IMG/VR virus record: IMGVR_UViG_3300025732_000018
DNA: 64,000 nt
Direction: 5' to 3' (one strand)
From: a virus
In this document: one piece after another, positions 1-64,000 of the stretch
Layout of the letters: each line of letters begins with the position of its first letter
Position numbering within the stretch: the first letter of the stretch is position 1
Notes under the pieces: model-generated
What the model saw: only the letters and a program-made list of their open reading frames with translations
What the model was told of the DNA's origin: nothing
Databases searched by the model: none
Translations under genes and position numbers: made by a program

Positions 1-1713
1 GGCAACATAGGCTACACGGGCTCTAAGGGTGACGCAGGGTCTACCGGCTACGCTGGAAGCAAGGGTGACATAGGTTACACAGGCTCGCAGGGAGACCTAG
101 GATACAGTGGATCCAAGGGTGACCTAGGTTACACCGGCTCGATCGGTTCTACCGGATACACCGGAAGCAAGGGTGAGCCAGGAACGTTTGGTGGAGCGGC
201 GTTCGACTACACGTTCGACACGTCCACCGCCGACTCAGACCCCGGCACCGGAAAGATCCGCCTCAGCAACGCCAACACCGCGCTGGCGTCGTCTCTCTAC
301 ATCAACGAGAACGACGACCTGGCAGTCTCAGTGTACAACTACCTGCAGACGATCGACGACTCGACCTCCTCGATCAAGGGTCACTTCACGATAACCGAGA
401 AAGCGAACACCGCCAACTTCGCTCAGTTCTCGATAACTGGCACTCATACACACAACACTAACTACTTCTCCGTTCCGATCGCGTGGCTGACCGGAGCTTA
501 CTCTTTCTCTAACGGCCTTGACATCATCGTCACCTTCGCTAGGACCGGCGACAAGGGCGACGCTGGCTACACCGGTTCTGCCGGCGGACTTGGATATACT
601 GGCAGCAAGGGCGACACGGGTTACACTGGATCTATCGGATCTATCGGCTACACCGGATCGCAGGGAACTCAGGGAACCACCGGCTACACCGGAAGTCAAG
701 GTGACCAAGGCGTAACTGGATACACAGGATCTGTCGGAGCTCAGGGCAACCTAGGCTACACAGGATCGCAGGGGTCTCAGGGTGACCTAGGCTTCACGGG
801 CTCTAAGGGTGACATCGGCTACACTGGCTCCGCTGGAAGTTCTGGAGCGGCAGGTGCTACCGGCTATACAGGATCGCAGGGAGACGCTGGCAGCATCGGT
901 TACACCGGCTCCAAGGGTGACCAAGGTACGACTGGGTATACCGGATCTGCTGGAACCCAAGGCGCCATCGGCTACACCGGTTCTGCAGGAACTCAAGGAG
1001 ACGTTGGCTACACCGGAAGTCAGGGCAACGTTGGTTACACTGGATCCGTAGGATCGCAGGGTGTTATCGGTTACACCGGCTCTAAGGGCGACATCGGGTA
1101 TACCGGCTCACAGGGTACTCAGGGTAGCATAGGCTACACTGGATCGGTTGGATCGATCGGCTACACCGGCTCGCAAGGAGCTCTCGGCCCTCTGGGATAC
1201 ACCGGCTCCGCGGGTGTGGGTTACACCGGATCAGCTGGAGTCGCTACCGCGGCCGGCGCAGACACACAGGTGCAGTTCAACGACGGTGGGACTACTACCG
1301 GCGCGTCGGCAGGCTTCACCTTCAACAAGACTACCAACACGGTCTTTATCTCTGGAAAGCTAGGTCTCGGCACCGCGGCTACCGCAGAGCTAGACCTCAG
1401 TGGAAACTACGCCCTCAACATAGTGACAGTCTCTGCAAACAGCGTCGACTGCTCTGCTGGTAACTACTTCACTAAGACCGCGGCGGGCAACATCACCTGG
1501 ACTTTTGATAACGTTCCCGCCTCCAGGGCCTACGGCTTCGTGCTAGAGCTGACCAACGGTGGAGCATACACGATGACTTGGCCGGCTGCAACCAAGTGGC
1601 CCTCGGCTACGGCTCCTACTCTGACCGCCAGCGGGGTCGACGTACTAACGTTCATTACCGACGACGGTGGCACTACCTGGCGCGGCCTCGCCTCGATGAT
1701 CAACAGCTCGTAA
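1..1713 (+). CDS. Collagen-like (G-Y-T-G-S-x repeat) tail fibre protein 1, 5'-truncated by the window edge
   Basis: Frame 1 is open from base 1 (GNIGYTGSKGD...). Long Gly-X-Y runs. The C-terminal domain (DCSAGNYFTKT...LELTNGG...WP...TFITDDGGTTWRG) is shared with 12452..15811. Confidence 0.8.
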   Translation, partial: GNIGYTGSKGDAGSTGYAGSKGDIGYTGSQGDLGYSGSKGDLGYTGSIGSTGYTGSKGEPGTFGGAAFDYTFDTSTADSDPGTGKIRLSNANTALASSLYINENDDLAVSVYNYLQTIDDSTSSIKGHFTITEKANTANFAQFSITGTHTHNTNYFSVPIAWLTGAYSFSNGLDIIVTFARTGDKGDAGYTGSAGGLGYTGSKGDTGYTGSIGSIGYTGSQGTQGTTGYTGSQGDQGVTGYTGSVGAQGNLGYTGSQGSQGDLGFTGSKGDIGYTGSAGSSGAAGATGYTGSQGDAGSIGYTGSKGDQGTTGYTGSAGTQGAIGYTGSAGTQGDVGYTGSQGNVGYTGSVGSQGVIGYTGSKGDIGYTGSQGTQGSIGYTGSVGSIGYTGSQGALGPLGYTGSAGVGYTGSAGVATAAGADTQVQFNDGGTTTGASAGFTFNKTTNTVFISGKLGLGTAATAELDLSGNYALNIVTVSANSVDCSAGNYFTKTAAGNITWTFDNVPASRAYGFVLELTNGGAYTMTWPAATKWPSATAPTLTASGVDVLTFITDDGGTTWRGLASMINSS

Positions 1714-1725
1714 GGAATACTGAAG

Positions 1726-2208
1726 ATGCCAAACTACGCACACGTTGAGAACGACCAGATCCAGAGGCTGTACGACGTTGTCCCTACCGCGTGGAGAAAC
1801 GTGAGCGGCCTCGACAAGCTCAGCGACGAGGAGCTAGTCGACTACGGCTGGTACAGGATACAGAAGCAAGACGTAAGCTTCGACGCGGCGACTCACTACG
1901 CCACCTACGACTACTCCTACGACTCGGCCGACGACGTCGTCAGAGAGACGACCGTCATTCATGAGAAGGTCGCGCCCTCCATCGAGGAGGCAAAGCCGGC
2001 GTTCCTGCGCTTTCTTAGAGAGGTGAGGAACGAGAAGCTAGCCGAGACAGACTTCACCCAGCTGGCAGACGTAGTAGCCAGGTCCACTCCGGAGCAGAAC
2101 CAGGCCTGGGCAGACTACAGGCAGGCCCTGAGGGATCTACCGGAGCAGTACGCCACAAACGACGTAATAAATATCCAGAACGTCGAGTGGCCTTCTAAAC
2201 CGGAATGA
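1726..2208 (+). CDS. Tail fibre assembly chaperone-like protein 1
   Basis: C-terminal LREVRNEKLAETDFTQLAD...WADYRQALRDLP...WPSKP motif typical of phage tail assembly chaperones; directly follows the fibre gene. Confidence 0.8.
   Translation: MPNYAHVENDQIQRLYDVVPTAWRNVSGLDKLSDEELVDYGWYRIQKQDVSFDAATHYATYDYSYDSADDVVRETTVIHEKVAPSIEEAKPAFLRFLREVRNEKLAETDFTQLADVVARSTPEQNQAWADYRQALRDLPEQYATNDVINIQNVEWPSKPE
2166..2173 (+). promoter_or_regulatory. Possible T4-type late promoter (AATAAATA) for the giant RCC1 gene
   Basis: NATAAATA motif 45 nt upstream of ATG 2219. Confidence 0.45.
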
Positions 2209-2218
2209 TTGTCAGCAG

Positions 2219-5200
2219 ATGCTTATCTTTCAGAGTCTTCTAGCGCCAGCAGCGACCTCTAGCCCAGTGGTCGTGACCCCGTACCCTCTGTACGGTTGGG
2301 GTGTTAACACTACCGGCAAGCTAGGAATCAACAACAACACCACTCAGTCCTATCCCGTTCAGGTGCTGTCCGGCACGTCTTGGAAGAGCTTCTCCACCGC
2401 TTTCAACCACTCGCTCGGAGTGAAGTCAGACGGCACCCTGTGGGCTTGGGGTGGAAACGCTAGTGGTGAGCTTGGTATCAATGTTAAGTCAGGAAGAAGG
2501 ACCTCTCTCGATAAGTTTGATAACTCCAGCTGGACGATGATAAAGACCGACAACCAGCACACCGTCGGTCTCAAGTCAGACGGATCTCTCTGGGCTTGGG
2601 GAGTAAACTCTAGCGGACAGCTCGGAACTAACGACGTCGTCACGAGGTCGTCTCCGGTACAGATAGGCACCAGCAGCTGGACGTCAGTCGACGCCGGAGC
2701 AAACTTCACTGTAGCGCTTAAAGTAGGTGGTACTCTCTGGGCGTGGGGTCTAGGAACTGGCGGGCAGCTAGGCATCAGCGCTGCAACCAGTCGCTCTTCA
2801 CCTACACAGGTCGGCGCTCTTACGACATGGTCAAAGGTCTCTGCCGGATCTGCAGCAGTTATAGCGTCAACTTCTGACAACTATGCATACGTCTGGGGAA
2901 CTGGTCTGATGCAGGCCGCCAACGACGGCTTCGTACTCGTTAGGTCTTCTCCTGTAGCAGTTGCTTTCCAGCCGTTCGATGGAGCTCTTTCTGCAGCAGG
3001 AATATTCCAAAGTACAATACTTATCGACAAACAGTACAGATTGTGGGCATGGGGAGGTAACACTTATTCCGGTTTAGCTCCCGGTATTCTTGGAACAAAT
3101 GATACGTTTGACAGAAGCTCGCCTGTCTTAGTCAGCTCTACTGGCTCTTGGACCATGATCTCCGGTAAGAGCAACTCGTTTGCAGCAATCAAGTCTGACG
3201 GCTCGCTGTGGACGTGGGGATACAACGCGCAGGGACAACTTGGGACGGGTGATACTAAGAACAGGAGCTCTCCGACTCAGATCGGCACCAGCAGCTGGTC
3301 GATGGTGTCGACCGGTACTTACTTCATGGCCGCGATTAACATCAACGGACAGGTGTTCTGCTGGGGAAGTGGCGGTCAGGGATCATTAGGAAACAACGCG
3401 GCTATCGACAGGAGCTCTCCCGTACAGCTCGCCTCTACCTCTAGCTTTAACGTCGTCTCTGTCGGAAACTTTCACGCTCTCGCTAGAACCATTAACAACA
3501 AGCTCTGGGCTTGGGGAATAAACAACTACGGCCAGCTTGGAGCTAGCTTAGGAGTTACTGCTGCTAGATCATCTCCAGTCGCGATAGGAACGACTACTAG
3601 CTGGACCGCGATATCAGCCGGCAGCGACCACTCCGCGGGAATAACCTCTGCCGGATCGCTATGGACCTGGGGAAGCAACGGCCTAGGAGCTCTCGGAAAC
3701 TCATCCACCATCAACAGGTCGTCACCAATTCAAGTTGGAGCGGCTACAACATGGACAAAGGTGGAAGGTGGAGTTGACTACACGCTGGCGATGACTGAGA
3801 GCGCCGGAACTGCAACAGTATATCACTTTGGCCAGAACGCCGGTAGGGCTGGAAATGGAACTACGGCTACTACCAGCTCGCCGGTTGCCGTGTACACGAC
3901 TGCAGGAACACCGAAGCTCATAACTTCTTTCTCTGGTGGTTCTACTTACATCATATCTCCAGACGATACTATCATCGGAACAGGAGAGAACGTATTATAC
4001 TCTCTGGCTCTTGTTGACTCTCCTCTAGCTAATACTACAGTGTGGAAGATAGTAGGTCACTCTCCACCTGGAACAATTAACTCTGTAGCTATGGGCACTG
4101 TACATGGAGCGGTAGTTGCTAATAATAAGCTTTATGGTCTAGGACTCAATGACTTCGGTCAGCTTGGCGCTGGCACTACGATCAGCAGGTCACGCGCCGT
4201 CTTGGTAGACTCCTCGAAGACGTGGTCAACGATCGACACGGGTTACTACGCGTCTATGGGAATAACCAGCGACGGTAAGCTCTGGTCCTGGGGAAACAAC
4301 ACACAGGGACAACTCGGGTTAGGTGATATAGTCGACAGAAGTAGTCCGACGCAGGTAGGAAGCAGTAGTTGGACTGTGGTTAGTTTGTCAAAAGCTAGCG
4401 CTGGCCCAGTGTTTGCTGCGGGTGTAACGACCGACGGAAAGCTCTGGGGCTGGGGAAGGAACTACGACTACCTGCCTCTAGGGTTCCTTGGAGACACAGC
4501 CGTTCTTACTAATAGGTCTGCACCAGTTCAGATCGGATCCGCTACAAACTGGACAAGCGTCTCGGTCGAGGGTCAGCAGACGTCATCTACGAACGACGCT
4601 CTGATCGTTGGGGTCAACAGTCTTGGCGAGGCGTACTGGCAAGGCAACGGAACTGACTTCGCCATCAACGACGCAAACAGGGTCTCTCCAGTTCAGATCG
4701 GCACCGACACCGACTGGGAGAGCGTAGCAGCAGGTGGCGGTGTCGCCCTTCTCGCTCACTCGTTCGCGATCAAGACGAACAAGACCCTATGGTCGTGGGG
4801 CTCAAACTACTGGGGAAACCTTGGACTTGGTCTAGCTAACAACGTCGATAGGTCATCTCCTACTCAAGTAACGGCAGGGCCGACAAACGGAAGCTGGAGC
4901 GCGGTCGCCGGAGGGTATAACTTCGACTACGGTATCGACACCTCTGGAAAGCTCTGGGCCTGGGGCTACAACTATACCGGCGGCGGTCTAGGCCTCGGGG
5001 TCGGAGACGTCACTAACTACACCGCACCTCAGCTAGTGACCAAGCAGAGAAGCTTCACTTTAGCAAGCGCACCCTACGTTGCAGGCGGTGGCAATTTCGG
5101 AGCCACGGTCATAGACTCTCTGAACAACGAGGCTTGGTCGTGGGGTGGAGGCACGTCTGGTGTAACAGGTCTAGGAGTGACGACGACATACTACAGTCCG

Positions 5201-8200
5201 ACTCTCGTCCCGAGCACATCGTGGAGAGTAATATCTTCAGGGTCAGACTTTGCTGTCGGCGTTAAGGCTGACGGCACCCTCTGGTCGTGGGGTGGAAACG
5301 TCAACGGTCAGCTCGGCAAGAACAGCACGGTGGGGTCACTAACGCCGGCGCAGATCATGACTGGAAGCAGCTTCACGACGGTCTCAGCTGCAGAATACAG
5401 GGCCTACGCCATATCTACGGCCGGTCAACTCTTCGCCTGGGGCTACAACAGCGCAGGAAACGCCTGGAACGACGGGAACGCTAGGTCGTCTCCGGTCCAG
5501 ATCGGCTCTAGCAGCTGGTCAGCTATCGCCTCTGGTCACAAGCACGACGTCGCTCTAACAGTCGACGGAAGTATGTACGCGTGGGGAGACAACGCTGCCG
5601 GACAGCACGGACTCAACGACGACCTCTACATTAGCAGGAGCAGTCCGACTCTGGTGGCTACTTCCATCTCGAAAGTATTCGCGGGCAACGCATGCACCTC
5701 GTACATCGACGGACTGTCTAGGTTGTTCTACGCCGGAAATGACATAGCTGGAGGAGCTGGAAGAAGTGGTCCGTTCTTTAACCCGGTCGTCGGATACATG
5801 AACGAGCCTTTCAACGAGACTCTCGGCGCCGCGGCAGGATCCTGGACCATGGTAGCCTTCGGCTACTATCCTGGCTTTGAGTCTTCTTACACTACCGCTC
5901 TAGGCGTGAAGAGCGACGGAAGTCTCTGGGCCTGGGGAAACAACAACGCTGGCACCATAGGTGACGGTACTACAGTAAACAGGTTTAGAAACCCTCAGAA
6001 GATAGGAAGTAGCAGTTGGTCGTTCGTTGCAGTAAATAACCAAGTGGCGGCGGCGATAGATACCGCCGGCCGGTTGTTTACCTGGGGTGTTAACACGGAC
6101 GGAAAGCTCGGTCAGAACAGCGTGGCGAGCAGGTCTTCTCCCGTGCAGGTGGCTGGATCTTGGAACTTCGTCGCGATAGGTCAGTCTAGCGTGGCTGCGA
6201 TTAAGACCGACAGCACACTGTGGACGTGGGGAGGTAACGCTAACGGTCAGCTCGGCGTCAGCGACACAATAAACAGGTCTTCACCCGTGCAGGTGGCGGG
6301 AGCTTGGGTCATGGTTGCCTTCTCGGGTGCTCAGTCAAACGAGTCTAAGAGCATGATCGGAATAAAGACCAACGGTCAGGTCTACACATGGGGACTGGGT
6401 TCGATCCAAAACAGCTATCTCGGAGGATCTATCGGAGCCCGAAACGAAGTCTACGGGATCGACAGGTCTTCTCCTGTATCTATAGGAGCCCCGCTGACCT
6501 ACACAGGAATAAGCGCGACCACCGTCAGCGCTTCAGACTACGGAGTGTCTCTCATAAGAATGTCCGACGGAAACTTGCTCACGTGGGGCTACGGCGGCTT
6601 CGGGAGCCATGGACACAGCGATCAAATCAACCGTTCGTGGCCTACCGTAGTCGGACAGACTCTGTCTTGGTCAGTGCTGTCGATGGGCGTAGATCACGTC
6701 GCAGCGGTTAGATCGGACGGCTCTCTCTGGTCATGGGGTCTCAACTCGGACGGAAGGTTAGGCACCAACGACACTAACAATAGGTCTTCTCCTGTACAGA
6801 TTGGCTCCTTGACTAACTGGTCAGACGTCTCTGCAGGAAACGGACACACGCTAGCGAGAAAGACAGACGGAACTCTCTGGGCTTGGGGTTCTAACGGGCA
6901 GGGAAGACTGGGAGACGGCACCACCATAAACAAGTCTTCACCGATACAGATAGGTACCAGCAGCTGGAGCGCGATCTCGGCAGGGTATACAACCTCTGCA
7001 GGAATAAGCGCGTTTAGACTGTTTGTCTGGGGTGACGACGGTTTAGGAAGACTCGGTCTCAACACTAGTAACGTTCATCAGTCTTCGCCGGTCCAACTCG
7101 GCACCAGTAGCTGGTCTGCGGTCTCTGTAGGAGAGCCGCACATGTTAGCTATAAGAACTGACGGAGCCTTGTTCGCCTGGGGAGGTGACGCTGGCTACGG
7201 TTGTCTAGGCTTAGACATCTCGACGAGCAGGTCCTCTCCGATTCAAGTCGGTACCAGCAGCTGGTCGCAGGTATCAGCCGGCTACTACGGCAGCATGGGC
7301 ATCACTACAGCCACCTCTCTATGGGCGTGGGGGTCTAACTCGCAGGGGAGACTAGGTGTTGGAGACGTTAGAAATAGGTCAGTGCCTACTCAAGTGGGAG
7401 CTCTTACTGGCTGGACGGCTCTAGGTAAAACTATTGTTACAGAGGTTAATACTGCCATCAGAGGCTCGGCGCTGTACGCGATGGGCGCAGTAGACGCTAT
7501 AACCGGAGACAGATCTTCGCCGGTCCTAGTGGGAGTAGGAGACTGGAAGAACAGCTGCACTACTCAGTACTATCATCTTGCTATCTATAATAAGACTATG
7601 ATTCTTACTGAGGGTCATGTTAACACGCCTTACGTCCTCGGAAACAACAGCACCACGACTAACTCCTGGAACACCAGTTCGCGAACGATCATGGAGGGTA
7701 CAAAGGGACACCGCGCTTACCCAGACGGCCCGTGGTCCAACAACTCTCACATGTTGTACGGTACTACTAAAGCGGTGAAGACCGACGGCACTCTATGGGC
7801 TTGGGGTGACAACTCTCTTTATCAGATTGCCACAAAAGACAACGTATCTAGATCGTCACCCACTCAGATAGGAACGGCCACGAGTTGGAGAACTACGAGC
7901 GTGGCGGTTAGAGCTCTTGGGGCATCAATACTTGGAGAATTAGACACGACCGGAAAGGTCTGGACGTGGGGCATCGGCAACTACGCTGGCTCCATGGTGA
8001 ACCCACTCCAGTCGTTCACGCAGATCCCAGGATCTTGGTCGATGGTCTCGTACGCCAGACAGGACTACTCTACTCAGGCGGGAATCAAGACCGACGGCAC
8101 GCTATGGACTTGGGGCTACGGCCAGTCCGGCTCGACAGGTCTCGGAAGCACCACCGCTAGGTCGTCTCCGACACAGGTCGGAACCAAGAACGACTGGACC

Positions 8201-9931
8201 TACGTGGCCTCTGGTCAGAACACAGTGATAGCCATCGGAGACTACGGTCAAGTAGTCTACGCCTGGGGTTACAGGCCGGGGGCTTTTTCTATCAATAGCA
8301 CCTCTTCTCCAGTAGCGCTGTTCGCGCCTAACTTCTCGGCTAAAGAGCTCGCTCCGAGCATGCTCGGCTCACACACGATGGTGCTGTCGACTGCCGGGTC
8401 TCTCTACGCCATCGGCGCTGGAAAGGACGGAGCGTTCGGAGACGGACTGACTACTACGTCGGCGTACGTTCCGATCAAGATAGACAACGGCACCTGGAAG
8501 AAGATAGCCACGGGCAACTCGCACACGCTCGGTCTAAAGACTGACAGCACTCTGTGGGCATGGGGCCTTAACACGTCGGGACAGCTGGGGATACAGGACG
8601 CTACAACGAGAAGTTCTCCGGTACAGGTCATGGCTGGAAAGAGCTTCACTGCGATAAGTGCCGGAGCGACTGGTTTCTCGCAAGTCATCGATCAGAACGG
8701 AATCATGTGGGGATTCGGTTTACCTACCAACGGCGTGCTCGGCATATCATCAACGGTCTCAAATAGATCAATGCCGGTAACCGTCGGTGAAGACTGGTCT
8801 ATCATTTCTACGGGAGGGTCGCACACGGCGGCGATAGACAGTGAAGGAGGTCTTTGGGTCTGGGGAACAAACTCATTTGGTTCACTCGGCGTTAATGACA
8901 CCATCGCTAGAAACGTAGTGACTAAGATTGGTACTTCTAGTTGGGTGTTCGTCACTTGCGCAGTCAACAGTACTATGGGAATCACCGCCGACGGCAAGCT
9001 TTATGCTTGGGGAAGGAACAGTAACGCAAACCTCGGCGTCGGAGACACGCTAGATAGGTCGTCGCCTGTACAAGTCACGAGCAGCGTCAGCAGCTGGAAG
9101 TTCGTAAGCACTATGGACGACGTGTCGTTTGGAATCGCGTCAGATGGAACTCTCTGGTCGTGGGGATCTGGAGCTAAGGGAACTCTTGGAGACGGAAGTG
9201 CTACTCTTACTAGATCCGCCCCGAACCAGATCTCGACAAGCAACTGGACAGTAGTTCGATCTTCGTATGGAAGTAGCAACAACGGCTACGGAATCACTGC
9301 CAGCGGAGACCTGTACGCTTGGGGCAACGGAGCCGGCGGAGCTATACCTCTCAACGCTTCTACAGGAGACAGGTCATATCCAACTCTTATATCTAGCGGG
9401 TGGTGGGCTAACGTCAACGCTCTTGCAGCACCGAACAACGGCGTCGGAGTGGCCATCAAGTCAGATCGTACTCTCTGGGTGTGGGGCTCACCAAACAACG
9501 TTGCTGTACTCGGCCTGAACAGCGCGACCAACAACAGAAGCTCGCCGACTCAGATTGGAACGAGTTCGTGGTCTGCAGTCACCGGTCAGCTGACTCAGGT
9601 AGCGGCTATCGACGTCGACGGTCGTCTGTTCATGTGGGGGGCAAACGCAAGCGGCATACTAGGAAACAACGATACACTTACTAGGTCGTCACCGACTCAG
9701 GTCACGGGTTCACTTAGCTACACGATGGTTACAATCGCAGCCGCGTACACGCACGGAATACAAGCAGTCACAAAAGACAGGTACTACTGGGGAGCCTCTA
9801 ATGCTGCGTATAGCGGACTTGGTACCGGTATAGCAAGAAGCAACCCAACGTTCGTTGCAGAGGGAAAGATAGGAAGCTGGACAGCAGTAAACGCAGGGTA
9901 CGACTCGGTTCTTGCCACGAAGACCGTATAA
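2219..9931 (+). CDS. Giant RCC1/BLIP-II repeat beta-propeller protein (2570 aa), putative adhesin
   Basis: Dozens of ~50-aa repeats: (IK)SDGTLWAWGxNxxGQLG...NRSSPVQIGTSSW. Confidence 0.85.
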   Translation: MLIFQSLLAPAATSSPVVVTPYPLYGWGVNTTGKLGINNNTTQSYPVQVLSGTSWKSFSTAFNHSLGVKSDGTLWAWGGNASGELGINVKSGRRTSLDKFDNSSWTMIKTDNQHTVGLKSDGSLWAWGVNSSGQLGTNDVVTRSSPVQIGTSSWTSVDAGANFTVALKVGGTLWAWGLGTGGQLGISAATSRSSPTQVGALTTWSKVSAGSAAVIASTSDNYAYVWGTGLMQAANDGFVLVRSSPVAVAFQPFDGALSAAGIFQSTILIDKQYRLWAWGGNTYSGLAPGILGTNDTFDRSSPVLVSSTGSWTMISGKSNSFAAIKSDGSLWTWGYNAQGQLGTGDTKNRSSPTQIGTSSWSMVSTGTYFMAAININGQVFCWGSGGQGSLGNNAAIDRSSPVQLASTSSFNVVSVGNFHALARTINNKLWAWGINNYGQLGASLGVTAARSSPVAIGTTTSWTAISAGSDHSAGITSAGSLWTWGSNGLGALGNSSTINRSSPIQVGAATTWTKVEGGVDYTLAMTESAGTATVYHFGQNAGRAGNGTTATTSSPVAVYTTAGTPKLITSFSGGSTYIISPDDTIIGTGENVLYSLALVDSPLANTTVWKIVGHSPPGTINSVAMGTVHGAVVANNKLYGLGLNDFGQLGAGTTISRSRAVLVDSSKTWSTIDTGYYASMGITSDGKLWSWGNNTQGQLGLGDIVDRSSPTQVGSSSWTVVSLSKASAGPVFAAGVTTDGKLWGWGRNYDYLPLGFLGDTAVLTNRSAPVQIGSATNWTSVSVEGQQTSSTNDALIVGVNSLGEAYWQGNGTDFAINDANRVSPVQIGTDTDWESVAAGGGVALLAHSFAIKTNKTLWSWGSNYWGNLGLGLANNVDRSSPTQVTAGPTNGSWSAVAGGYNFDYGIDTSGKLWAWGYNYTGGGLGLGVGDVTNYTAPQLVTKQRSFTLASAPYVAGGGNFGATVIDSLNNEAWSWGGGTSGVTGLGVTTTYYSPTLVPSTSWRVISSGSDFAVGVKADGTLWSWGGNVNGQLGKNSTVGSLTPAQIMTGSSFTTVSAAEYRAYAISTAGQLFAWGYNSAGNAWNDGNARSSPVQIGSSSWSAIASGHKHDVALTVDGSMYAWGDNAAGQHGLNDDLYISRSSPTLVATSISKVFAGNACTSYIDGLSRLFYAGNDIAGGAGRSGPFFNPVVGYMNEPFNETLGAAAGSWTMVAFGYYPGFESSYTTALGVKSDGSLWAWGNNNAGTIGDGTTVNRFRNPQKIGSSSWSFVAVNNQVAAAIDTAGRLFTWGVNTDGKLGQNSVASRSSPVQVAGSWNFVAIGQSSVAAIKTDSTLWTWGGNANGQLGVSDTINRSSPVQVAGAWVMVAFSGAQSNESKSMIGIKTNGQVYTWGLGSIQNSYLGGSIGARNEVYGIDRSSPVSIGAPLTYTGISATTVSASDYGVSLIRMSDGNLLTWGYGGFGSHGHSDQINRSWPTVVGQTLSWSVLSMGVDHVAAVRSDGSLWSWGLNSDGRLGTNDTNNRSSPVQIGSLTNWSDVSAGNGHTLARKTDGTLWAWGSNGQGRLGDGTTINKSSPIQIGTSSWSAISAGYTTSAGISAFRLFVWGDDGLGRLGLNTSNVHQSSPVQLGTSSWSAVSVGEPHMLAIRTDGALFAWGGDAGYGCLGLDISTSRSSPIQVGTSSWSQVSAGYYGSMGITTATSLWAWGSNSQGRLGVGDVRNRSVPTQVGALTGWTALGKTIVTEVNTAIRGSALYAMGAVDAITGDRSSPVLVGVGDWKNSCTTQYYHLAIYNKTMILTEGHVNTPYVLGNNSTTTNSWNTSSRTIMEGTKGHRAYPDGPWSNNSHMLYGTTKAVKTDGTLWAWGDNSLYQIATKDNVSRSSPTQIGTATSWRTTSVAVRALGASILGELDTTGKVWTWGIGNYAGSMVNPLQSFTQIPGSWSMVSYARQDYSTQAGIKTDGTLWTWGYGQSGSTGLGSTTARSSPTQVGTKNDWTYVASGQNTVIAIGDYGQVVYAWGYRPGAFSINSTSSPVALFAPNFSAKELAPSMLGSHTMVLSTAGSLYAIGAGKDGAFGDGLTTTSAYVPIKIDNGTWKKIATGNSHTLGLKTDSTLWAWGLNTSGQLGIQDATTRSSPVQVMAGKSFTAISAGATGFSQVIDQNGIMWGFGLPTNGVLGISSTVSNRSMPVTVGEDWSIISTGGSHTAAIDSEGGLWVWGTNSFGSLGVNDTIARNVVTKIGTSSWVFVTCAVNSTMGITADGKLYAWGRNSNANLGVGDTLDRSSPVQVTSSVSSWKFVSTMDDVSFGIASDGTLWSWGSGAKGTLGDGSATLTRSAPNQISTSNWTVVRSSYGSSNNGYGITASGDLYAWGNGAGGAIPLNASTGDRSYPTLISSGWWANVNALAAPNNGVGVAIKSDRTLWVWGSPNNVAVLGLNSATNNRSSPTQIGTSSWSAVTGQLTQVAAIDVDGRLFMWGANASGILGNNDTLTRSSPTQVTGSLSYTMVTIAAAYTHGIQAVTKDRYYWGASNAAYSGLGTGIARSNPTFVAEGKIGSWTAVNAGYDSVLATKTV

Positions 9932-9937
9932 TAAATA
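9930..9937 (+). promoter_or_regulatory. T4-type late promoter (AATAAATA) for the glycosyltransferase genes
   Basis: NATAAATA overlapping the upstream stop codon, about 35 nt before ATG 9972. Confidence 0.6.
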
Positions 9938-9971
9938 CACGCGAGTCGTAATTCTACAACATGGAGTAGAC

Positions 9972-11705
9972 ATGCACAAGATTGACATGCAACTGAAGCT
10001 TATGCTCGACGGAAGGTTCGACGAGGCTTGGCAACTCTCAGAGGAGATGCAGGCGATCGGGCCAGAGAACCTCCTCGATGCGCGCGGTCAAAAGAACCCA
10101 GAGATGTGGGTCAGACACAGCTTCAACCGAGGCTGGTTCCTCCTTCAGCAGAACAAGTACAAAGAGGGGTGCCAGCTCCTTGAGAACGGTCGCTTCATCA
10201 AGGTCTACGGCAGCCCACCGATGAAGACTACGGCTCCTCTCTTCAACCCAGAGGAGCACGACGTCAAGGGTAAGTCGATAATCATCTCGCTCGAGGGAGG
10301 ATACGGCGACGAGATGATCCACGCTCGCTTCGCTACTTCGTTCAAGAACCTCGGCGCGGAGAACGTCTACCTCGCGGCGGACCCGTCGCTTCACTCTATC
10401 TTAGAGCGCATAGACGGCGTGACCAAGTGCATAACGCGAGCCGAGGCGCACACGGTTCACCACGACTACTGGCTTCCTGGCTTCTCGGCGGGGTGGTTGT
10501 CTGGTCATACGTTCGACGACTTCCCTGGAAAACCTTACCTCACCGCGAAGCCAGAGTCGGTCGATATGTGGAAGAGCGTCCTCAACTCTGACAAGAAGAA
10601 GGTCGGCATCCGCTGGGCAGGCAACCCGAAGTTCGAGCACCAGCAGTTCAGGCGCTTCCCAGAGAAGTTCATGACCCAGATGTCAGAGTACGAGGGCCTG
10701 CAGCTCTACTCCCTCCAGAGAGACAACAACGTTATCGAGCTTCCCGAGAAGATCATCGACCTCCAGCACCTACTGATCTCGTGGGAGGACACCGCCGCGG
10801 CGATCATGAACCTAGACCTAGTGATCACCTCATGTACCTCAGTGGCGCATCTCTCTGCAGCTTTGGGCAAGGAGACGTGGGTGATGGTGCCGATCCTCCC
10901 CTACCACACCTGGACACTGAACGCTCCGTACTCGACTTCCTCACCTTACTACGAGAGCGTCAGACTCTATCGACAAGAGAAGAAGAGCGAGTGGAACCAA
11001 CCGTTTCAGCGTCTCTACGCAGACCTCGAGAGAAAGTTTGACCTTCCTCACCTAGACCTCCCTACACAAGACAAGGAGGTCAAAAGGTTAAACCTCGGGT
11101 GCGGCTTCAAGAAGCACGAAGGATTCGTTAACGTCGACGCCTCGAGCATATGCTCACCGGATCAGGTCGTAGACCTCAACAGCAAGACGTGGCCGTGGAA
11201 GGACGACGAGTTCAGTCACGTCATAGCCAAGGACATCCTTGAGCACCTCGGTCACTCCGGCGTCAAGTTTGAGGACATCATCAAGGAGATGTACAGGGTC
11301 TCTGACAACGGGGCAGTCTGGGAGGTTCAGTTCCCTCACTGGAACTGCGACATAGCCAAGTCAGACCCGGAGCACGTTCGACTGCTGACCATCGACACCT
11401 TCAAGCTCTTCGACAAGAAGCGTTGCTACGAGAAGGCTGTGGCTGGTGAGACCGACTCGTACCACGCTTTCACGCACGACGTGGACATCGAGGTTCTCGA
11501 GCACGCGCTGGAGTTCACCGGTGAGCTGCAGAAGATGATAGACTCCGGACAGATAGGTGAGGGTGAGCTCGAGCACGCCATCAACCACCTGAACAACACG
11601 GTGCTGTCAGTGAAGCTTCTCATTCAGGTCCACAAGCCTGGAAGACACGACCGTCAGGAGTTGGACCGCGAGCTAAGGAAGGCAGCCCTCCATGGATCTA
11701 TCTAA
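9972..11705 (+). CDS. TPR-like/GT-B (GT9-like) glycosyltransferase fused to a C-terminal SAM-methyltransferase-like domain
   Basis: EGGYGDEMIHARF, KVGIRWAGNP and DTAAAIMNLDLVITSCTSVAHLSAALGK (TPR-GT9-type motifs). C-terminal RLNLGCG...VNVD...EHL. Start moved to ATG 9972, which has a GGAG SD. Confidence 0.75.
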   Translation: MHKIDMQLKLMLDGRFDEAWQLSEEMQAIGPENLLDARGQKNPEMWVRHSFNRGWFLLQQNKYKEGCQLLENGRFIKVYGSPPMKTTAPLFNPEEHDVKGKSIIISLEGGYGDEMIHARFATSFKNLGAENVYLAADPSLHSILERIDGVTKCITRAEAHTVHHDYWLPGFSAGWLSGHTFDDFPGKPYLTAKPESVDMWKSVLNSDKKKVGIRWAGNPKFEHQQFRRFPEKFMTQMSEYEGLQLYSLQRDNNVIELPEKIIDLQHLLISWEDTAAAIMNLDLVITSCTSVAHLSAALGKETWVMVPILPYHTWTLNAPYSTSSPYYESVRLYRQEKKSEWNQPFQRLYADLERKFDLPHLDLPTQDKEVKRLNLGCGFKKHEGFVNVDASSICSPDQVVDLNSKTWPWKDDEFSHVIAKDILEHLGHSGVKFEDIIKEMYRVSDNGAVWEVQFPHWNCDIAKSDPEHVRLLTIDTFKLFDKKRCYEKAVAGETDSYHAFTHDVDIEVLEHALEFTGELQKMIDSGQIGEGELEHAINHLNNTVLSVKLLIQVHKPGRHDRQELDRELRKAALHGSI

Positions 11706-12399
11706 GTCTCTAAACTTCGGGTATGATACCTCGGTAGAGTCAGCCTACATCATCACGATCAAAGACCACTCCGAGTCAGAGAGACTAGCCAAGGGATGTC
11801 AGCGATCTTGCGACATAGCCGGCATGCCGTGGAAGACATGGGACGCCTTCGACGCTACCGACGGCAAGACCATAAAGATACCTGAGCACTCTAAAGACTC
11901 GTCGTGGCTGAAGTGGGTGAAGGTGTACGATCATCACCTATCAATCACCGAGATAGCATGCTTCTTCAGCCACGCTAGCCTCTGGGCGAGGTGTCTCGAG
12001 ATGGACAGGCCGATAGTCATCCTCGAGCACGACGCCATCATGGTCCAGCGCTACCCTCACATGACTGCCTACAACAGCATCGTGTACCTCGGGGGAGAGG
12101 AGCAGAAGAACCACAGGATGCCGGTAGGTCCCGTGCCGCCTCACGGCTCCCTCAACAACAACTATCACTTCATCTGCAGGGCGCACGCCTACGCCATAGA
12201 CCCACCGATGGCCAAGAACCTGCTCGGCACCCTGATCCAGAGGGGCATATGCGAGAGTCTAGACGTCATCATGAGGGCGGACCTCTTCAACATCAGTCAG
12301 GCAGGCCTGTACGCCTACGACAGGTTCGAGGGTACTACGATCGTTAATAGAAAGAAAGACGTCAGCCTCAAGGACGAGAACGTGGGCAATGAGCGGTAG
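11692..12399 (+). CDS. Glycosyltransferase family 25-like protein
   Basis: EIACFFSHASLW...IVILEHDA and AHAYAI motifs of GT25. Confidence 0.75.
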   Translation: MDLSKSLNFGYDTSVESAYIITIKDHSESERLAKGCQRSCDIAGMPWKTWDAFDATDGKTIKIPEHSKDSSWLKWVKVYDHHLSITEIACFFSHASLWARCLEMDRPIVILEHDAIMVQRYPHMTAYNSIVYLGGEEQKNHRMPVGPVPPHGSLNNNYHFICRAHAYAIDPPMAKNLLGTLIQRGICESLDVIMRADLFNISQAGLYAYDRFEGTTIVNRKKDVSLKDENVGNER

Positions 12400-12404
12400 G
12401 TTCT

Positions 12405-12412
12405 TATAAATA
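12405..12412 (+). promoter_or_regulatory. T4-type late promoter TATAAATA
   Basis: Exact consensus, intergenic, upstream of fibre 2. Confidence 0.8.
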
Positions 12413-12451
12413 ACCTAGATTCCCACCAACAACAAATAAGAACGAGCTCAA

Positions 12452-15400
12452 ATGGCCGATACTATCTGGGACTACAGCGGTTCAGTACAGGAGCTGATCG
12501 ATCTCTACAACAGCTGGTCTACTCTTCCACTCGAGGAGCAGGCAGCCAAGGAGGGAACTCGGTTTCTTATCACTGGTGACGGCTTTACTAACGGGGCCGG
12601 AGCTTGGTTTGACTGGGGGCTAGACGGCGGTATCATATGGGTCTACAGTATCACACCGTCTTGGTGGGTCTGGTATAATAATGAAAAGGTAACCACGTCA
12701 CCGTTTGGTTCCACTCTACCAGGATACGCAGCTGACGTAGTCTATATGCTTAATGCAGTCGGTCTACCCGGCTCAACTTCGGCATTTCCTTCTAACACCC
12801 CCCGCTACAGCTTCTGGGGAGAAGCCAGAGTACAAGGATATACCGGTTCACGCGGCATGATCGGCTACACTGGTACGATCGGCTTCGCAGGATCTATCGG
12901 TTATGCCGGCTCTCGAGGCTACACTGGCTCGTCAGGCTACACCGGGTCCGCATCTACTTTCCCAGGATACACCGGATCTCAGGGCTACACCGGATCTGCA
13001 ATCGTCGGCTCTCGCGGTTACACCGGGTCTGCGTCTACGGTCATCGGCTACACTGGAAGCATTGGGTACACCGGCTCCAAGGGTGTACAGGGCATTCAAG
13101 GAAACACCGGTTATACCGGATCCGAGGGTCCTCCCAACGGCTACACCGGCTCTAGAGGTAGCACCGGCTACACTGGCTCGGTTGGATACTCTGGAAGCCT
13201 AGGCTACACTGGATCGAGAGGACTGACTGGATTCTCCGGATCTGGCTTCGCCGGCTCTCAGGGATACACTGGCTCACTCGGCTACACGGGCTCACAGGGC
13301 TACAGCGGCTCTGCCGGATTCACCGGATCGGCGTCGACTGCTCCGGGATACACCGGATCTATCGGATACACGGGTTCAGCTGGTTACACCGGCAGCAGGG
13401 GTCTAACAGGCATACAAGGAGACCAAGGTCTTGCTGGCTACACCGGTTCGGTAGGAGAGTCGCTGCAGCCGGACGAGGTCGGACCTCTCTCTGGCAGAAG
13501 TGCTTACGACACTCAAGCTAAAGGATTCGCGTACCTAGCGACCGACACCGACTCCATCTACTATAAGCTCAGCGCTACTTCTGGCGACTGGTCAGACCCT
13601 ATAGCTCTCCTTCGCGGATTCACTGGGTCGCAGGGCTTCACTGGATCTTTTGGATTCACCGGCTCAGTCGGGTTCGTAGGGTCTCTCGGCTACACTGGTA
13701 GCATCGGCTACACTGGATCGATAGGCTACACTGGATCGCAGGGCTTCACCGGGTCTAAGGGATTCACCGGCTCCGCGTCTGAGATTCCTGGTTACAGCGG
13801 TTCTCGCGGCTTCACCGGCTCGGTAGGCTTCGTAGGATCTCAGGGCGTTCAAGGATGGACTGGCTCGCAAGGTCCGCCGGACGGATACACCGGTTCTAGA
13901 GGTTACACCGGCTCACTGGGGTCTCTTGGCTACACCGGCAGCATCGGCTACACCGGATCTCAAGGCATCCGCGGCTACACGGGTTCAGTAGGTTTCGTAG
14001 GTTCTGCCAGCACGACGCCAGGGTACACCGGCTCGAAGGGCGACTCTGGCTACACCGGATCCAAGGGAGACATAGGCTACACCGGTTACACCGGCTCTAA
14101 GGGTGACCCAGACGGATACACTGGATCTACCGGAGCTCAGGGATACACCGGCTCGCGCGGCTTCGGCTACTCCGGAGTTGCTAGCTCGACCAACATAAAC
14201 GCCTCAGGTACTGGTAACAAGACCTGGGTGATGAACCAGTCCTACACGCAGAACGCTTTCGAGCCTGGAATGCGCGTCAGGATGATATGCGTCGACGACC
14301 CGAACGTCTCGAACGAGGGTAACATCGTCAGCTACGTCGGAACCAACTTGACCATCTCGGTCGACGCGGTCGACGGCGCAGGATTCCAGAACAACTGGAT
14401 ACTCGCTGCTACGGGACGCGTCGGATACCTAGGCTACTCAGGATCTAGGGGCTACACCGGCTCGGTAGGATTTACCGGCTCGGTAGGCTTCGTCGGATCG
14501 GTCGGATTCGCTGGGTCTAGGGGATACACCGGATCGCAGGGTGACATCGGTTACACCGGATCTGCCTCTACCGTCGCCGGCCCTCTCGGCTACACGGGCT
14601 CACAGGGCTACAGCGGGTCGAGGGGCGACACCGGAGCTACCGGCTTCGTAGGGTCTCAAGGTGACCTAGGCTACACCGGCTCTCGCGGCTTCGGTGGAAG
14701 TCAGGGTTACGCTGGATCGCGCGGCTTCACTGGATCGATAGGCGACACGGGCTACACCGGATCCGCCTCGTCGACTCCAGGGTACACCGGCTCACTTGGC
14801 TATACCGGGTCTAGAGGATACAACGGAAGCCAGGGCGACATAGGCTACACCGGCAGCCTAGGCTACACGGGATCTCAGGGACCGATCGGCTACGTCGGAT
14901 CTGCTTCTACCGAGATAGGTCCTACGGGATACACCGGTAGCATCGGTTACACTGGATCGAGAGGCTACGCTGGATCGATCGGTGATACTGGATTCACCGG
15001 CTCGTTCGGAACGACAGGCTACACCGGATCGTTTGGGTTTACCGGATCGAAGGGCGACATCGGGTACTCAGGATCTGCGTCTACCGTTCCTGGTTATACG
15101 GGAAGTCTGGGTTACACTGGATCGCAAGGAGACATCGGCTACACCGGTTCAGCCTCTACTGTAGCTGGACCTACTGGTTACTCCGGCTCACAGGGTGACA
15201 TCGGTTACACTGGATCTAAAGGATTCACCGGATCGTTCGGTAACACCGGCTACACCGGCTCTGCTGGTGCGGGATTTACCGGCTCGCAGGGTGACACAGG
15301 CTTCACTGGATCGGGTGGATACACCGGATCGTTCGGATACACCGGGTCGGCTGGATCATTCGTCGTACCAGGTACGAACACACAGGTAGTGTTCAACGAC

Positions 15401-15811
15401 GGCGGTAACGCTAACACCGCGGCTACCTTCGTGTACGACAAGACCAACGGCAGGGTCGGTGTGGGAACTGCCTCGCCGGCGGCCACGATCGACGTGACCG
15501 GAAACTATGGCATGAACATCGTCACTGTCACTGCGTCGGACATCGACTGCTCTCAGGGCAACTACTTCACTAAGACTGCATCTGGAGCTCTGACGTGGAC
15601 CTTCTCTAACGTACCGGCTTCTAGGGCGGTGCTCGTGATCCTCGAGCTCACCAACGGTGGCACCGGAACTCAGACCTGGCCGGCGTCTGTTAAGTGGCCA
15701 GGTGGAACGGCACCAGTTCTAACGGTGTCTGGAGTAGACGTCATAACGTTCCTAACTGACGACAGCGGCACGACGTGGCGCGGTAACCCGACCATGTTGG
15801 ACAGCAAGTAA
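12452..15811 (+). CDS. Collagen-like (GYTGS/GFTGS repeat) tail fibre protein 2
   Basis: Three Gly-X-Y blocks separated by globular inserts; C-terminal domain paralogous to fibre 1. Confidence 0.8.
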   Translation: MADTIWDYSGSVQELIDLYNSWSTLPLEEQAAKEGTRFLITGDGFTNGAGAWFDWGLDGGIIWVYSITPSWWVWYNNEKVTTSPFGSTLPGYAADVVYMLNAVGLPGSTSAFPSNTPRYSFWGEARVQGYTGSRGMIGYTGTIGFAGSIGYAGSRGYTGSSGYTGSASTFPGYTGSQGYTGSAIVGSRGYTGSASTVIGYTGSIGYTGSKGVQGIQGNTGYTGSEGPPNGYTGSRGSTGYTGSVGYSGSLGYTGSRGLTGFSGSGFAGSQGYTGSLGYTGSQGYSGSAGFTGSASTAPGYTGSIGYTGSAGYTGSRGLTGIQGDQGLAGYTGSVGESLQPDEVGPLSGRSAYDTQAKGFAYLATDTDSIYYKLSATSGDWSDPIALLRGFTGSQGFTGSFGFTGSVGFVGSLGYTGSIGYTGSIGYTGSQGFTGSKGFTGSASEIPGYSGSRGFTGSVGFVGSQGVQGWTGSQGPPDGYTGSRGYTGSLGSLGYTGSIGYTGSQGIRGYTGSVGFVGSASTTPGYTGSKGDSGYTGSKGDIGYTGYTGSKGDPDGYTGSTGAQGYTGSRGFGYSGVASSTNINASGTGNKTWVMNQSYTQNAFEPGMRVRMICVDDPNVSNEGNIVSYVGTNLTISVDAVDGAGFQNNWILAATGRVGYLGYSGSRGYTGSVGFTGSVGFVGSVGFAGSRGYTGSQGDIGYTGSASTVAGPLGYTGSQGYSGSRGDTGATGFVGSQGDLGYTGSRGFGGSQGYAGSRGFTGSIGDTGYTGSASSTPGYTGSLGYTGSRGYNGSQGDIGYTGSLGYTGSQGPIGYVGSASTEIGPTGYTGSIGYTGSRGYAGSIGDTGFTGSFGTTGYTGSFGFTGSKGDIGYSGSASTVPGYTGSLGYTGSQGDIGYTGSASTVAGPTGYSGSQGDIGYTGSKGFTGSFGNTGYTGSAGAGFTGSQGDTGFTGSGGYTGSFGYTGSAGSFVVPGTNTQVVFNDGGNANTAATFVYDKTNGRVGVGTASPAATIDVTGNYGMNIVTVTASDIDCSQGNYFTKTASGALTWTFSNVPASRAVLVILELTNGGTGTQTWPASVKWPGGTAPVLTVSGVDVITFLTDDSGTTWRGNPTMLDSK

Positions 15812-15823
15812 CAGGTAGAAGAG

Positions 15824-16321
15824 ATGGCTAGATACGCTTACGTAGATAACAACGAGATAGTAGAGCTAGTAGATCAGCTACCGAAGAGCTGGAAGAACTA
15901 CAGCAACTTTGATCTTATGGACCCTCAGTCCCTATTCGAGCTGGGTTGGCTTCCGGTCGACGAGTCTCAGGTAGTCGTACCCCCGTTCAACGGACTAGCA
16001 GAGAGAGCCGTAGTCAACTACGAGATCACTCCGTCTGGTGTTAGAGCGTTCGTGACGATAGTTCCTCATGACTCGACGTCGGAGCAGGAGGTCAGACAGG
16101 CCTACATGGCCGCTCTGAGAGACAGAAGAAACTCGAAGCTGCAGCAGTGTGACTGGACTGTGCTTCCCGACTCCATAGAGTCTAGAGGACAGCAGTGGAA
16201 GGAGCAGTGGGCCTCCTACAGGCAGACGCTGAGAGACTTTCCGTCGTTCTACGAGACAGTTCCTCTCAGCGATCTACCGGACATCGACTCTATTCTATGG
16301 CCTATTCCCCCAGCGGTTTAA
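15824..16321 (+). CDS. Tail fibre assembly chaperone-like protein 2
   Basis: LRDRRNSKLQQCDWTVLPD...WASYRQTLRDFP; paralog of 1726..2208, including the N-terminus. Confidence 0.8.
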   Translation: MARYAYVDNNEIVELVDQLPKSWKNYSNFDLMDPQSLFELGWLPVDESQVVVPPFNGLAERAVVNYEITPSGVRAFVTIVPHDSTSEQEVRQAYMAALRDRRNSKLQQCDWTVLPDSIESRGQQWKEQWASYRQTLRDFPSFYETVPLSDLPDIDSILWPIPPAV

Positions 16322-16337
16322 TATCGAGAACTAACAG

Positions 16338-18701
16338 ATGCTGATCCTTGGCTCAGGAATTATGAGAAAGAAAGTTCAGAGTGACTCTCTGTTCGGGGCC
16401 GGCTATAGTACTTGGTATAGTCTCGGAAACAGCTTTGATGGTGCTAGAAGCTCTCCAGTCGCGGTGACTGCAGCCGGAAACCCTCTGATCTACAAGTCTT
16501 GGAAGACTGTTACTGGAACTAACGGAAACACCGCGGCGTTAAACAGCGTCGGAGAGCTCTACGTCTGGGGTGACAATAACTTTGGACAGTGGGGAAACAA
16601 GACTGCAGGAAATACGAGTCTAGCTCAGCCTGGATTTGACAGAGCGACGCATAGGTCTAGCCCTACGCTGGTTCCCTCTACAGGAAGTTGGACAGTAATT
16701 TCTGTCGGAGGTTACTCGGGGGAAGAGTATAGAGAAGTATGCAATACTGGAATCTACGACCCTAGCGCTCACGTTGCAGGGATCAAGTCAGACGGGACTC
16801 TCTGGACCTGGGGTTACGGGATCTACGGTAAGCTTGGAGCTGGAAACACTTTTAGCAGGTCTTCTCCTACTCAGCTTGGAACTAAGACTGACTGGGTAGA
16901 CGTTGCGTGCGGACCGGAGTTTACGATAGCGTGCGACTCTGCGGGTGACTTGTACGCGTGGGGACACAACTACAGAGGTCAGCTCGGTGACGGAACTACT
17001 ATCGACAGGTCTTCACCGGTCCTCGTGTCCTCAGTTAGAAACTACACCAAGGTCTACGCATCTGGGATGAAGTCGTTCGCAGTCGACGACACTAATCAGT
17101 TGTACTGGGCAGGAGCCGGAGCGAACGCTACATCCCTTGGATACTATCCGACATCAATCGACTCATTGACTCACTCGTCAGTAACCCTTGGAAACAACTT
17201 CTCTAGCGGTTCGATGGGTCCTCAGCACGGTCTGTTCATAAAGACTACCGGCGCTCTATACGCGGCTGGAATCAACGACTACGGGCAGCTTGGTCTCAAC
17301 GACACTTTCAGCAGGTCGAGCTTTGTTCAAGTAGGAGCTGGAACCAACTGGTCAACCGTTATAGTGTCAGCCAGCCACACGCTAGCTCTCAACAACACCG
17401 GGTCTCTGTTCGTCTGGGGAAGAAATAACTACGGACAGCTTGGACTCGGCGACGTCGTGAACAGGTCTTCTCCGACTCTTCTGTCCACCGGCGTCTCTTA
17501 CGTAATGGCTGCTGGATATAACACCTTCTACGTTAAGACCGACGGTACCCTGTGGGCCGTCGGAACCGAGAGATCTGGTCAGCTAGGTAATCAAGACTTA
17601 CTGCTTGACTTTGACACACCACACATCAACAGATCTTCTCCGATTCAGATAGGCTCCGGATTCACGTCTAACATCTTTGGAAAGTCTAACTATCGCGGGG
17701 CTGGAGCTAAGAGCTATATAAACGACGGAAAGCTCTACATGTGGGGTGTCAACGGATACGCGGCTGCGGACGACAACGCTACGAGTTGGACACCATACAA
17801 AAACTTCTGGCTTATGGAGACGAACAGACTCTTCACCAAGGTGCCCGGATCATGGAGTGCTGTATCCATGGGAACTGAGTACGCAGTAGCTATCAAGTCA
17901 GATGGGACCCTATGGTCTTGGGGATCTAATGCATCTTATGGACAGCTTGGAATCAACCTTACTAGCGCAGCAGGAAACAACGGCAGAAGCATACCAGTTC
18001 TAGTATCAAGCGACACGACCTGGAAGAAAGTTCAGGCTGGATTTGGCGGAGCTCTAGCTCTAAAGGGAGCTAGCAGCCCATACAGCCTCTACGGCTGGGG
18101 ATACTACTACATCACGGGTCAGAACAGTTCTATAAACAGAAGCTCTCCGGTGATCATTGGAGCGGCAAACAACTGGAAAGACATAGGCTTCAGTGAGAAT
18201 AGTCTGACGGTCTACGCCGTGGATAAGAACGACAACATCTACGTGTGGGGATACAACAACGTAGGACAGCTAGGCTTAAGCGACACGATCGATCGCTTCA
18301 GTCCTGTGCTACTTGCTACAGGTCAAGCAGGGGCAAAGGTGCAGGCCGGACAGGATCACGGACATATAATTAAGTCCGACGGCTCGCTGTGGTCCACTGG
18401 AAGCAGCGCCTACGGACAGACCGCTCTCGGCTACACTAACGTTTCTAGCTTCACTCAGGTCGGAAGCTCCTCTTGGACAGCGGTAAGCGCCGGCCAGCAA
18501 CACTCTCTAGGCATAGACGCGGCTGGTCGCCTTTTTGCCTGGGGAAGAAACAACTACGGGCAGCTGATGGGTCCGTCTCCAAACATTATCACCTACACGT
18601 ACTCGACGGTTCAAGTCGGGTCTGGCGCTTACGGAAGTTGGACTCTCGTTCGTGCAGCGAGAGACAGCTCGTTCGCCTCAGCTAAGGTAGACATTACTTA
18701 A
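16338..18701 (+). CDS. RCC1/BLIP-II repeat protein 2 (787 aa)
   Basis: Repeats of LYAWGxNxxGQLG...DRSSP. Confidence 0.85.
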   Translation: MLILGSGIMRKKVQSDSLFGAGYSTWYSLGNSFDGARSSPVAVTAAGNPLIYKSWKTVTGTNGNTAALNSVGELYVWGDNNFGQWGNKTAGNTSLAQPGFDRATHRSSPTLVPSTGSWTVISVGGYSGEEYREVCNTGIYDPSAHVAGIKSDGTLWTWGYGIYGKLGAGNTFSRSSPTQLGTKTDWVDVACGPEFTIACDSAGDLYAWGHNYRGQLGDGTTIDRSSPVLVSSVRNYTKVYASGMKSFAVDDTNQLYWAGAGANATSLGYYPTSIDSLTHSSVTLGNNFSSGSMGPQHGLFIKTTGALYAAGINDYGQLGLNDTFSRSSFVQVGAGTNWSTVIVSASHTLALNNTGSLFVWGRNNYGQLGLGDVVNRSSPTLLSTGVSYVMAAGYNTFYVKTDGTLWAVGTERSGQLGNQDLLLDFDTPHINRSSPIQIGSGFTSNIFGKSNYRGAGAKSYINDGKLYMWGVNGYAAADDNATSWTPYKNFWLMETNRLFTKVPGSWSAVSMGTEYAVAIKSDGTLWSWGSNASYGQLGINLTSAAGNNGRSIPVLVSSDTTWKKVQAGFGGALALKGASSPYSLYGWGYYYITGQNSSINRSSPVIIGAANNWKDIGFSENSLTVYAVDKNDNIYVWGYNNVGQLGLSDTIDRFSPVLLATGQAGAKVQAGQDHGHIIKSDGSLWSTGSSAYGQTALGYTNVSSFTQVGSSSWTAVSAGQQHSLGIDAAGRLFAWGRNNYGQLMGPSPNIITYTYSTVQVGSGAYGSWTLVRAARDSSFASAKVDIT

Positions 18702-19473
18702 TCAAGTCGTTGTAGTTGTACTGCGCGCTCGTGAAGTACTGATACTTTCCCTGTAGCTTCAAGGGAAACTTGATTCTCTCTATTCTAGCGCCGGTCCTGC
18801 TAGCTATCGACTCAGCCACCTCTGTGAAGCTCTTAGGCGCAGCAGTACCTACGTCGTAGATTCCTGACTCTTTCTTGCACTCTAGGATAGTCTTCACGAC
18901 GCTGTTGACATGTATAAAGTCACGGTGAGCGCTGTCAGAGTTGTCGAAGATCTTTATGACTCTTGTCTCGTTCGCCTGCTGCATGAACTTGTAGTATGGA
19001 CTCGCCTGCTCCCCCTTCGACCCCTCGTTGTCACCGTACACATTGAAAAACCTCATCCCCCTCACGAGCTTGAACCTGCTCATGTTGTCCTCGACCCAGG
19101 CGTCGACGGTAGCCTTGGTCATGGCGTAGTAGTTAAGCGGGTTTATCCTGTACTGCTTTCCCTCACATGTGTTGCCATAGACCGACCCAGAGCTCGCGTA
19201 TGTGACCGGGATCTGGTAGTCGATCGCCTTCTCAAAGAGCCTGATGCTGAAGTCCACGTTGTGCGCGTGCAAGAGGTTAATGTCCTTGCAGGTCGTGTCT
19301 GATATTGCTCCGAGGTGATAGATCTCGTCGACGTTCTCCCACTCTATCGCGTCTAGGATGGTAAAGATGTCTGGGAGAGTGTTCGTCAGCGTGTCGTAGC
19401 AGGCGACCTGACCGTCAAGCTTTGCCAGCAGGTTCCTTCCAATGAATCCACAGTTACCGGTGACAAACTTCAT
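18694..19473 (-). CDS. hldD: ADP-L-glycero-D-manno-heptose 6-epimerase-like SDR
   Basis: TGNCGFIG, HLGAISDT, YASSGSVYG, YYAMTK and RFFNVYGDNEGSKGEQAS, matching HldD/RfaD motifs. Confidence 0.8.
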   Translation of the reverse strand: MKFVTGNCGFIGRNLLAKLDGQVACYDTLTNTLPDIFTILDAIEWENVDEIYHLGAISDTTCKDINLLHAHNVDFSIRLFEKAIDYQIPVTYASSGSVYGNTCEGKQYRINPLNYYAMTKATVDAWVEDNMSRFKLVRGMRFFNVYGDNEGSKGEQASPYYKFMQQANETRVIKIFDNSDSAHRDFIHVNSVVKTILECKKESGIYDVGTAAPKSFTEVAESIASRTGARIERIKFPLKLQGKYQYFTSAQYNYNDLIK

Positions 19474-19789
19474 CTTGGTTGATCTCCCTGTGAGGACCGG
19501 TGAAGTACAGGTCTGCGTTCATGGCCTTGTCGTCTATCCACACGTCGTACGACGGCTTCTTCATCTTCAAGCTAGTGTACCTGCAGCCCCACTCGTGAAG
19601 CTGTCTCTCGGTCAGTTCGCTCCAGTCGATACCAGAGTTTCCGCCGCGCGCGGTCCAGTAGTGGATCTCGTGACCCCAGTCGTACAGCATGTTGAAGTGG
19701 TTGATCCTATCCTTGATGGGCTCGCTCCTCGTGTAGTCAGACCCCTTGGTCCTGCATATGGTCCCGTCGATGTCGACCATGTACCTCAT
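19454..19789 (-). CDS. Small HAD-family phosphatase (possible GmhB analogue)
   Basis: DIDGT motif I, WTAR and KPSYDVWIDDKA. Confidence 0.7.
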   Translation of the reverse strand: MRYMVDIDGTICRTKGSDYTRSEPIKDRINHFNMLYDWGHEIHYWTARGGNSGIDWSELTERQLHEWGCRYTSLKMKKPSYDVWIDDKAMNADLYFTGPHREINQDEVCHR

Positions 19790-20145
19790 CGCTGAGAGTC
19801 TCCTGGCATCACGCGGTAGTTGTCGGCCGGATCGTCCTGACTTGACACCTCGAAGATGGAGGAGTCGTCCTCTAGAGCCTCGAGCTGGTGAACGAAGCCT
19901 GGCATCACACGCACCACGTGACCCATGACGATAGTCTCTTCTTTGATCTGGGCTGTAGACTGGTCTATGGTTCTAAGGTTGAAAGACCCAGTCACCACCA
20001 TGAAGGTCTCGTCCTTCTTCATGTGATAGTGCATGCTTCCCTTTGAGCCCGCCTTGTCAAACTGAAGTATCTTACCACAGTACAGCTCGTTTGAGGCAAA
20101 TATGATCTCTCTTCCCCATCCTTTTTCTACCGTCTGTCTACTCAT
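19786..20145 (-). CDS. Cupin-fold sugar isomerase-like protein
   Basis: VEKGWGRE, SMHYHMKKDETF and PGFVHQLEA cupin metal motifs. Confidence 0.75.
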   Translation of the reverse strand: MSRQTVEKGWGREIIFASNELYCGKILQFDKAGSKGSMHYHMKKDETFMVVTGSFNLRTIDQSTAQIKEETIVMGHVVRVMPGFVHQLEALEDDSSIFEVSSQDDPADNYRVMPGDSQR

Positions 20146-21307
20146 TTCTCATCTTCTCCACGATGTCAGTAGTCGAGAAACCCTCGACGAGTGGTATGAT
20201 TATAACTTCAGCTAGATCGTTGCCTACTACGGTAGACACCTGATAGTCGCCTCCCTTGGTGATGATTGACGGCTGTACGCTCTTGATTAGCTCGAGCGGA
20301 GTGTCCTCATCGAAGATGATCACCTCGTCGACCCACTTGATCGCCTCGAGTGCGGCCTTCCTAGACTCCTGGTCATTGATGGGTCTGCACATTCCTTTAA
20401 GCCTGCGAACGCTCTCGTCGCTGTTGATCCCCACTACGAGTCTGTCTCCCATGTCGCGAGACTTCTTAAGTAACTCGATGTGCCCACGGTGCAGGATGTC
20501 GAAGCAGCCGTTGGTGAAGACTACCTTAGGACGCGCCTTAGCTATGTCCTCGGCAGTAAGCTTGTACGTGCCGAAGCGAGTGACTGATATCGTGGCCAGG
20601 GTGGTGGCCTGATGAAGCGCCGTGGCGAGATCCTTTCCTGCAGCCAGAGCTGATACCATTCCGGCAGTCACCACGTCTCCCGCTCCAGTGACGTCGGCCA
20701 CCTCTACCTTCTCGGTCGGGAAGTGTCCAACTGACCCGTCCTTGCTATAGGTGTATATTCCGTCGGATCCAGCCGTCACCACTAGGTTCTCGATGTCATA
20801 GTACTTTAAGACGTCGAGTGCCTCATAACCCTCGACGCCACTCTTCTTGAGTTCCTGCTTGTTCATCTTGACCATCCAGGCTCCGGAGCACTCTTGCAGG
20901 ACTCCCTTGGTATCTACGATAACGCGACTCCCTCTCTCGCTGTAGTACTCGATCAGATCTTCTACTGAAGTGATTGTGCCCTTTAGATAGTCTACCAAGA
21001 CGACGTAGTCGTAGTGCTTGTCAGACTTAAATGAGCTTGTCGGGTGACTGTCGGTGGCGTCGTCGTCACACCTGAAGACTATCTTGTTGTCGCAGACGTA
21101 CCGAGTCTTAAACGAGGTGCTACCCGTCATGATGTCGGGTCTACACCCTAGAGCCTTGAGGTTCTCGTATACGTTGTATACCCCTCCAGACTTACTGGTC
21201 TCTCTGATCTGATAGAAGATTGGGATAGGAGCCTCGGCAGAGACCCTCTCGGTTCCACAGTAGACGTATCGGTCTAGTATGGCGTCTCCGATCACTAGAA
21301 CATTCAT
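20138..21307 (-). CDS. hldE: Bifunctional heptose-7-phosphate kinase / heptose-1-phosphate adenylyltransferase
   Basis: VIGDAILDRY...RVSAEAPIP, ribokinase DVTGAGD, then FTNGCFDILHRGH and KGGDY...STT. SD AAGGTG precedes ATG 21307. Confidence 0.88.
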   Translation of the reverse strand: MNVLVIGDAILDRYVYCGTERVSAEAPIPIFYQIRETSKSGGVYNVYENLKALGCRPDIMTGSTSFKTRYVCDNKIVFRCDDDATDSHPTSSFKSDKHYDYVVLVDYLKGTITSVEDLIEYYSERGSRVIVDTKGVLQECSGAWMVKMNKQELKKSGVEGYEALDVLKYYDIENLVVTAGSDGIYTYSKDGSVGHFPTEKVEVADVTGAGDVVTAGMVSALAAGKDLATALHQATTLATISVTRFGTYKLTAEDIAKARPKVVFTNGCFDILHRGHIELLKKSRDMGDRLVVGINSDESVRRLKGMCRPINDQESRKAALEAIKWVDEVIIFDEDTPLELIKSVQPSIITKGGDYQVSTVVGNDLAEVIIIPLVEGFSTTDIVEKMRNE

Positions 21308-21318
21308 GTCGCTCACCT

Positions 21319-21326
21319 TATAAATA
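21319..21326 (+). promoter_or_regulatory. Late promoter TATAAATA for the gp13 operon
   Basis: Exact consensus about 40 nt upstream of gp13. Confidence 0.8.
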
Positions 21327-21335
21327 CCACGGATC

Positions 21336-21343
21336 TATTTATC
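21336..21343 (-). promoter_or_regulatory. Late promoter GATAAATA for the heptose operon
   Basis: Plus-strand TATTTATC; the same GATAAATA variant precedes gp18 and gp67. Confidence 0.65.
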
Positions 21344-21363
21344 GCTTTACAGAAGAGGCTCAG

Positions 21364-22101
21364 ATGGCCGTTCCCACTACCAGAGAAGAGTTCAAGCTCA
21401 ACTGCCTCCGCCGCTGCGGTTACCCAGTTATCGAGATCAACGTCGACGACGACCAGATAGAGGACCGAATCGACGAGGCCCTGTCTAAGTACTGGGACTA
21501 CCATTTTGACGGTACAGAAAAATTATACTACAAGTACGAGCTAACGTCAACTGATATTGATAACCAGTACATAACTATTCCTGAGAACATCATCGGGGTG
21601 GTCAACCTCTTTGACATCGGAAGCTCGCTCAGTACCAACAACCTGTTCAACATCAGGTACCAGATAGCCCTGAACGACCTCTACACGCTGACCTCGACCA
21701 GCATGGTCCCGTACTACATGGCCATGCAGCACATCCAGCACCTGGAGCAGCTCTTAGTAGGAAAGCAGCCGATCAGGTACAACCGCCACAGGAACAGGCT
21801 CCACATCGACATGGACTGGAAGAAGGTGGACGTCGGTTACTTCATCGTCGCCGAGTGCTACCAGATCGTAGACCCGACCGAGTTCACCAACGTCTGGAAA
21901 GACACCTGGCTCCAGAAGTACGCGGCGGCCCTCATCAAGAGGCAGTGGGGAACCAACCTGACCAAGTTCAGCGGAATGGTCTTGCCAGGTGGCGTGACCT
22001 TCAACGGCGAGAAGATCTACGACGACGCAAACGCGGCGGTAGAGAAGATAGAGGCCGAGCTTCTAGACTACTCGCTTCCAGTCTCAGACATGATAGGCTG
22101 A
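21364..22101 (+). CDS. gp13: Neck protein gp13
   Basis: CLRRCGYPVIEINVDDDQIEDRIDEAL, KRQWGTNLTKF and LPGGVTFNG; T4 synteny. Confidence 0.92.
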   Translation: MAVPTTREEFKLNCLRRCGYPVIEINVDDDQIEDRIDEALSKYWDYHFDGTEKLYYKYELTSTDIDNQYITIPENIIGVVNLFDIGSSLSTNNLFNIRYQIALNDLYTLTSTSMVPYYMAMQHIQHLEQLLVGKQPIRYNRHRNRLHIDMDWKKVDVGYFIVAECYQIVDPTEFTNVWKDTWLQKYAAALIKRQWGTNLTKFSGMVLPGGVTFNGEKIYDDANAAVEKIEAELLDYSLPVSDMIG

Positions 22102-22107
22102 TTCTAG

Positions 22108-22839
22108 ATGGTCACCTCGACGTTCTTCAACAACTACAACAACTTTGCTGAGCAGGGTCTCATCGAGGACTTGATCGTCGAGAGCATCAAGATCTACGGA
22201 ACCGACATCTACTACATGCCTAGAAGGAACGTTAACGTCGACGGCGTCCTGAACGAGCCTGAGTACTACGTGCTGCAGGACTACTGCATGCTCGAGATCT
22301 ACATAAAGAACACTCAGGGCTTTGAGGGCGAGGGTGACTTCATGTCGAAGTTCGGTCTCGAGGTCCGCGAGGAGCTCACGGTCAGCGTCGCCAGAAGGTC
22401 GTGGCTTCAGGACCTAGGACAGCAGTTCGGTTTCATAAGGCCTCGAGAGGGAGACGTCATCTACATGCCAATGACGCAGGACCTGTTCAGCGTCAGGTTC
22501 GTCGAGGACAAGTCTGTCTTCTACCAGATGGGCGCGCTGCAGATGTGGGACCTCTACCTCGAGAAGTTTGAGTACTCCAACGAGGTGTTCAACACCGGGG
22601 TGCCGGAGGTCGACAACGCCGGTAACGCCTACGCGACTGACACGCTTCTCAACCTTGTCACCGAGAGCGCTCTTGACAGGATAACCACGGAGTCTGGAGA
22701 CTTCATCGACCTCAACGAGGTGGAGGCTTCGCTCGACCTTCTAGATCCTAACGCTCAGAACGACGAGTTCCAGACCGAGTCGAACAACATACTTGACTTC
22801 ACTGAAAAAGACCCGTTCAGTGAGGGAGGAATCTACTAA
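22108..22839 (+). CDS. gp14: Neck protein gp14
   Basis: EDLIVESIKIYG, SKFGLE, RPREGDVIY and DFTEKDPF. Confidence 0.92.
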   Translation: MVTSTFFNNYNNFAEQGLIEDLIVESIKIYGTDIYYMPRRNVNVDGVLNEPEYYVLQDYCMLEIYIKNTQGFEGEGDFMSKFGLEVREELTVSVARRSWLQDLGQQFGFIRPREGDVIYMPMTQDLFSVRFVEDKSVFYQMGALQMWDLYLEKFEYSNEVFNTGVPEVDNAGNAYATDTLLNLVTESALDRITTESGDFIDLNEVEASLDLLDPNAQNDEFQTESNNILDFTEKDPFSEGGIY

Positions 22840-23684
22840 TGCTAGGACATAACTTCTACCACGGTCTGACCAGGAAGTACGTCATCCTCTTTGGTACTCT
22901 CTTCAACGACATCTACATATACAGGCAGGACACGCAGGGCGGCGGAAACACTCAGAAGATAAAAGTTCCGATAGCGTACGGACCTCGAGAGAAGTTCCTG
23001 GCTCGCGTCAACGAGGACCCGACCATCAACAGGCCGGTGGCGATCAGGCTGCCTAGGATGGGGTTCGAGATCACCGGCATCAACTACGCTCCGAACAGGG
23101 CTATCTCTAGGGCCGGAAAGTTCAAGTCGAAGATACTCGCCGACGACGAGACGCAGTACTCGAACGTATTCAACCCGTCGCCTTACGACATCAACTTCCA
23201 ACTGTCGATCATGGTGAAGACTAACGAGGACGGCTCGAGGATAATCGAGCAGATCCTTCCTTACTTCAGGCCGGAGTTCAGCATCACAGCAAAGCTCCTG
23301 GACGACTTCCCAGACCTTAAGCTTGACATACCGGTAGTTCTAAACTCGGTGTCTCTCGACGACACCTATGACTCCGACTTCCTGTCAAGGAGAAGTCTGA
23401 CGTTCGTTCTAGACTTCACGATGAAGGCCATGTACTTCGGTCCGGTCATACAGGAGAAGATCATCAAGGTCGCGCAGGTTCCAGTCTACACCGACGCGGC
23501 GATTCAAGCGGACATACAGGCAGACCCACCGACCCAGTACAGTCAGAAGGTCACCACTCAGCCAGGTCTGACCGCCGAGGGTCAGCCAACCACCGTGCTC
23601 GCCGACAGCATAGACCCGCTGCTGATCGACGAGGTAGATAACTATGCATACATCGTGACCACGGAGGAACCTAATGTCGCGTGA
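22839..23684 (+). CDS. gp15: Tail sheath stabiliser/terminator gp15
   Basis: FGTLFNDI, KVPIAYGPREKF, LPRMGFE and EQILPYF. Confidence 0.92.
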   Translation: MLGHNFYHGLTRKYVILFGTLFNDIYIYRQDTQGGGNTQKIKVPIAYGPREKFLARVNEDPTINRPVAIRLPRMGFEITGINYAPNRAISRAGKFKSKILADDETQYSNVFNPSPYDINFQLSIMVKTNEDGSRIIEQILPYFRPEFSITAKLLDDFPDLKLDIPVVLNSVSLDDTYDSDFLSRRSLTFVLDFTMKAMYFGPVIQEKIIKVAQVPVYTDAAIQADIQADPPTQYSQKVTTQPGLTAEGQPTTVLADSIDPLLIDEVDNYAYIVTTEEPNVA

Positions 23685-24051
23685 CGTAATTGCTAACTCT
23701 CTCAACATGACTCCCATGTCCGTGGAGGATCCGATCCCGGTCGACCACGTCGAGGACGACTACGACTTCGCTAGAAAGAACCTAAGAGACGTCATCCATC
23801 GCGGAGCGTCTGCCCTAGAGGACATCATCGACATAGCCCAGCAGAGCGAGTCACCTCGAGCCTACGAGGTCGTGTCGACACTCATCGGTCAGATAACCGA
23901 CGCCAACAAGAAGCTTCTAGAGCTGGCAGCCCAGAAGAAGAAGCTTCAGGACGAGAAGCAGTCGGACGGACCATCGACCGTCAACAACAACCTGTTCGTC
24001 GGAAACTCCACCGAGCTTCTAAAGATGCTCAAGGCCAAGGCGAATGAGTGA
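23674..24051 (+). CDS. gp16: Terminase small subunit gp16
   Basis: DDYDFARKNL, ESPRAYEV and NNLFVGNSTELLKML. Confidence 0.9.
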   Translation: MSRDVIANSLNMTPMSVEDPIPVDHVEDDYDFARKNLRDVIHRGASALEDIIDIAQQSESPRAYEVVSTLIGQITDANKKLLELAAQKKKLQDEKQSDGPSTVNNNLFVGNSTELLKMLKAKANE

Positions 24052-25669
24052 CATCTACCTCGGCAACAACAACCTAAAGCGCGCCGGCGTCGTAATAGAC
24101 TTTAAGAGGGAGCAGATCGAGGAGTTCATAAAGTGCTCCCAGGATCCCGTCTACTTCTGCGAGAACTACGTCAAGATCGTCAGCGTCGACAAGGGTCTGA
24201 TCCCGTTCGTCCCTTACGAGTATCAGAAGACCATGTTCAAGCAGATAGTGGGCAACAGGTTCACCATCTGCAAGATGCCTCGCCAGGTCGGTAAGACCAC
24301 CGGAGTCGTCGGTCTCCTCCTGTGGTACGTTCTCTTCAACGAGAACTACAGCATCGCAGTCCTGGCCAACAAGGAGAAGCAGTCCAGGGAGATCTTAGGT
24401 CGCGTCCAGCTGGCCTACGAGTGGCTTCCTAAGTGGCTGCAGCAGGGCATCGTCGAGTGGAACAAGAGCAACATAGTCCTCGAGAACGGCTCGAAGATAA
24501 TGGCCTCGTCCACCTCCTCGAGCGCCATCCGTGGACAGTCCTACAACATGGTGTACCTCGACGAGTTCGCGTTCGTACCCAGGAACATCCAGGACCAGTT
24601 CTTCGCCTCGACCTTCCCGACCATCTCGTCCGGTCAGACCAGTAAGGTGGTGATCACCTCTACCCCCAATGGCATGGACTTGTTCCACAAGCTCTGGGTA
24701 GACTCGGAGCACGACAGGAACACCTACGTCAGGGTAGACGTCCACTGGTCAGACGTCCCAGGTCGCGACGAGGCCTGGCGAGACGAGATGATCAGGAACA
24801 CCAGCGAGCAGCAGTTCAAGCAGGAGTTCGAGTGCGAGTTCCTCGGATCGACCAACACCCTCATCTCAGGATCTTATCTCTCTAAGATGGTTTTCTACCC
24901 TCCGATCGAGTCGAAGAACGGGCTAGACATATACGAGAGGGCTAAGAAGGACCACACCTACGTCTGCGCCGCCGACACCAGTCGAGGGGTGGGACTGGAC
25001 TACTCGGCCTTCGTCATAGTCGACGTCACCGAGTTCCCGTACAAGATGGTGGCCAAGTTCAGGGACAACATGATGGAGCCGGTACTGTTTCCGACCCTCA
25101 TCATAAATACGTGTCGGCACTACAACGACGCCTACGTCTTGGTGGAGGTCAACGACAACGGCCAGCAGATCGTCGACATGCTCTACATGGAGTTCGAGTA
25201 CGAGAACGTTGTCATGACCCAGCCTAACCCAAAGGTGGGCGTAAGGGCCAACTCGGAGGGTGGAAGAAAGACCCGCTTAGGAGTAAAGACCACGGCCACG
25301 GTCAAGAAAGTCGGCTGCTCTAACTTCAAGTCCCTGGTCGAGAACAACAAGCTGTTCATACCGGACTACGACACCATACAGGAGCTGGCCTCCTTCATAG
25401 CCGTAAACTCCTCCTTCCAGGCCGAAGAGGGGAAACATGACGACTTGGTCATGTGTCTGGTCCTGTTCTCGTGGCTGGCTAACCAGCAGTACTTCAGGGA
25501 CCTGACTAGCCTAGACTACAGGAAGCACATAGCGCTAGACAATGAGAGATTTATAGAGGAACAATTGACACCGTTTGGAATGATCGAGGACGGCCGGGAC
25601 GAGTACCAGGATGACAACGGGTACAGAATCATTGACTCCAATAGCTTTGATAGGGATCTCCTCCTATAA
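24044..25669 (+). CDS. gp17: Terminase large subunit gp17
   Basis: PRQVGKTT Walker A, YLDEFAF, ITSTPNG and HDDLVM. Confidence 0.96.
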   Translation: MSDIYLGNNNLKRAGVVIDFKREQIEEFIKCSQDPVYFCENYVKIVSVDKGLIPFVPYEYQKTMFKQIVGNRFTICKMPRQVGKTTGVVGLLLWYVLFNENYSIAVLANKEKQSREILGRVQLAYEWLPKWLQQGIVEWNKSNIVLENGSKIMASSTSSSAIRGQSYNMVYLDEFAFVPRNIQDQFFASTFPTISSGQTSKVVITSTPNGMDLFHKLWVDSEHDRNTYVRVDVHWSDVPGRDEAWRDEMIRNTSEQQFKQEFECEFLGSTNTLISGSYLSKMVFYPPIESKNGLDIYERAKKDHTYVCAADTSRGVGLDYSAFVIVDVTEFPYKMVAKFRDNMMEPVLFPTLIINTCRHYNDAYVLVEVNDNGQQIVDMLYMEFEYENVVMTQPNPKVGVRANSEGGRKTRLGVKTTATVKKVGCSNFKSLVENNKLFIPDYDTIQELASFIAVNSSFQAEEGKHDDLVMCLVLFSWLANQQYFRDLTSLDYRKHIALDNERFIEEQLTPFGMIEDGRDEYQDDNGYRIIDSNSFDRDLLL

Positions 25670-25680
25670 TTCTACCAATT

Positions 25681-25688
25681 GATAAATA
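25681..25688 (+). promoter_or_regulatory. Late promoter GATAAATA for gp18
   Basis: Intergenic NATAAATA. Confidence 0.75.
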
Positions 25689-25738
25689 AACGAGTAAGAA
25701 AAGAATTGAAAACGTTCTTATCATAAAAGGAGATCACA

Positions 25739-27838
25739 ATGCCATTTCAGGTTTCACCGGGCGTAAATGTCTCTGAGATTGACCTTACTACGATCGTCCC
25801 TGCAGTATCCACCACAGAGGGTGGTATCGCGGGTGTCTTTCGCTGGGGTCCAATCGAAGACCGCCAACTAATAAGCAACGAGGATGAGCTCGTCCGCTCG
25901 TACGGCAAGCCGGACGACAACAACTACGAGACCTTCTTCACTGCAGCATCGTTCCTAGCCTACGGTAACAAGCTGTACGTCTCTCGCGCCGCGGCGTCCA
26001 ACGCCTACAACGCTAGGGCAAACACCGCTGGTACCGCTACCTCTGTCCAGATCAAGAACAAGGTAGCCTTCGAGACGTTCACCCCGGACGCCAACGTCAC
26101 TTTCTACGCTAAGTACGCAGGCGCCCTCGGTAACTCTCTCAAGGTCTCGGTCATCGACAGTGAGGCAGCATACCACAGCCTCATCTTTGGAGACACGACT
26201 TCTACGGTATCAGTAGTTGGCGACTCTACTGCCGCCGGCGACGGTACGGTTCCAGTAGCAAACGGCATCTTTGCAGACGCCAACAGCATCTTGCAGGTTA
26301 CTGGTACGGTCGGAAGCGCGAACCTAACCGTCGTCATCAGTAGCACAAGCAGCACTACTGCTAACACGGACTACCAGACCCTTCTGACCAAGCTTACCGT
26401 AGGTGACTACATCCGCGTCGGTGACTCGACTGTCGGCTATCAGGACATGAAGATCAAGGCTCTGAACACGGTTCCGGCTTCAAACACTGCTACCGCTATC
26501 ACAGCGATCATCAACTGTGAGAACATATTCGGTCTGTCCGGCAACGTCACGATGAACGACAAGTTCATTCGCTACTGGGAGTTCTACAACACCGTCGACG
26601 CCCCTCCAGGACAGTCGGCTTACATACAGAACAACACTACCAGCACCGTCAAGGACGAGATGCACATCGTTGTCGTCGATGCTGACGGCAAGTGGACAGG
26701 TATCAAGGGCACTATCCTTGAGGCTTGGGAAGGTCTCTCTCGCGCTACCGACGCTAAGTCGGAGCAGGGTGGAACCCTTTACTATAAAGAAGTTCTCAAG
26801 AACGGTTCAAGATACCTCTACGCTGGATCTAACAGGTCTGGGTCGGCTACAGGCACTGCTGCCGCTCTTACGGCTTCAACAAACACCAAGCCTCTCTCGG
26901 CAGTCATGTCTGACGGCACCGACGGTGTGTCTGAGACTGCGATCTCGGTGTCTGCTCTCGCCAATGCCTACGACCAGTTCAAGTCAGCTGAGGACGTCGA
27001 CATCAGTCTAGTTCTGGCTGGTAAGGCGATCGGAGGCACCAACGGAGAACAGGTAGCCAACTACCTCATCGACAACATCGCTGAGTTCCGCAGGGACTGC
27101 GTGGTGTTCGTATCTCCTGACGTTAACGACGTGGTCAACAACGTCGGTGAGGAAGTCGAGGCTCTCGTTGCTTTCCGCGACGGACTTCGCTCGACCTCAT
27201 ACGCGGTCATGGACAGCGGCTACAAGTACATGTACGACCGCTACAACGACAAGTATCGCTACGTACCTCTGAACGGCGACACCGCCGGTCTCTGCGTTCG
27301 TACCGACGACCTCCGCGACCCTTGGTTCTCACCGGCCGGCTTCAACCGCGGTCAGATCAAGAACGTGGTTCGTCTGGCCTACAATCCAGACAAGGCCGAC
27401 CGCGACGTCCTCTACAAGAAGGGCATCAACCCGGTCGTCACCTTCCCTGGTCAGGGCACCATTCTCTACGGAGACAAGACTCTCCTGGCCAAGCCGTCGG
27501 CTTTCGACAGGATCAACGTCCGCCGTCTCTTCATCGTTCTTGAGAAGTCGATCGCGACCTCTGCTAAGTTCACCCTGTTCGAGTTCAACGACGAGTTCAC
27601 CAGGGCGACCTTCAAGAACCTGGTTGAGCCGTTCCTTCGCGACGTGCAGGGAAGGCGCGGTATCTATGACTTCAAGGTGGTCTGCGACACGACCAACAAC
27701 ACCCCTGAGGTCATCGACCGCAACGAGTTCATTGGCGACATCTATATCAAGCCTGCTCGCTCCATCAACTTCATTCAGCTCAACTTTGTGGCTGTGAGGA
27801 CGGGCGTGCAGTTTGAAGAAGTCGTCGGCAGGTTCTAA
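25739..27838 (+). CDS. gp18: Tail sheath protein gp18
   Basis: SPGVNVSEIDLT, PWFSPAGFNRG, FDRINVRRLF and KPARSINFIQLNF. Confidence 0.96.
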   Translation: MPFQVSPGVNVSEIDLTTIVPAVSTTEGGIAGVFRWGPIEDRQLISNEDELVRSYGKPDDNNYETFFTAASFLAYGNKLYVSRAAASNAYNARANTAGTATSVQIKNKVAFETFTPDANVTFYAKYAGALGNSLKVSVIDSEAAYHSLIFGDTTSTVSVVGDSTAAGDGTVPVANGIFADANSILQVTGTVGSANLTVVISSTSSTTANTDYQTLLTKLTVGDYIRVGDSTVGYQDMKIKALNTVPASNTATAITAIINCENIFGLSGNVTMNDKFIRYWEFYNTVDAPPGQSAYIQNNTTSTVKDEMHIVVVDADGKWTGIKGTILEAWEGLSRATDAKSEQGGTLYYKEVLKNGSRYLYAGSNRSGSATGTAAALTASTNTKPLSAVMSDGTDGVSETAISVSALANAYDQFKSAEDVDISLVLAGKAIGGTNGEQVANYLIDNIAEFRRDCVVFVSPDVNDVVNNVGEEVEALVAFRDGLRSTSYAVMDSGYKYMYDRYNDKYRYVPLNGDTAGLCVRTDDLRDPWFSPAGFNRGQIKNVVRLAYNPDKADRDVLYKKGINPVVTFPGQGTILYGDKTLLAKPSAFDRINVRRLFIVLEKSIATSAKFTLFEFNDEFTRATFKNLVEPFLRDVQGRRGIYDFKVVCDTTNNTPEVIDRNEFIGDIYIKPARSINFIQLNFVAVRTGVQFEEVVGRF

Positions 27839-27850
27839 TAGGAGGGAATA

Positions 27851-28402
27851 ATGGCTTTCAGCATTAACGACATCAGAAGCCAGCTTACCTTCGGTGGTGC
27901 TCGCCCCAACCTGTTTCAGGTGGCGATCACTAACCCGATCAACCCGGCAGCTGACCTCAAGGTACCGTTCATGGCAAAGGCGACTACCCTGCCTGAGTCA
28001 AACATCGGTCTCATCGAGGTACCTTACTTCGGCCGCAAGATCAAGCTGGCAGGCGACAGAACGTTCGCCGAGTGGACTACCACTATCATCAACGACGAGG
28101 ACTTCCTGATCAGGAACGCCCTCGAGCAGTGGATCAACACCATACAGTCGCCGGAGTCCAACCTCCGCGAGCTGGCTAACCCGTCGCCTCTTCTGTACAA
28201 GTCTCAGGCGACTGTTACTCAGTTCGGAAAGACCGGCGACGTGCTTCGCATCTACCAGTTCAACGGGATCTACCCTCAGACTCTCGCGCCGATCGATCTC
28301 TCTTGGGAGTCGGTCGACACGATCGAGGAGTTCCAGGTGACCTGGCAGTACGACAGCTTCGAGGTCATCGGTGGAATCACCGGGATCCCTGGTCCAGTAT
28401 AA
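27851..28402 (+). CDS. gp19: Tail tube protein gp19
   Basis: GGARPNLF, GRKIKLAGDRTF and IEEFQVTW. Confidence 0.95.
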   Translation: MAFSINDIRSQLTFGGARPNLFQVAITNPINPAADLKVPFMAKATTLPESNIGLIEVPYFGRKIKLAGDRTFAEWTTTIINDEDFLIRNALEQWINTIQSPESNLRELANPSPLLYKSQATVTQFGKTGDVLRIYQFNGIYPQTLAPIDLSWESVDTIEEFQVTWQYDSFEVIGGITGIPGPV

Positions 28403-28416
28403 TAAGTGACTCAATG

Positions 28417-28444
28417 GAGGGGCTATAAATGTATATAGCCCCTC
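28417..28444 (+). terminator. 11-bp hairpin between gp19 and gp20 containing a TATAAAT element
   Basis: GAGGGGCTATA-AATGTA-TATAGCCCCTC. Confidence 0.55.
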
Positions 28445-28464
28445 TATACTATTAGGAAATCATC

Positions 28465-29979
28465 ATGGATCTGTTCGGCTTTAAGATTGTTAAGAAGAGC
28501 GACGAGGAGAAGCAACCTCTGTCGTTCGCACCGCCCGTCGAGGACGACGGCGCGGTAGTCGTCGCTGCCGGTGGCTACTACGGTACGTACGTAGACCTCG
28601 AAGGTACGACGAAGAATGAGAACGACCTGATCACCCGCTACCGCGAGATGTCGCTTCAGCCGGAGTGTGAGAGCGCGATCGACGACATCGTCAACGACGC
28701 CATCATAACTGACGAGGACGAGATAGTCACGATCAACCTAGACACCGTCGAGGTCCCTGAGAACATCAAGGAGATCATCAAAGACGAGTTTGACGAGATC
28801 AAGAAACTTCTCAACTTTGACAGCACTGCGTACGAGTTGTTCAAGCGTTGGTACATCGACGGTCGGTTGAACTATCACATACTGATAGATCCTGACAACC
28901 CGATGGACGGAATCAAGGAGCTCAGGTACCTTGACCCAAGAAAGATTAAGAAGATCAGACAGGTAGAGGCGAAGCGCAAGGGCGCGGCCACTATGAAGAA
29001 GGTCAAGGAAGAGTTCTACATCTACAACGACAGGGGCTTTGGCAAGGGTTCCGTGGCTCTTACTCAAGGTGACCACAGCAGCACTCAGGGTCTCAGGATC
29101 GCCAGAGACTCGATACTAAGCGTTACTTCGGGCCTCACAGACCAGAACAACATGGTCGTACTGTCGTACCTACATAAGGCGATCAAGCCGCTCAACCAGC
29201 TCAGGACCCTAGAGGACGCGACGGTCATCTACAGGATGTCTCGAGCTCCGGAGCGCAGGATATTCTACATCGACGTCGGTAACCTTCCTAAGATGAAGGC
29301 CGAGCAGTATCTTCGTGACATGATGGTCAAGCACAAGAACCGACTGATCTACGACGCCAGCACCGGTGAGATCAGGGACGATCGTAAGTTCATGACCATG
29401 ATGGAGGACTACTGGCTCCCTCGTCGCGACGGCAACAGGGGAACCGAGATCCAGACTCTTCCAGGCGGGCAGAACCTAGGTGAGCTCGAGGACGTTAAGT
29501 ACTTCAGAAAGAAGCTTTACAACGCCCTCAACGTTCCAGTTAGTCGTCTTGAGACTGAGACTGGGTTCAACATGGGTAGGACCAGCGAGATCTCTCGAGA
29601 CGAGGTGAAGTTCACCAAGTTCATCTCTAGGCTGAGAAAGAGGTTCTCGATCCTGTTCCTTAAGGCTCTCGAAAAGCAGCTAATCCTTAAGAACGTGATC
29701 ACTCCAGAGGACTGGCCGGATCTGCAGTACAAGATCGGCTTTGACTTCGCTAACGACAACTTCTTCGGCGAGCTCAAAGACAACGACATCCTCAAGGAGA
29801 GAATCGCGATCGCCGATGGGATACAGACCTACATCGGAAAGTACTTCTCGAACGAGTGGGTCAGGAAGAACGTGTTCAAGCAGACTGACGAGGACATCAA
29901 GAACGAGGACGCTCTGATAAAGCAAGAAACTCCCGAGATGACCCCTCTGCCTCCAGGCACGCCGCCTCAGACAGAGTAA
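28465..29979 (+). CDS. gp20: Portal protein gp20
   Basis: YRMSRAPERRIFYIDVGNLP, EDYWLPRR and LPGGQNLGE. Confidence 0.96.
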   Translation: MDLFGFKIVKKSDEEKQPLSFAPPVEDDGAVVVAAGGYYGTYVDLEGTTKNENDLITRYREMSLQPECESAIDDIVNDAIITDEDEIVTINLDTVEVPENIKEIIKDEFDEIKKLLNFDSTAYELFKRWYIDGRLNYHILIDPDNPMDGIKELRYLDPRKIKKIRQVEAKRKGAATMKKVKEEFYIYNDRGFGKGSVALTQGDHSSTQGLRIARDSILSVTSGLTDQNNMVVLSYLHKAIKPLNQLRTLEDATVIYRMSRAPERRIFYIDVGNLPKMKAEQYLRDMMVKHKNRLIYDASTGEIRDDRKFMTMMEDYWLPRRDGNRGTEIQTLPGGQNLGELEDVKYFRKKLYNALNVPVSRLETETGFNMGRTSEISRDEVKFTKFISRLRKRFSILFLKALEKQLILKNVITPEDWPDLQYKIGFDFANDNFFGELKDNDILKERIAIADGIQTYIGKYFSNEWVRKNVFKQTDEDIKNEDALIKQETPEMTPLPPGTPPQTE

Positions 29980-29988
29980 CGAGCTTTT

Positions 29989-29996
29989 GATAAATA
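29989..29996 (+). promoter_or_regulatory. Late promoter GATAAATA
   Basis: Intergenic, upstream of 30019. Confidence 0.75.
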
Positions 29997-30018
29997 AAGA
30001 AGACAGGAGATAGTTATC

Positions 30019-30267
30019 ATGGACAATGAAGTAACTGCGGCAGACGTAGTCAATGGAATCATGAGTGGAAACTCGATGGATGCCAAGAGCGCCTTCGACT
30101 CGCTGGTAACGGCTAGAGTCGGAGAGTTGATAAACATGGCAAGACCGGACGTAGCGGCGTCGCTGTTCTCAGACGACGAGGTTCGGGTCGAGGAAGACAT
30201 CAACACGAATCTAGATAGCGAAGAAGGATCAGTAGATGGCGATCAAGTTCAATCAGTTCCAGAGTAA
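30019..30267 (+). CDS. Prohead core protein (gp67-like)
   Basis: Small acidic protein directly after the portal gene, in the T4 gp67 position. Confidence 0.6.
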   Translation: MDNEVTAADVVNGIMSGNSMDAKSAFDSLVTARVGELINMARPDVAASLFSDDEVRVEEDINTNLDSEEGSVDGDQVQSVPE

Positions 30268-32146
30268 GATCGAGGAGATCTATACTCCTCGAGCAGAAGA
30301 CGAGAAGCGCTTCGCCGCTAAGCACGTCGTCGCCGTCACCAAGGACGCGGCCGGCAACCCTCCTGACTTTGCCACCAAGGGCATGGCCGGGAAGAAGAAG
30401 CGACTCGCGGACACCGACTCTGAGGAGCAGAAGAAGGTTTACGAGTACGCGTATCCCTACGTTCCTAATCAGATAGCCTACGAAGATGACGACTCCGGCG
30501 AGACTGAGGTCGAGCCGTCTGAGCCAGCAGAGACTGACTACGAGGGTGAGATGGCCAAGGCCGAGCTCAGGGCGGTAGCGTCTAAGGCTGGGGCTCTTGC
30601 CCAGATGATGGACGACGAGATGGAGCTAGAAGCTTGGCTTCAGTCAAAGATCTCGGTCGCTAAGAAAGACATCGACACCGTGTACGACTACGTTGTCTTC
30701 AGCATGATGCCGAGGATGAACACCGAGGAGTTCGAGTCTGCTCTCGAGATGCTCTCTGAGGAAGCCCTTGAAGAGGTGCTCAGAAAGTCTGACTCAGCTG
30801 GCAAGTGGATCAGCGACTTCGTTCACTCTGACAACCCAAAGTTCAAGGGTAAGTCAAAGAAGCAGAGGATGAAGCAGGCTCTCGCGGCTTACTACGCTAA
30901 GCAGCGCAACGAGTCGGTCGAGATGGACGAGGCTCGTCGCAGCGAGGACTATCTCGGTACCGTTCACAAGGATGACCCAGACTACGACAAGAAGATCGCT
31001 GCTTATAGGAAAGATCACGTAGTAAGAATTCGCGGTCGAGCACCGAAGCCAGAGCATAAAGACAAGTACAAGCGCGGCGGTGAGCTCTATCGCTCTTCGT
31101 CTCAAGACGTCAAGCCTGAGCACGCTTCTAGAGTAGACATCTATTCTCGCGGTAAGAAGAAGACCGTCAAGGAAGAGGTCGATCTCGAAGAGGGTGTGGT
31201 CGACGTATACGCTCACGAGCGCAAGGACGACAGCCACAAACTACAGGACTGGTCGAAGGCCAAGCTAGACAAGTATAGAAAGATGCCACACGGCTCTCAT
31301 TCTAACAAGGACATCGAGGACGAGCACAAACGTCGAATCAGGACCTCTGAGTACGAGATGCGCTCCAAGGAGCCAGTCAAGGAAGAGGTCGAGCAGATCG
31401 ACGAGCTCTCGAAGAAGACCATGCTTAGCTACGTCGACAAAGCTCTAAGAGACAAGAGAAGAACTGATCGTGCACATGGTATTGAGAGCAACAAGCCATA
31501 CTCTACGTCAGCTGCTGGAAAAAGTGACTATAGTGTCAAGTTGCTCGGCAAAGAGTCTGACAAGCGTCACAAAGGTATCGTGACGGCAACTAAGAAGCTA
31601 GCTAAAGAAGACGTCGAGCAGATCGACGAGCTCTCAAAGAAGACTCTAGGTTCTTACATTAAGAAGTCTGCAGAAAAAGTTCATAAGTCGTCTTTCATGG
31701 CTGCTAAAGATAAGCCAGAAAATGCTGCTAAGCATGGTATGGATTCTTATAAGCGTATTGAAGGTATTCGCAAAGCTACAGATAAGTTAACCAAAGAAGA
31801 AGTTGAGCTAGACGAGGCAAAGCGCGGTCGTCCTCGCAAAGACGGATCTTCATCCGGTGAGGACGAGGGTGGTCGCGAGCACATTGTGATTCAGCTTCGC
31901 AAGGCCATCAACCTTCGCGGTCAGAAGCACGTCGAGTTCAACAGCGGTGAGAAGCATCAGGTTCCAGTCGATCATGCTAAGAAAGCTCTCGACATGCACG
32001 ACTCGATGAAGAAGGCTGAGGACAAGCAGGACTTTGCTGCTAGACTCGCTAAGTCTCACGGCAGCTTTAAGGATGCTATCTCCGGCAAGCCTGCTGAGCC
32101 TAAGAAGCCTAAGATCACTCTTGCCAAGTTCGCAGGTAAGAAATGA
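30236..32146 (+). CDS. Expanded prohead core / internal-protein precursor (gp68 position)
   Basis: Lies between the gp67-like gene and gp21. Basic modules separated by repeated acidic KEEVE(Q/L)(I)DE linkers. Confidence 0.6.
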   Translation: MAIKFNQFQSKIEEIYTPRAEDEKRFAAKHVVAVTKDAAGNPPDFATKGMAGKKKRLADTDSEEQKKVYEYAYPYVPNQIAYEDDDSGETEVEPSEPAETDYEGEMAKAELRAVASKAGALAQMMDDEMELEAWLQSKISVAKKDIDTVYDYVVFSMMPRMNTEEFESALEMLSEEALEEVLRKSDSAGKWISDFVHSDNPKFKGKSKKQRMKQALAAYYAKQRNESVEMDEARRSEDYLGTVHKDDPDYDKKIAAYRKDHVVRIRGRAPKPEHKDKYKRGGELYRSSSQDVKPEHASRVDIYSRGKKKTVKEEVDLEEGVVDVYAHERKDDSHKLQDWSKAKLDKYRKMPHGSHSNKDIEDEHKRRIRTSEYEMRSKEPVKEEVEQIDELSKKTMLSYVDKALRDKRRTDRAHGIESNKPYSTSAAGKSDYSVKLLGKESDKRHKGIVTATKKLAKEDVEQIDELSKKTLGSYIKKSAEKVHKSSFMAAKDKPENAAKHGMDSYKRIEGIRKATDKLTKEEVELDEAKRGRPRKDGSSSGEDEGGREHIVIQLRKAINLRGQKHVEFNSGEKHQVPVDHAKKALDMHDSMKKAEDKQDFAARLAKSHGSFKDAISGKPAEPKKPKITLAKFAGKK

Positions 32147-32394
32147 GTACTGTCTACAAGTTTCTAGGTACTCAGGTAGCTCTCAGCTCAGCTAACAACG
32201 TTAACTCGAGCGGACTAATCAGAGTCATCAACAACAGCGCTACGGCGGGAGTTCTTACCGTAGCGTACGCCAACGGAACAACCTACGCTAACACCACCCT
32301 AGGTCCCAACGAGTCTATCATCGTTGAGAAGGGTAAGACAGACACACTGGCCGGATCTAGCATGCTAGGCACACCAGTAGCTTACAGGAACTGA
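32143..32394 (+). CDS. Hypothetical small beta-rich virion-module protein
   Basis: ATGA overlap with the upstream gene; 83 aa. Confidence 0.6.
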   Translation: MSTVYKFLGTQVALSSANNVNSSGLIRVINNSATAGVLTVAYANGTTYANTTLGPNESIIVEKGKTDTLAGSSMLGTPVAYRN

Positions 32395-32398
32395 TCTA

Positions 32399-33064
32399 AT
32401 GAAGCTCATTAGAGAGATCGTAGAAGAAGTTAAGTTCGTCAAAGAGGCGAACGAGAGCAAGGGCAAGGACTACTACATCGAGGGAGTGTTCATGCAGGCC
32501 GAGCGAGTAAATCGCAACGGTCGCGTCTACCCGATGGGAGTCATGCTCAAGGAAGTAAACAGGTACTGCACCGAGAGCGTCGACAAGAATCGCGCCTACG
32601 GTGAGCTAGGTCACCCATCGGGCCCTACCATCAACCTTGACCGCGTGTCTCACATGATCAAGGAGCTGAGAGTGGACGGGTCAAACATCATCGGACGCGC
32701 CAAGATCATGGACACCCCGATGGGAAACATCGTCAAGAACCTCATGGACGAGGGAGCCTCCCTAGGAGTCTCTTCAAGAGCGATGGGAAGCCTGAAGCCG
32801 AAGAACGGAGTGATGGAGGTACAAGAAGACTTCCACCTCGCCACGGCAGCCGACATCGTCGCGGATCCTTCTGCCCCTGACGCGTACGTTAGCGCGGTAA
32901 TGGAGAGCGCCGACTGGGTCTACGTCGAGGGAAAGGGTTGGATAGAGCAGTTCATCGACGACGCTAAGAGGACTATAAAGAACGCCTCGTCCAATGAGTT
33001 GGCCGAGAAGAAGGTTCAAGTCTTCTCTCAGTTCATGAAGCTTCTGTCCGAGGGTAAGAATTAA
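32399..33064 (+). CDS. gp21: Prohead protease gp21
   Basis: NRNGRVYP, GELGHP, GVSSRAMGSL and DIVADPSAPDA. Confidence 0.95.
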   Translation: MKLIREIVEEVKFVKEANESKGKDYYIEGVFMQAERVNRNGRVYPMGVMLKEVNRYCTESVDKNRAYGELGHPSGPTINLDRVSHMIKELRVDGSNIIGRAKIMDTPMGNIVKNLMDEGASLGVSSRAMGSLKPKNGVMEVQEDFHLATAADIVADPSAPDAYVSAVMESADWVYVEGKGWIEQFIDDAKRTIKNASSNELAEKKVQVFSQFMKLLSEGKN

Positions 33065-33071
33065 GCTTTTT

Positions 33072-33079
33072 TATAAATA
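33072..33079 (+). promoter_or_regulatory. Late promoter TATAAATA for gp22
   Basis: Exact consensus, intergenic. Confidence 0.8.
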
Positions 33080-33106
33080 AAAAGAAGCGCTTCAAAGGAG
33101 TAGTAA

Positions 33107-34105
33107 ATGTCTAAAGATAAAAAGCAAGAGGAACTCGTTGAGTTCAAGGCTACCGGGGAGAACTCGATGGTAGCCGATCCGGTCGCCGGAGGCAACCCCC
33201 ACGCTAATCGTCCGGCCGACAAGACCGAGGGCGAGAAGGCTATGCCAAAGCTGACCAAGTACCAGATCCTCGCCGACATCATGGCCGCGGCTTCTAAGAT
33301 GAACAAGGAGAACCTCTCCTCGATTCACAGCAAGGTCAACGAGATGTGCGGACCTGGCACTAAGAAGAAGACCGTCAACGAGATGGTCAAGGAAGACATC
33401 ACCGAACTGTTCGGCAGCGAGTTGACTGAAGAGTTCATCGACAAGGCTTCGACGATCTTTGAGGCTGCAGTGTCGACTAAGGTAGAGACTGAGCTAGCTC
33501 GTCTCGAAGAAGAGTTTAATGCCAAGCTGACCGAAGAGACCGAGAAGCATCTCGCCGAGATGACCGAGAAGGTTGACCAGTACGTCACTTACATCGCAGA
33601 AGAGTGGATGAAGGAAAACGCCCTCGAGGTTGAGGCCGGACTCCGCACTGAAATGACAGAGAGCTTCCTCGCTGGTCTCAAGTCGCTCCTTGAAGAGCAC
33701 TACGTAGAGATCCCAGACGAAAAAGTGGAGGTTGTGGAAACCCTAGCCGAGAAGATCGAGGAGCTCGAAGCAAAGCTCAACGAGGAGATCGACTCCAAGG
33801 TAGCCATGAGAAAGACCATCGAGGAGATGCAGGCTCAGAAGATCCTTGACGAACTGACTGAAGGACTCGCTGAGACTCAGAAAGAGAAGTTCCGCACTCT
33901 TGCCGAGAACATTGAATACGCCGACAACGACGAGCTCAGGAAGAAACTTGAGATCCTCAAGGAGTCGTACTTCAAGGCCTCAGAGAAGGTGACCGGTAAG
34001 GAAGATGAGCTCATCTCTGACGCTGTTGAGCCTCTCAACGAGCAGACCGTCGATCCGAGAGTATCGAGGTACGTTACCGCTCTGTCGCGAACCATCAAGA
34101 AATAA
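33107..34105 (+). CDS. gp22: Prohead scaffold protein gp22
   Basis: KASTIFEAAV, EEWMKEN and ILKESYF; acidic coiled coil. Confidence 0.92.
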   Translation: MSKDKKQEELVEFKATGENSMVADPVAGGNPHANRPADKTEGEKAMPKLTKYQILADIMAAASKMNKENLSSIHSKVNEMCGPGTKKKTVNEMVKEDITELFGSELTEEFIDKASTIFEAAVSTKVETELARLEEEFNAKLTEETEKHLAEMTEKVDQYVTYIAEEWMKENALEVEAGLRTEMTESFLAGLKSLLEEHYVEIPDEKVEVVETLAEKIEELEAKLNEEIDSKVAMRKTIEEMQAQKILDELTEGLAETQKEKFRTLAENIEYADNDELRKKLEILKESYFKASEKVTGKEDELISDAVEPLNEQTVDPRVSRYVTALSRTIKK

Positions 34106-34110
34106 TTGGT

Positions 34111-34118
34111 TATAAATA
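34111..34118 (+). promoter_or_regulatory. Late promoter TATAAATA for gp23
   Basis: Exact consensus, intergenic. Confidence 0.82.
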
Positions 34119-34146
34119 AATCTAAGAAACAACAAGGAGCACTATA

Positions 34147-35508
34147 ATGTTTCTAAACGAAGAAGTTCAAAACAAGTGGAAGGCGGTCCTCGACCACGAG
34201 TCGCTTTCTCCGATTAAGGACACTCACCGCCGCTCGGTTACCGCGGTCCTCCTCGAGAACACCGAGAAGGAATCGGCTGCTCAGCGTGGTTGGGCTCCTC
34301 AGAGCCTCCTGGAAGCCGGTCCGGCTAACCAGATGGGTGCGTCTTCATCGACTGCATCTGACGGCGCTATCGACACCTACGATCCGGTTCTCATCTCGCT
34401 CGTTCGTCGCGCGGCTCCGAACCTGATCGCCTACGACCTCTGCGGCGTTCAGCCGATGACCGGTCCTACCGGCCTCATCTTCGCTATGCGCTCACGCTAC
34501 GCCAACCAGGTCGGCACTGAGGCCTTCTACAACGAAGCCAACACTGAGTTCGCCTCGGTCGGTTACAACGGCTCTGTAGCTGCTCCTGGCAGCCAGCAGG
34601 TCGGCACCGCTCCTGGCACCCAGACCGGTTACCTCGGTTCGGCTGGTGACGGCCTCGCGAGCGCCTACAACTACGCACAGGGTATGTCGACCGCTCAGGC
34701 TGAGCAGCTCGGCGACGTTGCCAACGCTGCCTTCGCTGAGATGGCTTTCTCGATCGAGAAGGTTACCGTCACTGCTAAGAGCCGCGCCCTCAAGGCTGAG
34801 TACACCATGGAACTGGCTCAGGACCTCAAGGCGATCCACGGACTGGACGCTGAGACCGAACTAGCCAACATCCTCAGCACCGAGATCCTGGCCGAAATCA
34901 ACCGCGAAGTAGTTCGTACCATCAACGTATCGGCCGTCCGCGGCGCGAACACTGGTACAACCACTGCCGGTATCTTCGACCTCGACACCGACTCAAACGG
35001 CCGCTGGTCGGTTGAAAAGTTCAAGGGCCTCATGTTCCAGCTCGAGCGTGAAGCTAACCAACTTGCCAAGGACACCCGTCGCGGCAAGGGTAACATCATC
35101 CTCTGCTCGTCAGACGTCGCGTCTGCCCTCCAGATGGCTGGTGTTCTTGACTACACCCCGGCTCTCAACAGCAACTCGCTGAACGTAGACGACACTGGCA
35201 ACACCTTCGCCGGCGTTCTCAACGGTCGCTTCAAGGTCTACATCGATCCGTACACCACTGGCAACTACGCTACTGTCGGTTACAAGGGCGCCTCGGCATT
35301 CGACGCCGGCCTCTTCTACTGCCCGTACGTTCCGCTGCAGATGGTTCGCGCGGTTGGTGAGAACAGCTTCCAGCCGAAGATCGGATTCAAGACCCGCTAC
35401 GGCATGGTCGCTAACCCGTTCTCACGCGGAGCTACCGCTTCTGACGGCACCATTCTCACCGCTCAGAACGTCTACTATCGCAGGATCGTTGTTAACAACA
35501 TCATGTAA
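34147..35508 (+). CDS. gp23: Major capsid protein gp23
   Basis: GVQPMTGPTGLIFAMR, ELAQDLKAIHGLDAE and FQPKIGFKTRYG. Confidence 0.97.
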   Translation: MFLNEEVQNKWKAVLDHESLSPIKDTHRRSVTAVLLENTEKESAAQRGWAPQSLLEAGPANQMGASSSTASDGAIDTYDPVLISLVRRAAPNLIAYDLCGVQPMTGPTGLIFAMRSRYANQVGTEAFYNEANTEFASVGYNGSVAAPGSQQVGTAPGTQTGYLGSAGDGLASAYNYAQGMSTAQAEQLGDVANAAFAEMAFSIEKVTVTAKSRALKAEYTMELAQDLKAIHGLDAETELANILSTEILAEINREVVRTINVSAVRGANTGTTTAGIFDLDTDSNGRWSVEKFKGLMFQLEREANQLAKDTRRGKGNIILCSSDVASALQMAGVLDYTPALNSNSLNVDDTGNTFAGVLNGRFKVYIDPYTTGNYATVGYKGASAFDAGLFYCPYVPLQMVRAVGENSFQPKIGFKTRYGMVANPFSRGATASDGTILTAQNVYYRRIVVNNIM

Positions 35509-35539
35509 TAATCAAGATCGGGGTTCACCCGATAAGACT

Positions 35540-35566
35540 AAGGGGGGCTTCGGCCCCCCTTTTTTA
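35540..35566 (+). terminator. Rho-independent terminator with UUCG tetraloop
   Basis: AGGGGGGC-TTCG-GCCCCCCT followed by a T-run, just after gp23. Confidence 0.9.
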
Positions 35567-35854
35567 TTCCCTAGAGATCTTCTTGCCAGTCTCTCGTAGC
35601 TTTCGATGCTCGTTTGGTACCATGTAGTACTCTAGAGCAGCTATGATAGAGTCTCGAAACTTGATCTGGTCGTTCATGTTCTCAGCTAGGTATGAGCTCT
35701 TGACTGGATCGACCGCCTCTGTCTCACGCGCGTTACCGATCTGCTCACACAGTAACAGGTAGTCCTGGGACAGTACGTCTCGCAGCACCTTGTCCAAGCT
35801 CTCAGGCTCGAGCTCCACGTTCATGGTGGCCTTCACCTTGATCTTACCGTTCAT
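35564..35854 (-). CDS. Hypothetical protein
   Basis: 96-aa ORF with GGAG SD, downstream of the tRNAs on the same strand. Confidence 0.65.
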   Translation of the reverse strand: MNGKIKVKATMNVELEPESLDKVLRDVLSQDYLLLCEQIGNARETEAVDPVKSSYLAENMNDQIKFRDSIIAALEYYMVPNEHRKLRETGKKISRE

Positions 35855-35877
35855 AACAAATAGTCTCCAAATAGTGA

Positions 35878-35954
35878 TGGTGCCCGCGGTAGGACTCGAA
35901 CCTACACTTAGGAGGGTTTAAAGCTCTTGCCTCTGCCGGTTGGGCTACGCGGGC
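35878..35954 (-). tRNA. tRNA-Leu(UAA), short variable loop, imperfect anticodon stem
   Basis: GCCCGCG acceptor stem, GTAGG-TTCGAGT-CCTAC T-arm, loop TTTAAAC, encoded CCA. Confidence 0.75.
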
Positions 35955-35957
35955 AAT

Positions 35958-36032
35958 TGGTGGGCGCGGTAGGACTCGAACCTACACTCAGACCGTTATG
36001 AGCGGCCGGCTTCACCTTTAAGCTACACGCCC
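35958..36032 (-). tRNA. tRNA with CAU anticodon, probably Ile2 (lysidine type)
   Basis: GGCCG-CTCATAA-CGGTC anticodon arm, paired G1-C72 (so not initiator), encoded CCA. Resembles proteobacterial Ile2 tRNAs. Confidence 0.8.
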
Positions 36033-36069
36033 TATAGACCAGGGGATCGCACCCCCTGATCATTTATGC

Positions 36070-36318
36070 TTAGACCGACTGTTGAGCCAGAGCTCGGTAG
36101 CCGGCGGCGATCACTTCTCGCGACGGCGTGCCGAGGCGGTACTTCATAGTGATACCTTCCTTGGTCTTACGCTCGTTGAGGTAGATCGGGTAGCCCTGCA
36201 TGCGGAGAGACGAGATCGTGGCGGTGACGTTGGCCACCCCGTAACGAGACTCGATCTGAGCCTTGGTGAGCTCCTCGCCGTTCATGAAGGCATTCAGTAC
36301 GCGCTGTGCATTAGACAT
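36070..36318 (-). CDS. Small winged-HTH DNA-binding protein
   Basis: LTKAQIESRYGVANVTATISSLRMQGYPIY helix-turn-helix pattern. Confidence 0.7.
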   Translation of the reverse strand: MSNAQRVLNAFMNGEELTKAQIESRYGVANVTATISSLRMQGYPIYLNERKTKEGITMKYRLGTPSREVIAAGYRALAQQSV

Positions 36319-36373
36319 TCTAAAACCTCTTAGTTCGTTTCACATGTGTGCGGTCTTAGCTGACCGTATTATT

Positions 36374-36402
36374 AAAGTAAGCCATTATGAAAATAATGTC
36401 AA
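36374..36402 (-). promoter_or_regulatory. Sigma70-like early promoter, copy 1
   Basis: TTGACA-17-TACTTT; shares GTTGACATTATTT with copies 2 and 3. Confidence 0.7.
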
Positions 36403-36407
36403 CTAGA

Positions 36408-36515
36408 TTAGTGAGGGGTCTCTAGGGAGCCGACCAGAACCATCCCAGCCAGAAAGAAACCGATCACCAGCCAGAACCAGACTCGCTGAAACTCGGGAGA
36501 ATCGATATGGTACAT
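36408..36515 (-). CDS. 35-aa single-transmembrane peptide (absent from the ORF track)
   Basis: MYHIDSPEFQRVWFWLVIGFFLAGMVLVGSLETPH, with GAGG SD and its own promoter. Confidence 0.6.
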   Translation of the reverse strand: MYHIDSPEFQRVWFWLVIGFFLAGMVLVGSLETPH

Positions 36516-36544
36516 GTTAACCTCTTACCTTTCCTTATATTCTT

Positions 36545-36573
36545 ATAGTAGTCCATTTCACAAATAATGTCAA
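36545..36573 (-). promoter_or_regulatory. Sigma70-like early promoter, copy 2
   Basis: TTGACA-17-TACTAT. Confidence 0.75.
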
Positions 36574-36649
36574 CCAGATCCTCTGGAATGGTTAACAGAA
36601 GGTTAATGGTCCTATCTAAAGGGCTTTTTATGTGTTGTCGTTATAACCT

Positions 36650-36677
36650 ATTATAAGAGCTCTGGAAATAATGTCAA
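36650..36677 (-). promoter_or_regulatory. Sigma70-like early promoter, copy 3
   Basis: TTGACA-16-TATAAT. Confidence 0.7.
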
Positions 36678-36690
36678 CCGAATAGAACGG

Positions 36691-36698
36691 CATAAATA
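36691..36698 (+). promoter_or_regulatory. Late promoter CATAAATA for the gp3-like gene
   Basis: NATAAATA followed by AGGAGG SD and ATG 36716. Confidence 0.7.
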
Positions 36699-36715
36699 GC
36701 ACAGGAGGACCGACC

Positions 36716-37228
36716 ATGGCAATCATAGAGAAGCAGCCTACGAATCCGAACTTTCTGACTGGAGCAGGGTTTCAGTTCAACCTGTCCAGGACACCAAACG
36801 TTAACTTCTTTGCCACGAGAGCCACCCTCCCGACGATCGATCTTGGATACATCGACGTGAACACTCCGTTCGTCAGGCTTCCGAACCCAGGAATCAACCT
36901 GACCTTCGGAGACTTCAACTTAACGTTCAAGGTCGACGAGGACATGAAGAACTACTTTGAGATATACGACTGGCTGATCCAGCTCGGCTTCCCAGACTCG
37001 TTCACTCAGTACACCGCAGGCCGCGTCTCTCCGACAGACAAGAACTACTCGGACGGAACTCTGATGGTCATGTCGAGCAAGCACAATCCCAACCTAGTAG
37101 TCACGTTCCAGGACATGTTTCCGATCCTGCTGTCAGAGCTGAGCTTCAGCTACGAGGATACGGACGTCGAGACACTAGAGGCTACCGTAACTTTCCGCTA
37201 CAAGAAGTTCTCCATAGAAAAGCTCTAA
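36716..37228 (+). CDS. gp3: Tail tube terminator / tail completion protein gp3
   Basis: NFL...FQF...P.VNFF, FKVDEDMKNYFEIYDW and SDGTL...F.DMFP..LS. Confidence 0.85.
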   Translation: MAIIEKQPTNPNFLTGAGFQFNLSRTPNVNFFATRATLPTIDLGYIDVNTPFVRLPNPGINLTFGDFNLTFKVDEDMKNYFEIYDWLIQLGFPDSFTQYTAGRVSPTDKNYSDGTLMVMSSKHNPNLVVTFQDMFPILLSELSFSYEDTDVETLEATVTFRYKKFSIEKL

Positions 37229-37290
37229 TATCAGTTTACTTTTTTTACAGAGTTTGTTATATTAAAGAGTAGACCTATGGAGACTTTGAC

Positions 37291-37725
37291 ATGGACATCG
37301 CGGAAATTCACGACTTGTGGGATCAAGACTCTAAGATAGATCCAACCGACCTAGGGACCGCGAGCCTCATAATCCCACAGCTTCACGCCAAGTACATGCG
37401 TCTCTACACGACTGAGAAGCTGACTCTCAAGAAGATGGAGCAGGGACACAAGGAGCTCGTCCGACTGAAGTGGGAGTACTATGGCGGCACGCTTGACGAG
37501 GAGACTCTCTCCGAGAACGGATGGAGACCGAACCCTCTCAAGATCCTTCGCTCCGACATTCCGATGCACCTAGACTCGGATCAGGACATCATAAAGTCCA
37601 ACCTCAAGACCGCATACATAAGAGAGAAAGTCGATCTGTTAGAAGCGATCGTCAAGACTCTGAACAACCGAGGCTTCCTCATAAAGAACTACATAGACTG
37701 GTACAAGTTTACTAATGGGGCGTGA
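37291..37725 (+). CDS. uvsY: Recombination mediator UvsY
   Basis: W.QDSKID, IPQLHAKY and NNRGFLIKNYIDWYKF; precedes uvsW. Confidence 0.88.
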   Translation: MDIAEIHDLWDQDSKIDPTDLGTASLIIPQLHAKYMRLYTTEKLTLKKMEQGHKELVRLKWEYYGGTLDEETLSENGWRPNPLKILRSDIPMHLDSDQDIIKSNLKTAYIREKVDLLEAIVKTLNNRGFLIKNYIDWYKFTNGA

Positions 37726-39185
37726 TGACTGACGTTATAATAAAGAAGCTCAACGACGTCTACTGCAAGGTTATCTCTGACACTGGGATAGCTCAAGAGC
37801 TCAGCGACTTGTTTACGTTCATGGTTCCTGGTGCAAAGTTCATGCCCCAGGTTCGTAACAAGTTCTGGGACGGTAAGATTCGCCTCTTTAATATGATGAA
37901 CAAGACGATATACGCCGGACTGACCTCCGAGATAGTGAAGTTCTGCGAGCTGAGAAGCTACACGTGCGAGGTCGACCCAGACCTGCAGATCCAGTTCTCA
38001 GTGGACGACGACTACCTCAACGACCTCATCAAGGAGCTGAAGGTAAAGCACGAGCCTCGCGACTACCAGCGAGAGGCCTTCATACACGCCGTCAATAACA
38101 ACCGCTCAGTTCTTCTCTCTCCTACGGGATCAGGTAAGTCTCTCATAATCTACCTGCTGACGCGTCACTACATGCTTGAGAACAAGCGAGTACTCGTCGT
38201 GGTTCCTACGACGTCGCTGGTTCACCAGATGAGGTCTGACTTCATCGACTACAACAACGGTAAGGACCTCGACATTCACATCATCATGTCAGGTCACGAG
38301 AAAGATACTCAGTCCGACATCACCATCACCACGTGGCAGTCGATCTTTAAGATGCCGATGGAGTGGTTCGAGAGGTTCAACGTAGTCATCGGTGACGAGG
38401 CTCATCTCTTCAAGGCCAAGTCTCTCACCGACATCATGACCAAGCTGGTAGACTGCCCGCACAGGTTTGGATTCACGGGAACGCTCGACGGCGCTCTGAC
38501 AAACAAGATGATCCTAGAGGGTCTGTTTGGTCCGGTTCATAAGGTCACGTCTACCAAGCAGCTTATGGACGACGAGCATCTGTCGACTCTCAGCATCAGC
38601 GTCATACGTCTAAAGTACACGGACGAGGAGAGAAAGCTTCTGAAGGGAGCTTCCTATCAAGATGAGATAGACTGGCTGGTTAGACACGAGCGTCGAAACG
38701 ACTTCATAACGAACATGGTAAAGTATGGTCTAAAAGAAAATACTCTTGTGCTGTTTCAATATGTTGACAAACATGGCAAAGTATTGTATGATAAGATAAG
38801 TGCCGCCGTGGGAGACAAGAGGAAGGTGTACTTTATCCATGGAGGAGTTGAGGCCGAGGAGCGAGAGCAGATAAGAGCTATCGTCGAGGCTGATAGCAGC
38901 GCGATCATCATAGCTAGCTACGGGACGTTCTCTACCGGTGTCAACATTAAGAACCTTCATAACGTGGTGTTCGCCTCTCCGACTAAGTCTAGGGTGAGGT
39001 CTCTTCAGTCCATCGGTCGCGGCCTAAGAATAACTGACACCAAGAAGACTGCAAAGCTATACGACTTCGCCGACGACTTGATCTATAAGTCACACGTCAA
39101 CCACACTATGAAGCACTTTATGGAGAGGGTGAAGATATATGACGAAGAAAAGTTCGACTACGTGGTAATAAACAGAGAGCTCTAA
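37725..39185 (+). CDS. uvsW: DNA helicase UvsW
   Basis: WDGKIRLF, SPTGSGKS, GDEAH and LQSIGRGLR. Confidence 0.95.
   Translation: MTDVIIKKLNDVYCKVISDTGIAQELSDLFTFMVPGAKFMPQVRNKFWDGKIRLFNMMNKTIYAGLTSEIVKFCELRSYTCEVDPDLQIQFSVDDDYLNDLIKELKVKHEPRDYQREAFIHAVNNNRSVLLSPTGSGKSLIIYLLTRHYMLENKRVLVVVPTTSLVHQMRSDFIDYNNGKDLDIHIIMSGHEKDTQSDITITTWQSIFKMPMEWFERFNVVIGDEAHLFKAKSLTDIMTKLVDCPHRFGFTGTLDGALTNKMILEGLFGPVHKVTSTKQLMDDEHLSTLSISVIRLKYTDEERKLLKGASYQDEIDWLVRHERRNDFITNMVKYGLKENTLVLFQYVDKHGKVLYDKISAAVGDKRKVYFIHGGVEAEEREQIRAIVEADSSAIIIASYGTFSTGVNIKNLHNVVFASPTKSRVRSLQSIGRGLRITDTKKTAKLYDFADDLIYKSHVNHTMKHFMERVKIYDEEKFDYVVINREL
38764..38792 (+). promoter_or_regulatory. Intragenic sigma70-like promoter
   Basis: TTGACA-17-TATGAT inside uvsW. 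Confidence 0.55.
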
Positions 39186-39541
39186 TGGCAACCATAATGC
39201 ACCTGTCCGATGGGACTATGATCATGGGAGAGATCGAGGAATCGAGCTCCGGAAAAAAAGCCTTGACATTAAAGAATCCAATTGAGATAATAATGTCTAT
39301 GTCCTCCGAAGAGTCTTACGTATTCTATGGAAGACTCTGGATGCCGTTCGTAGATCAGCAGCAAATTACTCTCAACGCTGATCACGTCATAGCCTTTGGA
39401 ACTCCTACAGAAAAAGTTATGAAGTACTACACAAAGTTAATAGCTGAACCAGAAGAGCAAGAAGAGAAAGCGCAGCTTGACTCAGAAGACCTGAGCGAGG
39501 CCGTAGAACTTCTAGCCAAGCAGAAAGGGAGATACCACTGA
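39185..39541 (+). CDS. Hypothetical protein (Sm-like fold likely) upstream of gp55
   Basis: LSDGTMIMGEI...LKNPI...WMPF pattern; usual position in T4-like phages. Confidence 0.65.
   Translation: MATIMHLSDGTMIMGEIEESSSGKKALTLKNPIEIIMSMSSEESYVFYGRLWMPFVDQQQITLNADHVIAFGTPTEKVMKYYTKLIAEPEEQEEKAQLDSEDLSEAVELLAKQKGRYH
39263..39291 (+). promoter_or_regulatory. Intragenic sigma70-like promoter upstream of gp55
   Basis: TTGACA-17-GATAAT. Confidence 0.55.
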
Positions 39542-40101
39542 TGGAAGCTCCCATGAAGAAAGTACCTAGACACTACGTAGACAATAAGAAGTTCTACACC
39601 GCTATCATAAAGTACAAGCAGGACGTCAAGCACGCCGAGGAGCACGGCCTTGAGAAGCCTCGGATTCCTAACTACGTCGGAGAGTGTCTTCTTAACATCG
39701 CCAACCGTCTCTCGACGAGACCCAACTTCGTTAACTATCCCTTCAGGGAGGAGATGGTGTCCGACGGTATCGAGAACTGTCTTCAGTACTTTGATAACTT
39801 TAATCCTGAGAAGACGAGTAACCCGTTCTCATACTTTACTCAGATCATATACTACGCCTTTCTTCGACGCATCCACAAGGAGAAGCGTCAGCTGTACGTC
39901 AAGTACAAGACCCTTCAGAACCTTCACGTAATGGGAATGCTGGCGGCTCAAGGCGACGCTGACGACGCCAAGAGCGTTGACTTCATATCAGCTAACAACG
40001 AGTACATGGATAACCTAGTTAGATCCATCGAGAGCAAGATGAAGGTAAAGAAAGAAGTTAAACCTAAGACAGTGATGAGAAAGTTCTATGATAAAGAGTA
40101 A
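39541..40101 (+). CDS. gp55: Late-transcription sigma factor gp55
   Basis: HYVDNKKF, EMVSDGIENC and NPFSYFTQIIYYAFLRRI.KEK. Confidence 0.95.
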   Translation: MEAPMKKVPRHYVDNKKFYTAIIKYKQDVKHAEEHGLEKPRIPNYVGECLLNIANRLSTRPNFVNYPFREEMVSDGIENCLQYFDNFNPEKTSNPFSYFTQIIYYAFLRRIHKEKRQLYVKYKTLQNLHVMGMLAAQGDADDAKSVDFISANNEYMDNLVRSIESKMKVKKEVKPKTVMRKFYDKE

Positions 40102-40276
40102 GATGCACCTGGTGCCGCAAGTGATCATTGATGTGGCGGAGTCCATTAAAGACAATGGTAACCCGAACTCACGCGAGATGTACATGGCTAGAATTGAAGC
40201 TATCAAAGACTTCTGCGAGTACGTGATAGCTAGAGAGAAAGCAGCCAAGTCGATCTCTGCAGTCAAGAGAAAGTAA
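40088..40276 (+). CDS. Hypothetical protein
   Basis: Fills the gp55-gp47 gap and overlaps both neighbours. Confidence 0.55.
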   Translation: MIKSKMHLVPQVIIDVAESIKDNGNPNSREMYMARIEAIKDFCEYVIAREKAAKSISAVKRK

Positions 40277-41346
40277 TGAAGGTAGCTCTTATAACAGACA
40301 CACACTGGGGTGTTCGCAACGACAGTCAGGTCTTTCTAGAAGCCAACCGTCGCTTCATGAACGACATCTTCTTTCCTAAGCTGATGGAAGAAGGAATCCA
40401 GCACGTCATCCACCTCGGAGACCTGGTCGACCGCCGTAAGTACATCAACTTCAATACGGCTAGAAGACTTCGCCACGACTTCCTTGAGCCCCTTAATTCA
40501 AGGGGCGACATTAAGGAGGTGCACATCATAGCCGGTAACCACGACACCTACTATAAGAACACGAACGAGATCAACGCCCTCCGCGAGCTGACACACGGCT
40601 ACGAGAAGATCAACATCTACGACGCTAACCCAGTAGAGATAAACATCGGCGGTCTGGACATCTTGCTTCTACCGTGGATCTGCGACGAGAACAGGAAGGA
40701 GACTCTCGATGCTATCAAAAGAACCAAGGCGCAAGTCGCTATGGGACACCTTGAGCTACAAGGTTTTGAGATGTATAGAGGAAGCATGGTCAGTCACGGT
40801 GACGATCCTGGTCTCTTTGATCGCTTTGATCTTGTTTGTTCTGGGCATTACCATCATCGCTCCTCTTCTGGTAGCATTCATTATCTTGGCTCTCATGCTG
40901 AGTTTACATGGAGCGATTACAATGATGCTCGGGGGTTCCACATCCTCGACACCGAGACGAGAGAACTAGAGTTCATCGAGAACCCTTATAGGATGTTCGA
41001 GAAGATCTTCTACGACGACTCTGAGATGAGCATAGATGAGATTAACTCTCGTGACTTTGACATGTACAGGGGAATGTGTCTCAAGGTCGTCATCAAGAAC
41101 AAGACCAATCCTTATATGTTCGACATGTTCATCGACCGACTAGAGAAAGTAAACCCGGCAGATCTCCAGATCGTCGAGGACCACCTCAACCTCGGTCTAG
41201 TCGAGGACGAGGATATAGTCGATGAGGCAGAAGATACGTTGACAATTTTTAGAAAGTATGTTAATAATATGACTATAGACGTCAGCAAAGAGAAGCTGAA
41301 CAAGACCATTACAGAGGTCTACGCCGAAGCTCTTGAGTTAAAGTGA
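40276..41346 (+). CDS. gp47: Recombination endonuclease subunit gp47 (Mre11-like)
   Basis: DTHWG, HLGDLVDRR, GNHD and SGHYH. Confidence 0.93.
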   Translation: MKVALITDTHWGVRNDSQVFLEANRRFMNDIFFPKLMEEGIQHVIHLGDLVDRRKYINFNTARRLRHDFLEPLNSRGDIKEVHIIAGNHDTYYKNTNEINALRELTHGYEKINIYDANPVEINIGGLDILLLPWICDENRKETLDAIKRTKAQVAMGHLELQGFEMYRGSMVSHGDDPGLFDRFDLVCSGHYHHRSSSGSIHYLGSHAEFTWSDYNDARGFHILDTETRELEFIENPYRMFEKIFYDDSEMSIDEINSRDFDMYRGMCLKVVIKNKTNPYMFDMFIDRLEKVNPADLQIVEDHLNLGLVEDEDIVDEAEDTLTIFRKYVNNMTIDVSKEKLNKTITEVYAEALELK

Positions 41347-41349
41347 CAT

Positions 41350-43062
41350 ATGATCTTATTTAAGAAGATAAGGTGGAAGAACTTTCTTTCCACCGGAAAC
41401 ACGTTTACTGAGGTTGACTTTAACGCGTCTAACCTCACTCTCATAGTTGGAGACAACGGGGCAGGGAAGTCGACCATCCTCGACGCTCTCTGCTTCTCGC
41501 TGTTTAACAAGCCGTTCAGAAAGATCAACAAGCCTCAGCTGATAAACACAATCAACGGTAAAGACGCCGTAGTCGAGATCGAGTTCTCCGTAGGAAAGAA
41601 GAACTACAAGATTGTGCGCGGCTTGAAGCCGAACACTTTTGAGATCTATCTAGACGGAGCTATGGTCAATCAGGACGCAGACAAGCGCGACTATCAAGAC
41701 GTGCTTGAGAAGCAGATCTTGAAGCTTAACTTCAAGTCTTTCTGTCAGGTAGTGATCCTAGGATCGGCGTCGTTCGTTCCGTTCATGCAGCTTCCGACCG
41801 GCTCTAGACGAGAGATCATCGAGGACCTTCTCGACCTTCAGATATTCTCTCAGATGAACTCGGTGCTCAAGAAGAAGATAACTGAGAACAACGAGAAGAT
41901 CATCAGACAAGACTCTAGCAAGGACGGTCTCGAGCGCCTTATCGATGTCTCTAAGGAGCACATCAAGAAGATGCAAGAGAGCAACGAGAAGCTAGTGCAA
42001 GAGAAGTTGGATAGAATAGAGCAGACAGACAAAGAGATACAGAAGTACTCGTCGATCTACCATGACGTCGAAGAAGAGATCCAGTCTCTAGAGGTCGGAC
42101 TTGACGAGGAGTACTCTCTATCAAAGAAAGCCAGCAAGCTGGAGTCGCTCAGACACCAGATAGAAGCACGTGTAAAGATCATCAGCGGTGACCTCGAGTT
42201 CTTTACTAACAACGATGAGTGTCCAACCTGCAAGCAGCTCATCCTAGAGACACACAAGGCTGCCATGGTCGGGGAGAAGAGCGAGAAGCTAGTTGAGCTC
42301 AACGACGGTATCTCTAAGCTCGCTCTTGAGTACGACGAGACCAAGAAGCGCTTCGAAGAAGTTCTTAAGGTGAAGACCGCAGTCAACTCCAAGAAGATGG
42401 AGCTTCACAAGCATATGACGCAGGTTAACTCTCTCTTGAACTACAAGGAGATGCTCGAGAGGGAGATAAAGCAGACCGCGTCAGCCGACAACGTAGAGGA
42501 CGAGCTCAAGAAGATTGAGCAGCTACAGTCTGATCTTGACGAGGCGGTCAGAGCTTATAACGAGCTGGTAGAGGACGGTAAGGTATTCAACGTGGCGGCT
42601 GCGCTGATGCGAGACGACGGTATCAAGGCCAGGATCATTCGTCAGTACGTACCGATAATAAATAAGTTCATCAATAAGTATTTAGCTGCTATGGACTTCT
42701 TCGTCAACTTTGAATTGGATGAGAACTTCAATGAGACTATCAAGTCACGCTTTAGAGACGAGTTCTCTTACGCATCTTTCTCTGAGGGCGAGAAGATGCG
42801 CATTAATCTGGCTATCCTCTTTACATGGCGCGCGATCAGTAAGCTTCGAAACAGCGCTTCTACTAACCTTCTTATTATGGATGAAGTACTCGACGGCTCT
42901 CTTGACAGCAATGGCACGGATGAGTTTCTAAAGATCTTAGCCGGTCTAGTGACAGACACTAACACCTACGTCATCAGTCATAAGACCGACCAGCTCTACG
43001 ATAAGTTTACTAATGTCTTAAAGTTTGAGAAGCATAAGAACTTCTCGAGGATTGCCACGTGA
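41350..43062 (+). CDS. gp46: Recombination ATPase gp46 (Rad50-like)
   Basis: GDNGAGKST, CPTC hook, FSEGEK and IMDEVLD. Confidence 0.95.
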   Translation: MILFKKIRWKNFLSTGNTFTEVDFNASNLTLIVGDNGAGKSTILDALCFSLFNKPFRKINKPQLINTINGKDAVVEIEFSVGKKNYKIVRGLKPNTFEIYLDGAMVNQDADKRDYQDVLEKQILKLNFKSFCQVVILGSASFVPFMQLPTGSRREIIEDLLDLQIFSQMNSVLKKKITENNEKIIRQDSSKDGLERLIDVSKEHIKKMQESNEKLVQEKLDRIEQTDKEIQKYSSIYHDVEEEIQSLEVGLDEEYSLSKKASKLESLRHQIEARVKIISGDLEFFTNNDECPTCKQLILETHKAAMVGEKSEKLVELNDGISKLALEYDETKKRFEEVLKVKTAVNSKKMELHKHMTQVNSLLNYKEMLEREIKQTASADNVEDELKKIEQLQSDLDEAVRAYNELVEDGKVFNVAAALMRDDGIKARIIRQYVPIINKFINKYLAAMDFFVNFELDENFNETIKSRFRDEFSYASFSEGEKMRINLAILFTWRAISKLRNSASTNLLIMDEVLDGSLDSNGTDEFLKILAGLVTDTNTYVISHKTDQLYDKFTNVLKFEKHKNFSRIAT

Positions 43063-44138
43063 GTGAAGAACCTGGACTAGTTCTATTTACTAGTAAGAAG
43101 CTCAATATAACTGACATAGGACTTCCTCTATGGATACCTCGCAAGTATCCGTGGGAGAGAAGTGTCAATAGAATAAACCATGAACTCGGTAAGATCACCG
43201 ACGCGTTCAACTACACAATATCTTGTGAGACTATAGAAGAGATCCTTAGGGACGAGCCTCAGAACAACAAGACTTTCGAGGAGCAAGCGTTCTCTACAGC
43301 CCTTGACATCAAGAGAAAGACGGGAGACTCTAGGGTCTATCTCATGTACAGTGGAGGCATAGACAGCACTTCTGCTCTAGTGTCTTTCATGGAGACGTGG
43401 GGCGACGACCTAGAGAGACTTCACATAGCGATGTCGTATAGGTCGATCGACGAGTTTCCAGAGATGTGGCCTCTCATAAACTCTAAGTTCAAGGGAAGAA
43501 TACATAACTCCTTAGCTGACACTGAGGAGTACTACAAGAGAGGATACGTCGTGACTGGAGAGCATGGAGACCAGATCTTTGGGAGCGACGTATTGTTTAA
43601 GGTGGTCGATACTTACGGAGAAGCCGGTATCCACATGAAGTGGAAGAATAACATAGACATGGTGTATCGTCGTATGTTTGGGATCCCATTTGCTCCGCAC
43701 ATATCCGACTTCATCGACAGACACTGCCAAGGAATAAAGCACTCTCCAGTTCCTATAAGATCGTGCTACGACTGGGTTTGGTGGTTTAACTTTGTAAACA
43801 AGTGGCAGTTCGTCAAATATAGACTTCTTGCTACTAAGCAACACAGCGATGCTAAGTTACACTTTAGCAAGATCATAAACTTCTATGATACACCATCTTG
43901 GCAGAGGTGGAGTATGGACAACCATCACCTTAAGATCAAGGGTACGATGTTGTCTTATAAATATGCAGCGAAGAAGTTTATTGTAGACAAGACTGGCTTC
44001 ATAGACTACATTAATAAGCCTAAGGTCGGAAGCCTTCAGTACGTCAAGTCTAACTTTATGTCTCCAGACGGCATAGATACTAATCTAGATATAATGCCTC
44101 TTGAGAGATGCTTGGAGTTCGTTAACAATGATCAATGA
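43059..44138 (+). CDS. PP-loop ATP pyrophosphatase (asparagine-synthetase C-domain-like), paralog A
   Basis: YSGGIDS PP-loop and VTGEHGDQIFG. Confidence 0.7.
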   Translation: MSEEPGLVLFTSKKLNITDIGLPLWIPRKYPWERSVNRINHELGKITDAFNYTISCETIEEILRDEPQNNKTFEEQAFSTALDIKRKTGDSRVYLMYSGGIDSTSALVSFMETWGDDLERLHIAMSYRSIDEFPEMWPLINSKFKGRIHNSLADTEEYYKRGYVVTGEHGDQIFGSDVLFKVVDTYGEAGIHMKWKNNIDMVYRRMFGIPFAPHISDFIDRHCQGIKHSPVPIRSCYDWVWWFNFVNKWQFVKYRLLATKQHSDAKLHFSKIINFYDTPSWQRWSMDNHHLKIKGTMLSYKYAAKKFIVDKTGFIDYINKPKVGSLQYVKSNFMSPDGIDTNLDIMPLERCLEFVNNDQ

Positions 44139-44712
44139 GTATGTGGTCTACGTTGGGCATGACAATAGAATAGTTCACGCCGCGCACAACACTTCTATCT
44201 ATGTTCCAATAGTATACGAGAAGATTCTGTACTACTACATGGACTCTTTACCTCCCACAATGGACATATACGACTACTCCGTCATAAAGAAAGACGGAAA
44301 GAACACCTATATGAAGAGACTCGACATTACTGATCATATTCTAAAGGTGACTGAGAGTCAGAGAAACATAATTCGTATACTTGAAGACATGAATGACTTC
44401 TCTCGCTTCTACATGAGGGCGTACGAGACTAACTACGTGTCAAGGTACATGAACTTCTTTCTCTATGAAGAGATAGATGAGTATAAGAAGACTGGAGTAG
44501 TAGGTCCAATCTTAACATCGCTTAAAGACATTGATGACAGTTATAGCATTGACGATGTCGTAGATCGTGAGTCGATGAAGAGACAAGACGTGAAAAACAT
44601 GTTATCTTATCTTAACTCTGTAGAAGCTAAGGTACGAAAACTAATTAAGAAAGAAAAGTATGATGAGGCCTCGTTCTTCATCACCAAGGAGAGAGGTAAG
44701 ACGAGATGGTAA
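44128..44712 (+). CDS. Hypothetical protein B
   Basis: Paralogous to 44706..45323 (EYKKTGVVGPIL, VRKLIKKEK). Start moved to ATG 44128 after a GGAG SD. Confidence 0.65.
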   Translation: MINEYVVYVGHDNRIVHAAHNTSIYVPIVYEKILYYYMDSLPPTMDIYDYSVIKKDGKNTYMKRLDITDHILKVTESQRNIIRILEDMNDFSRFYMRAYETNYVSRYMNFFLYEEIDEYKKTGVVGPILTSLKDIDDSYSIDDVVDRESMKRQDVKNMLSYLNSVEAKVRKLIKKEKYDEASFFITKERGKTRW

Positions 44713-45323
44713 GTGAATCGGACTCTTTCTATGGTGTGTTGATATACGCAGATACCGGCTCAAAGAAAAGAATCATTCGCGTAGTTCCTATGGAATATAG
44801 GAAAGCCAAGGTCTTAATGACCGGTGTGGCGACATACGTCTATCTTGGTGAGATAAGTCGCGACTGCATGGAGAACCCAAGTTACTACACCTATGACGTG
44901 CGAGAAGGATTGAAGTACGTAGGAGGTCCAATAGATGAGACGACCGAACAGAGACTGGTGTTGAAGAAGATCATGATTAGCTATCTAGAGAAGCTTGAGA
45001 ACGTCAAGCACATGTATAAAAGCGCGTTCATACGACCGATCATCGATGAGGACATTTACGACGCCCTCATCATATACGACGTCGGAGAGTACGAGAAGAG
45101 TGGTAAGATAAGCCCTCTCCTCCAGTCAATGTACAAGGAGAACAAAAAGTTCACCAACATGGACGTATACGTCGGCTTCATAAAGCAGCGCTATGAGGAT
45201 CTGAACTACCAGATGGCGTATCTCTATAAGTTTGAGAGAACGGTAAAAAAGCTTATCAAGAAGAAGAAGTTCTCTCTCGCTAACCAGCTATTGAACGCAG
45301 AGTTCGAGAAAAGAATGCTCTGA
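44706..45323 (+). CDS. Hypothetical protein B'
   Basis: EYEKSGKISPLL and VKKLIKKKK; paralog of B. Confidence 0.65.
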   Translation: MVSESDSFYGVLIYADTGSKKRIIRVVPMEYRKAKVLMTGVATYVYLGEISRDCMENPSYYTYDVREGLKYVGGPIDETTEQRLVLKKIMISYLEKLENVKHMYKSAFIRPIIDEDIYDALIIYDVGEYEKSGKISPLLQSMYKENKKFTNMDVYVGFIKQRYEDLNYQMAYLYKFERTVKKLIKKKKFSLANQLLNAEFEKRML

Positions 45324-46360
45324 TGGGGATCATCCTCTACACTTATCCGTTCAAAGATAAGACTCTCAGGTTCGAGAGACCATGGTGTCCTACCGTGTAT
45401 CCGTACACGCAGTCAGTGAACCGCGTCCGAACTGGTCTAGATCCGTTCGAGTACACTAACCTGTGCGAGAGCATAGTAGAGATCAAGAGCCTACCCCAGT
45501 CGAAGAAGACGTTCTCAGAGATGTGCTTTGAGACAGCCGACCGCTTAAACAAGACCATTGACAAAAAAATGTACTTGTACTATAGTGGTGGAATGGACAG
45601 CGCCGCTGCTCTTCTTTCATTTAGAAAGATGATGTCAAAACAAGACCTTGAGAAGCTCTATATCGTGGCTTCTCACCATAGCATGCTAGAGTTTCCAGAG
45701 TTGTGGACTGAGATACACTATCAGTTTGCTGGTAGGATCATCAGTTCGTATGCTAATATGGAAGACTTGGCGACCGATGGTGTAGTTATAACGGGTCAAC
45801 ACGCAGACCATCTTCTTGGGTCCGATAACATCAGGAGAGTGTATAACACGCACGGAAACGAAGGAATAACTATGCCGTGGAGAGACGCGATGCTCCCCAT
45901 ATATACGGCTCAGTTCGGTGCAGAGACCGCTAGAAATTTCATTGATGTGTACGGAGAGACTACGTGTGAGTGCCCTTTCCCGATAGTCACTGCATTTGAC
46001 TGGGTGTGGTGGTTCGGCTTCACTAATAAGTGGCAGCATGCCAGATACAAGTTTCTAGGTTATAAGCCATGGAAGAATCCAAAGAAAACATATAAGAACG
46101 TCGTTCACTTCTTTGACACACCAGAGTGGCAGAAGTGGAGCCTGGACAATCACGACTTGAAAGTAGTGACTAACATAAAAGACTACAAGCACACGATACG
46201 CTCTTTTGTAATAGACGAGAGTGGTCATAAGTCATACGTAAAAAAGAAGAAAGAATCTAGTCTTAGAATGCTCTGGTATAACAAAGAGTTTTGCTATGGT
46301 GTGGCAGATGACTTTAGCGAGCTTACCAAGTATCAAAGCCTAGAGTTCATAGGTAGGTGA
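45323..46360 (+). CDS. PP-loop ATP pyrophosphatase (asparagine-synthetase C-domain-like), paralog A'
   Basis: YSGGMDS, ITGQHADHLLG and DWVWWFGFTNKWQ, shared with paralog A. Confidence 0.7.
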   Translation: MGIILYTYPFKDKTLRFERPWCPTVYPYTQSVNRVRTGLDPFEYTNLCESIVEIKSLPQSKKTFSEMCFETADRLNKTIDKKMYLYYSGGMDSAAALLSFRKMMSKQDLEKLYIVASHHSMLEFPELWTEIHYQFAGRIISSYANMEDLATDGVVITGQHADHLLGSDNIRRVYNTHGNEGITMPWRDAMLPIYTAQFGAETARNFIDVYGETTCECPFPIVTAFDWVWWFGFTNKWQHARYKFLGYKPWKNPKKTYKNVVHFFDTPEWQKWSLDNHDLKVVTNIKDYKHTIRSFVIDESGHKSYVKKKKESSLRMLWYNKEFCYGVADDFSELTKYQSLEFIGR

Positions 46361-46364
46361 AAAG

Positions 46365-47042
46365 ATGATTATTAAAACCGGAAAGACAAACGAGAGAATC
46401 GACCTTACGCATACCATGTACCCATGTGTGGCCTATATGGTTCGCGGTGAACTTCAGTCGTTCGAGCATAAGCACTCGACCGTCTACGGGTTTACGACTA
46501 AAGGTGCGAGGATATGCCTCACTGATGAGAGTCGTGACTTCGAAGAGATCGTACTTAAGAAGAATAGTTACTTCTGTATTCCAGTTCGTGGAAACGACGT
46601 GACTATCGAGAGCGACGAGTGCTTCGCTGTGTTTAAGCTAGGCTTCAATGGAATGGAGGCGTACGGTCGCCACCGGGACGAGCTAGGTCGTCTGTCTTAC
46701 ATCGACGGATGCTCTGACTCGCTTCTAGCGTTTCCACCTCGTCTTGGAGACCCGTCACTCAACTACCTCTACTTTCCACCGGGCATCGACCAGTCGTTCC
46801 ATACTCATCCGAGCATCCGAATCGGCTGTGTCATTCAGGGTTCTGGTAAGTCGAGTCTTCGTGACAAAGAGATCGACCTGGTTCCAGGAGTCATGTTTGC
46901 TCTTGAAGAGAAAGAGCTTCATCGGTTCAGAACTTCTGCCTCTGGAGATGTCATGAAGATCATAGCTTTCCATCCAGATGGAGACTGGGGTCCTACAGAT
47001 GAAAACCACACTATGCTTAACAGGACTTATATAGCGAAGTAA
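46365..47042 (+). CDS. Cupin-domain protein
   Basis: QSFHTHPSIRIG...ELHRF metal-binding cupin motifs. Confidence 0.75.
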   Translation: MIIKTGKTNERIDLTHTMYPCVAYMVRGELQSFEHKHSTVYGFTTKGARICLTDESRDFEEIVLKKNSYFCIPVRGNDVTIESDECFAVFKLGFNGMEAYGRHRDELGRLSYIDGCSDSLLAFPPRLGDPSLNYLYFPPGIDQSFHTHPSIRIGCVIQGSGKSSLRDKEIDLVPGVMFALEEKELHRFRTSASGDVMKIIAFHPDGDWGPTDENHTMLNRTYIAK

Positions 47043-47233
47043 TGAGCATGTTTAAGGTATTGAACTACTTATACTATTCTAACATAAACATCAGTATCAA
47101 CTTGAACCCGGTCTTCTGGAAGCTTCGGGCCTTCTATGACCGTCCGAATGAGATAGATCCGGGATGTCACTTTTTCTGTTTACAAATATTGCCAATCCGT
47201 ATATCATTGATTATAGACAATGGTGACTACTAA
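47042..47233 (+). CDS. Hypothetical protein
   Basis: TAATG-coupled to the cupin gene; 63 aa. Confidence 0.5.
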   Translation: MSMFKVLNYLYYSNINISINLNPVFWKLRAFYDRPNEIDPGCHFFCLQILPIRISLIIDNGDY

Positions 47234-47241
47234 GGTGATAT

Positions 47242-47778
47242 ATGAACATATTCTATGTAGACGAGGACCCGGTCAAGGCAGCTCAGGCCCTCGTCGATAA
47301 GCACGTCGTCAAGATGATTCTTGAGTCGGCTCAGCTTCTATCCACTGCTCACCGAGTTTTGGACGGAGTCGAGTCGACTGCTCTGTCTAAGACCGGTCGC
47401 AAGAAAAAAGTATGGGCCCTCGGTGACAGCCGAGACTCTATCCTGTATCAAGCTACACACATCAACCATCCTTCAGCTGTATGGTGTCGCTACTCAGTCG
47501 AGAACTATCTCTGGCTGGTCGAGCACTTCTACGCTCTTCTTGACGAGTATACCTACCGCTACGGCAAGCGTCACAAGTGCTACGACTTAGCCTACACGCT
47601 TCAGTCGCCTCCGCACAACATGCGCCTGCACGAGGGTAGTCCCATGCCTTCAGCTATGGCTGACGAGTACAAGGTCGGATCAGACCCGTTGACAAATTAT
47701 CGTAACTATTATAAGTTTGGTAAATCATCCATGCATAAGTGGACCAAGCGACAACCTCCGGAGTGGATTGCAGCATGA
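47242..47778 (+). CDS. Pyrimidine-dimer DNA glycosylase (DenV-related) family protein
   Basis: MNIFY.D.DP..AA...DKHVVKMILESAQLLSTAH, THINHPS..W and YR.YY. Confidence 0.75.
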   Translation: MNIFYVDEDPVKAAQALVDKHVVKMILESAQLLSTAHRVLDGVESTALSKTGRKKKVWALGDSRDSILYQATHINHPSAVWCRYSVENYLWLVEHFYALLDEYTYRYGKRHKCYDLAYTLQSPPHNMRLHEGSPMPSAMADEYKVGSDPLTNYRNYYKFGKSSMHKWTKRQPPEWIAA

Positions 47779-48011
47779 AGAAGAGCAAGGACTATCTCGA
47801 GGGGTTCTATGACGGGTTTATGGCTGCACGCGTAAGCGGAGTTGTAACTCCTCAGCCGCCTACAGTAGACACTAAATGCCACGTATGTGGAATGGACTTT
47901 GCCAATAAGGTCTGGGGATATGTCTGTAATCATAATCAATGTCCAAGCAAGATGTCTTGGGCTGCTCGAGCAGCAACAGCAACTATGATGGGAAATAATA
48001 ATGAGTCGTGA
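47775..48011 (+). CDS. Hypothetical Zn-finger-like protein
   Basis: CHVC...CNHNQC; ATGA overlap with the upstream gene. Confidence 0.55.
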   Translation: MKKSKDYLEGFYDGFMAARVSGVVTPQPPTVDTKCHVCGMDFANKVWGYVCNHNQCPSKMSWAARAATATMMGNNNES

Positions 48012-48405
48012 CTGGGTAAAAGATATTTGGAGAATGCACAAACACTACGGCGTACATCCCGTAGTCGAGAGCATGGACGCAGACACTCTCAAGAAGTTTC
48101 TTGAGTTTCGCGTTAACTTCCTTCAGGAAGAGCTGGACGAGCTAAAGGCTAACAAGGATAACCCTGAAGAGATCGTCGACGCCCTCATCGACCTATGCGT
48201 CGTAGCCATCGGTACCCTCGACGGCTTTGCAGTTGACTCACACGCGGCTTGGGACGCAGTTCTCGAGGCTAACATGAACAAGACTCCGGGCGTGAAGGCC
48301 ACCCGTCCTAACCCCCTCGGTCTTCCAGACCTCATCAAGCCTGAAGGCTGGACAGCACCTAGCCACGCCGGCAATCACGGACTCTTAACTAAGATGGTTG
48401 AATAA
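48001..48405 (+). CDS. MazG/PRA-PH-family nucleoside triphosphate pyrophosphatase (possible dCTPase/dUTPase)
   Basis: LQEELDEL, EIVDALIDL, V.EANMNK and LIKPEGW. Confidence 0.8.
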   Translation: MSRDWVKDIWRMHKHYGVHPVVESMDADTLKKFLEFRVNFLQEELDELKANKDNPEEIVDALIDLCVVAIGTLDGFAVDSHAAWDAVLEANMNKTPGVKATRPNPLGLPDLIKPEGWTAPSHAGNHGLLTKMVE

Positions 48406-48417
48406 GGAGAGAAAACC

Positions 48418-48993
48418 ATGTTAGACTTCAGCGGTGAAGTCATTGCAACTTTGTCAAGCTTAAATAAAGTTGTCGATATGAGAGAGCATAAGGCCGACCT
48501 AGACATGATGGTCGCGACTAACTGGAAGCGCGAGATGCTACGTAAAGGCCCCAGGTCTTACGACGTAGTTAAAAGAAATACGGCTACCGGTCTAGGTGCC
48601 GAGATTGCAGTTCAATCAACTGGCTTCTTCAAGCAATCTTCACCTATCACCGAAGACGCCAAAGATCTCACTTTCGCTCAGAGAAAGACCGACGTGATTT
48701 GCGAGGGTAAGAACGGCGAGGTTAAGACTATGAATGCTAAGTACCCTTACTGGTACATTAGCAACGGTCAAGTCGAGTCAGTCAACTACTCAACTCGCTT
48801 CAACCAGTTCTTTCTGATCGTGGCCTACGAGGAGGTCCAACCGCTGAAGTACCGCTATCGCCCGCGTTATCTAGTTGACAGCAATAAGCTTTCAGGATAT
48901 ATTGTAAAGAATAACACTGGGTACAGCCCGTATCGCTTTGACCACGTGCGGGCCATCAAGAACGGCGACTGCATCGACCTATGGAGCAACTAA
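48418..48993 (+). CDS. Hypothetical protein, possible PD-(D/E)xK nuclease
   Basis: GLGAEIAV...TDVICEGKNGEVKT has E...D...EVK spacing. Confidence 0.45.
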   Translation: MLDFSGEVIATLSSLNKVVDMREHKADLDMMVATNWKREMLRKGPRSYDVVKRNTATGLGAEIAVQSTGFFKQSSPITEDAKDLTFAQRKTDVICEGKNGEVKTMNAKYPYWYISNGQVESVNYSTRFNQFFLIVAYEEVQPLKYRYRPRYLVDSNKLSGYIVKNNTGYSPYRFDHVRAIKNGDCIDLWSN

Positions 48994-49460
48994 TGTTTAC
49001 AATTCAACCGAATCATGAACGCGAGTCTGTCAAGGTACTCCGCGAGTGCATCGACCTGCAGCTCAAGAAGTCTCAAGACTACCAGAACCCGAACTCTAAC
49101 GTAGTTCAGGCCATGCACTATCGTCGCGGCATCGACTCGATCCATGACATCCTTCAAGGCAAGCTCTATCGAGCCCAGTCACTAATCGAGTCTGGTCGTG
49201 CTGACTCTGCTAACTTCGAGTCCCTTGAAGATACCTACAAGGATCTTATCAACTACGCCTCGTTCGCAGTCGCGTGGCTTCGCTACGGCGTTCCCGGCCA
49301 AGACAAAGAGCGCGACATCTTCAATCGAAAGAAGTCGACCTACAGCATCAATAGTCAGATCACTGACTCTGTAACTCAGTCTGGTACTTATCGCCCTGCT
49401 GACAATACGGTTAAGTTCAATCATGAGACCGGGGCTTATACCATCAACATGGGCTCGTAA
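48993..49460 (+). CDS. DUF1599/Nmad1-like nucleotide-modification-associated protein
   Basis: KKSQDY...KLYRA...ESLEDTYKDLINYASF. Confidence 0.7.
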   Translation: MFTIQPNHERESVKVLRECIDLQLKKSQDYQNPNSNVVQAMHYRRGIDSIHDILQGKLYRAQSLIESGRADSANFESLEDTYKDLINYASFAVAWLRYGVPGQDKERDIFNRKKSTYSINSQITDSVTQSGTYRPADNTVKFNHETGAYTINMGS

Positions 49461-49462
49461 GT

Positions 49463-50158
49463 ATGACCCTTTCCATTCAGCGCATCCGTTCTATCTTCCG
49501 GTTCATGCACGAGTCAGAAGACTACGTTATTGATAAGACTGGCGCTAAGATGATCGAGATCGTCAACGCTAGTTTCATCGCTGATGAAACTTCTATCTTT
49601 GGCACTGTCAATGAGAACTACGTCCAGCGAGAGCTCGAGTGGTACCGATCTCTCTCGCGTAACGTCAATGACATTCCCGGTGGTCCTCCTACTATCTGGA
49701 AAGAGGTAGCTGACAGTCGCGGCTTCATCAACTCTAACTACGGTTGGTGTATCTGGTCTGATGCTAATGGTCGTCAGTACAATCGGGTTCTAGAAGAGCT
49801 TCGAAAGAACCCGTACTCACGGCGAGCGGTGATGATCTACACGCGTCCTAGCATGTGGAACGACTACAATAAGGACGGAATGTCCGACTTTATGTGCACC
49901 AACGCGGTTCAGTATCTCATCCGCAATGGTAAGCTCAATGCCGTCGTTCAGATGCGATCTAACGATGCTGTCTTTGGCTACAAGAATGACTATGCCTGGC
50001 AACAGTACGTGCTCTCTCATCTAGCTAGAGAGCTTGACGTCGAGCCCGGAACTATCTATTGGAACGCAGGGAGCTTGCACGTATATGAGCGACACTTCAA
50101 GCTGGTCGTGGACTCAGAAGTATCTAAATCTAGCGAAGCACATTTCCAGCTGGTCTAA
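49463..50158 (+). CDS. gp42: dCMP hydroxymethylase (T4 gp42-like)
   Basis: INSNYGW and DFMCTNAVQYLIR...MRSNDAVFGYKNDYAWQ (Asp at the dCMP-specificity position), plus GSLHVYERHF. Confidence 0.88.
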   Translation: MTLSIQRIRSIFRFMHESEDYVIDKTGAKMIEIVNASFIADETSIFGTVNENYVQRELEWYRSLSRNVNDIPGGPPTIWKEVADSRGFINSNYGWCIWSDANGRQYNRVLEELRKNPYSRRAVMIYTRPSMWNDYNKDGMSDFMCTNAVQYLIRNGKLNAVVQMRSNDAVFGYKNDYAWQQYVLSHLARELDVEPGTIYWNAGSLHVYERHFKLVVDSEVSKSSEAHFQLV

Positions 50159-50627
50159 GGATCCAAGCTCAAAGATAGGAGCAGTGGCTGTGGGTAACCA
50201 TGGCCAGATCCTGTCTCAAGGTTACAATGGGTTTCCTCGCGGCATCGAGGACTCGTCCGACCGTCTCTACAATCGAGAGAAGAAGTATAAGTATGTGGTT
50301 CATGCAGAGATGAACTGCATATATAATGCCACGCTGAATGGAATAAGTCTAAATAACGCTGACCTCTACGTTCATGGACTTCCGGTTTGCTCAGATTGTG
50401 CCAAAGGAGTCATTCAGGTCGGTGTGAAGCGTGTGTTTATCTGTCAGCCCACTGTGATAGCACCGAGCTGGCACGAGTCTTACATGCACACCGAGTCGAT
50501 GTTCGTAGAGGCCGGCGTTGAGGCAGTTTGTTATGACAATGAAGGCAATGTTCTCCATGACACGAAGCGAAAAGCGCGTACTGATAGTGGGAATCAACCC
50601 ATCTGGCTCGGACCCTACCCGAGTTAG
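50085..50627 (+). CDS. cd: dCMP deaminase
   Basis: WSKDPS, GYNGFPRG, HAEMN and PVCSDC. Confidence 0.9.
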   Translation: MSDTSSWSWTQKYLNLAKHISSWSKDPSSKIGAVAVGNHGQILSQGYNGFPRGIEDSSDRLYNREKKYKYVVHAEMNCIYNATLNGISLNNADLYVHGLPVCSDCAKGVIQVGVKRVFICQPTVIAPSWHESYMHTESMFVEAGVEAVCYDNEGNVLHDTKRKARTDSGNQPIWLGPYPS

Positions 50628-50931
50628 CCAGTCCATCAAGAGACTCTGTAAGTGGACTGAGTCTCTCGGCTTAACTTTCTTCTCTTTCGTAAACTGTATC
50701 TCGCGACCAGGACCCTACCGAGAGTCCGACGTCGACTACGAGATGCTGCAAGAGTGTGTGAAAGGCTATAAGAAAGTAATAGCTCTTGGAAACTTTCCGT
50801 CGATGGCTCTCTCGAAGATCGAAGTCGAGCACTTCATGCTGCCTCATCCGTCTGGGCTAAATAGAAAGTTAAATGACAAGTCTTACGAGACAAAGATTCT
50901 GGAGGAGTGCCGTGAGTACATCGAGGCTTAA
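50557..50931 (+). CDS. Small uracil-DNA-glycosylase-superfamily-like protein (start uncertain)
   Basis: IVGINPS, VIALG and LPHPSGLNR motifs. Confidence 0.65.
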   Translation: MTRSEKRVLIVGINPSGSDPTRVSQSIKRLCKWTESLGLTFFSFVNCISRPGPYRESDVDYEMLQECVKGYKKVIALGNFPSMALSKIEVEHFMLPHPSGLNRKLNDKSYETKILEECREYIEA

Positions 50932-51811
50932 AGTTCTAATCACTGGCGTGCAAGGTTACATTGGTTCGACTCTCGCTCGTGAGATTCATCTTAATCACAA
51001 AGACAATATATGTGTGCATGGAACTGACCTAGTCGAGTCGGTTAACCAGAGTCAACAGTATGTTGAGAAGTACTTCAAGGCTGATGTCAGAAATGACTGG
51101 TCTCTTACTATGGCCAGTCTGCCGGAGTATGACTGCGTGGTGCACTTGGCTGGACTCATCTCAGTCGCCGAGTCAACGAATAAACCGACCGAGTATACTT
51201 TAACAAACGTCAATGGCACAATCAACGTGCTCGAGTGGTTCAACCCTAGAAACTTTATCTTTGCCTCAACGGCCGGAGCGTTTGATCCTATCAATCCATA
51301 TGCCCAAACAAAGATCTTAGCTGAGAGCATCATTCGTCAGTATGCTCATGAGTACACCATCTTTCGCTTCTTTAACGTTGCTGGATCTGACGGTGTAAAT
51401 CGACAGATTGGTGACTCGACTCATCTAGTTCGCATCGCCGCCGAGACCGCCGCCGGAAAGTGGAACAGTATGGACCTCTATGGTACTGACTATGATACTT
51501 CGGACGGAACATGTATCCGCGACTACATTCACGTATCAGATCTAGTTGACAGTATTGTTAAAGCAATTTACAATCCAAAGAATACTAAATATGAGTGTCT
51601 CGGTAACGGTAAAGGGTACACCAATCGAGAAGTCATAAACATGATGAAGAAAGTAAGTGGTCAGGACTTTGAGGTGGTAGAACGTGGACGACGAACCGGT
51701 GATCCGGCGTTTCTAGCTCTAAGACCAAATGAGGTCAGTTCTCTTGTAGAGAGCAAATATACACTAGAAGACATGTGCAGAAGCGCTTATCTTATTGCGG
51801 AGTCAGAATGA
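50912..51811 (+). CDS. galE: UDP-glucose 4-epimerase (GalE-like)
   Basis: TGVQGYIG, HLAGLISVAES, YAQTK, RFFNVAG and DGTCIRDYIHVSDL. GTG start with GGAGGA SD. Confidence 0.85.
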   Translation: MSTSRLKVLITGVQGYIGSTLAREIHLNHKDNICVHGTDLVESVNQSQQYVEKYFKADVRNDWSLTMASLPEYDCVVHLAGLISVAESTNKPTEYTLTNVNGTINVLEWFNPRNFIFASTAGAFDPINPYAQTKILAESIIRQYAHEYTIFRFFNVAGSDGVNRQIGDSTHLVRIAAETAAGKWNSMDLYGTDYDTSDGTCIRDYIHVSDLVDSIVKAIYNPKNTKYECLGNGKGYTNREVINMMKKVSGQDFEVVERGRRTGDPAFLALRPNEVSSLVESKYTLEDMCRSAYLIAESE

Positions 51812-52908
51812 AAAAGATCCTTATAACTGGAATGAACGCTGCTCAGTGCAAGAAAGATTACTTCTTGCAGCAGGAACTTCAGGTAGTTCCGTCTCACTAC
51901 GCTCTTATCCGAGTGCTGGAAGATATGGGATACCAAGTCGAGCAACGACCTATCTTACTTGGCGAGGATCTCTCTGGATACGACGAGGTCATCGTTTACA
52001 TGCACAGCATCCAAGCTTTTTGTCAGCGTCTCTTCGGCGGTCTATATGCCATGGGCGCGCGACAAGACTGTATCTTAGCCTTTGACGACTGGCAGGTAGA
52101 CCAGATCTATACCAGCTTTAGAAACTACATGGACGACCTTCGTGACGATCCTCAGAAGGCGTATCGCGAGTATCTGCTCGAGCTCTATCAGGGCAAGGAG
52201 TCTCTTGAAGACATCAAGAAGTACCACGACGTGTACGTTCAAGGTTGTGAGCTAGTCCTTCGCAAAAACAGTCGTCTGCTCGTGTCGGCTTTCGCCGGAG
52301 GAGACCTGTCGCTTCTGAAGCTACAGTGGAACGAGAACAAGGTGTTCCAGTTCAACCCTAACCCGTACCATCTCAACCGTCGACCGGACAACAATTACGG
52401 CGAGCCTGGATCTATTCTTTCTTTTGCCGGCAACAACGACGTCAACCCTGCCTCTAAGCTGAGAGTCTGGAACTTCGCGTCGCTCGTTCAGAAGAAGACT
52501 CAGAAGTGGCTCAAGCAGCAGAACATCAACAAGTGGGACATCAACTTCTACGGCGCTCGGCGCGGCGAGGAAGTAAAGCAGCAGCGTCTCACCGAGTCTG
52601 AGATGTGCCGAGTCTATAACTCTCAGTGGGGCTGCTTGATGCCGGGCTACTTTCACTCTGGGTCCGGTTGGTGGCGAGCTCGGCCTCTTCAGGTAGCCGA
52701 CGCCGGATCTATCCTCGTGTGCGACGATCGTGAGGGTTCAGTCTACGGCGAGGCCTACACCGGTCTTACTGCCGACAAGGTGGAAGGCATGACGCTGGAG
52801 GATCTTATCAAGACCGCGCGCTATCAGAAAGAGTGCTTGTACGAGAAGCACCCTCTGACTAAGGCAGTCACCAAGATGGAGATTAGTGCCATCCTGGAGT
52901 CTAAGTGA
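51808..52908 (+). CDS. Uncharacterised protein, putative GT-B DNA glycosyltransferase
   Basis: Size about 366 aa, Rossmann-like N-terminus KILITG, and a C-terminal WWRARPLQVADAGSIL reminiscent of GT-B donor-binding helices. Translationally coupled between galE and glf. Confidence 0.45.
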   Translation: MKKILITGMNAAQCKKDYFLQQELQVVPSHYALIRVLEDMGYQVEQRPILLGEDLSGYDEVIVYMHSIQAFCQRLFGGLYAMGARQDCILAFDDWQVDQIYTSFRNYMDDLRDDPQKAYREYLLELYQGKESLEDIKKYHDVYVQGCELVLRKNSRLLVSAFAGGDLSLLKLQWNENKVFQFNPNPYHLNRRPDNNYGEPGSILSFAGNNDVNPASKLRVWNFASLVQKKTQKWLKQQNINKWDINFYGARRGEEVKQQRLTESEMCRVYNSQWGCLMPGYFHSGSGWWRARPLQVADAGSILVCDDREGSVYGEAYTGLTADKVEGMTLEDLIKTARYQKECLYEKHPLTKAVTKMEISAILESK

Positions 52909-53903
52909 TGGCTAAGTATCTCGTAGTTGGAGCTGGTCTCTCGGGTGCTACCATCGCCCGAGAGCTTGCTGATGCCGGTCACACGGTAATAGTGATAGAC
53001 TCTCGAACTCATATCGCCGGTAACGCGTACGATGAGACCAACGAGTACGGTATTAGGGTACACAAGTACGGACCCCATCTATTTCATACTAACAACGAGA
53101 AAGTATTTGAGTATCTTAGTCGCTTTACAGAGTGGGTCGAGTATGACCACCGCGTAAAGGCTCTTCTTGAAGACGGACGCTACGTAACTTTTCCTCCTAA
53201 CAAAGAGACCAAGGAGATCGTTGGAGCAGAAAACGTAGTAGATACCTTCTATCGGCCGTACACCAAGAAGATGTGGGGAAAGGAGCTTGAGGAAGTCGCT
53301 CCAAAGATATTAGACCGCGTTCCCGGTCGCGACGACATGGAGGACAGATACTTTCCTAATGACAAGTACTGCTTCATGCCCGTAGAAGGGTACACTAAGA
53401 TGGTCGAAAACATGCTAGATCATCAAAACATTAGAGTCTGGCTAGCATACCCATTTAAGAAGCACATGGAAGACTCGTATGATCACGTGTTCAACAGCAT
53501 GGCGATCGACGAGTACTACGGCTATCAGTTTGGTGAGCTCGAGTATCGATCAATCAAGTTTCACACTACGACTGCACCTATTCCTAAAGCTCTTCCAGCT
53601 ACTACAGTCAACTTTACTAACGACGGTCCACTTACGCGAGTGACCGAATGGAAGAACCTGCCGCGTCACGGAAACAACCCGTACTTCACGACTCTTACTG
53701 CGGAAGAACCGTGCGACTATAAAGATAACAACTACGAGCGATACTATCCTATCTCTGATGATATAAATAAGGACAGGTACGCCAAGTACGCATCTATCAA
53801 GAACGATAAAGTTACGTTCATCGGCCGCTGCGGGCAGTACGTCTACATTGATATGCACCAGGCGGTCAACTCCGCCCTTAGAATCGCGATGGATTACAAG
53901 TGA
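52908..53903 (+). CDS. glf: UDP-galactopyranose mutase
   Basis: VVGAGLSG, HIAGNAYD, HKYGPHLFHT, YTKKMWG, RYYP and GRCGQYVYIDMHQ. Confidence 0.92.
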   Translation: MAKYLVVGAGLSGATIARELADAGHTVIVIDSRTHIAGNAYDETNEYGIRVHKYGPHLFHTNNEKVFEYLSRFTEWVEYDHRVKALLEDGRYVTFPPNKETKEIVGAENVVDTFYRPYTKKMWGKELEEVAPKILDRVPGRDDMEDRYFPNDKYCFMPVEGYTKMVENMLDHQNIRVWLAYPFKKHMEDSYDHVFNSMAIDEYYGYQFGELEYRSIKFHTTTAPIPKALPATTVNFTNDGPLTRVTEWKNLPRHGNNPYFTTLTAEEPCDYKDNNYERYYPISDDINKDRYAKYASIKNDKVTFIGRCGQYVYIDMHQAVNSALRIAMDYK

Positions 53904-55102
53904 CCTTCACACACGCATCAATCGTTCCCCTCATCGGCGGCGAGACTCTCGGCACCGAGCAAGCCTTCGGTCGCCCTCCCGAGTACCTTATGTCGTACGA
54001 GCCTTTCTGGGCAAACGACCGACACCTCGTCAACCACTACCGCGGCGAGATTCCCTACTACGTTCTAGACAAGAACGAGAAGCCAGACAAGAAGGTCGAC
54101 GTCATCGGGTCAGTCTGCCCGTGCGCTGGCCTCAGCATGCTTTCTCACGGCTACGGCGACGACAACGCTAACAACCGGTGGATGATCGAGACGGCTAAGT
54201 TCGTTCTCGGTGAGATGAAACCTAAGGTGTTCTGGGGCGAGAACGCTCCGGGCTTCGCCGGCAAGGTGGGTAAGAACATCCGAACCCAGATGTACAACAT
54301 CGGTCGAGAGAACGGGTACACGTTCACGGTGTATAGAACCAAGTCTCTCTTCCACGGCGTGCCTCAGATCCGAGAGAGGTCGTTCTACTTCTTCTGGCAG
54401 TCTGACAAGACTCCCAAGCTGAACTACTACAACACCCCACACAAGAGCATCGAGCAGACCATCCTAGACGCTCGAGGCAACACGCTGCAGGAGCCGATCA
54501 ACAAGAAGACCCCGTCACAGGATCCATACTACCGCTACATCCTAGAGCACATCAACGGCGGAATGACTCACCGCGAGTTCTCAGCTCAGGTCGAGCCTTC
54601 TCGGGCCAGAGGGAACGACACGTTCTCTTACATCGAGAAGCAGGGGATCACCTACGACAAGGTCTCTGAGTGGATGACTGCCAACGGATACGAGCGAGAG
54701 GCTGCGAGCTGCATGCGAAAGTACGAGAAGCTTAAGTCCGGCGGCTCGATCATGCGTCGCGGAACTGTCGTCCCTAAGGACTACATCGGGGCCTTCGTCG
54801 GCCACTATCCAGTCTCCCTCACGCATCCGATCGAGGATCGCTACATTACGTATCGAGAGGGGTTGACAATTATGGGACTTCCTGATACATTTGAACTATT
54901 GGATCCTAAGGACAGCGCCAACCACATGTGCCAGAACGTACCAGTTCAGACGGCCCGTGACATGGCTACTGAGATTCTAGGTTGGTTGAACGGTGAGCGC
55001 GAAGAGTTCAATTCAAACTACGTCTATCAATATAATGGAACAAAGACACATGAGTTCGGTGACATACAAGATGGCTCGAGAAAAATCTCCTCCTTCCTAT
55101 AA
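53900..55102 (+). CDS. Atypical DNA cytosine-C5 methyltransferase-like protein
   Basis: PCAGLS (motif IV), ENAPG (VI), PQIRER (VIII) and REGLTIMGLPD. Motif I is degenerate (SIVPLIGG). Confidence 0.72.
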   Translation: MTFTHASIVPLIGGETLGTEQAFGRPPEYLMSYEPFWANDRHLVNHYRGEIPYYVLDKNEKPDKKVDVIGSVCPCAGLSMLSHGYGDDNANNRWMIETAKFVLGEMKPKVFWGENAPGFAGKVGKNIRTQMYNIGRENGYTFTVYRTKSLFHGVPQIRERSFYFFWQSDKTPKLNYYNTPHKSIEQTILDARGNTLQEPINKKTPSQDPYYRYILEHINGGMTHREFSAQVEPSRARGNDTFSYIEKQGITYDKVSEWMTANGYEREAASCMRKYEKLKSGGSIMRRGTVVPKDYIGAFVGHYPVSLTHPIEDRYITYREGLTIMGLPDTFELLDPKDSANHMCQNVPVQTARDMATEILGWLNGEREEFNSNYVYQYNGTKTHEFGDIQDGSRKISSFL

Positions 55103-55370
55103 GTTTAATGAGGAAAACCTCCTCAATGAGCTACACGCTTACATCGCTAATACATACACACAGCACTACATCGGTAGGGATAACATCCAGGCCTTTGAGC
55201 TGATCTCGGCTGCAGGTCACGGCATGGGCTTCACCATCGGTGACATCATCAAGTACGCCTCTCGCTACGGCAAGAAGAACGGCCGCAACCGAGCCGACCT
55301 CCTAAAGATCCTTCACTACGGGATCCTAGCCCTCTACATTCATGACAAGGAAACCGCTGATGGAAATTAA
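55071..55370 (+). CDS. DUF3310-like protein
   Basis: YKFNE, TYTQHY, GDIIKYASRYGKK and DLLKILHY. Confidence 0.7.
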   Translation: MAREKSPPSYKFNEENLLNELHAYIANTYTQHYIGRDNIQAFELISAAGHGMGFTIGDIIKYASRYGKKNGRNRADLLKILHYGILALYIHDKETADGN

Positions 55371-56235
55371 GATCGACCTAGAGCAGATTAGGAAGCTTAA
55401 GCTGTTCGTAGCTACACCTATGTACGGCGGTCAGTGCGCCGGCATGTACAACAAGTCGATGTGCGACTTAACGACCATGTGCGTTAAGTATGGTATCGAT
55501 ATGCGGGCTTACTATCTCTTCAACGAGTCTCTCATCACTCGAGCTCGTAACTACTGCGTCGACGAGTTTCTTCGCAGCGACGCTACCCACATGCTCTTCA
55601 TTGACTCCGACATCGGCTTCAATCCTCAGGACGTTCTCGCCATGCTGGCGCTCATGACGCCGGAGTCTGAGTACGACGTTCTGGGCGCGCCCTATCCTAA
55701 GAAGACTATCTCTTGGGAGAAGATCAAGCATGCCGTCAACGTTGGTGCGGCAGACAAGGATCCTAGCTACCTAGAGAACTTCGTCGGCGACTACGTCTTC
55801 AATCCAGTCGGAGACAAGAAAGAGATCCCGATCGGTGAGCCTGCAGAGGTTCTTGAGACCGGCACCGGATTTATGATGATTCGTAGGAAGACTCTCGAGA
55901 AGTACGCGGAGGCTTACCCACAACACAGCTATCGTCCTGACCACGCTCGCTCAGAGTCGTTCGACGGCTCACGAGAGATCTTGATGTACTTCCAGGCTGA
56001 CATCGACCCGGAGAGCAGGCGATACCTGTCAGAGGACTACCTGTTCTGCCAGAACGCTCGCAAGATCGGACTTAAGGTTTGGCTCTGCCCGTGGATGAAG
56101 CTGCAGCACGTTGGAATGTACATCTTCGGAGGTAGCCTAGCCGCCATCGCTTCTATCGGCGCGTCTCCTACAGTCGATGAGGCTAAGTTAGGTAAGAACC
56201 TAAAGAAGAAACAGAAGTTCAAAGGAAGAAGGTAA
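55360..56235 (+). CDS. GT-A (GT2-like) glycosyltransferase
   Basis: ATPMYGG, NESLITRARN, FIDSD, GTGFMMIRR and LSEDY.FC. Confidence 0.75.
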   Translation: MEIKIDLEQIRKLKLFVATPMYGGQCAGMYNKSMCDLTTMCVKYGIDMRAYYLFNESLITRARNYCVDEFLRSDATHMLFIDSDIGFNPQDVLAMLALMTPESEYDVLGAPYPKKTISWEKIKHAVNVGAADKDPSYLENFVGDYVFNPVGDKKEIPIGEPAEVLETGTGFMMIRRKTLEKYAEAYPQHSYRPDHARSESFDGSREILMYFQADIDPESRRYLSEDYLFCQNARKIGLKVWLCPWMKLQHVGMYIFGGSLAAIASIGASPTVDEAKLGKNLKKKQKFKGRR

Positions 56236-56245
56236 GAGGTAAATT

Positions 56246-56905
56246 ATGAAGATCAGTGAAAACACAATTAACACTCTCAAGAGCTTCTCGGTCATCAACC
56301 AGTCCATCATGGTTCGACCGGGGTCGAAGATCAGCACGATGTCTCCCTCCGAGACTATCATTGCATCGGCCAAGGTCGAGGAGGAGTTTCCGACGCAGTT
56401 CTGCATCTACGAGCTTCCTCGATTCCTAGGCGTCGTGTCTCTGTTTGAAGATCCTGACTTCGACTTCAGCGACACCGCGGTCACGATTCGCAGCGGAAAG
56501 AAGAAGACGTCGATCACTTACGCCGCTCCAGGAATGATCGTCACACCTCCTGCTGGCGACATCAACTTTCCTGAGCCCGAGGTAGAGTTCAAGCTGGCCG
56601 GCACCGACCTTCTCAACATTCTCAAGGCTGCGACTGTGATGCAGCTTCCTGAGGTGGCTATCACCGGCAACGGTGGCAGTATCTTGCTCGAGGCCATCGA
56701 CAACAAGAACCCAACGGCCGACACTTACTCAATTGCGGTAGGTGAGACTAACAAGACGTTTCGCATGATCTTTAAGATCGAGAACCTGAAGCTCATCAAC
56801 TCAGACTATCACGTCTCAGTATCGTCTCGCGGTCTCAGCAAGTTCTCGAACGACAAGCTAACTTACTTCGTGGTGACGGAGGCTACTTCAACGTACGAGG
56901 GTTGA
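56246..56905 (+). CDS. gp45: Sliding clamp gp45
   Basis: MKISENTINTLKSFSVINQSI and FCIYELPRFL. Confidence 0.92.
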   Translation: MKISENTINTLKSFSVINQSIMVRPGSKISTMSPSETIIASAKVEEEFPTQFCIYELPRFLGVVSLFEDPDFDFSDTAVTIRSGKKKTSITYAAPGMIVTPPAGDINFPEPEVEFKLAGTDLLNILKAATVMQLPEVAITGNGGSILLEAIDNKNPTADTYSIAVGETNKTFRMIFKIENLKLINSDYHVSVSSRGLSKFSNDKLTYFVVTEATSTYEG

Positions 56906-56907
56906 CA

Positions 56908-57162
56908 ATGTCTTACGATTATGATACTATCAAACTATATCTTAAGACCATGAACGGAGTCGTCAGCTTCAAGAAGCGAGACGGCTCACTTAGAACGATG
57001 AAGTGCACGCTCAGGGGAGAAGCCCTCCCTGAGCAGACCGACATAGAGGAACACGCCTCGGCTCCTAACAAGGAGTACCTCGCGGTGTGGGACCTCGATA
57101 AGAATGGATGGAGGTCGTTTAGGATTGACTCTATAGAGGACATCACCTTCGTCACCGCTTGA
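56908..57162 (+). CDS. Small WYL/SH3-like protein (DUF2693-like)
   Basis: VSFKKRDGSLRTMKCT...VWDLDKNGWRSFR. Confidence 0.7.
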   Translation: MSYDYDTIKLYLKTMNGVVSFKKRDGSLRTMKCTLRGEALPEQTDIEEHASAPNKEYLAVWDLDKNGWRSFRIDSIEDITFVTA

Positions 57163-57180
57163 TCATTTGGAGTCTATATT

Positions 57181-58125
57181 ATGAACGTACGTGAAGAATT
57201 TCTCTGGGTCGAAAAGTATCGGCCCAAGACTATCGAAGATGCCGTCCTGCCGGCAGACCTGAAGAACACTTTTCAACAGTTCGTTGATCAGGGTAACATC
57301 CCTAACTTACTTCTTAGCGGGTCTGCCGGCGTCGGTAAGACGACTGTAGCCAGGGCCATGCTCGAGCAGCTCGGCTGTAACTACATCGTCATCAACGGCT
57401 CGATGAACGGTAACATCGACACCCTTCGCGTCGAGATCCAGTCGTTCGCCTCTACTGTCTCCTTCAAGGGAGGAAGAAAGTACGTCATCATCGACGAGGC
57501 TGACTATCTCAACGCCAACTCTACTCAGCCAGCCCTTCGTAACTTCATGGAGGAGTTCTCCAGCAACTGCGGCTTCATTCTTACGTGTAACTTCAAGAAC
57601 CGCATCATCGAGCCGCTCCACTCTCGCTGCTCGGTCATCGAGTTTAAGATCAGTAAGAAGGACATGCCTAAGCTCGCCTCTCAGTTCATGAAGCGAGCAC
57701 AGACGATTCTAGAGACCGAGCGAGTAGAGTACGACCGCGCGGTGCTAGCCGAGGTCATTCAGAACCACTTTCCTGACTGGCGACGAGTACTCAACGAGTT
57801 ACAGCGCTACTCGGCTACCGGCAAGATCGACAGCGGAATCTTGTCGCGACTAGAGGACGAGTCATTCTCGGCCCTCGTGTCTACGCTTAAGAAGAAAGAC
57901 TTCAACTCGATGCGCAAGTGGGTAGGTGAGAACTCTGACACCGACTCGAGCATCTTGTTTCGACGTCTCTACGATCAAGCCTACGATCTAATCAAGCCTA
58001 ACAGTATCCCTCAGCTGGTCCTCATTCTCTCGGACTATCAGTACAAGGCGGCGTTCGCTGCAAACCAGGAGATTAACCTCGCGGCGGCTCTGACACACGT
58101 CATGGCCGACGTGGAGTTTGTCTAA
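57181..58125 (+). CDS. gp44: Clamp loader large subunit gp44
   Basis: WVEKYRP, GSAGVGKTT, IIDEAD and PLHSRC. Confidence 0.95.
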   Translation: MNVREEFLWVEKYRPKTIEDAVLPADLKNTFQQFVDQGNIPNLLLSGSAGVGKTTVARAMLEQLGCNYIVINGSMNGNIDTLRVEIQSFASTVSFKGGRKYVIIDEADYLNANSTQPALRNFMEEFSSNCGFILTCNFKNRIIEPLHSRCSVIEFKISKKDMPKLASQFMKRAQTILETERVEYDRAVLAEVIQNHFPDWRRVLNELQRYSATGKIDSGILSRLEDESFSALVSTLKKKDFNSMRKWVGENSDTDSSILFRRLYDQAYDLIKPNSIPQLVLILSDYQYKAAFAANQEINLAAALTHVMADVEFV

Positions 58126-58340
58126 TGTACTACTCAGCCTGGTGCTTGGCTGGAGAGAAAGACTCAGCTAAGAAGTGCGACGGGTGTGACTGTGAGTTCA
58201 TAAAGGGCACTCGCTACATGAACGTCAAGTTCACGCTTGAGGACGGATCTAACGTCGTGCGCCTCATGAATATCTTCCTCTGTACTACCTGTATAGAGGA
58301 CTTTAGCGACTTCGTGGAGGGACCTGATGAACCCGTTTGA
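58125..58340 (+). CDS. Hypothetical Cys-rich (Zn-binding) protein inserted between gp44 and gp62
   Basis: CDGC...CTTC; coupled to both neighbours. Confidence 0.55.
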   Translation: MYYSAWCLAGEKDSAKKCDGCDCEFIKGTRYMNVKFTLEDGSNVVRLMNIFLCTTCIEDFSDFVEGPDEPV

Positions 58341-58704
58341 TTACGTCAACGCCATCAACGCTGGGAAGGACATCATCAGAGAGTCCGACTCACGAGAGGC
58401 GGCCGAGAAGGGCTACAACCCCTACATGGCTAACATAGCCCTGTCTTACCACCCAGACACCGTCATGTTCGCCAACGAGATGAACGTTAACCACTGGGCA
58501 GACCGTCTGCTTCAATATGACTATCTTATAAATACTGTCAGAAAGCGTAAGAGATTTTCTAAGTGGTACAAGCCTGACTCCGAAGAGATAGACCTTATAA
58601 AGGAGTACTACGGGGTAGGGCCTGAGATCGCTAAGCAGTATCTAAGAGTCTTATCGGCGGAACAGTTGGCCGACCTGAGAAAAAGAATAATAAAAGGTGG
58701 TTGA
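58327..58704 (+). CDS. gp62: Clamp loader small subunit gp62
   Basis: YNPYMAN..LS...D.VMFANEMN and RKRKRFSKW. Confidence 0.92.
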   Translation: MNPFDYVNAINAGKDIIRESDSREAAEKGYNPYMANIALSYHPDTVMFANEMNVNHWADRLLQYDYLINTVRKRKRFSKWYKPDSEEIDLIKEYYGVGPEIAKQYLRVLSAEQLADLRKRIIKGG

Positions 58705-59096
58705 TGATTGAGAACTTCGTTGAGGTGAGACTCAAGGAGAAGGAAGACTTTCTAAAGATAAAGGAGACGCTGACTAGGATCGGCGTCGCTTCTAAGAAAG
58801 ACAACACTCTCTACCAGTCCTGCCACATACTTCACAAGCAGTCTAGGTACTACATCGTTCACTTCAAGGAGCTGTTTCTCCTTGATGGAAAGACAGCAGA
58901 TCTGTCTGAGAGTGATATAGGCAGGAGAAACACGATAGCTAAGCTTCTAGCTGAGTGGGACCTTCTGGACATAGTCGACCCGAGTCGCATCCAGGAGCCT
59001 CAGACCAGTCTCAGTCAGATCAAGATTATTCCGTTCAAAGAGAAGAACAACTGGACTCTAGAAGCAAAGTACACTATCGGTAAAAAGAAGGGTTGA
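58704..59096 (+). CDS. regA: Translational repressor RegA
   Basis: DFLKIKETLTRIGVAS, LYQSCHILHKQ and YYIVHFKELF.LDG. Confidence 0.96.
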   Translation: MIENFVEVRLKEKEDFLKIKETLTRIGVASKKDNTLYQSCHILHKQSRYYIVHFKELFLLDGKTADLSESDIGRRNTIAKLLAEWDLLDIVDPSRIQEPQTSLSQIKIIPFKEKNNWTLEAKYTIGKKKG

Positions 59097-59121
59097 CATC
59101 TCTAGGAAGAGATACTATATT
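59093..59121 (+). promoter_or_regulatory. Sigma70-like promoter for hsp20
   Basis: TTGACA-17-TATATT; the -35 box overlaps the regA stop codon. Confidence 0.7.
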
Positions 59122-59127
59122 ATAAGA

Positions 59128-59182
59128 GTAGTCGCCTAATGGGGCTACGAATCTATGTCTCGCTTAATAGGAGAAAAACATG
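59128..59182 (+). ncRNA. ROSE-like RNA thermometer in the hsp20 5' UTR
   Basis: Two hairpins. The 3' one, TCTC(G)CT-TAAT-AGGAGA, pairs the SD and has the bulged-G UCGCU motif. Confidence 0.65.
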
Positions 59183-59698
59183 ACAGACTGGCGTACATAC
59201 AAGTTTGACCACACTTTTGCGGATCTTGACAAGTTCAACAAGTTCTTCGTCGGCTCCGACAAGCTGGTTCAAAAGGTCACAGAGACCGTCGAGCACATCG
59301 CTAAGACAGCCGGCTCTACCTTCCCACCTTTCAATCTCAAGAAGACTGACGACAATACCTACGTCATCGAGATGGCGGTTGCTGGCTTCGGCAAGCAAGA
59401 CGTCGAGCTTACTCTCGAGGACAACAAGTTAGTCATCAAGGGCCAGACTACGGTCGAGACCCTCACCGATGATGGTATTAACGTCCAGTACCTTCACAAG
59501 GGTATTGCCGACCGAGCGTTCACTCGCACCTTCTCTCTAGCAGACAACGTAGTAGTCAACAACGCTGCCATGATGAACGGAATCTTGAAGATCTGGCTTG
59601 AGCACATCATTCCAGAAGACAAGAAGCCTAAGAAGATTGACATCGCTGACTCAGTAGAACCTGCTAAGAAGACGAAGAAGCAGCTCCTCACCGAGTAA
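59180..59698 (+). CDS. Small heat-shock protein (Hsp20/IbpA-like)
   Basis: FPPFNL, IEMAVAGF, YLHKGIA.RAF.R.F.LA and NGIL.I.LE. Confidence 0.93.
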   Translation: MTDWRTYKFDHTFADLDKFNKFFVGSDKLVQKVTETVEHIAKTAGSTFPPFNLKKTDDNTYVIEMAVAGFGKQDVELTLEDNKLVIKGQTTVETLTDDGINVQYLHKGIADRAFTRTFSLADNVVVNNAAMMNGILKIWLEHIIPEDKKPKKIDIADSVEPAKKTKKQLLTE

Positions 59699-59722
59699 TC
59701 TCAAACTTTGTTATGATAAAAG

Positions 59723-59747
59723 AGTGGCTGGGTAACTCCCGGCCACT
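59723..59747 (+). terminator. Hairpin after hsp20 (putative terminator or processing site)
   Basis: AGTGGCTGGG-TAACT-CCCGGCCACT, with a weak U-tail. Confidence 0.45.
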
Positions 59748-59784
59748 TACTCATTTCACACGCGTACTAGAAAGAATAATAACA

Positions 59785-59955
59785 ATGCCTAAGATACTTA
59801 AAAACATGCTCAAGAAATACAAGAACTACAAGCTATATGCCAAGACCGTCGACGAGCTGTCTGCTCTTTCTGACAAGGACCTCAAGGACATCGGCATCTC
59901 GAGGTCTGAGATCAAGTCTGTAGCTACCAGGCAGTACATTCGCAAGGCAAAATAA
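59785..59955 (+). CDS. DUF1127 (YjiS-like) small protein
   Basis: KTVDELSALSDKDLKDIGISRSEI signature. Confidence 0.8.
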   Translation: MPKILKNMLKKYKNYKLYAKTVDELSALSDKDLKDIGISRSEIKSVATRQYIRKAK

Positions 59956-59958
59956 ATA
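59951..59958 (+). promoter_or_regulatory. Late promoter AATAAATA for the GH19 lysin
   Basis: NATAAATA about 27 nt upstream of ATG 59985, which has an AGGAG SD. Confidence 0.65.
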
Positions 59959-59984
59959 TCGCAGAACCTTTATAGGAGAGTGCG

Positions 59985-60593
59985 ATGTTAACTATGGAAC
60001 AGCTGTCTCGATGCTTTGAGACTGATAAGTCAATTCTAGAGAAGTATCTAGTTCCGCTGATCAAGTGCTTCGACAGATTCGAGATCAACACCTCAGAGAG
60101 AATCGCAATGTTTCTCGCTCAAGTTGGTCACGAGTCTGCCGGCCTTAAGACCGTCAAGGAGAACCTGAATTACTCGGCAGAGAGATTGATTCAGGTGTTT
60201 CCTAAGTACTTTAGAAACGTCAGCGCGACTTCATACGCTCGGAACCCAGAGAAGATAGCCAACCGAGTCTACGCCAACAGGATGGGAAACGGTCCTGAGG
60301 AGTCTGGGGACGGTTGGAAGTACAGGGGGCGCGGAGCCATACAGCTGACCGGAAAAGACAACTACGGTCGATTCGCGAAGTCGATGGGAATGAAGTTAGA
60401 AGACGTTCCCGCCTACCTCGAGACTCCAGAGGGAGCCATCATGTCTGCTGGTTGGTTCTGGGACGTCAATAAGCTCAACGAGTCTGCTGACGCCGAAGAC
60501 GTCGAAGCGTCGACTAGAAAGATCAACGGTGGCGTCAACGGCCTCGACGACCGAAAGAAGCACTACAAGAAGATCAGATCTATAATCGGTTGA
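59985..60593 (+). CDS. GH19 (chitinase-like) endolysin
   Basis: FLAQVGHES, ENLNYS, YRGRGAIQLTG..NY and INGG.NGL.DR. Confidence 0.88.
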   Translation: MLTMEQLSRCFETDKSILEKYLVPLIKCFDRFEINTSERIAMFLAQVGHESAGLKTVKENLNYSAERLIQVFPKYFRNVSATSYARNPEKIANRVYANRMGNGPEESGDGWKYRGRGAIQLTGKDNYGRFAKSMGMKLEDVPAYLETPEGAIMSAGWFWDVNKLNESADAEDVEASTRKINGGVNGLDDRKKHYKKIRSIIG

Positions 60594-60618
60594 CAATTTT
60601 TTAGATCCTTGATATATT
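60590..60618 (+). promoter_or_regulatory. Sigma70-like promoter for gp43
   Basis: TTGACA-17-TATATT; the -35 box overlaps the lysin stop codon. Confidence 0.7.
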
Positions 60619-60645
60619 GGTATAGTATTCTCAGCACAGGTGATC

Positions 60646-63177
60646 ATGTCAAGGTTCTACACACACGTCGATCTCGTCCGAAACGAGATCTTGCTCAGGG
60701 GCTATCAGAACGGCAAGCGCATTCAAGAGCGAATGCCGTACCGTCCCTACCTCTTCCTTCCTAAGAAGGACGGGCCGTACAAGACTCTCGACGGGGTAGC
60801 GGTCGACAAGATCGAGTTTGAGTCGGCTTCAGAGGCGCGCGACTTCATCAAGAAGTACAGCGAGGTCTCTAACTTCTCGTGGTACGGTCTCAACAACTTC
60901 CTCTACACCTTCATCTACGACGAGTATCAGGGCGAGATCGACTACGATCCGTCGTTAATCTCCGTCGTCAGCATCGACATCGAGACTCCGACTGACTCTG
61001 GCTTTCCAGACCCGCACGTCGCCAATGTCCCCATCAGCAACATCACAGTATCTAAGAACGGCAAGATCGTGGTCTTTGGCTGCGAGTACTACAAGCCTAA
61101 GCTCGACAACGTTCACTACGTCATGTGTAAGGACGAGCACGACCTGCTCAGTCGCTTCATCGTCCTGTGGCACAGCGATGAGTGGAAGCCTGACGTCGTG
61201 ACCGGGTGGAACATCGATGGGTTCGACATTCCATATCTGTACAACCGGTTAGAGCGTGTTCTCGGTGAGCGAGAAGGTCGCAAGCTCTCCCCGTGGGGTT
61301 ACGTTGAGCAACGAGAGATTATTCGTGGCAAGTCTGCTTCTCGCGGTGGCAAAGGAATTGATGACAGAATTGAAGCGTTTTATGAAATACGTGGTGTATC
61401 GTCTCTTGACTACATGGAGCTGTACAAGAAGTTCTCTTTCTCCAACCAGGAGAGCTACTCCCTTAATCACATAGCTAAGGTAGTTCTCGATCAAGAGAAG
61501 CTGGACTACTCTGAGTTCAACAGCCTGTATGAGTTCTACAAGAAAGACTACGAGCGGTTCGTGGACTACAACATTCACGACGTCGTTCTCGTCGACAGAC
61601 TCGAGGACAAGCTCGGCTTTATCAAGCAGGTGTTCGCTCTAGCGTACGACGCCAAGGTGAACTATATGGACACGATGACAACGGTGCGTCCGTGGGACGT
61701 CATCATCCACAACTACCTGATGGACAGAAAGATCGTCATTCCGCAGCGGTTAGACTCGAGCGAGGACTTCGACTTAGTCGGGGGGTACGTCAAGGACCCT
61801 CAGAACGGAATGCACCAGTGGGTAGTCTCGTTCGACTTGAACTCTCTCTACCCTCACTTGATCATGCAGTACAACATCTCTCCCGAGACGTACGTAGGAA
61901 AGCTAGAGGGCTTCTCCATCGAGTCGAGCCTGAAGGGTGTCCATGACTCCTTTCAAAAGGAGATGAAGGAACATAACGTCTGCGTAGCCGCCAACGGCTG
62001 TGCCTACACCAAGGAGCGTCACGGCTTCCTCCCTGAGATCATGGAGAAGATGTACAACGACCGCGTCGAGTACAAGAACAAGATGATTGAGGCGAAGAAG
62101 CAGTACGAGAAGACTCCCACCAAGGATCTTGAGAAGCTCATCTCTCGCTACCACAACATGCAGTTCGTTAAGAAGATCCAGCTCAACTCAGCCTACGGCG
62201 CACTCGGCAACAAGTACTTTCGCTGGTTCGACCTCAAGCACGCCGAGGCTATCACTACCTCCGGTCAGCTCGCGATTAGATACATAGAGAATGAGATCAA
62301 CGAGTATCTCAACAAGTTGCTCAATACCAAGGAGAAAGACTATGTCATTGCGAGCGATACGGATTCAATCTATATTACTCTTGACGCGCTTGTCGGTCAA
62401 CTTGGTAAAGACAAACCTGAGACTCTTAAGATCGTCTCCATCATTGATAAATTCTGTCAGGCTAAACTTGAACCGTTTATTGATGATGCTTACGAGCGCC
62501 TTGGCCGACGCGTTAATGCCTACTCCCAAAAGATGAGGATGAAGCGCGAGAACATCGCTAACAAGGGTATCTGGACAGCGAAGAAGCGCTACATCCTAAA
62601 CGTGTATGACCAAGAGGGCGTGGCCTTCACTGAGCCCAAGCTAAAGATGATGGGCATCGAGGCAATCAGGTCCTCTACTCCGGCCTCGTGTAAGGACAAC
62701 ATTAAGAAGGCACTCAAGATCATCATGTCGTCTGACGAGCGAGAGCTCAGGAAGTTCGTAGAAAACTTCAGACGTGAGTTCTCTCAGATGCCGTTCGATG
62801 AGGTCGCCTTCCCACGTACGTGCAATAAAATGGCACTTTATGCCGACGCAGCTTCTATATACAAGAAGGGTACTCCTATCCACGTTCGCGGTGCCCTTCT
62901 TTATAACAATCTCATCAAGCAGCAGAAGATGGCTGACAAGCTTCCTAGGATCATGAACGGCGACAAGATAAAGTTTGCTTACATGAAGCTTCCTAACCCC
63001 ATCAGGGAGAACGTCTTCTCGACGCCTGGAGAGATGCCGAGAGAGCTCGAGCTTGATAAATACATCGACTACGAACTGCAGTTCGAGAAAGCCTTCATTG
63101 ACCCTATCATGAGCATCCTCAAGGCCATTGGTTGGGATCTCGAGGAGAGGGCAACACTGAGTAAGTTCTGGAGCTAA
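60646..63177 (+). CDS. gp43: Family B DNA polymerase gp43
   Basis: DIET exonuclease motif I, SFDLNSLYP, KIQLNSAYG, DTDS and KKRY. Confidence 0.97.
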   Translation: MSRFYTHVDLVRNEILLRGYQNGKRIQERMPYRPYLFLPKKDGPYKTLDGVAVDKIEFESASEARDFIKKYSEVSNFSWYGLNNFLYTFIYDEYQGEIDYDPSLISVVSIDIETPTDSGFPDPHVANVPISNITVSKNGKIVVFGCEYYKPKLDNVHYVMCKDEHDLLSRFIVLWHSDEWKPDVVTGWNIDGFDIPYLYNRLERVLGEREGRKLSPWGYVEQREIIRGKSASRGGKGIDDRIEAFYEIRGVSSLDYMELYKKFSFSNQESYSLNHIAKVVLDQEKLDYSEFNSLYEFYKKDYERFVDYNIHDVVLVDRLEDKLGFIKQVFALAYDAKVNYMDTMTTVRPWDVIIHNYLMDRKIVIPQRLDSSEDFDLVGGYVKDPQNGMHQWVVSFDLNSLYPHLIMQYNISPETYVGKLEGFSIESSLKGVHDSFQKEMKEHNVCVAANGCAYTKERHGFLPEIMEKMYNDRVEYKNKMIEAKKQYEKTPTKDLEKLISRYHNMQFVKKIQLNSAYGALGNKYFRWFDLKHAEAITTSGQLAIRYIENEINEYLNKLLNTKEKDYVIASDTDSIYITLDALVGQLGKDKPETLKIVSIIDKFCQAKLEPFIDDAYERLGRRVNAYSQKMRMKRENIANKGIWTAKKRYILNVYDQEGVAFTEPKLKMMGIEAIRSSTPASCKDNIKKALKIIMSSDERELRKFVENFRREFSQMPFDEVAFPRTCNKMALYADAASIYKKGTPIHVRGALLYNNLIKQQKMADKLPRIMNGDKIKFAYMKLPNPIRENVFSTPGEMPRELELDKYIDYELQFEKAFIDPIMSILKAIGWDLEERATLSKFWS

Positions 63178-63179
63178 CG

Positions 63180-63461
63180 ATGAGCGACTACAACTTTGAC
63201 TTTGGTTTCTCCGCCGTCACAGAGGAGGAGCTGGCCGCCGTCCAAAAGAAGGACGAGGAGATAAAGTCCGCCACTGACGCCGCGGCGTCTGCTGCAGCAG
63301 AAGCAGCGAAGGCTCATGACAAGGCTAACCAGATGTATAAGATGATCACTCCTCTCTTGGACAACCTCGTAAAGGATCCTGAGAAAGAGTACATCTACTG
63401 GCCGAACCGTCAAGCGAAGATCAAGGCCTTCAAAGAGCAGCTTCAAAAAATCCTTAAATGA
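63180..63461 (+). CDS. Conserved hypothetical protein
   Basis: FDFGF...PLLDNL.KDPEKEYIYWPNR pattern. Confidence 0.7.
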   Translation: MSDYNFDFGFSAVTEEELAAVQKKDEEIKSATDAAASAAAEAAKAHDKANQMYKMITPLLDNLVKDPEKEYIYWPNRQAKIKAFKEQLQKILK

Positions 63462-64000
63462 TAAACTATCTAGCACTGGTCGTAGCGCTGTGTCTGTCGG
63501 CAGTGTCAGCATACTACTCCATAGTAGGTCTGACTGCGCTGTTCGCTGCCGCGTTCTGGCCGGTGGTGGTAATGGGAACCGCGCTCGAGGCTGGAAAGCT
63601 GGTCACGGCCAGCTGGCTCTATAGAAACTGGAGAACGGCGCCTGAGATACTGAAGGCCTATCTCTTGCTCTCGATCATAGTTCTCATGTTCATCACCAGC
63701 ATGGGAACGTTCGGGTTTCTGACCAAAGCTCACATCGACCAAACTCTCCGGATGACTGGAGAGACAGACCAACAGGTGCAGATAATCGACCAGAAGATCG
63801 AGAACATAAAGCTAGCAGTCGCCGACATCGACAAGCAAGTATCTCAGATCGACGCCGCAGTGAACAAGATGACAGATCGTGGACAAGCCACTTCCTCGCT
63901 CAGGGCGGCTGAGCAGCAGAGGAAGACCCGAGACGCTCTTACAAAGAAAAGAGACGATCATGTCAAAGATATTTCCGAACTCACGACCGAAAGAGTCAGA
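63458..64000 (+). CDS. Membrane protein with coiled-coil tail, truncated at the window end
   Basis: MINYLALVVALCLSAVSAYYSIVGL...LEAGKLVTASWLY...TSMGTFGFLTKAH; frame open to the end of the window. Confidence 0.75.
   Translation, partial: MINYLALVVALCLSAVSAYYSIVGLTALFAAAFWPVVVMGTALEAGKLVTASWLYRNWRTAPEILKAYLLLSIIVLMFITSMGTFGFLTKAHIDQTLRMTGETDQQVQIIDQKIENIKLAVADIDKQVSQIDAAVNKMTDRGQATSSLRAAEQQRKTRDALTKKRDDHVKDISELTTERVR

Follow-up and report, generated by a model that had tools for sequence, protein, structure and literature searches.

Candidate glycosylation genes and a separable ADP-heptose operon among the tail-fibre genes of an uncultured freshwater T4-like phage

Two modules in the tail-fibre region

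An uncultured freshwater T4-like phage carries a sugar-transferase pair and an ADP-heptose operon among its tail-fibre genes. In the window (the whole stretch of 64,000 nt of DNA that was analysed), comparison with relatives indicates that this block is made of two separable modules, a core cassette and an accessory heptose operon. The explanation that we prefer, with a confidence somewhat short of even, is a late fibre-linked glycosylation cassette accompanied by a separable ADP-heptose operon. The cassette, in the order RCC1-repeat gene, fusion gene, GT25 gene, would be transcribed late with the fibre genes, and the fusion protein and GT25, both soluble, would most likely put a short, partly O-methylated glycan on a phage structural protein in the cytoplasm, prior to assembly. 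The best candidate acceptor would be the product of the RCC1-repeat gene immediately 5′ of the fusion gene rather than the GYTGS collagen-like fibres in particular, and the GT9-like enzyme would probably use a nucleotide sugar supplied by every host, not ADP-heptose. Judged from sequence, glycosylation of a phage structural protein is plausible.

The block contains two triads, each composed of a collagen-like fibre, a tail-fibre chaperone and an RCC1-repeat protein (Pfam/PHROG). The first comprises the C-terminal part of collagen-like fibre A, open at its 5′ end (1-1713, +; PHROG tail-fibre families; 24 GYTGS units), assembly chaperone A (1726-2208, +; PHROG 4912/8716) and a giant RCC1-repeat protein of 2570 aa (2219-9931, +; PHROG 7220/4219, E ≤ 1e-175). 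The second consists of collagen-like fibre B (12452-15811, +; 1119 aa, 51 GYTGS units; Pfam Collagen E 2e-82, PHROG), assembly chaperone B (15824-16321, +; PF16778 E 8e-12) and an RCC1-repeat protein of 787 aa (16338-18701, +; PF25390/PF00415). A methyltransferase and a GT25 gene had been placed between the two triads by the first-pass annotation, and the matches to PHROG 6636 and PF01755 together with the identities of the triad genes bear this out. By Megablast, the block gave no match to any of 50,697 phage records.

A GT9-like fold joined to a methyltransferase

Translation of the 577-aa fusion protein (9972-11705, +) most likely starts at ATG 9972, with GGAG 8 nt upstream, and not at TTG 9912 of the program ORF list. 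The protein, called from AlphaFold fold matches, relatives and PHROG, comprises helical hairpins (aa 3-76), a GT9-like GT-B domain (aa 83-358; nt 10218-11045) and a C-terminal class I SAM methyltransferase domain (aa 368-558; nt 11073-11645). Pfam assigned neither GT9 nor TPR to the fusion protein, PF01075 being absent even at E 10, and a fusion-family profile gave only weak methyltransferase matches among PDB sequences, so that the GT9 identity is not demonstrable by sequence. The AlphaFold model (pLDDT 86) matched GT9 3tov (Z 17.5), WaaF (1psw; Z 17.0), TibC (Z 16.3, rmsd 3.0 over 249 residues, tied with the LPS heptosyltransferases) and WaaC (Z 15.4; 2h1f, Z 15.5), against Z 11.3 for the best non-GT9 GT-B fold, and Foldseek gave E 3e-6 for the GT-B domain against heptosyltransferases. 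PF01075 is matched by 11 of 17 aligned relatives, 29-36% identical, and is listed (precomputed) on stand-alone relatives. These structural matches, together with PF01075 in 30-36% identical relatives, indicate that modelled residues 83-358 have a GT9-like fold. The fold named by the first-pass annotation is thus confirmed, at Z 16-17.5, TibC included, against about 11 for other GT-B folds.

The TPR domain of the same annotation stands only in part: N-terminal helices are present at residues 3-76, but there are just four of them, in two hairpins, and Pfam detects no TPR; true TPR arrays occur in bacterial relatives. FlmG is a soluble TPR plus GT-B flagellin O-glycosyltransferase, in which the TPR binds the protein substrate and the donor is pseudaminic acid (PMC7591256). 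The phage fusion resembles it by architecture, with an N-terminal helical-repeat domain followed by GT-B, and differs in having only two helical hairpins; this domain may hold the protein substrate as the TPR domains of FlmG-type enzymes do. The methyltransferase domain is recognized by PHROG 6636 (E 1e-15), an LNLGCG motif and Z values of 11-13.5 against many methyltransferases over aa 368-558, while Pfam Methyltransf_11 reached only E 0.13. PBCV-1 A064R, a GT-GT-methyltransferase protein, builds and methylates a virion capsid glycan (PMC9614988). As a viral multidomain enzyme joining glycosyltransferase and class I methyltransferase it is alike in logic, not by homology, and it differs in its GT folds, its eukaryotic virus and its early expression in PBCV-1.

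D113 of the fusion aligns with WaaC D13, the catalytic-base Asp of the N-terminal GD motif, and is invariant among 54 distinct orthologues, as are K220 and H293, the equivalents of the heptose-contacting Lys192 and His266 of WaaC. This invariance suggests that the enzyme is probably active. However, the heptose-contacting Asp261 of WaaC corresponds to C288, a Cys in 54/54 distinct orthologues, hld present or absent, within the context TSCTS instead of the VDTS of bacterial relatives. A search for specificity-determining positions between hld-positive and hld-negative fusion proteins found no pocket column that separates the groups; the best separators were variable methyltransferase positions. 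Furthermore, the N-terminal (acceptor) half of the GT lacks some 60-90 residues relative to WaaC/WaaF, and its gaps stand opposite the lipid A-Kdo-binding segments (segments from bioRxiv 10.1101/2021.06.16.448588).

These features bear on a different reading, which we regard as unlikely: that the LPS or another surface glycan of the infected cell is changed by the GT9-like enzyme together with GT25 and the ADP-heptose operon, either to block superinfection or so that newly released phage does not adhere to debris. Both GT families are classically those of the LPS/LOS core, a point that also counts against our preferred explanation, and the glycosyltransferase and rfaE genes of cyanophages and pelagimyophages are read in this way in the literature (PMC2984593, PMC7029224, PMC12801897). 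WaaC/WaaF enzymes (CAZy GT9, PF01075) give the best structural matches (Z 15.4-17.5, 3tov included), and their catalytic-base Asp, phosphate/heptose Lys and His are conserved. The window protein nevertheless falls below PF01075 and differs from them by its much shorter acceptor half, without the lipid A-Kdo-binding segments of WaaC, by the invariant Cys, by its fusion to a helical domain and a methyltransferase and by its place in a fibre module. The TPR-type N-termini of relatives are of a protein-binding kind, and no flippase, ligase or membrane protein is encoded within the block, both of which speak against envelope remodelling. In addition, cyanobacterial LPS cores are reported to be heptose-free (PMC4390846), yet cyanophages carry the hld module.

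Gene order around the core cassette

GT25 (11692-12399, +; 235 aa) scores 54.2 bits against PF01755 (cut-off 24; E 2.3e-14) and keeps the CFxSHxSLW and EHD motifs in 43 orthologues. Its ORF overlaps the fusion stop codon by 14 nt, and it directly follows the fusion gene in 63/80 loci. On the other side, an RCC1-like ORF terminates just 5′ of the fusion gene in 55 of 64 loci, which makes an RCC1-repeat protein the conserved neighbour of the cassette. The order RCC1 then TPR/GT9-like recurs in cultured S-SRM01, inside the tail-fibre module and at only 31% identity, and in BUCT-ZZ01, and in some relatives the cassette continues on one strand with extra methyltransferases, GT2, Glf and hld genes. 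Gene order kept in a structural module can, on the other hand, reflect inheritance of the module and not enzyme-substrate pairing, which weighs against the preferred explanation. Literature searches found no established function for phage RCC1-like proteins (PMC7247149) and no virion proteomics for BUCT-ZZ01.

The GT25 family includes animal collagen galactosyltransferases, and Thr occupies the Y positions of the collagen-like fibres, whose GYTGS units are rich in Ser/Thr. GYTGS or collagen-like repeats are, however, found in only a few related loci and are absent from about 70 of the 80 cassette loci; for this reason collagen glycosylation by GT25 was dropped as a general explanation.

Phage-encoded GTs near structural genes decorate capsid and tail proteins of mycobacteriophages (Freeman et al. 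2023, as cited in PMC12801897). That system differs by its GT families and hosts, and is not known to include a nucleotide-sugar pathway of this type.

Promoter motifs

The cyanophage late promoter NATAAATA is published (PMC2984593), and NATAAATA motifs are located 5′ of each unit. AATAAATA (9930-9937, +) lies 34 nt 5′ of ATG 9972 and TATAAATA (12405-12412, +) lies 5′ of fibre B; a second TATAAATA (21319-21326, +), which serves gp13 (ATG 21364), stands face to face with the hldE motif GATAAATA (21336-21343, −), 28 nt 5′ of the hldE ATG. As in T4-type late promoters, a TATAAATA-like element is present 20-50 nt before late-gene starts. There are 17 copies of ATAAATA where 2.3 would be expected, a count reached by 0/100 shuffles, and ten of the 17 copies sit 17-50 nt 5′ of ORF starts; the late motifs that the first-pass annotation saw before each unit are therefore well founded. 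The exact ATAAATA is also found upstream of 27/74 fusion orthologues (background 1.9%), and no sigma-70-type match of at least 11/12 is present upstream of the core cassette.

A cassette with late motifs only, inside a fibre module and behind a giant structural-region gene, argues against remodelling of the host envelope. Together, the GT9-like fold, the ADP-heptose-type pathway, the structural-region genes and the T4/cyanophage-type late motifs favour a virion-directed role over host LPS genes. To this extent the virion-directed role claimed earlier is favoured. The analysis shows gene identities, folds, synteny, motifs and co-occurrence; acceptor, donor and timing are what we infer. For the GT9-like enzyme, DNA modification was given a low rank, since the gene has late motifs and lies within the structural module.

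The heptose operon has in addition a sigma-70-type promoter match, TTGACG-17-TATAAT (21522-21550, −; 11/12), which is directed into the operon from a site roughly 215 nt 5′ of hldE, in antisense orientation inside gp13, and which is absent from the first-pass annotation. The window has ten such matches, where random sequence would give 0.1; eight of the ten fall in the early-gene region, and both hexamers of the hld promoter are kept in a relative (L003). The strength of this match makes early expression of the operon likely, and the operon would probably start from the early promoter and continue late. Early expression had been named beforehand as evidence against the late heptosylation scheme, and the match points that way, as a prediction only; it lends some weight to the envelope-remodelling reading.

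The heptose operon

The hldE-cupin-HAD-hldD operon is present as described in the first-pass annotation, with the detail that it runs on the minus strand (hldE 21307-20138, cupin 20145-19786, HAD 19789-19454, hldD 19473-18694), converging on the RCC1 gene, which it overlaps by 8 nt, and diverging from gp13. The HldE-like bifunctional heptose kinase/adenylyltransferase (389 aa) scores 280 bits against NF008454 (cut-off 521; E 3e-83) and 174 bits against TIGR02199 (cut-off 181.5), and both Pfam domains, PfkB and CTP_transf_like, pass. The shortened HldD-like ADP-heptose 6-epimerase (259 aa) reaches 186.8 bits against TIGR02197 (cut-off 274.6; E 5e-55), with GxxGxxG and YxxxK motifs. The minimal HAD phosphatase (111 aa; DxDGT motif; PHROG 1238 E 4e-26) would take the role of GmhB; the name “phosphoheptose isomerase” given to PHROG 1238 is a misnomer, the fold being that of a HAD protein. 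These three identities support a pathway of ADP-heptose type, as proposed in the first-pass annotation.

The metal-type monocupin (119 aa) is assigned to the module by viral synteny: it adjoins hldE in 77/80 and hldD in 74/80 viral loci, an arrangement that marks it as an integral member of the phage heptose module. Its metal motif HxH...E...H is invariant, and a fold search gave effectively tied matches to the CapF cupin (Z 15.4), phosphomannose isomerase (14.5) and lyxose isomerase (13.4). The fused PfkB kinase-adenylyltransferase, the HAD phosphatase and the SDR 6-epimerase correspond to the enterobacterial ADP-L-glycero-beta-D-manno-heptose pathway (GmhA, HldE, GmhB, HldD). The phage module differs from it by the invariable metal cupin, by proteins that are all shortened and below curated equivalog cut-offs, and by the absence of SIS-type GmhA (TIGR00441), of which none was found in the window block, in the complete genomes of S-T4, S-CAM1 and P-TIM68, in AG-345-E08 or in the L063 contig, with a positive E. 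coli control. HldE, HAD, HldD and the cupin would convert sedoheptulose 7-phosphate to ADP-heptose, the cupin either substituting for the missing GmhA isomerase or further epimerising the nucleotide sugar. No publication on phage heptose isomerases of the cupin type turned up in a literature search.

The cyanophage “LPS gene clusters” (PMC2984593) contain the same kinase, nucleotidyltransferase, HAD, cupin and epimerase module in P-SSM2, S-CAM1, S-SSM7, P-TIM68 and S-T4, without the GT9-like/methyltransferase cassette; in their records the HAD is named “phosphoheptose isomerase” and the cupin “cysteine dioxygenase”.

Distribution of the two modules

The heptose module is present in at least 585 viral contigs and is widespread among T4-like phages, usually beside gp13-15. 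In about 30% of loci no more than 10 kb separates hld genes from the cassette; at least seven layouts occur there, among them one-strand arrays (L063, L015) and the marine AG-345-E08, and the operon near the cassette was gained or lost at least seven times. Conversely, the GT9-like gene is missing from 72/80 cupin-centred hld loci and lies within 10 kb in only 8. No hld gene accompanies the fusion gene in the complete genomes of cultured BUCT-ZZ01 and S-SRM01 or in five contigs that span 80-137 kb, and no GT9-like gene accompanies the hld module in S-T4, S-CAM1 and P-TIM68. The five complete cultured cyanophage genomes thus have one module or the other, never both, in this comparison of phage genes.

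These distributions bear on the chain put forward by the first-pass annotation, in which ADP-heptose made late is transferred by the GT9-like/methyltransferase protein, in the manner of AAH/TibC, as (methyl-)heptose onto Ser/Thr of the GYTGS fibres. In favour of the chain, TibC belongs to the closest fold matches (Z 16.3), the fibres offer 51 and 24 Ser/Thr-rich units, hld recurs beside the cassette, at times in one operon-like array, and late motifs lie 5′ of all units. TibC and AAH are soluble, act in the cytoplasm on repetitive Ser-rich proteins, which they glycosylate, and share the GT9-related GT-B fold; this likeness is one of fold, and there is no autotransporter here. Against the chain, the modules occur apart, the heptose-contacting Asp is replaced by Cys and no pocket column tracks hld, the GYTGS repeats are rare, and the operon has an early-type promoter upstream. 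Co-occurrence of GYTGS fibres with hldE/hldD/GT9, named beforehand as a check, likewise gave the chain no support, with repeats in few loci and hld near the cassette in about 30%. We consider the full chain very unlikely; fibre heptosylation by the GT9-like enzyme is not supported, and co-occurrence speaks against an ADP-heptose donor. The proximity in about 30% of loci may nonetheless reflect a real functional link to heptose, and in the source phage the consumer of the hld product could still be the GT9-like enzyme.

The operon might alternatively serve DNA modification or a soluble metabolite and be merely parked in the variable region beside gp13-15, which we judge highly improbable. Its commonest layout (gp15, NUDIX, hldE, hldD, cupin, HAD, 2OG oxygenase), with no glycosyltransferase nearby, and the early-type promoter would suit such a role. 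No base-modifying or DNA-glycosylating enzyme adjoins the operon here, however, and in many lineages the module sits beside structural genes, for example a giant virion structural protein, or the tail fibre in S-CAM1.

Implications

If fibre-associated glycosylation as in the preferred explanation is true, virion glycosylation would no longer be confined to mycobacteriophages and giant viruses but would reach the commonest lake and ocean myoviruses, cyanophage “LPS genes” would need re-reading, and host range and phage stability would gain a new variable. The most far-reaching version, which we consider quite unlikely, is that aquatic T4-like phages glycosylate RCC1-repeat fibre-associated proteins with a phage-built methylated glycan, diversified by heptose in a third of lineages, the first steps falling to GT25 and to a GT9-derived enzyme that switched its acceptor from LPS core to protein, and perhaps its donor as well, with the cupin as a GmhA substitute in the phage heptose pathway. 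The heptose module poses a separate question, that of the cupin as a non-homologous replacement of GmhA. Since the cassette is carried by cultured BUCT-ZZ01 and S-SRM01 and the heptose module by several cultured phages, both questions are testable now.

Metagenomes hold thousands of members of the fusion family, all more than about 55% identical. In aquatic T4-like phages the family has a fixed place within a host-recognition region that is otherwise hypervariable.

Genes and promoters of the fibre region

From position 21364 on, the ORFs correspond to T4 genes of the neck, tail and head and keep the T4 order (gp13, gp14, gp15, terminase, sheath, portal, scaffold), and the fibre region with the glycosylation genes lies directly upstream of gp13. 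The plus strand of this region encodes a collagen-like fibre with 24 GYTGS units (1-1713) followed by its chaperone, an RCC1-repeat protein of 2570 aa (2219-9931), a fusion protein of 577 aa (ATG at 9972, end at 11705), a GT25 (11692-12399), a second collagen-like fibre with 51 GYTGS units (fibre B, 12452-15811), again followed by a chaperone, and an RCC1-repeat protein of 787 aa (16338-18701). The nearest cultured relative of the fusion protein comes from a freshwater Synechococcus myovirus (Kyanoviridae). The heptose operon (hldE, cupin, HAD and hldD, in that order) runs on the minus strand from 21307 down to 18694. Its start faces gp13; at the other end, hldD (minus strand) converges on the second RCC1 gene and shares 8 nt with it (18694-18701). 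No terminator-like hairpin was found between these two genes, so polymerases reading the fibre genes late would collide with those on the operon.

The late motif ATAAATA is present in 17 copies in the window against 2.3 expected, a number reached by no shuffle, and ten copies are located 17-50 nt ahead of ORF starts. Late motifs precede the fusion gene (AATAAATA at 9930, +), fibre B (12405, +), gp13 (21319, +) and hldE (GATAAATA at 21343-21336, −); NATAAATA has been published as the late promoter in T4-like cyanophages (PMC2984593). The exact ATAAATA was also found upstream of 27 of 74 fusion-gene orthologues and 22 of 28 gp13 genes, compared with 1.9% of random stretches. ORFs, domains and motif counts thus confirm the genes and late motifs described by the first-pass annotation.

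Matches to a sigma-70-type promoter at 11 or more of 12 positions number ten in the window versus 0.1 in composition-matched random sequence. Eight of them are plus-strand matches in the non-structural region, from 38.7 to 60.6 kb (38764-60590), and so behave like early promoters; these matches of the TTGACA-17-TATxxT type are probably the early promoters of this phage. The remaining two are on the minus strand, at 36677 and at 21550-21522. The latter, TTGACG-17-TATAAT, is directed into the hld operon and is kept in a relative (L003). Taken with the late motif, it suggests that the operon probably has one early and one late promoter, as reported for the 'middle' genes of cyanophages (PMC2984593). 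The cassette formed by the RCC1, fusion and GT25 genes carries only the late motif.

Fold of the fusion protein

Pfam gave nothing above noise on the fusion protein, and a profile of its family retrieved no GT9 among PDB sequences. An AlphaFold model was built from 30 homologues (pLDDT 86). Its residues 83-358 align best with a Veillonella GT9 enzyme (Z 17.5), WaaF (17.0), the protein heptosyltransferase TibC (16.3) and WaaC (15.4), versus 11.3 for the best-scoring GT-B fold outside GT9. PF01075 is present in stand-alone relatives with 30-36% identity, and 11 of 17 aligned members match it. Residues 368-558 form a class I methyltransferase and residues 3-76 are modeled as four helices, where bacterial relatives have genuine TPR arrays ahead of the same domain. 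Structural evidence, together with transitive evidence from relatives, thus bears out the initial reading of the domains.

Alignment with WaaC and WaaF places D113 at the catalytic base D13 of WaaC, K220 at K192 and H293 at H266. C288, however, aligns with Asp261, which is among three WaaC residues with reported hydrogen bonds to the hydroxyls of heptose (bioRxiv 10.1101/2021.06.16.448588). The PF01075-positive bacterial relatives keep the Asp (VDTS), where the phage clade reads TSCTS. Compared with WaaC, about 60-90 residues are missing from the acceptor half, with gaps opposite the segments whose basic residues bind lipid A-Kdo, the region where the alignment is least certain.

The cassette is associated with an RCC1-repeat protein

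The fusion protein family counts over 2900 metagenomic proteins; full-length identity is about 59-88% for each of the best 120. In 80 IMG/VR fusion-gene loci compared with 10-kb flanks, GT25 follows the fusion gene in 63. Of the 64 loci with enough upstream sequence, 55 have an RCC1-repeat ORF, frequently spanning many kilobases, that stops just ahead of the fusion gene. GYTGS units or long Gly-X-Y runs were restricted to the relative with 94% identity and a few further loci. The RCC1 neighbor recurs in cultured phages. BUCT-ZZ01 has the order fibre, chaperone-like gene, RCC1/BNR protein and fusion gene, the last two encoding UTS52180 and UTS52179. In S-SRM01, whose enzyme is only 31% identical, the TPR/GT9-like gene again directly follows an RCC1 gene, as the pair gp337/gp338, in a tail-fibre module that also contains a sulfotransferase, another glycosyltransferase and an epimerase. 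The stable partner of the fusion gene is thus the RCC1-repeat protein and not the collagen-like fibre. The best-supported reading sees the glycosylation genes as a conserved, late cassette linked with the RCC1 gene, and the heptose-supply operon as an accessory.

Two further features of these loci were noted. A second, diverged paralogue of the fusion protein or of one of its domains (24-34% identity) lies 2-5 kb downstream in L009, L039-L042, L049, L061, L064-L066 and L076. Within the tail-fibre module of S-SRM01 (L168, 2981-16756), three RCC1 proteins are interleaved with the TPR/GT9-like enzyme, a 2OG oxygenase, the sulfotransferase, a beta-1,4-glycosyltransferase and the epimerase, which suggests a wider theme of RCC1 proteins with accompanying modifying enzymes.

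The heptose operon is a separate module

The first-pass annotation linked the two sets of genes in one chain, in which ADP-heptose made late by the phage is transferred by the GT9-like enzyme to the GYTGS fibres. The comparative data do not support this chain: the hld genes and the cassette occur apart, and GYTGS fibres in few loci. About 25 of the 80 fusion loci have hld genes within 10 kb, in at least seven layouts, two of which are one-strand arrays (hldE, cupin, hldD, fusion gene, GT25 in L063; fusion gene, GT25, two methyltransferases, GT2, two unknowns, Glf and the heptose genes in L015). On the fusion-protein tree, hld presence changes at least seven times over 27 labelled tips. Neither hldE nor hldD was found anywhere in five cassette-bearing contigs of 80-137 kb, and the complete BUCT-ZZ01 and S-SRM01 genomes lack both hldE and the cupin, the same cupin profile matching, as a positive control, in S-T4, S-CAM1 and P-TIM68. 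Conversely, these last three genomes, all with the heptose module, gave no GT9-like domain by profile. A scan centered on the cupin found at least 585 viral contigs, of which 80 were kept for neighborhood counts. Beside the cupin are hldE (77/80) and hldD (74/80); within 10 kb are gp15 (34/80), the GT9-like gene in only 8 and GT25 in only one.

A layout common in other T4-like contigs (L093, 6007-18944) consists of gp15, a NUDIX hydrolase, hldE, hldD, cupin, a full-size HAD and a 2OG-Fe(II) oxygenase, then a convergent gene for a virion structural protein of 2475 aa; no glycosyltransferase was found near this hld module. The UDP-galactopyranose mutase (Glf) of L015 (15846-16850, +) sits in the fibre-region glycan island, between fusion gene/GT25 and heptose genes, and galactofuranose in these phages may accordingly serve a glycan instead of, or besides, DNA.

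The pocket of the enzyme does not follow the heptose supply. D113, K220, Q249, C288, T289 and H293 are kept in all 54 distinct fusion proteins, with hld genes near or not, and no pocket column tracks hld presence. Since the hld genes are missing from BUCT-ZZ01 and S-SRM01 and cyanobacterial LPS cores are reported to be without heptose (PMC4390846), ADP-heptose is probably not available to the fusion-type enzyme there. If so, the window's enzyme, with its near-identical pocket, probably takes another donor.

Proteins of the heptose pathway

HldE (kinase plus adenylyltransferase), the 111-aa HAD with its DxDGT motif and the HldD-like SDR are all shortened and score below curated equivalog cut-offs. 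A search for a SIS-type GmhA found none, either in the block or in three complete genomes that carry hld. The metal site of the cupin (HxH...E...H) is invariant, and its model (pLDDT 94) gives effectively tied matches to the CapF cupin domain (Z 15.4), phosphomannose isomerase (14.5), KdgF and lyxose isomerases. The cupin could be either the missing sedoheptulose-7-phosphate isomerase, which we slightly favor, or a nucleotide-sugar epimerase partnering the SDR. As an isomerase, it would complete the five-step pathway with five proteins. In the public records of P-TIM68, S-T4 and S-CAM1, the small HAD phosphatase is labelled 'phosphoheptose isomerase', while the cupin is called a 'cysteine dioxygenase'. 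These names, which go back to PHROG 1238 and 7851, do not seem right for the folds and obscure the absence of GmhA.

Putative acceptor

The conventional reading, that such glycosyltransferase and heptose genes act on the host envelope, is a serious rival supported by the family identities of the enzymes (PMC2984593, PMC7029224). A phage protein as the putative acceptor of the cassette enzymes is favored by the fibre-module position and late motifs, by an N-terminus made of helices, by the shortened acceptor half and by the fusion to a methyltransferase. Precedents are A064R (PMC9614988), FlmG (PMC7591256) and mycobacteriophage virion glycosylation (as cited in PMC12801897). Of the first proposal, a late, virion-directed role of the glycosylation genes remains plausible from gene position and late motifs, but its heptose/GT9-like/GYTGS chain is not supported by the comparative data. 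The conserved trio of RCC1 protein, GT9-like/methyltransferase and GT25 is uncharacterised, like the heptose module with its cupin, and cultured phages allow either to be tested. The RCC1 blades of the two proteins (2219-9931 and 16338-18701) carry a recurring Ser/Thr-rich motif of the RSSPTQ(V/I)GTSSW type, seen about nine times in the giant one as a stretch rich in Ser/Thr, and these repeats would be a repetitive candidate acceptor site.

Follow-up and report, generated by a model that had tools for sequence, protein, structure and literature searches.

The DNA examined here (the window: 64,000 nucleotides, IMG/VR virus record IMGVR_UViG_3300025732_000018) comes from an uncultured T4-like phage and carries a run of nucleotide, sugar, and DNA-modification genes between gp46/47 and gp45, which raises the question of which base and which sugar these genes would place in the phage DNA. 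Our answer is that 5-hydroxymethylcytosine (5hmC) would replace cytosine and that galactofuranose (Galf) would be attached to 5hmC, a chain of steps that, taken as a whole, we consider to have an even chance of being correct. In the ORF map of the window, all genes listed between 48001 and 56235 are carried on the + strand, with neighbours abutting or overlapping (Table 1). The block was found again in 80 IMG/VR loci, 37 of which had wide flanks; presence counts among relatives refer to this subset (n = 37). Since the block recurs in 80 loci, with the thymidylate synthase (TS) homolog in 37/37 and the C5-MTase-like gene in 35/37 of those with wide flanks, the arrangement is not due to chance. 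The original prediction of a real and conserved gene run was therefore confirmed by this recurrence and by the Pfam, PDB, and model assignments. The genes that it named were retained, but its list was incomplete, in that the 191-aa gene at 48418-48993 had been left out. We read the block as a cytosine hypermodification module with pre- plus post-replicative parts, and the odds on this reading are about level.

Table 1. Features of the gene block. The likely true starts are 50184 (dcd), 50912 (GalE), 52908 (Glf), and 55360 (GT-A). The DUF3310 ORF is open from 54993 and has several candidate start codons, so that its start at 55071 is uncertain.
Feature	Coordinates	Strand	Basis
MazG/PRA-PH-type NTP pyrophosphohydrolase	48001..48405	+	Pfam PRA-PH 27 bits
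191-aa protein	48418..48993	+	viral cluster auto-named DUF5843 (Atlas feature search)
Nmad1 / DUF1599 protein	48981..49460	+	Pfam DUF1599 27 bits; phrog_1485 2e-14
gp42-type dCMP hydroxymethylase (5hmdCMP synthase)	49463..50158	+	Pfam Thymidylat_synt 80 bits
dCMP deaminase	50184..50627	+	Pfam dCMP_cyt_deam_1 65 bits
Small UDG-superfamily protein	50533..50931 (ORF from 50518)	+	Pfam UDG 23.3 bits; GINPS, HPSGLN
UDP-glucose 4-epimerase (GalE)	50912..51811	+	Pfam Epimerase 111 bits
BGT-like GT-B glycosyltransferase, proposed hmC galactofuranosyltransferase, 366 aa	51808..52908	+	AF2 model, Foldseek
UDP-galactopyranose mutase (Glf)	52908..53903	+	Pfam GLF 172 bits; PDB UGM 1e-65
C5-cytosine methyltransferase-like protein	53900..55102	+	Pfam DNA_methylase 72 bits
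DUF3310 protein	55071..55370	+	Pfam DUF3310 44 bits
GT-A fold glycosyltransferase (phrog_1574)	55360..56235 (ORF from 55342)	+	AF2 model, DSD motif
gp45	from 56246	+	directly after block

The TS homolog was about 60% identical to Tequatrovirus gp42. Its catalytic Cys aligned with C146 of E. coli ThyA, as in the thymidylate-synthase fold, and the residues at ThyA positions 143/146/169/177 were D/C/D/D, identical to T4 gp42; the same signature was present in 78/78 related loci, Aeromonas phage 25 among them. The diagnostic positions (ThyA 143, 169, and 177) were defined previously (PMC13326640), and both the dCMP-specificity Asp at ThyA N177 and the acidic residue at L143 (water access) were found, each as D. 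A 5-hydroxy-dCMP synthase of the RB69 gp48 type was rejected, in that gp48 has N at ThyA 169 (RSQN) whereas the window enzyme keeps Asp (RSND). Because the active-site signature is exactly that of T4 gp42, with D169 kept, the enzyme should make 5hmC instead of the 5-hydroxycytosine of RB69, and the predicted gp42 type was upheld.

The genes around the TS homolog were less uniformly kept among the relatives. The MazG gene, whose product matched phrog_671 (nucleotide pyrophosphohydrolase) at 5e-18, was present in 25/37; by analogy with T4 gp56, it may encode a dCTPase that depletes dCTP and supplies the hydroxymethylase with dCMP. The Nmad1 gene was found in 32/37 relatives and the dCMP deaminase, whose GTG start at 50184 is preceded by an AGGAG site, in 29/37. 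The UDG-like gene was found in 19/37. Its product scored slightly below the Pfam UDG cut-off of 24.3 bits, its MUG-like motifs were invariant in 21 homologs, and the protein may excise deaminated hmC. Pfam and PHROG searches gave no match for the 191-aa protein; the locus L006 has an equal-sized gene at the same position.

We further investigated the two genes for the sugar donor. GalE showed the GxxGxxG and YxxxK motifs of the SDR-fold enzyme, and every top PDB match was a UDP-glucose 4-epimerase (down to 1e-43). GalE is optional among the relatives, being adjacent in merely 5/37, and it was not found in the contigs (74-79% complete) of two Glf-positive relatives. Glf showed a GLF domain, the FAD-binding GxGxxG, and invariant Arg/Tyr/Trp columns: in an alignment of three phage Glfs, the positions of E. 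coli Glf R170, R278, Y151, Y181, Y311, Y346, and W156, which we take to be the UGM substrate-binding set, were all invariant. The domain is not complete, in that helical domain 2 is 34 residues shorter than in E. coli Glf, which counts against the proposed reading. This deletion is common to phage C48C1 and absent from the Glf of Aeromonas phage 25. Judged by its conserved residues, Glf is predicted to be catalytically intact. The enzyme identities originally proposed for GalE and Glf were both borne out by their Pfam and PDB scores.

The gene between GalE and Glf had been predicted to transfer a furanose to hmC. No Pfam family matched its product at E 0.01, and HHalign against BGT gave a weak match covering only 73 N-terminal residues (32% identity, probability 39%). 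The AF2 model (pLDDT 94.7) was a compact GT-B fold. T4 BGT was the best Foldseek match (E 7e-8) and ranked first with VIA-align (Z 17.8 at an rmsd of 3.7 over 303 residues), with T4 AGT at Z 16.1; the margin over generic GT-B enzymes was small (Z 17.8 versus 16.3), which counts against the proposed reading. The original prediction had staked its case on a glycosyltransferase (GT) fold, to be sought against T4 BGT and AGT, and the modelled GT-B fold agrees with it. Invariant residues in the homolog alignment included D94, W95, E263, R290, and R292, and clade-specific substitutions fell within the otherwise invariant GSGWWRARPLQ motif, a point in favour of UDP-Galf as the donor.

Members of this GT family were fused to C5-DNA-methylase and UDG domains (MTase-GT and MTase-UDG-GT), the MTase-GT fusion being found in at least 14 representative proteins. 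In a PolA-type phage, the fused form adjoins a dCMP-type TS, MazG, and deaminase. Phage C48C1, of a cyanophage family, has a TET/JBP-GT-Glf operon and no TS homolog, and a Glf-GT cassette is present in gp42-bearing Aeromonas and Erwinia phages. A distant member lies inside the RB69-like arabinose cluster of Providencia phage PSTRCR_121, and among actinophage relatives, a Gordonia phage member adjoins a GT1 enzyme and a C5 methylase. Because relatives occur in several DNA-modification contexts, we infer from the fusions, the TS/TET neighbours, and the four independent genomic contexts that the gene encodes a DNA-base glycosyltransferase.

GT and Glf were neighbours in the window's clade and in three further lineages (Aeromonas Tulanevirus, Erwinia FBB1, and C48C1), and one change on the GT tree suffices for Glf presence. 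In the co-occurrence check put forward with the original prediction, the gp42-type TS was present in all 37 relatives. A sister clade, comprising 24 of the 57 distinct close GT homologs (GT identity 50-55%), had no Glf nearby, and no Glf was found anywhere in two of its contigs, which measure 104 and 125 kb and have an estimated completeness of 61-74%. This implies either that the GT family is not bound to UDP-Galf or that the host supplies UDP-Galf. Hence the GT-B fold and the DNA-base context of the predicted furanosyltransferase stood, whereas a UDP-Galf donor fixed for the whole family did not. UDP-Galf from the adjacent Glf is the likeliest donor, within a chain of steps as likely to hold as to fail.

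The C5-MTase-like gene accompanies GT almost obligatorily, as seen from its presence in 35/37 relatives and from the fusions. Its motifs IV, VI, and VIII (CPCAGLS, GENAPG, and PQIRER) were conserved at 90% or above in 54 homologs, with the PC, ENA, and QxRxR elements kept. However, in both free and fused forms motif I reads PLIGGE (not FxGxGG) and PCQ is changed to PCA, so that the AdoMet motif I and the PCQ Gln of DNA cytosine-C5 methyltransferases are lacking. The Q82A change in M.HhaI reduces methyl transfer (PMC3526304). Because of the GT neighbourhood and fusion, the Ala at the Gln82-equivalent position, and the degenerate AdoMet motif, the protein is possibly no cytosine methylase. The DNA carboxymethyltransferase CmoX was rejected, since the window protein has SVCPC instead of SPPC, and its QNV keeps Asn at M.HhaI N304, with no Arg; the match to PDB 8YF3 was merely E 0.005. 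With C5 already taken on all cytosines, the enzyme would lack an obvious substrate, which counts against the module reading. C5-MTases perform cofactor-free reactions on 5hmC in vitro. It is conceivable, albeit quite improbable, that the protein acts on 5hmC, where C6 attack would flip and activate the base before a hand-over to GT or an exchange of the C5 substituent; if true, this would be the natural parallel to those in vitro reactions and a new two-enzyme route to hypermodified cytosines, with Galf just one among several possible outputs. PHROG families with the DUF3310 domain, carried by the next gene, include nucleotide kinases.

For the GT-A protein, all Pfam GT matches were sub-threshold. 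Its AF2 model (pLDDT 73) matched STIV A197 (E 3e-8), LH3, COLGALT1, GlfT2, and many other GT-A enzymes, and D88-S89-D90 was invariant, consistent with a GT-A fold bearing a DxD motif. The gene was present in 35/37 relatives, with or without Glf. Caulobacter phage Cr30 and Stenotrophomonas phage DLP_6, in which the gp42-type enzyme and the BGT-like GT were absent, have GT-A at the same place beside gp45. The earlier suggestion that GT-A adds a second sugar therefore found no comparative support, and GT-A is probably a backbone gene of the phage lineage, outside the module. Aeromonas phages have no phrog_1574 GT-A homolog, which leaves the BGT-like GT as the sole phage enzyme next to Glf there.

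In the pathway that we propose, the MazG-like enzyme would hydrolyse dCTP, and the gp42-type enzyme, whose signature matches experimentally characterised enzymes, would convert dCMP to 5-hydroxymethyl-dCMP. A kinase and the phage polymerase would then bring 5hmC into DNA; a T4 gp1-type hmdCMP kinase was not found in the incomplete contigs of five relatives, in a search run without a positive control. GalE would yield UDP-Galp, which Glf would contract to UDP-Galf, both enzyme identities being well supported. The BGT-like GT-B enzyme would add the furanose to 5hmC in duplex DNA, at its hydroxymethyl group, giving beta-D-galactofuranosyl-5hmC if it inverts like BGT. The dCMP deaminase would supply dUMP, the MUG-like protein would possibly remove deaminated hmC, and the C5-MTase-like protein would work with GT on DNA. 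The purpose may be shielding from host nucleases, as with T4 glucosylation. Cultured Aeromonas and Erwinia phages share the key genes and could be used for testing the DNA sugar coat, with Aeromonas phages 25, Aes508, and phiAS4 and Erwinia phage FBB1 as suitable carriers. Overall, the original prediction is partly supported, and its main inference passed every available computational test.

The BGT-like GT could instead decorate 5hmC with a pyranose, either glucose or galactose, leaving UDP-Galf to another enzyme, such as GT-A adding a second sugar. The sister clade that retains GT without Glf speaks for this, as do the GlfT2 match of the GT-A model and the DNA of Rhizobium phage RL38J1, which carries galactose and then glucoses added by several GTs (PMC13326640). 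However, GlfT2 is merely one of many generic GT-A matches, and GT-A occurs regardless of Glf and even in the module-less Cr30 and DLP_6. Moreover, the Aeromonas phages have a two-gene Glf and GT cassette while lacking GT-A, and GT adjoins Glf in Erwinia FBB1 and C48C1 as well. We consider a pyranose on the base unlikely.

There is a slender chance that the mutase acts on another nucleotide sugar and that the base carries GalNAc-f, a 6-deoxy, or a pentose furanose. Glf homologs handling UDP-GalNAc or dTDP-fucose exist, most relatives dispense with GalE, the phage Glf has its 34-residue deletion, and the distant GT of PSTRCR_121 lies in an arabinofuranose-type cluster. Against this, GalE is immediately upstream in the window, the best PDB matches of Glf are bona fide UGMs (1e-65), and the presumed UDP-Gal-binding residues are invariant in the three phage Glfs. 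Least probable is that GalE, Glf, and GT work on something other than DNA, such as a host surface polysaccharide or virion proteins, with the hmC genes unrelated. The classical role of Glf is in envelope glycans, virion glycosylation is known from actinophages, and GT has actinophage relatives; an earlier paper also read a phage Glf as an envelope-glycan enzyme (PMC6630229). This is countered by the recurrent fusions that join the GT domain to C5-DNA-methylase and UDG partners, the TET/JBP-GT-Glf operon, the adjacency of TS in every relative, and the presence of the T4 DNA glucosyltransferases BGT (first) and AGT among the closest structural matches. Galf on 5hmC remains our preferred reading.

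Compared with the T-even glucosyl-5hmC system, the window has a closely similar dCMP hydroxymethylase with the same active-site signature, a dCMP deaminase, an all-alpha NTP pyrophosphatase, and a small GT-B enzyme structurally closest to T4 BGT. The systems differ in the donor, which in T-even phages is host UDP-glucose and here would be UDP-Galf from GalE and Glf. Moreover, the window GT shows no clear sequence membership in the BGT family, no T4 gp1 kinase was recognised in the contigs of the five relatives, and the C5-MTase-like, UDG-like, Nmad1, and DUF3310 genes are extra. Phage clusters of MT, 5mYOX(TET), and GT pair a C5-MTase homolog with a 5hmC-acting GT (Pyle et al. 2023 preprint, 10.1101/2023.12.21.572611), and the C48C1 operon resembles these clusters. 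Unlike them, the window would obtain 5hmC before replication from the TS homolog, which leaves its MTase-like enzyme without an obvious substrate. Membership in these clusters was rejected for lack of a TET/5mYOX dioxygenase in the window's lineage: Tet_JBP was absent from all window ORFs scanned and from the contigs (74-91% complete) of five relatives, in a search that detects that of C48C1.

RB69 and DLP3 carry D-arabinofuranosyl-5-hydroxycytosine, as proven by NMR (Lee et al. 2026, PMC13326640), and share with the window a TS-superfamily enzyme, a phage-built furanose nucleotide sugar, and a GT-B enzyme that decorates DNA (predicted here). Their base is 5hoC, with a D169N signature and a flavin cofactor, whereas the window keeps D169 and 5hmC is expected. 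Their D-Araf is made by an isomerase, phosphatase, kinase, and uridylyltransferase without Glf, and the RB69 GTs are MshA/BshA-like instead of BGT-like, although a distant relative of the window GT sits in the RB69-type cluster of PSTRCR_121. RL38J1 (Pootjesviridae) likewise encodes a UDP-galactopyranose mutase; UDP-Galf was proposed as the donor and galactose is the base-proximal sugar, on a hexosylated 5hoC (PMC13326640) in place of the 5hmC expected here. Its Glf, from a different phage family, is not beside its GT, in contrast to the window, and tblastn at E 1e-3 found no match between the window GT and the galactosyltransferase proposed for RL38J1. The original statement that no galactofuranosylated base had been characterised held for Galf on hmC in the literature searched, but furanosyl bases are not without precedent. 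Araf-modified DNA is already proven, and Galf was already proposed for RL38J1 (PMC13326640).

The window held a T4-like genome, with genes for portal gp20, protease gp21, scaffold gp22, capsid gp23, UvsY and UvsW as well as gp47/46, gp45, gp44, gp62, RegA and gp43, and megablast found no close relative of the region among 50,697 phage records. Between gp46 and gp45 lay a run of abutting genes, all in one orientation. The genes that the original prediction had named for this run agreed with those found, except that it had omitted a 191-aa protein, for which neither Pfam nor PHROG supported any family. The identities of GalE and Glf (UDP-galactopyranose mutase) were confirmed by PDB sequence search (1e-43 and 1e-65, respectively). 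A separate five-gene cassette after gp46 had Pfam support only for a cupin and a weak metallo-beta-lactamase match; it was missing from the close relative L006, which had a peptide deformylase there instead.

Features of the window in gene order, followed by loci of other phages
Location	Feature	Remark
43059-47042	Five abutting genes	After gp46
46365-47042	Cupin	Within the five-gene cassette
47242-47778	Pyrimidine-dimer DNA glycosylase, T4 endonuclease V type	Pyr_excise 25 bits; just upstream of the run
	MazG/PRA-PH pyrophosphatase	Start of the run
48418-48993	191-aa protein	
	DUF1599 (Nmad1)	
49463-50158	Thymidylate-synthase (TS) homolog	
	dCMP deaminase	
	Small UDG-superfamily protein	
	GalE	Directly upstream of the GT
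51808-52908	366-aa protein without Pfam family (the GT)	
52908-53903	Glf	
53900-55102	C5-DNA-methylase homolog (MTase-like gene)	
	DUF3310	
55360-56235	291-297-aa protein (GT-A gene, phrog_1574)	End of the run
56902-57162	Small WYL_2 (Sm-like SH3) protein	Between sliding clamp gp45 and clamp loader gp44
59180-60593	Phage Hsp20 small heat-shock protein and Glyco_hydro_19 gene (chitinase class I-like, possibly an endolysin)	Between regA and DNA polymerase
L001:7580-11027	TET/JBP dioxygenase, GT homolog, Glf	Phage C48C1 (Kyanoviridae, OQ984149.1)
L090:8001-12230	1409-aa GT polyprotein P0236	PolA-type phage
L100:2962-8514	Distant GT-family member and its neighbors	Providencia phage PSTRCR_121

Clustered at 90%, the GT had 672 homologs, and clustering at 50% gave 497 representatives; almost all were viral or metagenomic, and none belonged to a Pfam family. 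Sequence search of the PDB with the GT gave nothing usable. An AlphaFold2 model built with 50 diverse homologs as input (pLDDT 94.7) had two Rossmann-like domains and a GT-B fold, and in Foldseek, the comparison that had been proposed earlier, T4 beta-glucosyltransferase (BGT) was the first-ranked match (E 7e-8). In VIA-align, BGT scored Z 17.8 over 303 residues, against about 16.3 for generic GT-B proteins and 16.1 for T4 alpha-glucosyltransferase, and HHalign weakly matched the GT to 73 residues of the BGT N-terminus at 32% identity (probability 39%). The GT-B fold predicted by the model was secure, and the special closeness of the GT to BGT was modest.

Gene fusions and genomic contexts led us to infer that the acceptor of the GT is DNA. 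Among the 150 proteins listed, 22 representatives were of at least 450 residues, and 14 of these 22 joined an N-terminal C5 DNA_methylase domain to a C-terminal GT copy. A UDG domain lay between the two in 3 of the 14 fusions, and some GT fusions had an intein in the methylase domain. P0236 combined a C5-MTase, an intein with LAGLIDADG endonuclease, a UDG and a BGT-like GT, and its gene came directly after those of a dCMP-signature TS homolog, a MazG-like protein and a dCMP deaminase. Nearly all the long proteins with a GT domain (P0173, P0180, P0182, P0192, P0197, P0227 and others) had in common, in their linkers and tails, about 55 conserved residues that match no Pfam family and lie on the N- or the C-terminal side of that domain. 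When related IMG/VR loci were searched with a 14-sequence GT alignment as the query, the TS homolog was upstream of the GT in all 37 loci with wide flanks, and the MTase-like gene was downstream in 35. Aeromonas phage 25 and Erwinia phage FBB1 had a two-gene Glf-GT cassette after motA, with a gp42-type TS elsewhere in the phage 25 genome, and many related Aeromonas phages matched both GT and Glf. Aeromonas phages 25, Aes508 and phiAS4 and Erwinia phage FBB1 all combine gp42, Glf and the GT, and 44RR2.8t is without the cassette. In phage C48C1, the TET/JBP dioxygenase (Tet_JBP 63 bits) preceded a GT homolog and Glf that were 36% and 60% identical to those of the window, and neither a TS homolog nor a C5-MTase was found in the genome; with this operon the phage may furanosylate a hydroxymethylpyrimidine after replication, the modified base possibly being thymine, as it is for base J. 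The distant GT-family member of phage PSTRCR_121 lay among a SIS isomerase, a nucleotidyltransferase-kinase, a HAD phosphatase and a U32 protein. The RB69 arabinosylation cluster has the same components, but its glycosyltransferases are MshA-like.

Which base would receive the sugar depended on the TS homolog. RB69-type TS homologs, which make 5-hydroxy-dCMP, have Asn at E. coli ThyA position 169, where T4 gp42-type hydroxymethylases retain Asp; dCMP specificity comes from Asp at 177, and water gains access where residue 143 is acidic (Lee et al. 2026, PMC13326640). Aligned with E. coli ThyA, T4 gp42 and RB69 gp48, the TS homolog of the window had D143, C146, D169 and D177, exactly the T4 gp42 set, and its identity to Tequatrovirus gp42 was about 60%. 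The same signature recurred in each of the 78 homologs from related loci, that of Aeromonas phage 25 included. Because the signature matches T4 gp42, the predicted cytosine replacement in this phage is 5hmC and not 5-hydroxycytosine (5hoC), a reading ruled out by the retained D169. No T4 gp1-type dNMP kinase was found in five relatives' contigs (L011, L036, L052, L081 and L033), which shows little, as the contigs were 74-91% complete and the search had no positive control.

UDP-galactofuranose (UDP-Galf) was the likeliest donor, since GT-Glf adjacency recurred in four lineages and the Aeromonas phages encoded no alternative GT of the phrog_1574 type. The Glf of the window lacked 34 residues of the helical domain when aligned with E. 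coli Glf, and the FAD- and substrate-binding residues of the E. coli enzyme were among the invariant columns of the alignment. In a tree of 57 distinct close GTs, Glf adjoined 33 and was not adjacent to 24. As the 24 formed one clade, the pattern can be accounted for by a single change, fewer than in any of 500 shuffles of the labels. No Glf was found anywhere in two long contigs of this clade, and it was present in the positive control. Consistent differences between the groups (A291S, P293V and L294Q) fell within the invariant GSGWWRARPLQ motif and would fit a changed donor pocket, although they prove nothing. GalE was adjacent in only 5 of the 37 wide-flank loci; the contig of one relative had it at another place, and a search of two Glf-positive contigs did not find it. 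Host UDP-Gal must usually suffice. The proposed transfer of Galf to hmC was favored by the GT-B fold, the DNA-related contexts and the Glf adjacency, and weakened by the close GTs without Glf. Of the expected co-occurrence of gp42, glf and the GT gene, the part concerning the TS homolog held in all 37 wide-flank loci, and the part concerning Glf in 33 of the 57 close GTs.

The MTase-like protein kept the catalytic Pro-Cys, ENA and QxRxR motifs, with PCQ changed to PCA and PLIGGE as motif I; the fused forms had FAGGF, PCA and ESV and were missing the motif X Asn. In M.HhaI, the group being transferred lies between Gln82 and Asn304, and methyl transfer is reduced by the Q82A substitution (PMC3526304). 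Reading the gene as a CmoX carboxymethyltransferase was rejected, there being neither an SPPC motif nor an Arg where M.HhaI has N304. An MT-TET route was ruled out in this lineage by the lack of TET in five relatives' contigs, TET being found in the C48C1 positive control. Judging from the encoded enzymes, cytosines of this genome should already be C5-substituted, and the MTase-like gene is hard to place there. Complex prediction for the MTase-like protein with the GT scored 0.00, which is evidence neither way. When the free UDG-like protein was compared by profile with the UDG domain of the fusions, the probability was only 5%, and the fused domains had GEAPG where the free protein reads GINPS.

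A second-sugar role had been suggested for the GT-A gene. Its product was modeled with a GT-A fold (pLDDT 73) and an invariant DSD motif, and structural matches included STIV A197, LH3, COLGALT1 and GlfT2; PDB sequence search gave nothing usable. The family was very large and highly conserved. Caulobacter phage Cr30 and Stenotrophomonas phage DLP_6 also had the gene in the slot before gp45, and neither had a gp42-type enzyme or a GT homolog. The GT-A gene therefore belongs to the backbone of this phage lineage, and the second-sugar role, while conceivable, had no support.

Together, we infer a module that makes 5hmC and attaches Galf to it, a chain that we regard as about evenly balanced as a whole. 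Members of the GT family are found in Aeromonas and Erwinia phages that are in culture and grow easily, which makes the chemistry testable at once, and its repeated fusion to a C5-MTase-like domain may reveal new cytosine chemistry. DNA sugar coats decide the cutting of phage DNA by restriction enzymes, type IV systems and CRISPR nucleases. To our knowledge mammals have no Galf, which could also make such DNA relevant to detection reagents and phage-therapy immunology. The glycosylation of 5hmC is a classical finding. For furanosyl DNA, NMR has proven D-Araf on 5hoC, the criterion for a furanose in RB69 being sugar ring carbons above 80 ppm in 13C NMR, and UDP-Galf has been proposed for the galactose of phage RL38J1 (PMC13326640). 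The literature searched gave no link between phage Glf and 5hmC, this GT family or Aeromonas phages. If the reading is true, natural DNA would gain a new base, galactofuranosyl-5hmC, beside glucosyl-5hmC and arabinofuranosyl-5hoC.
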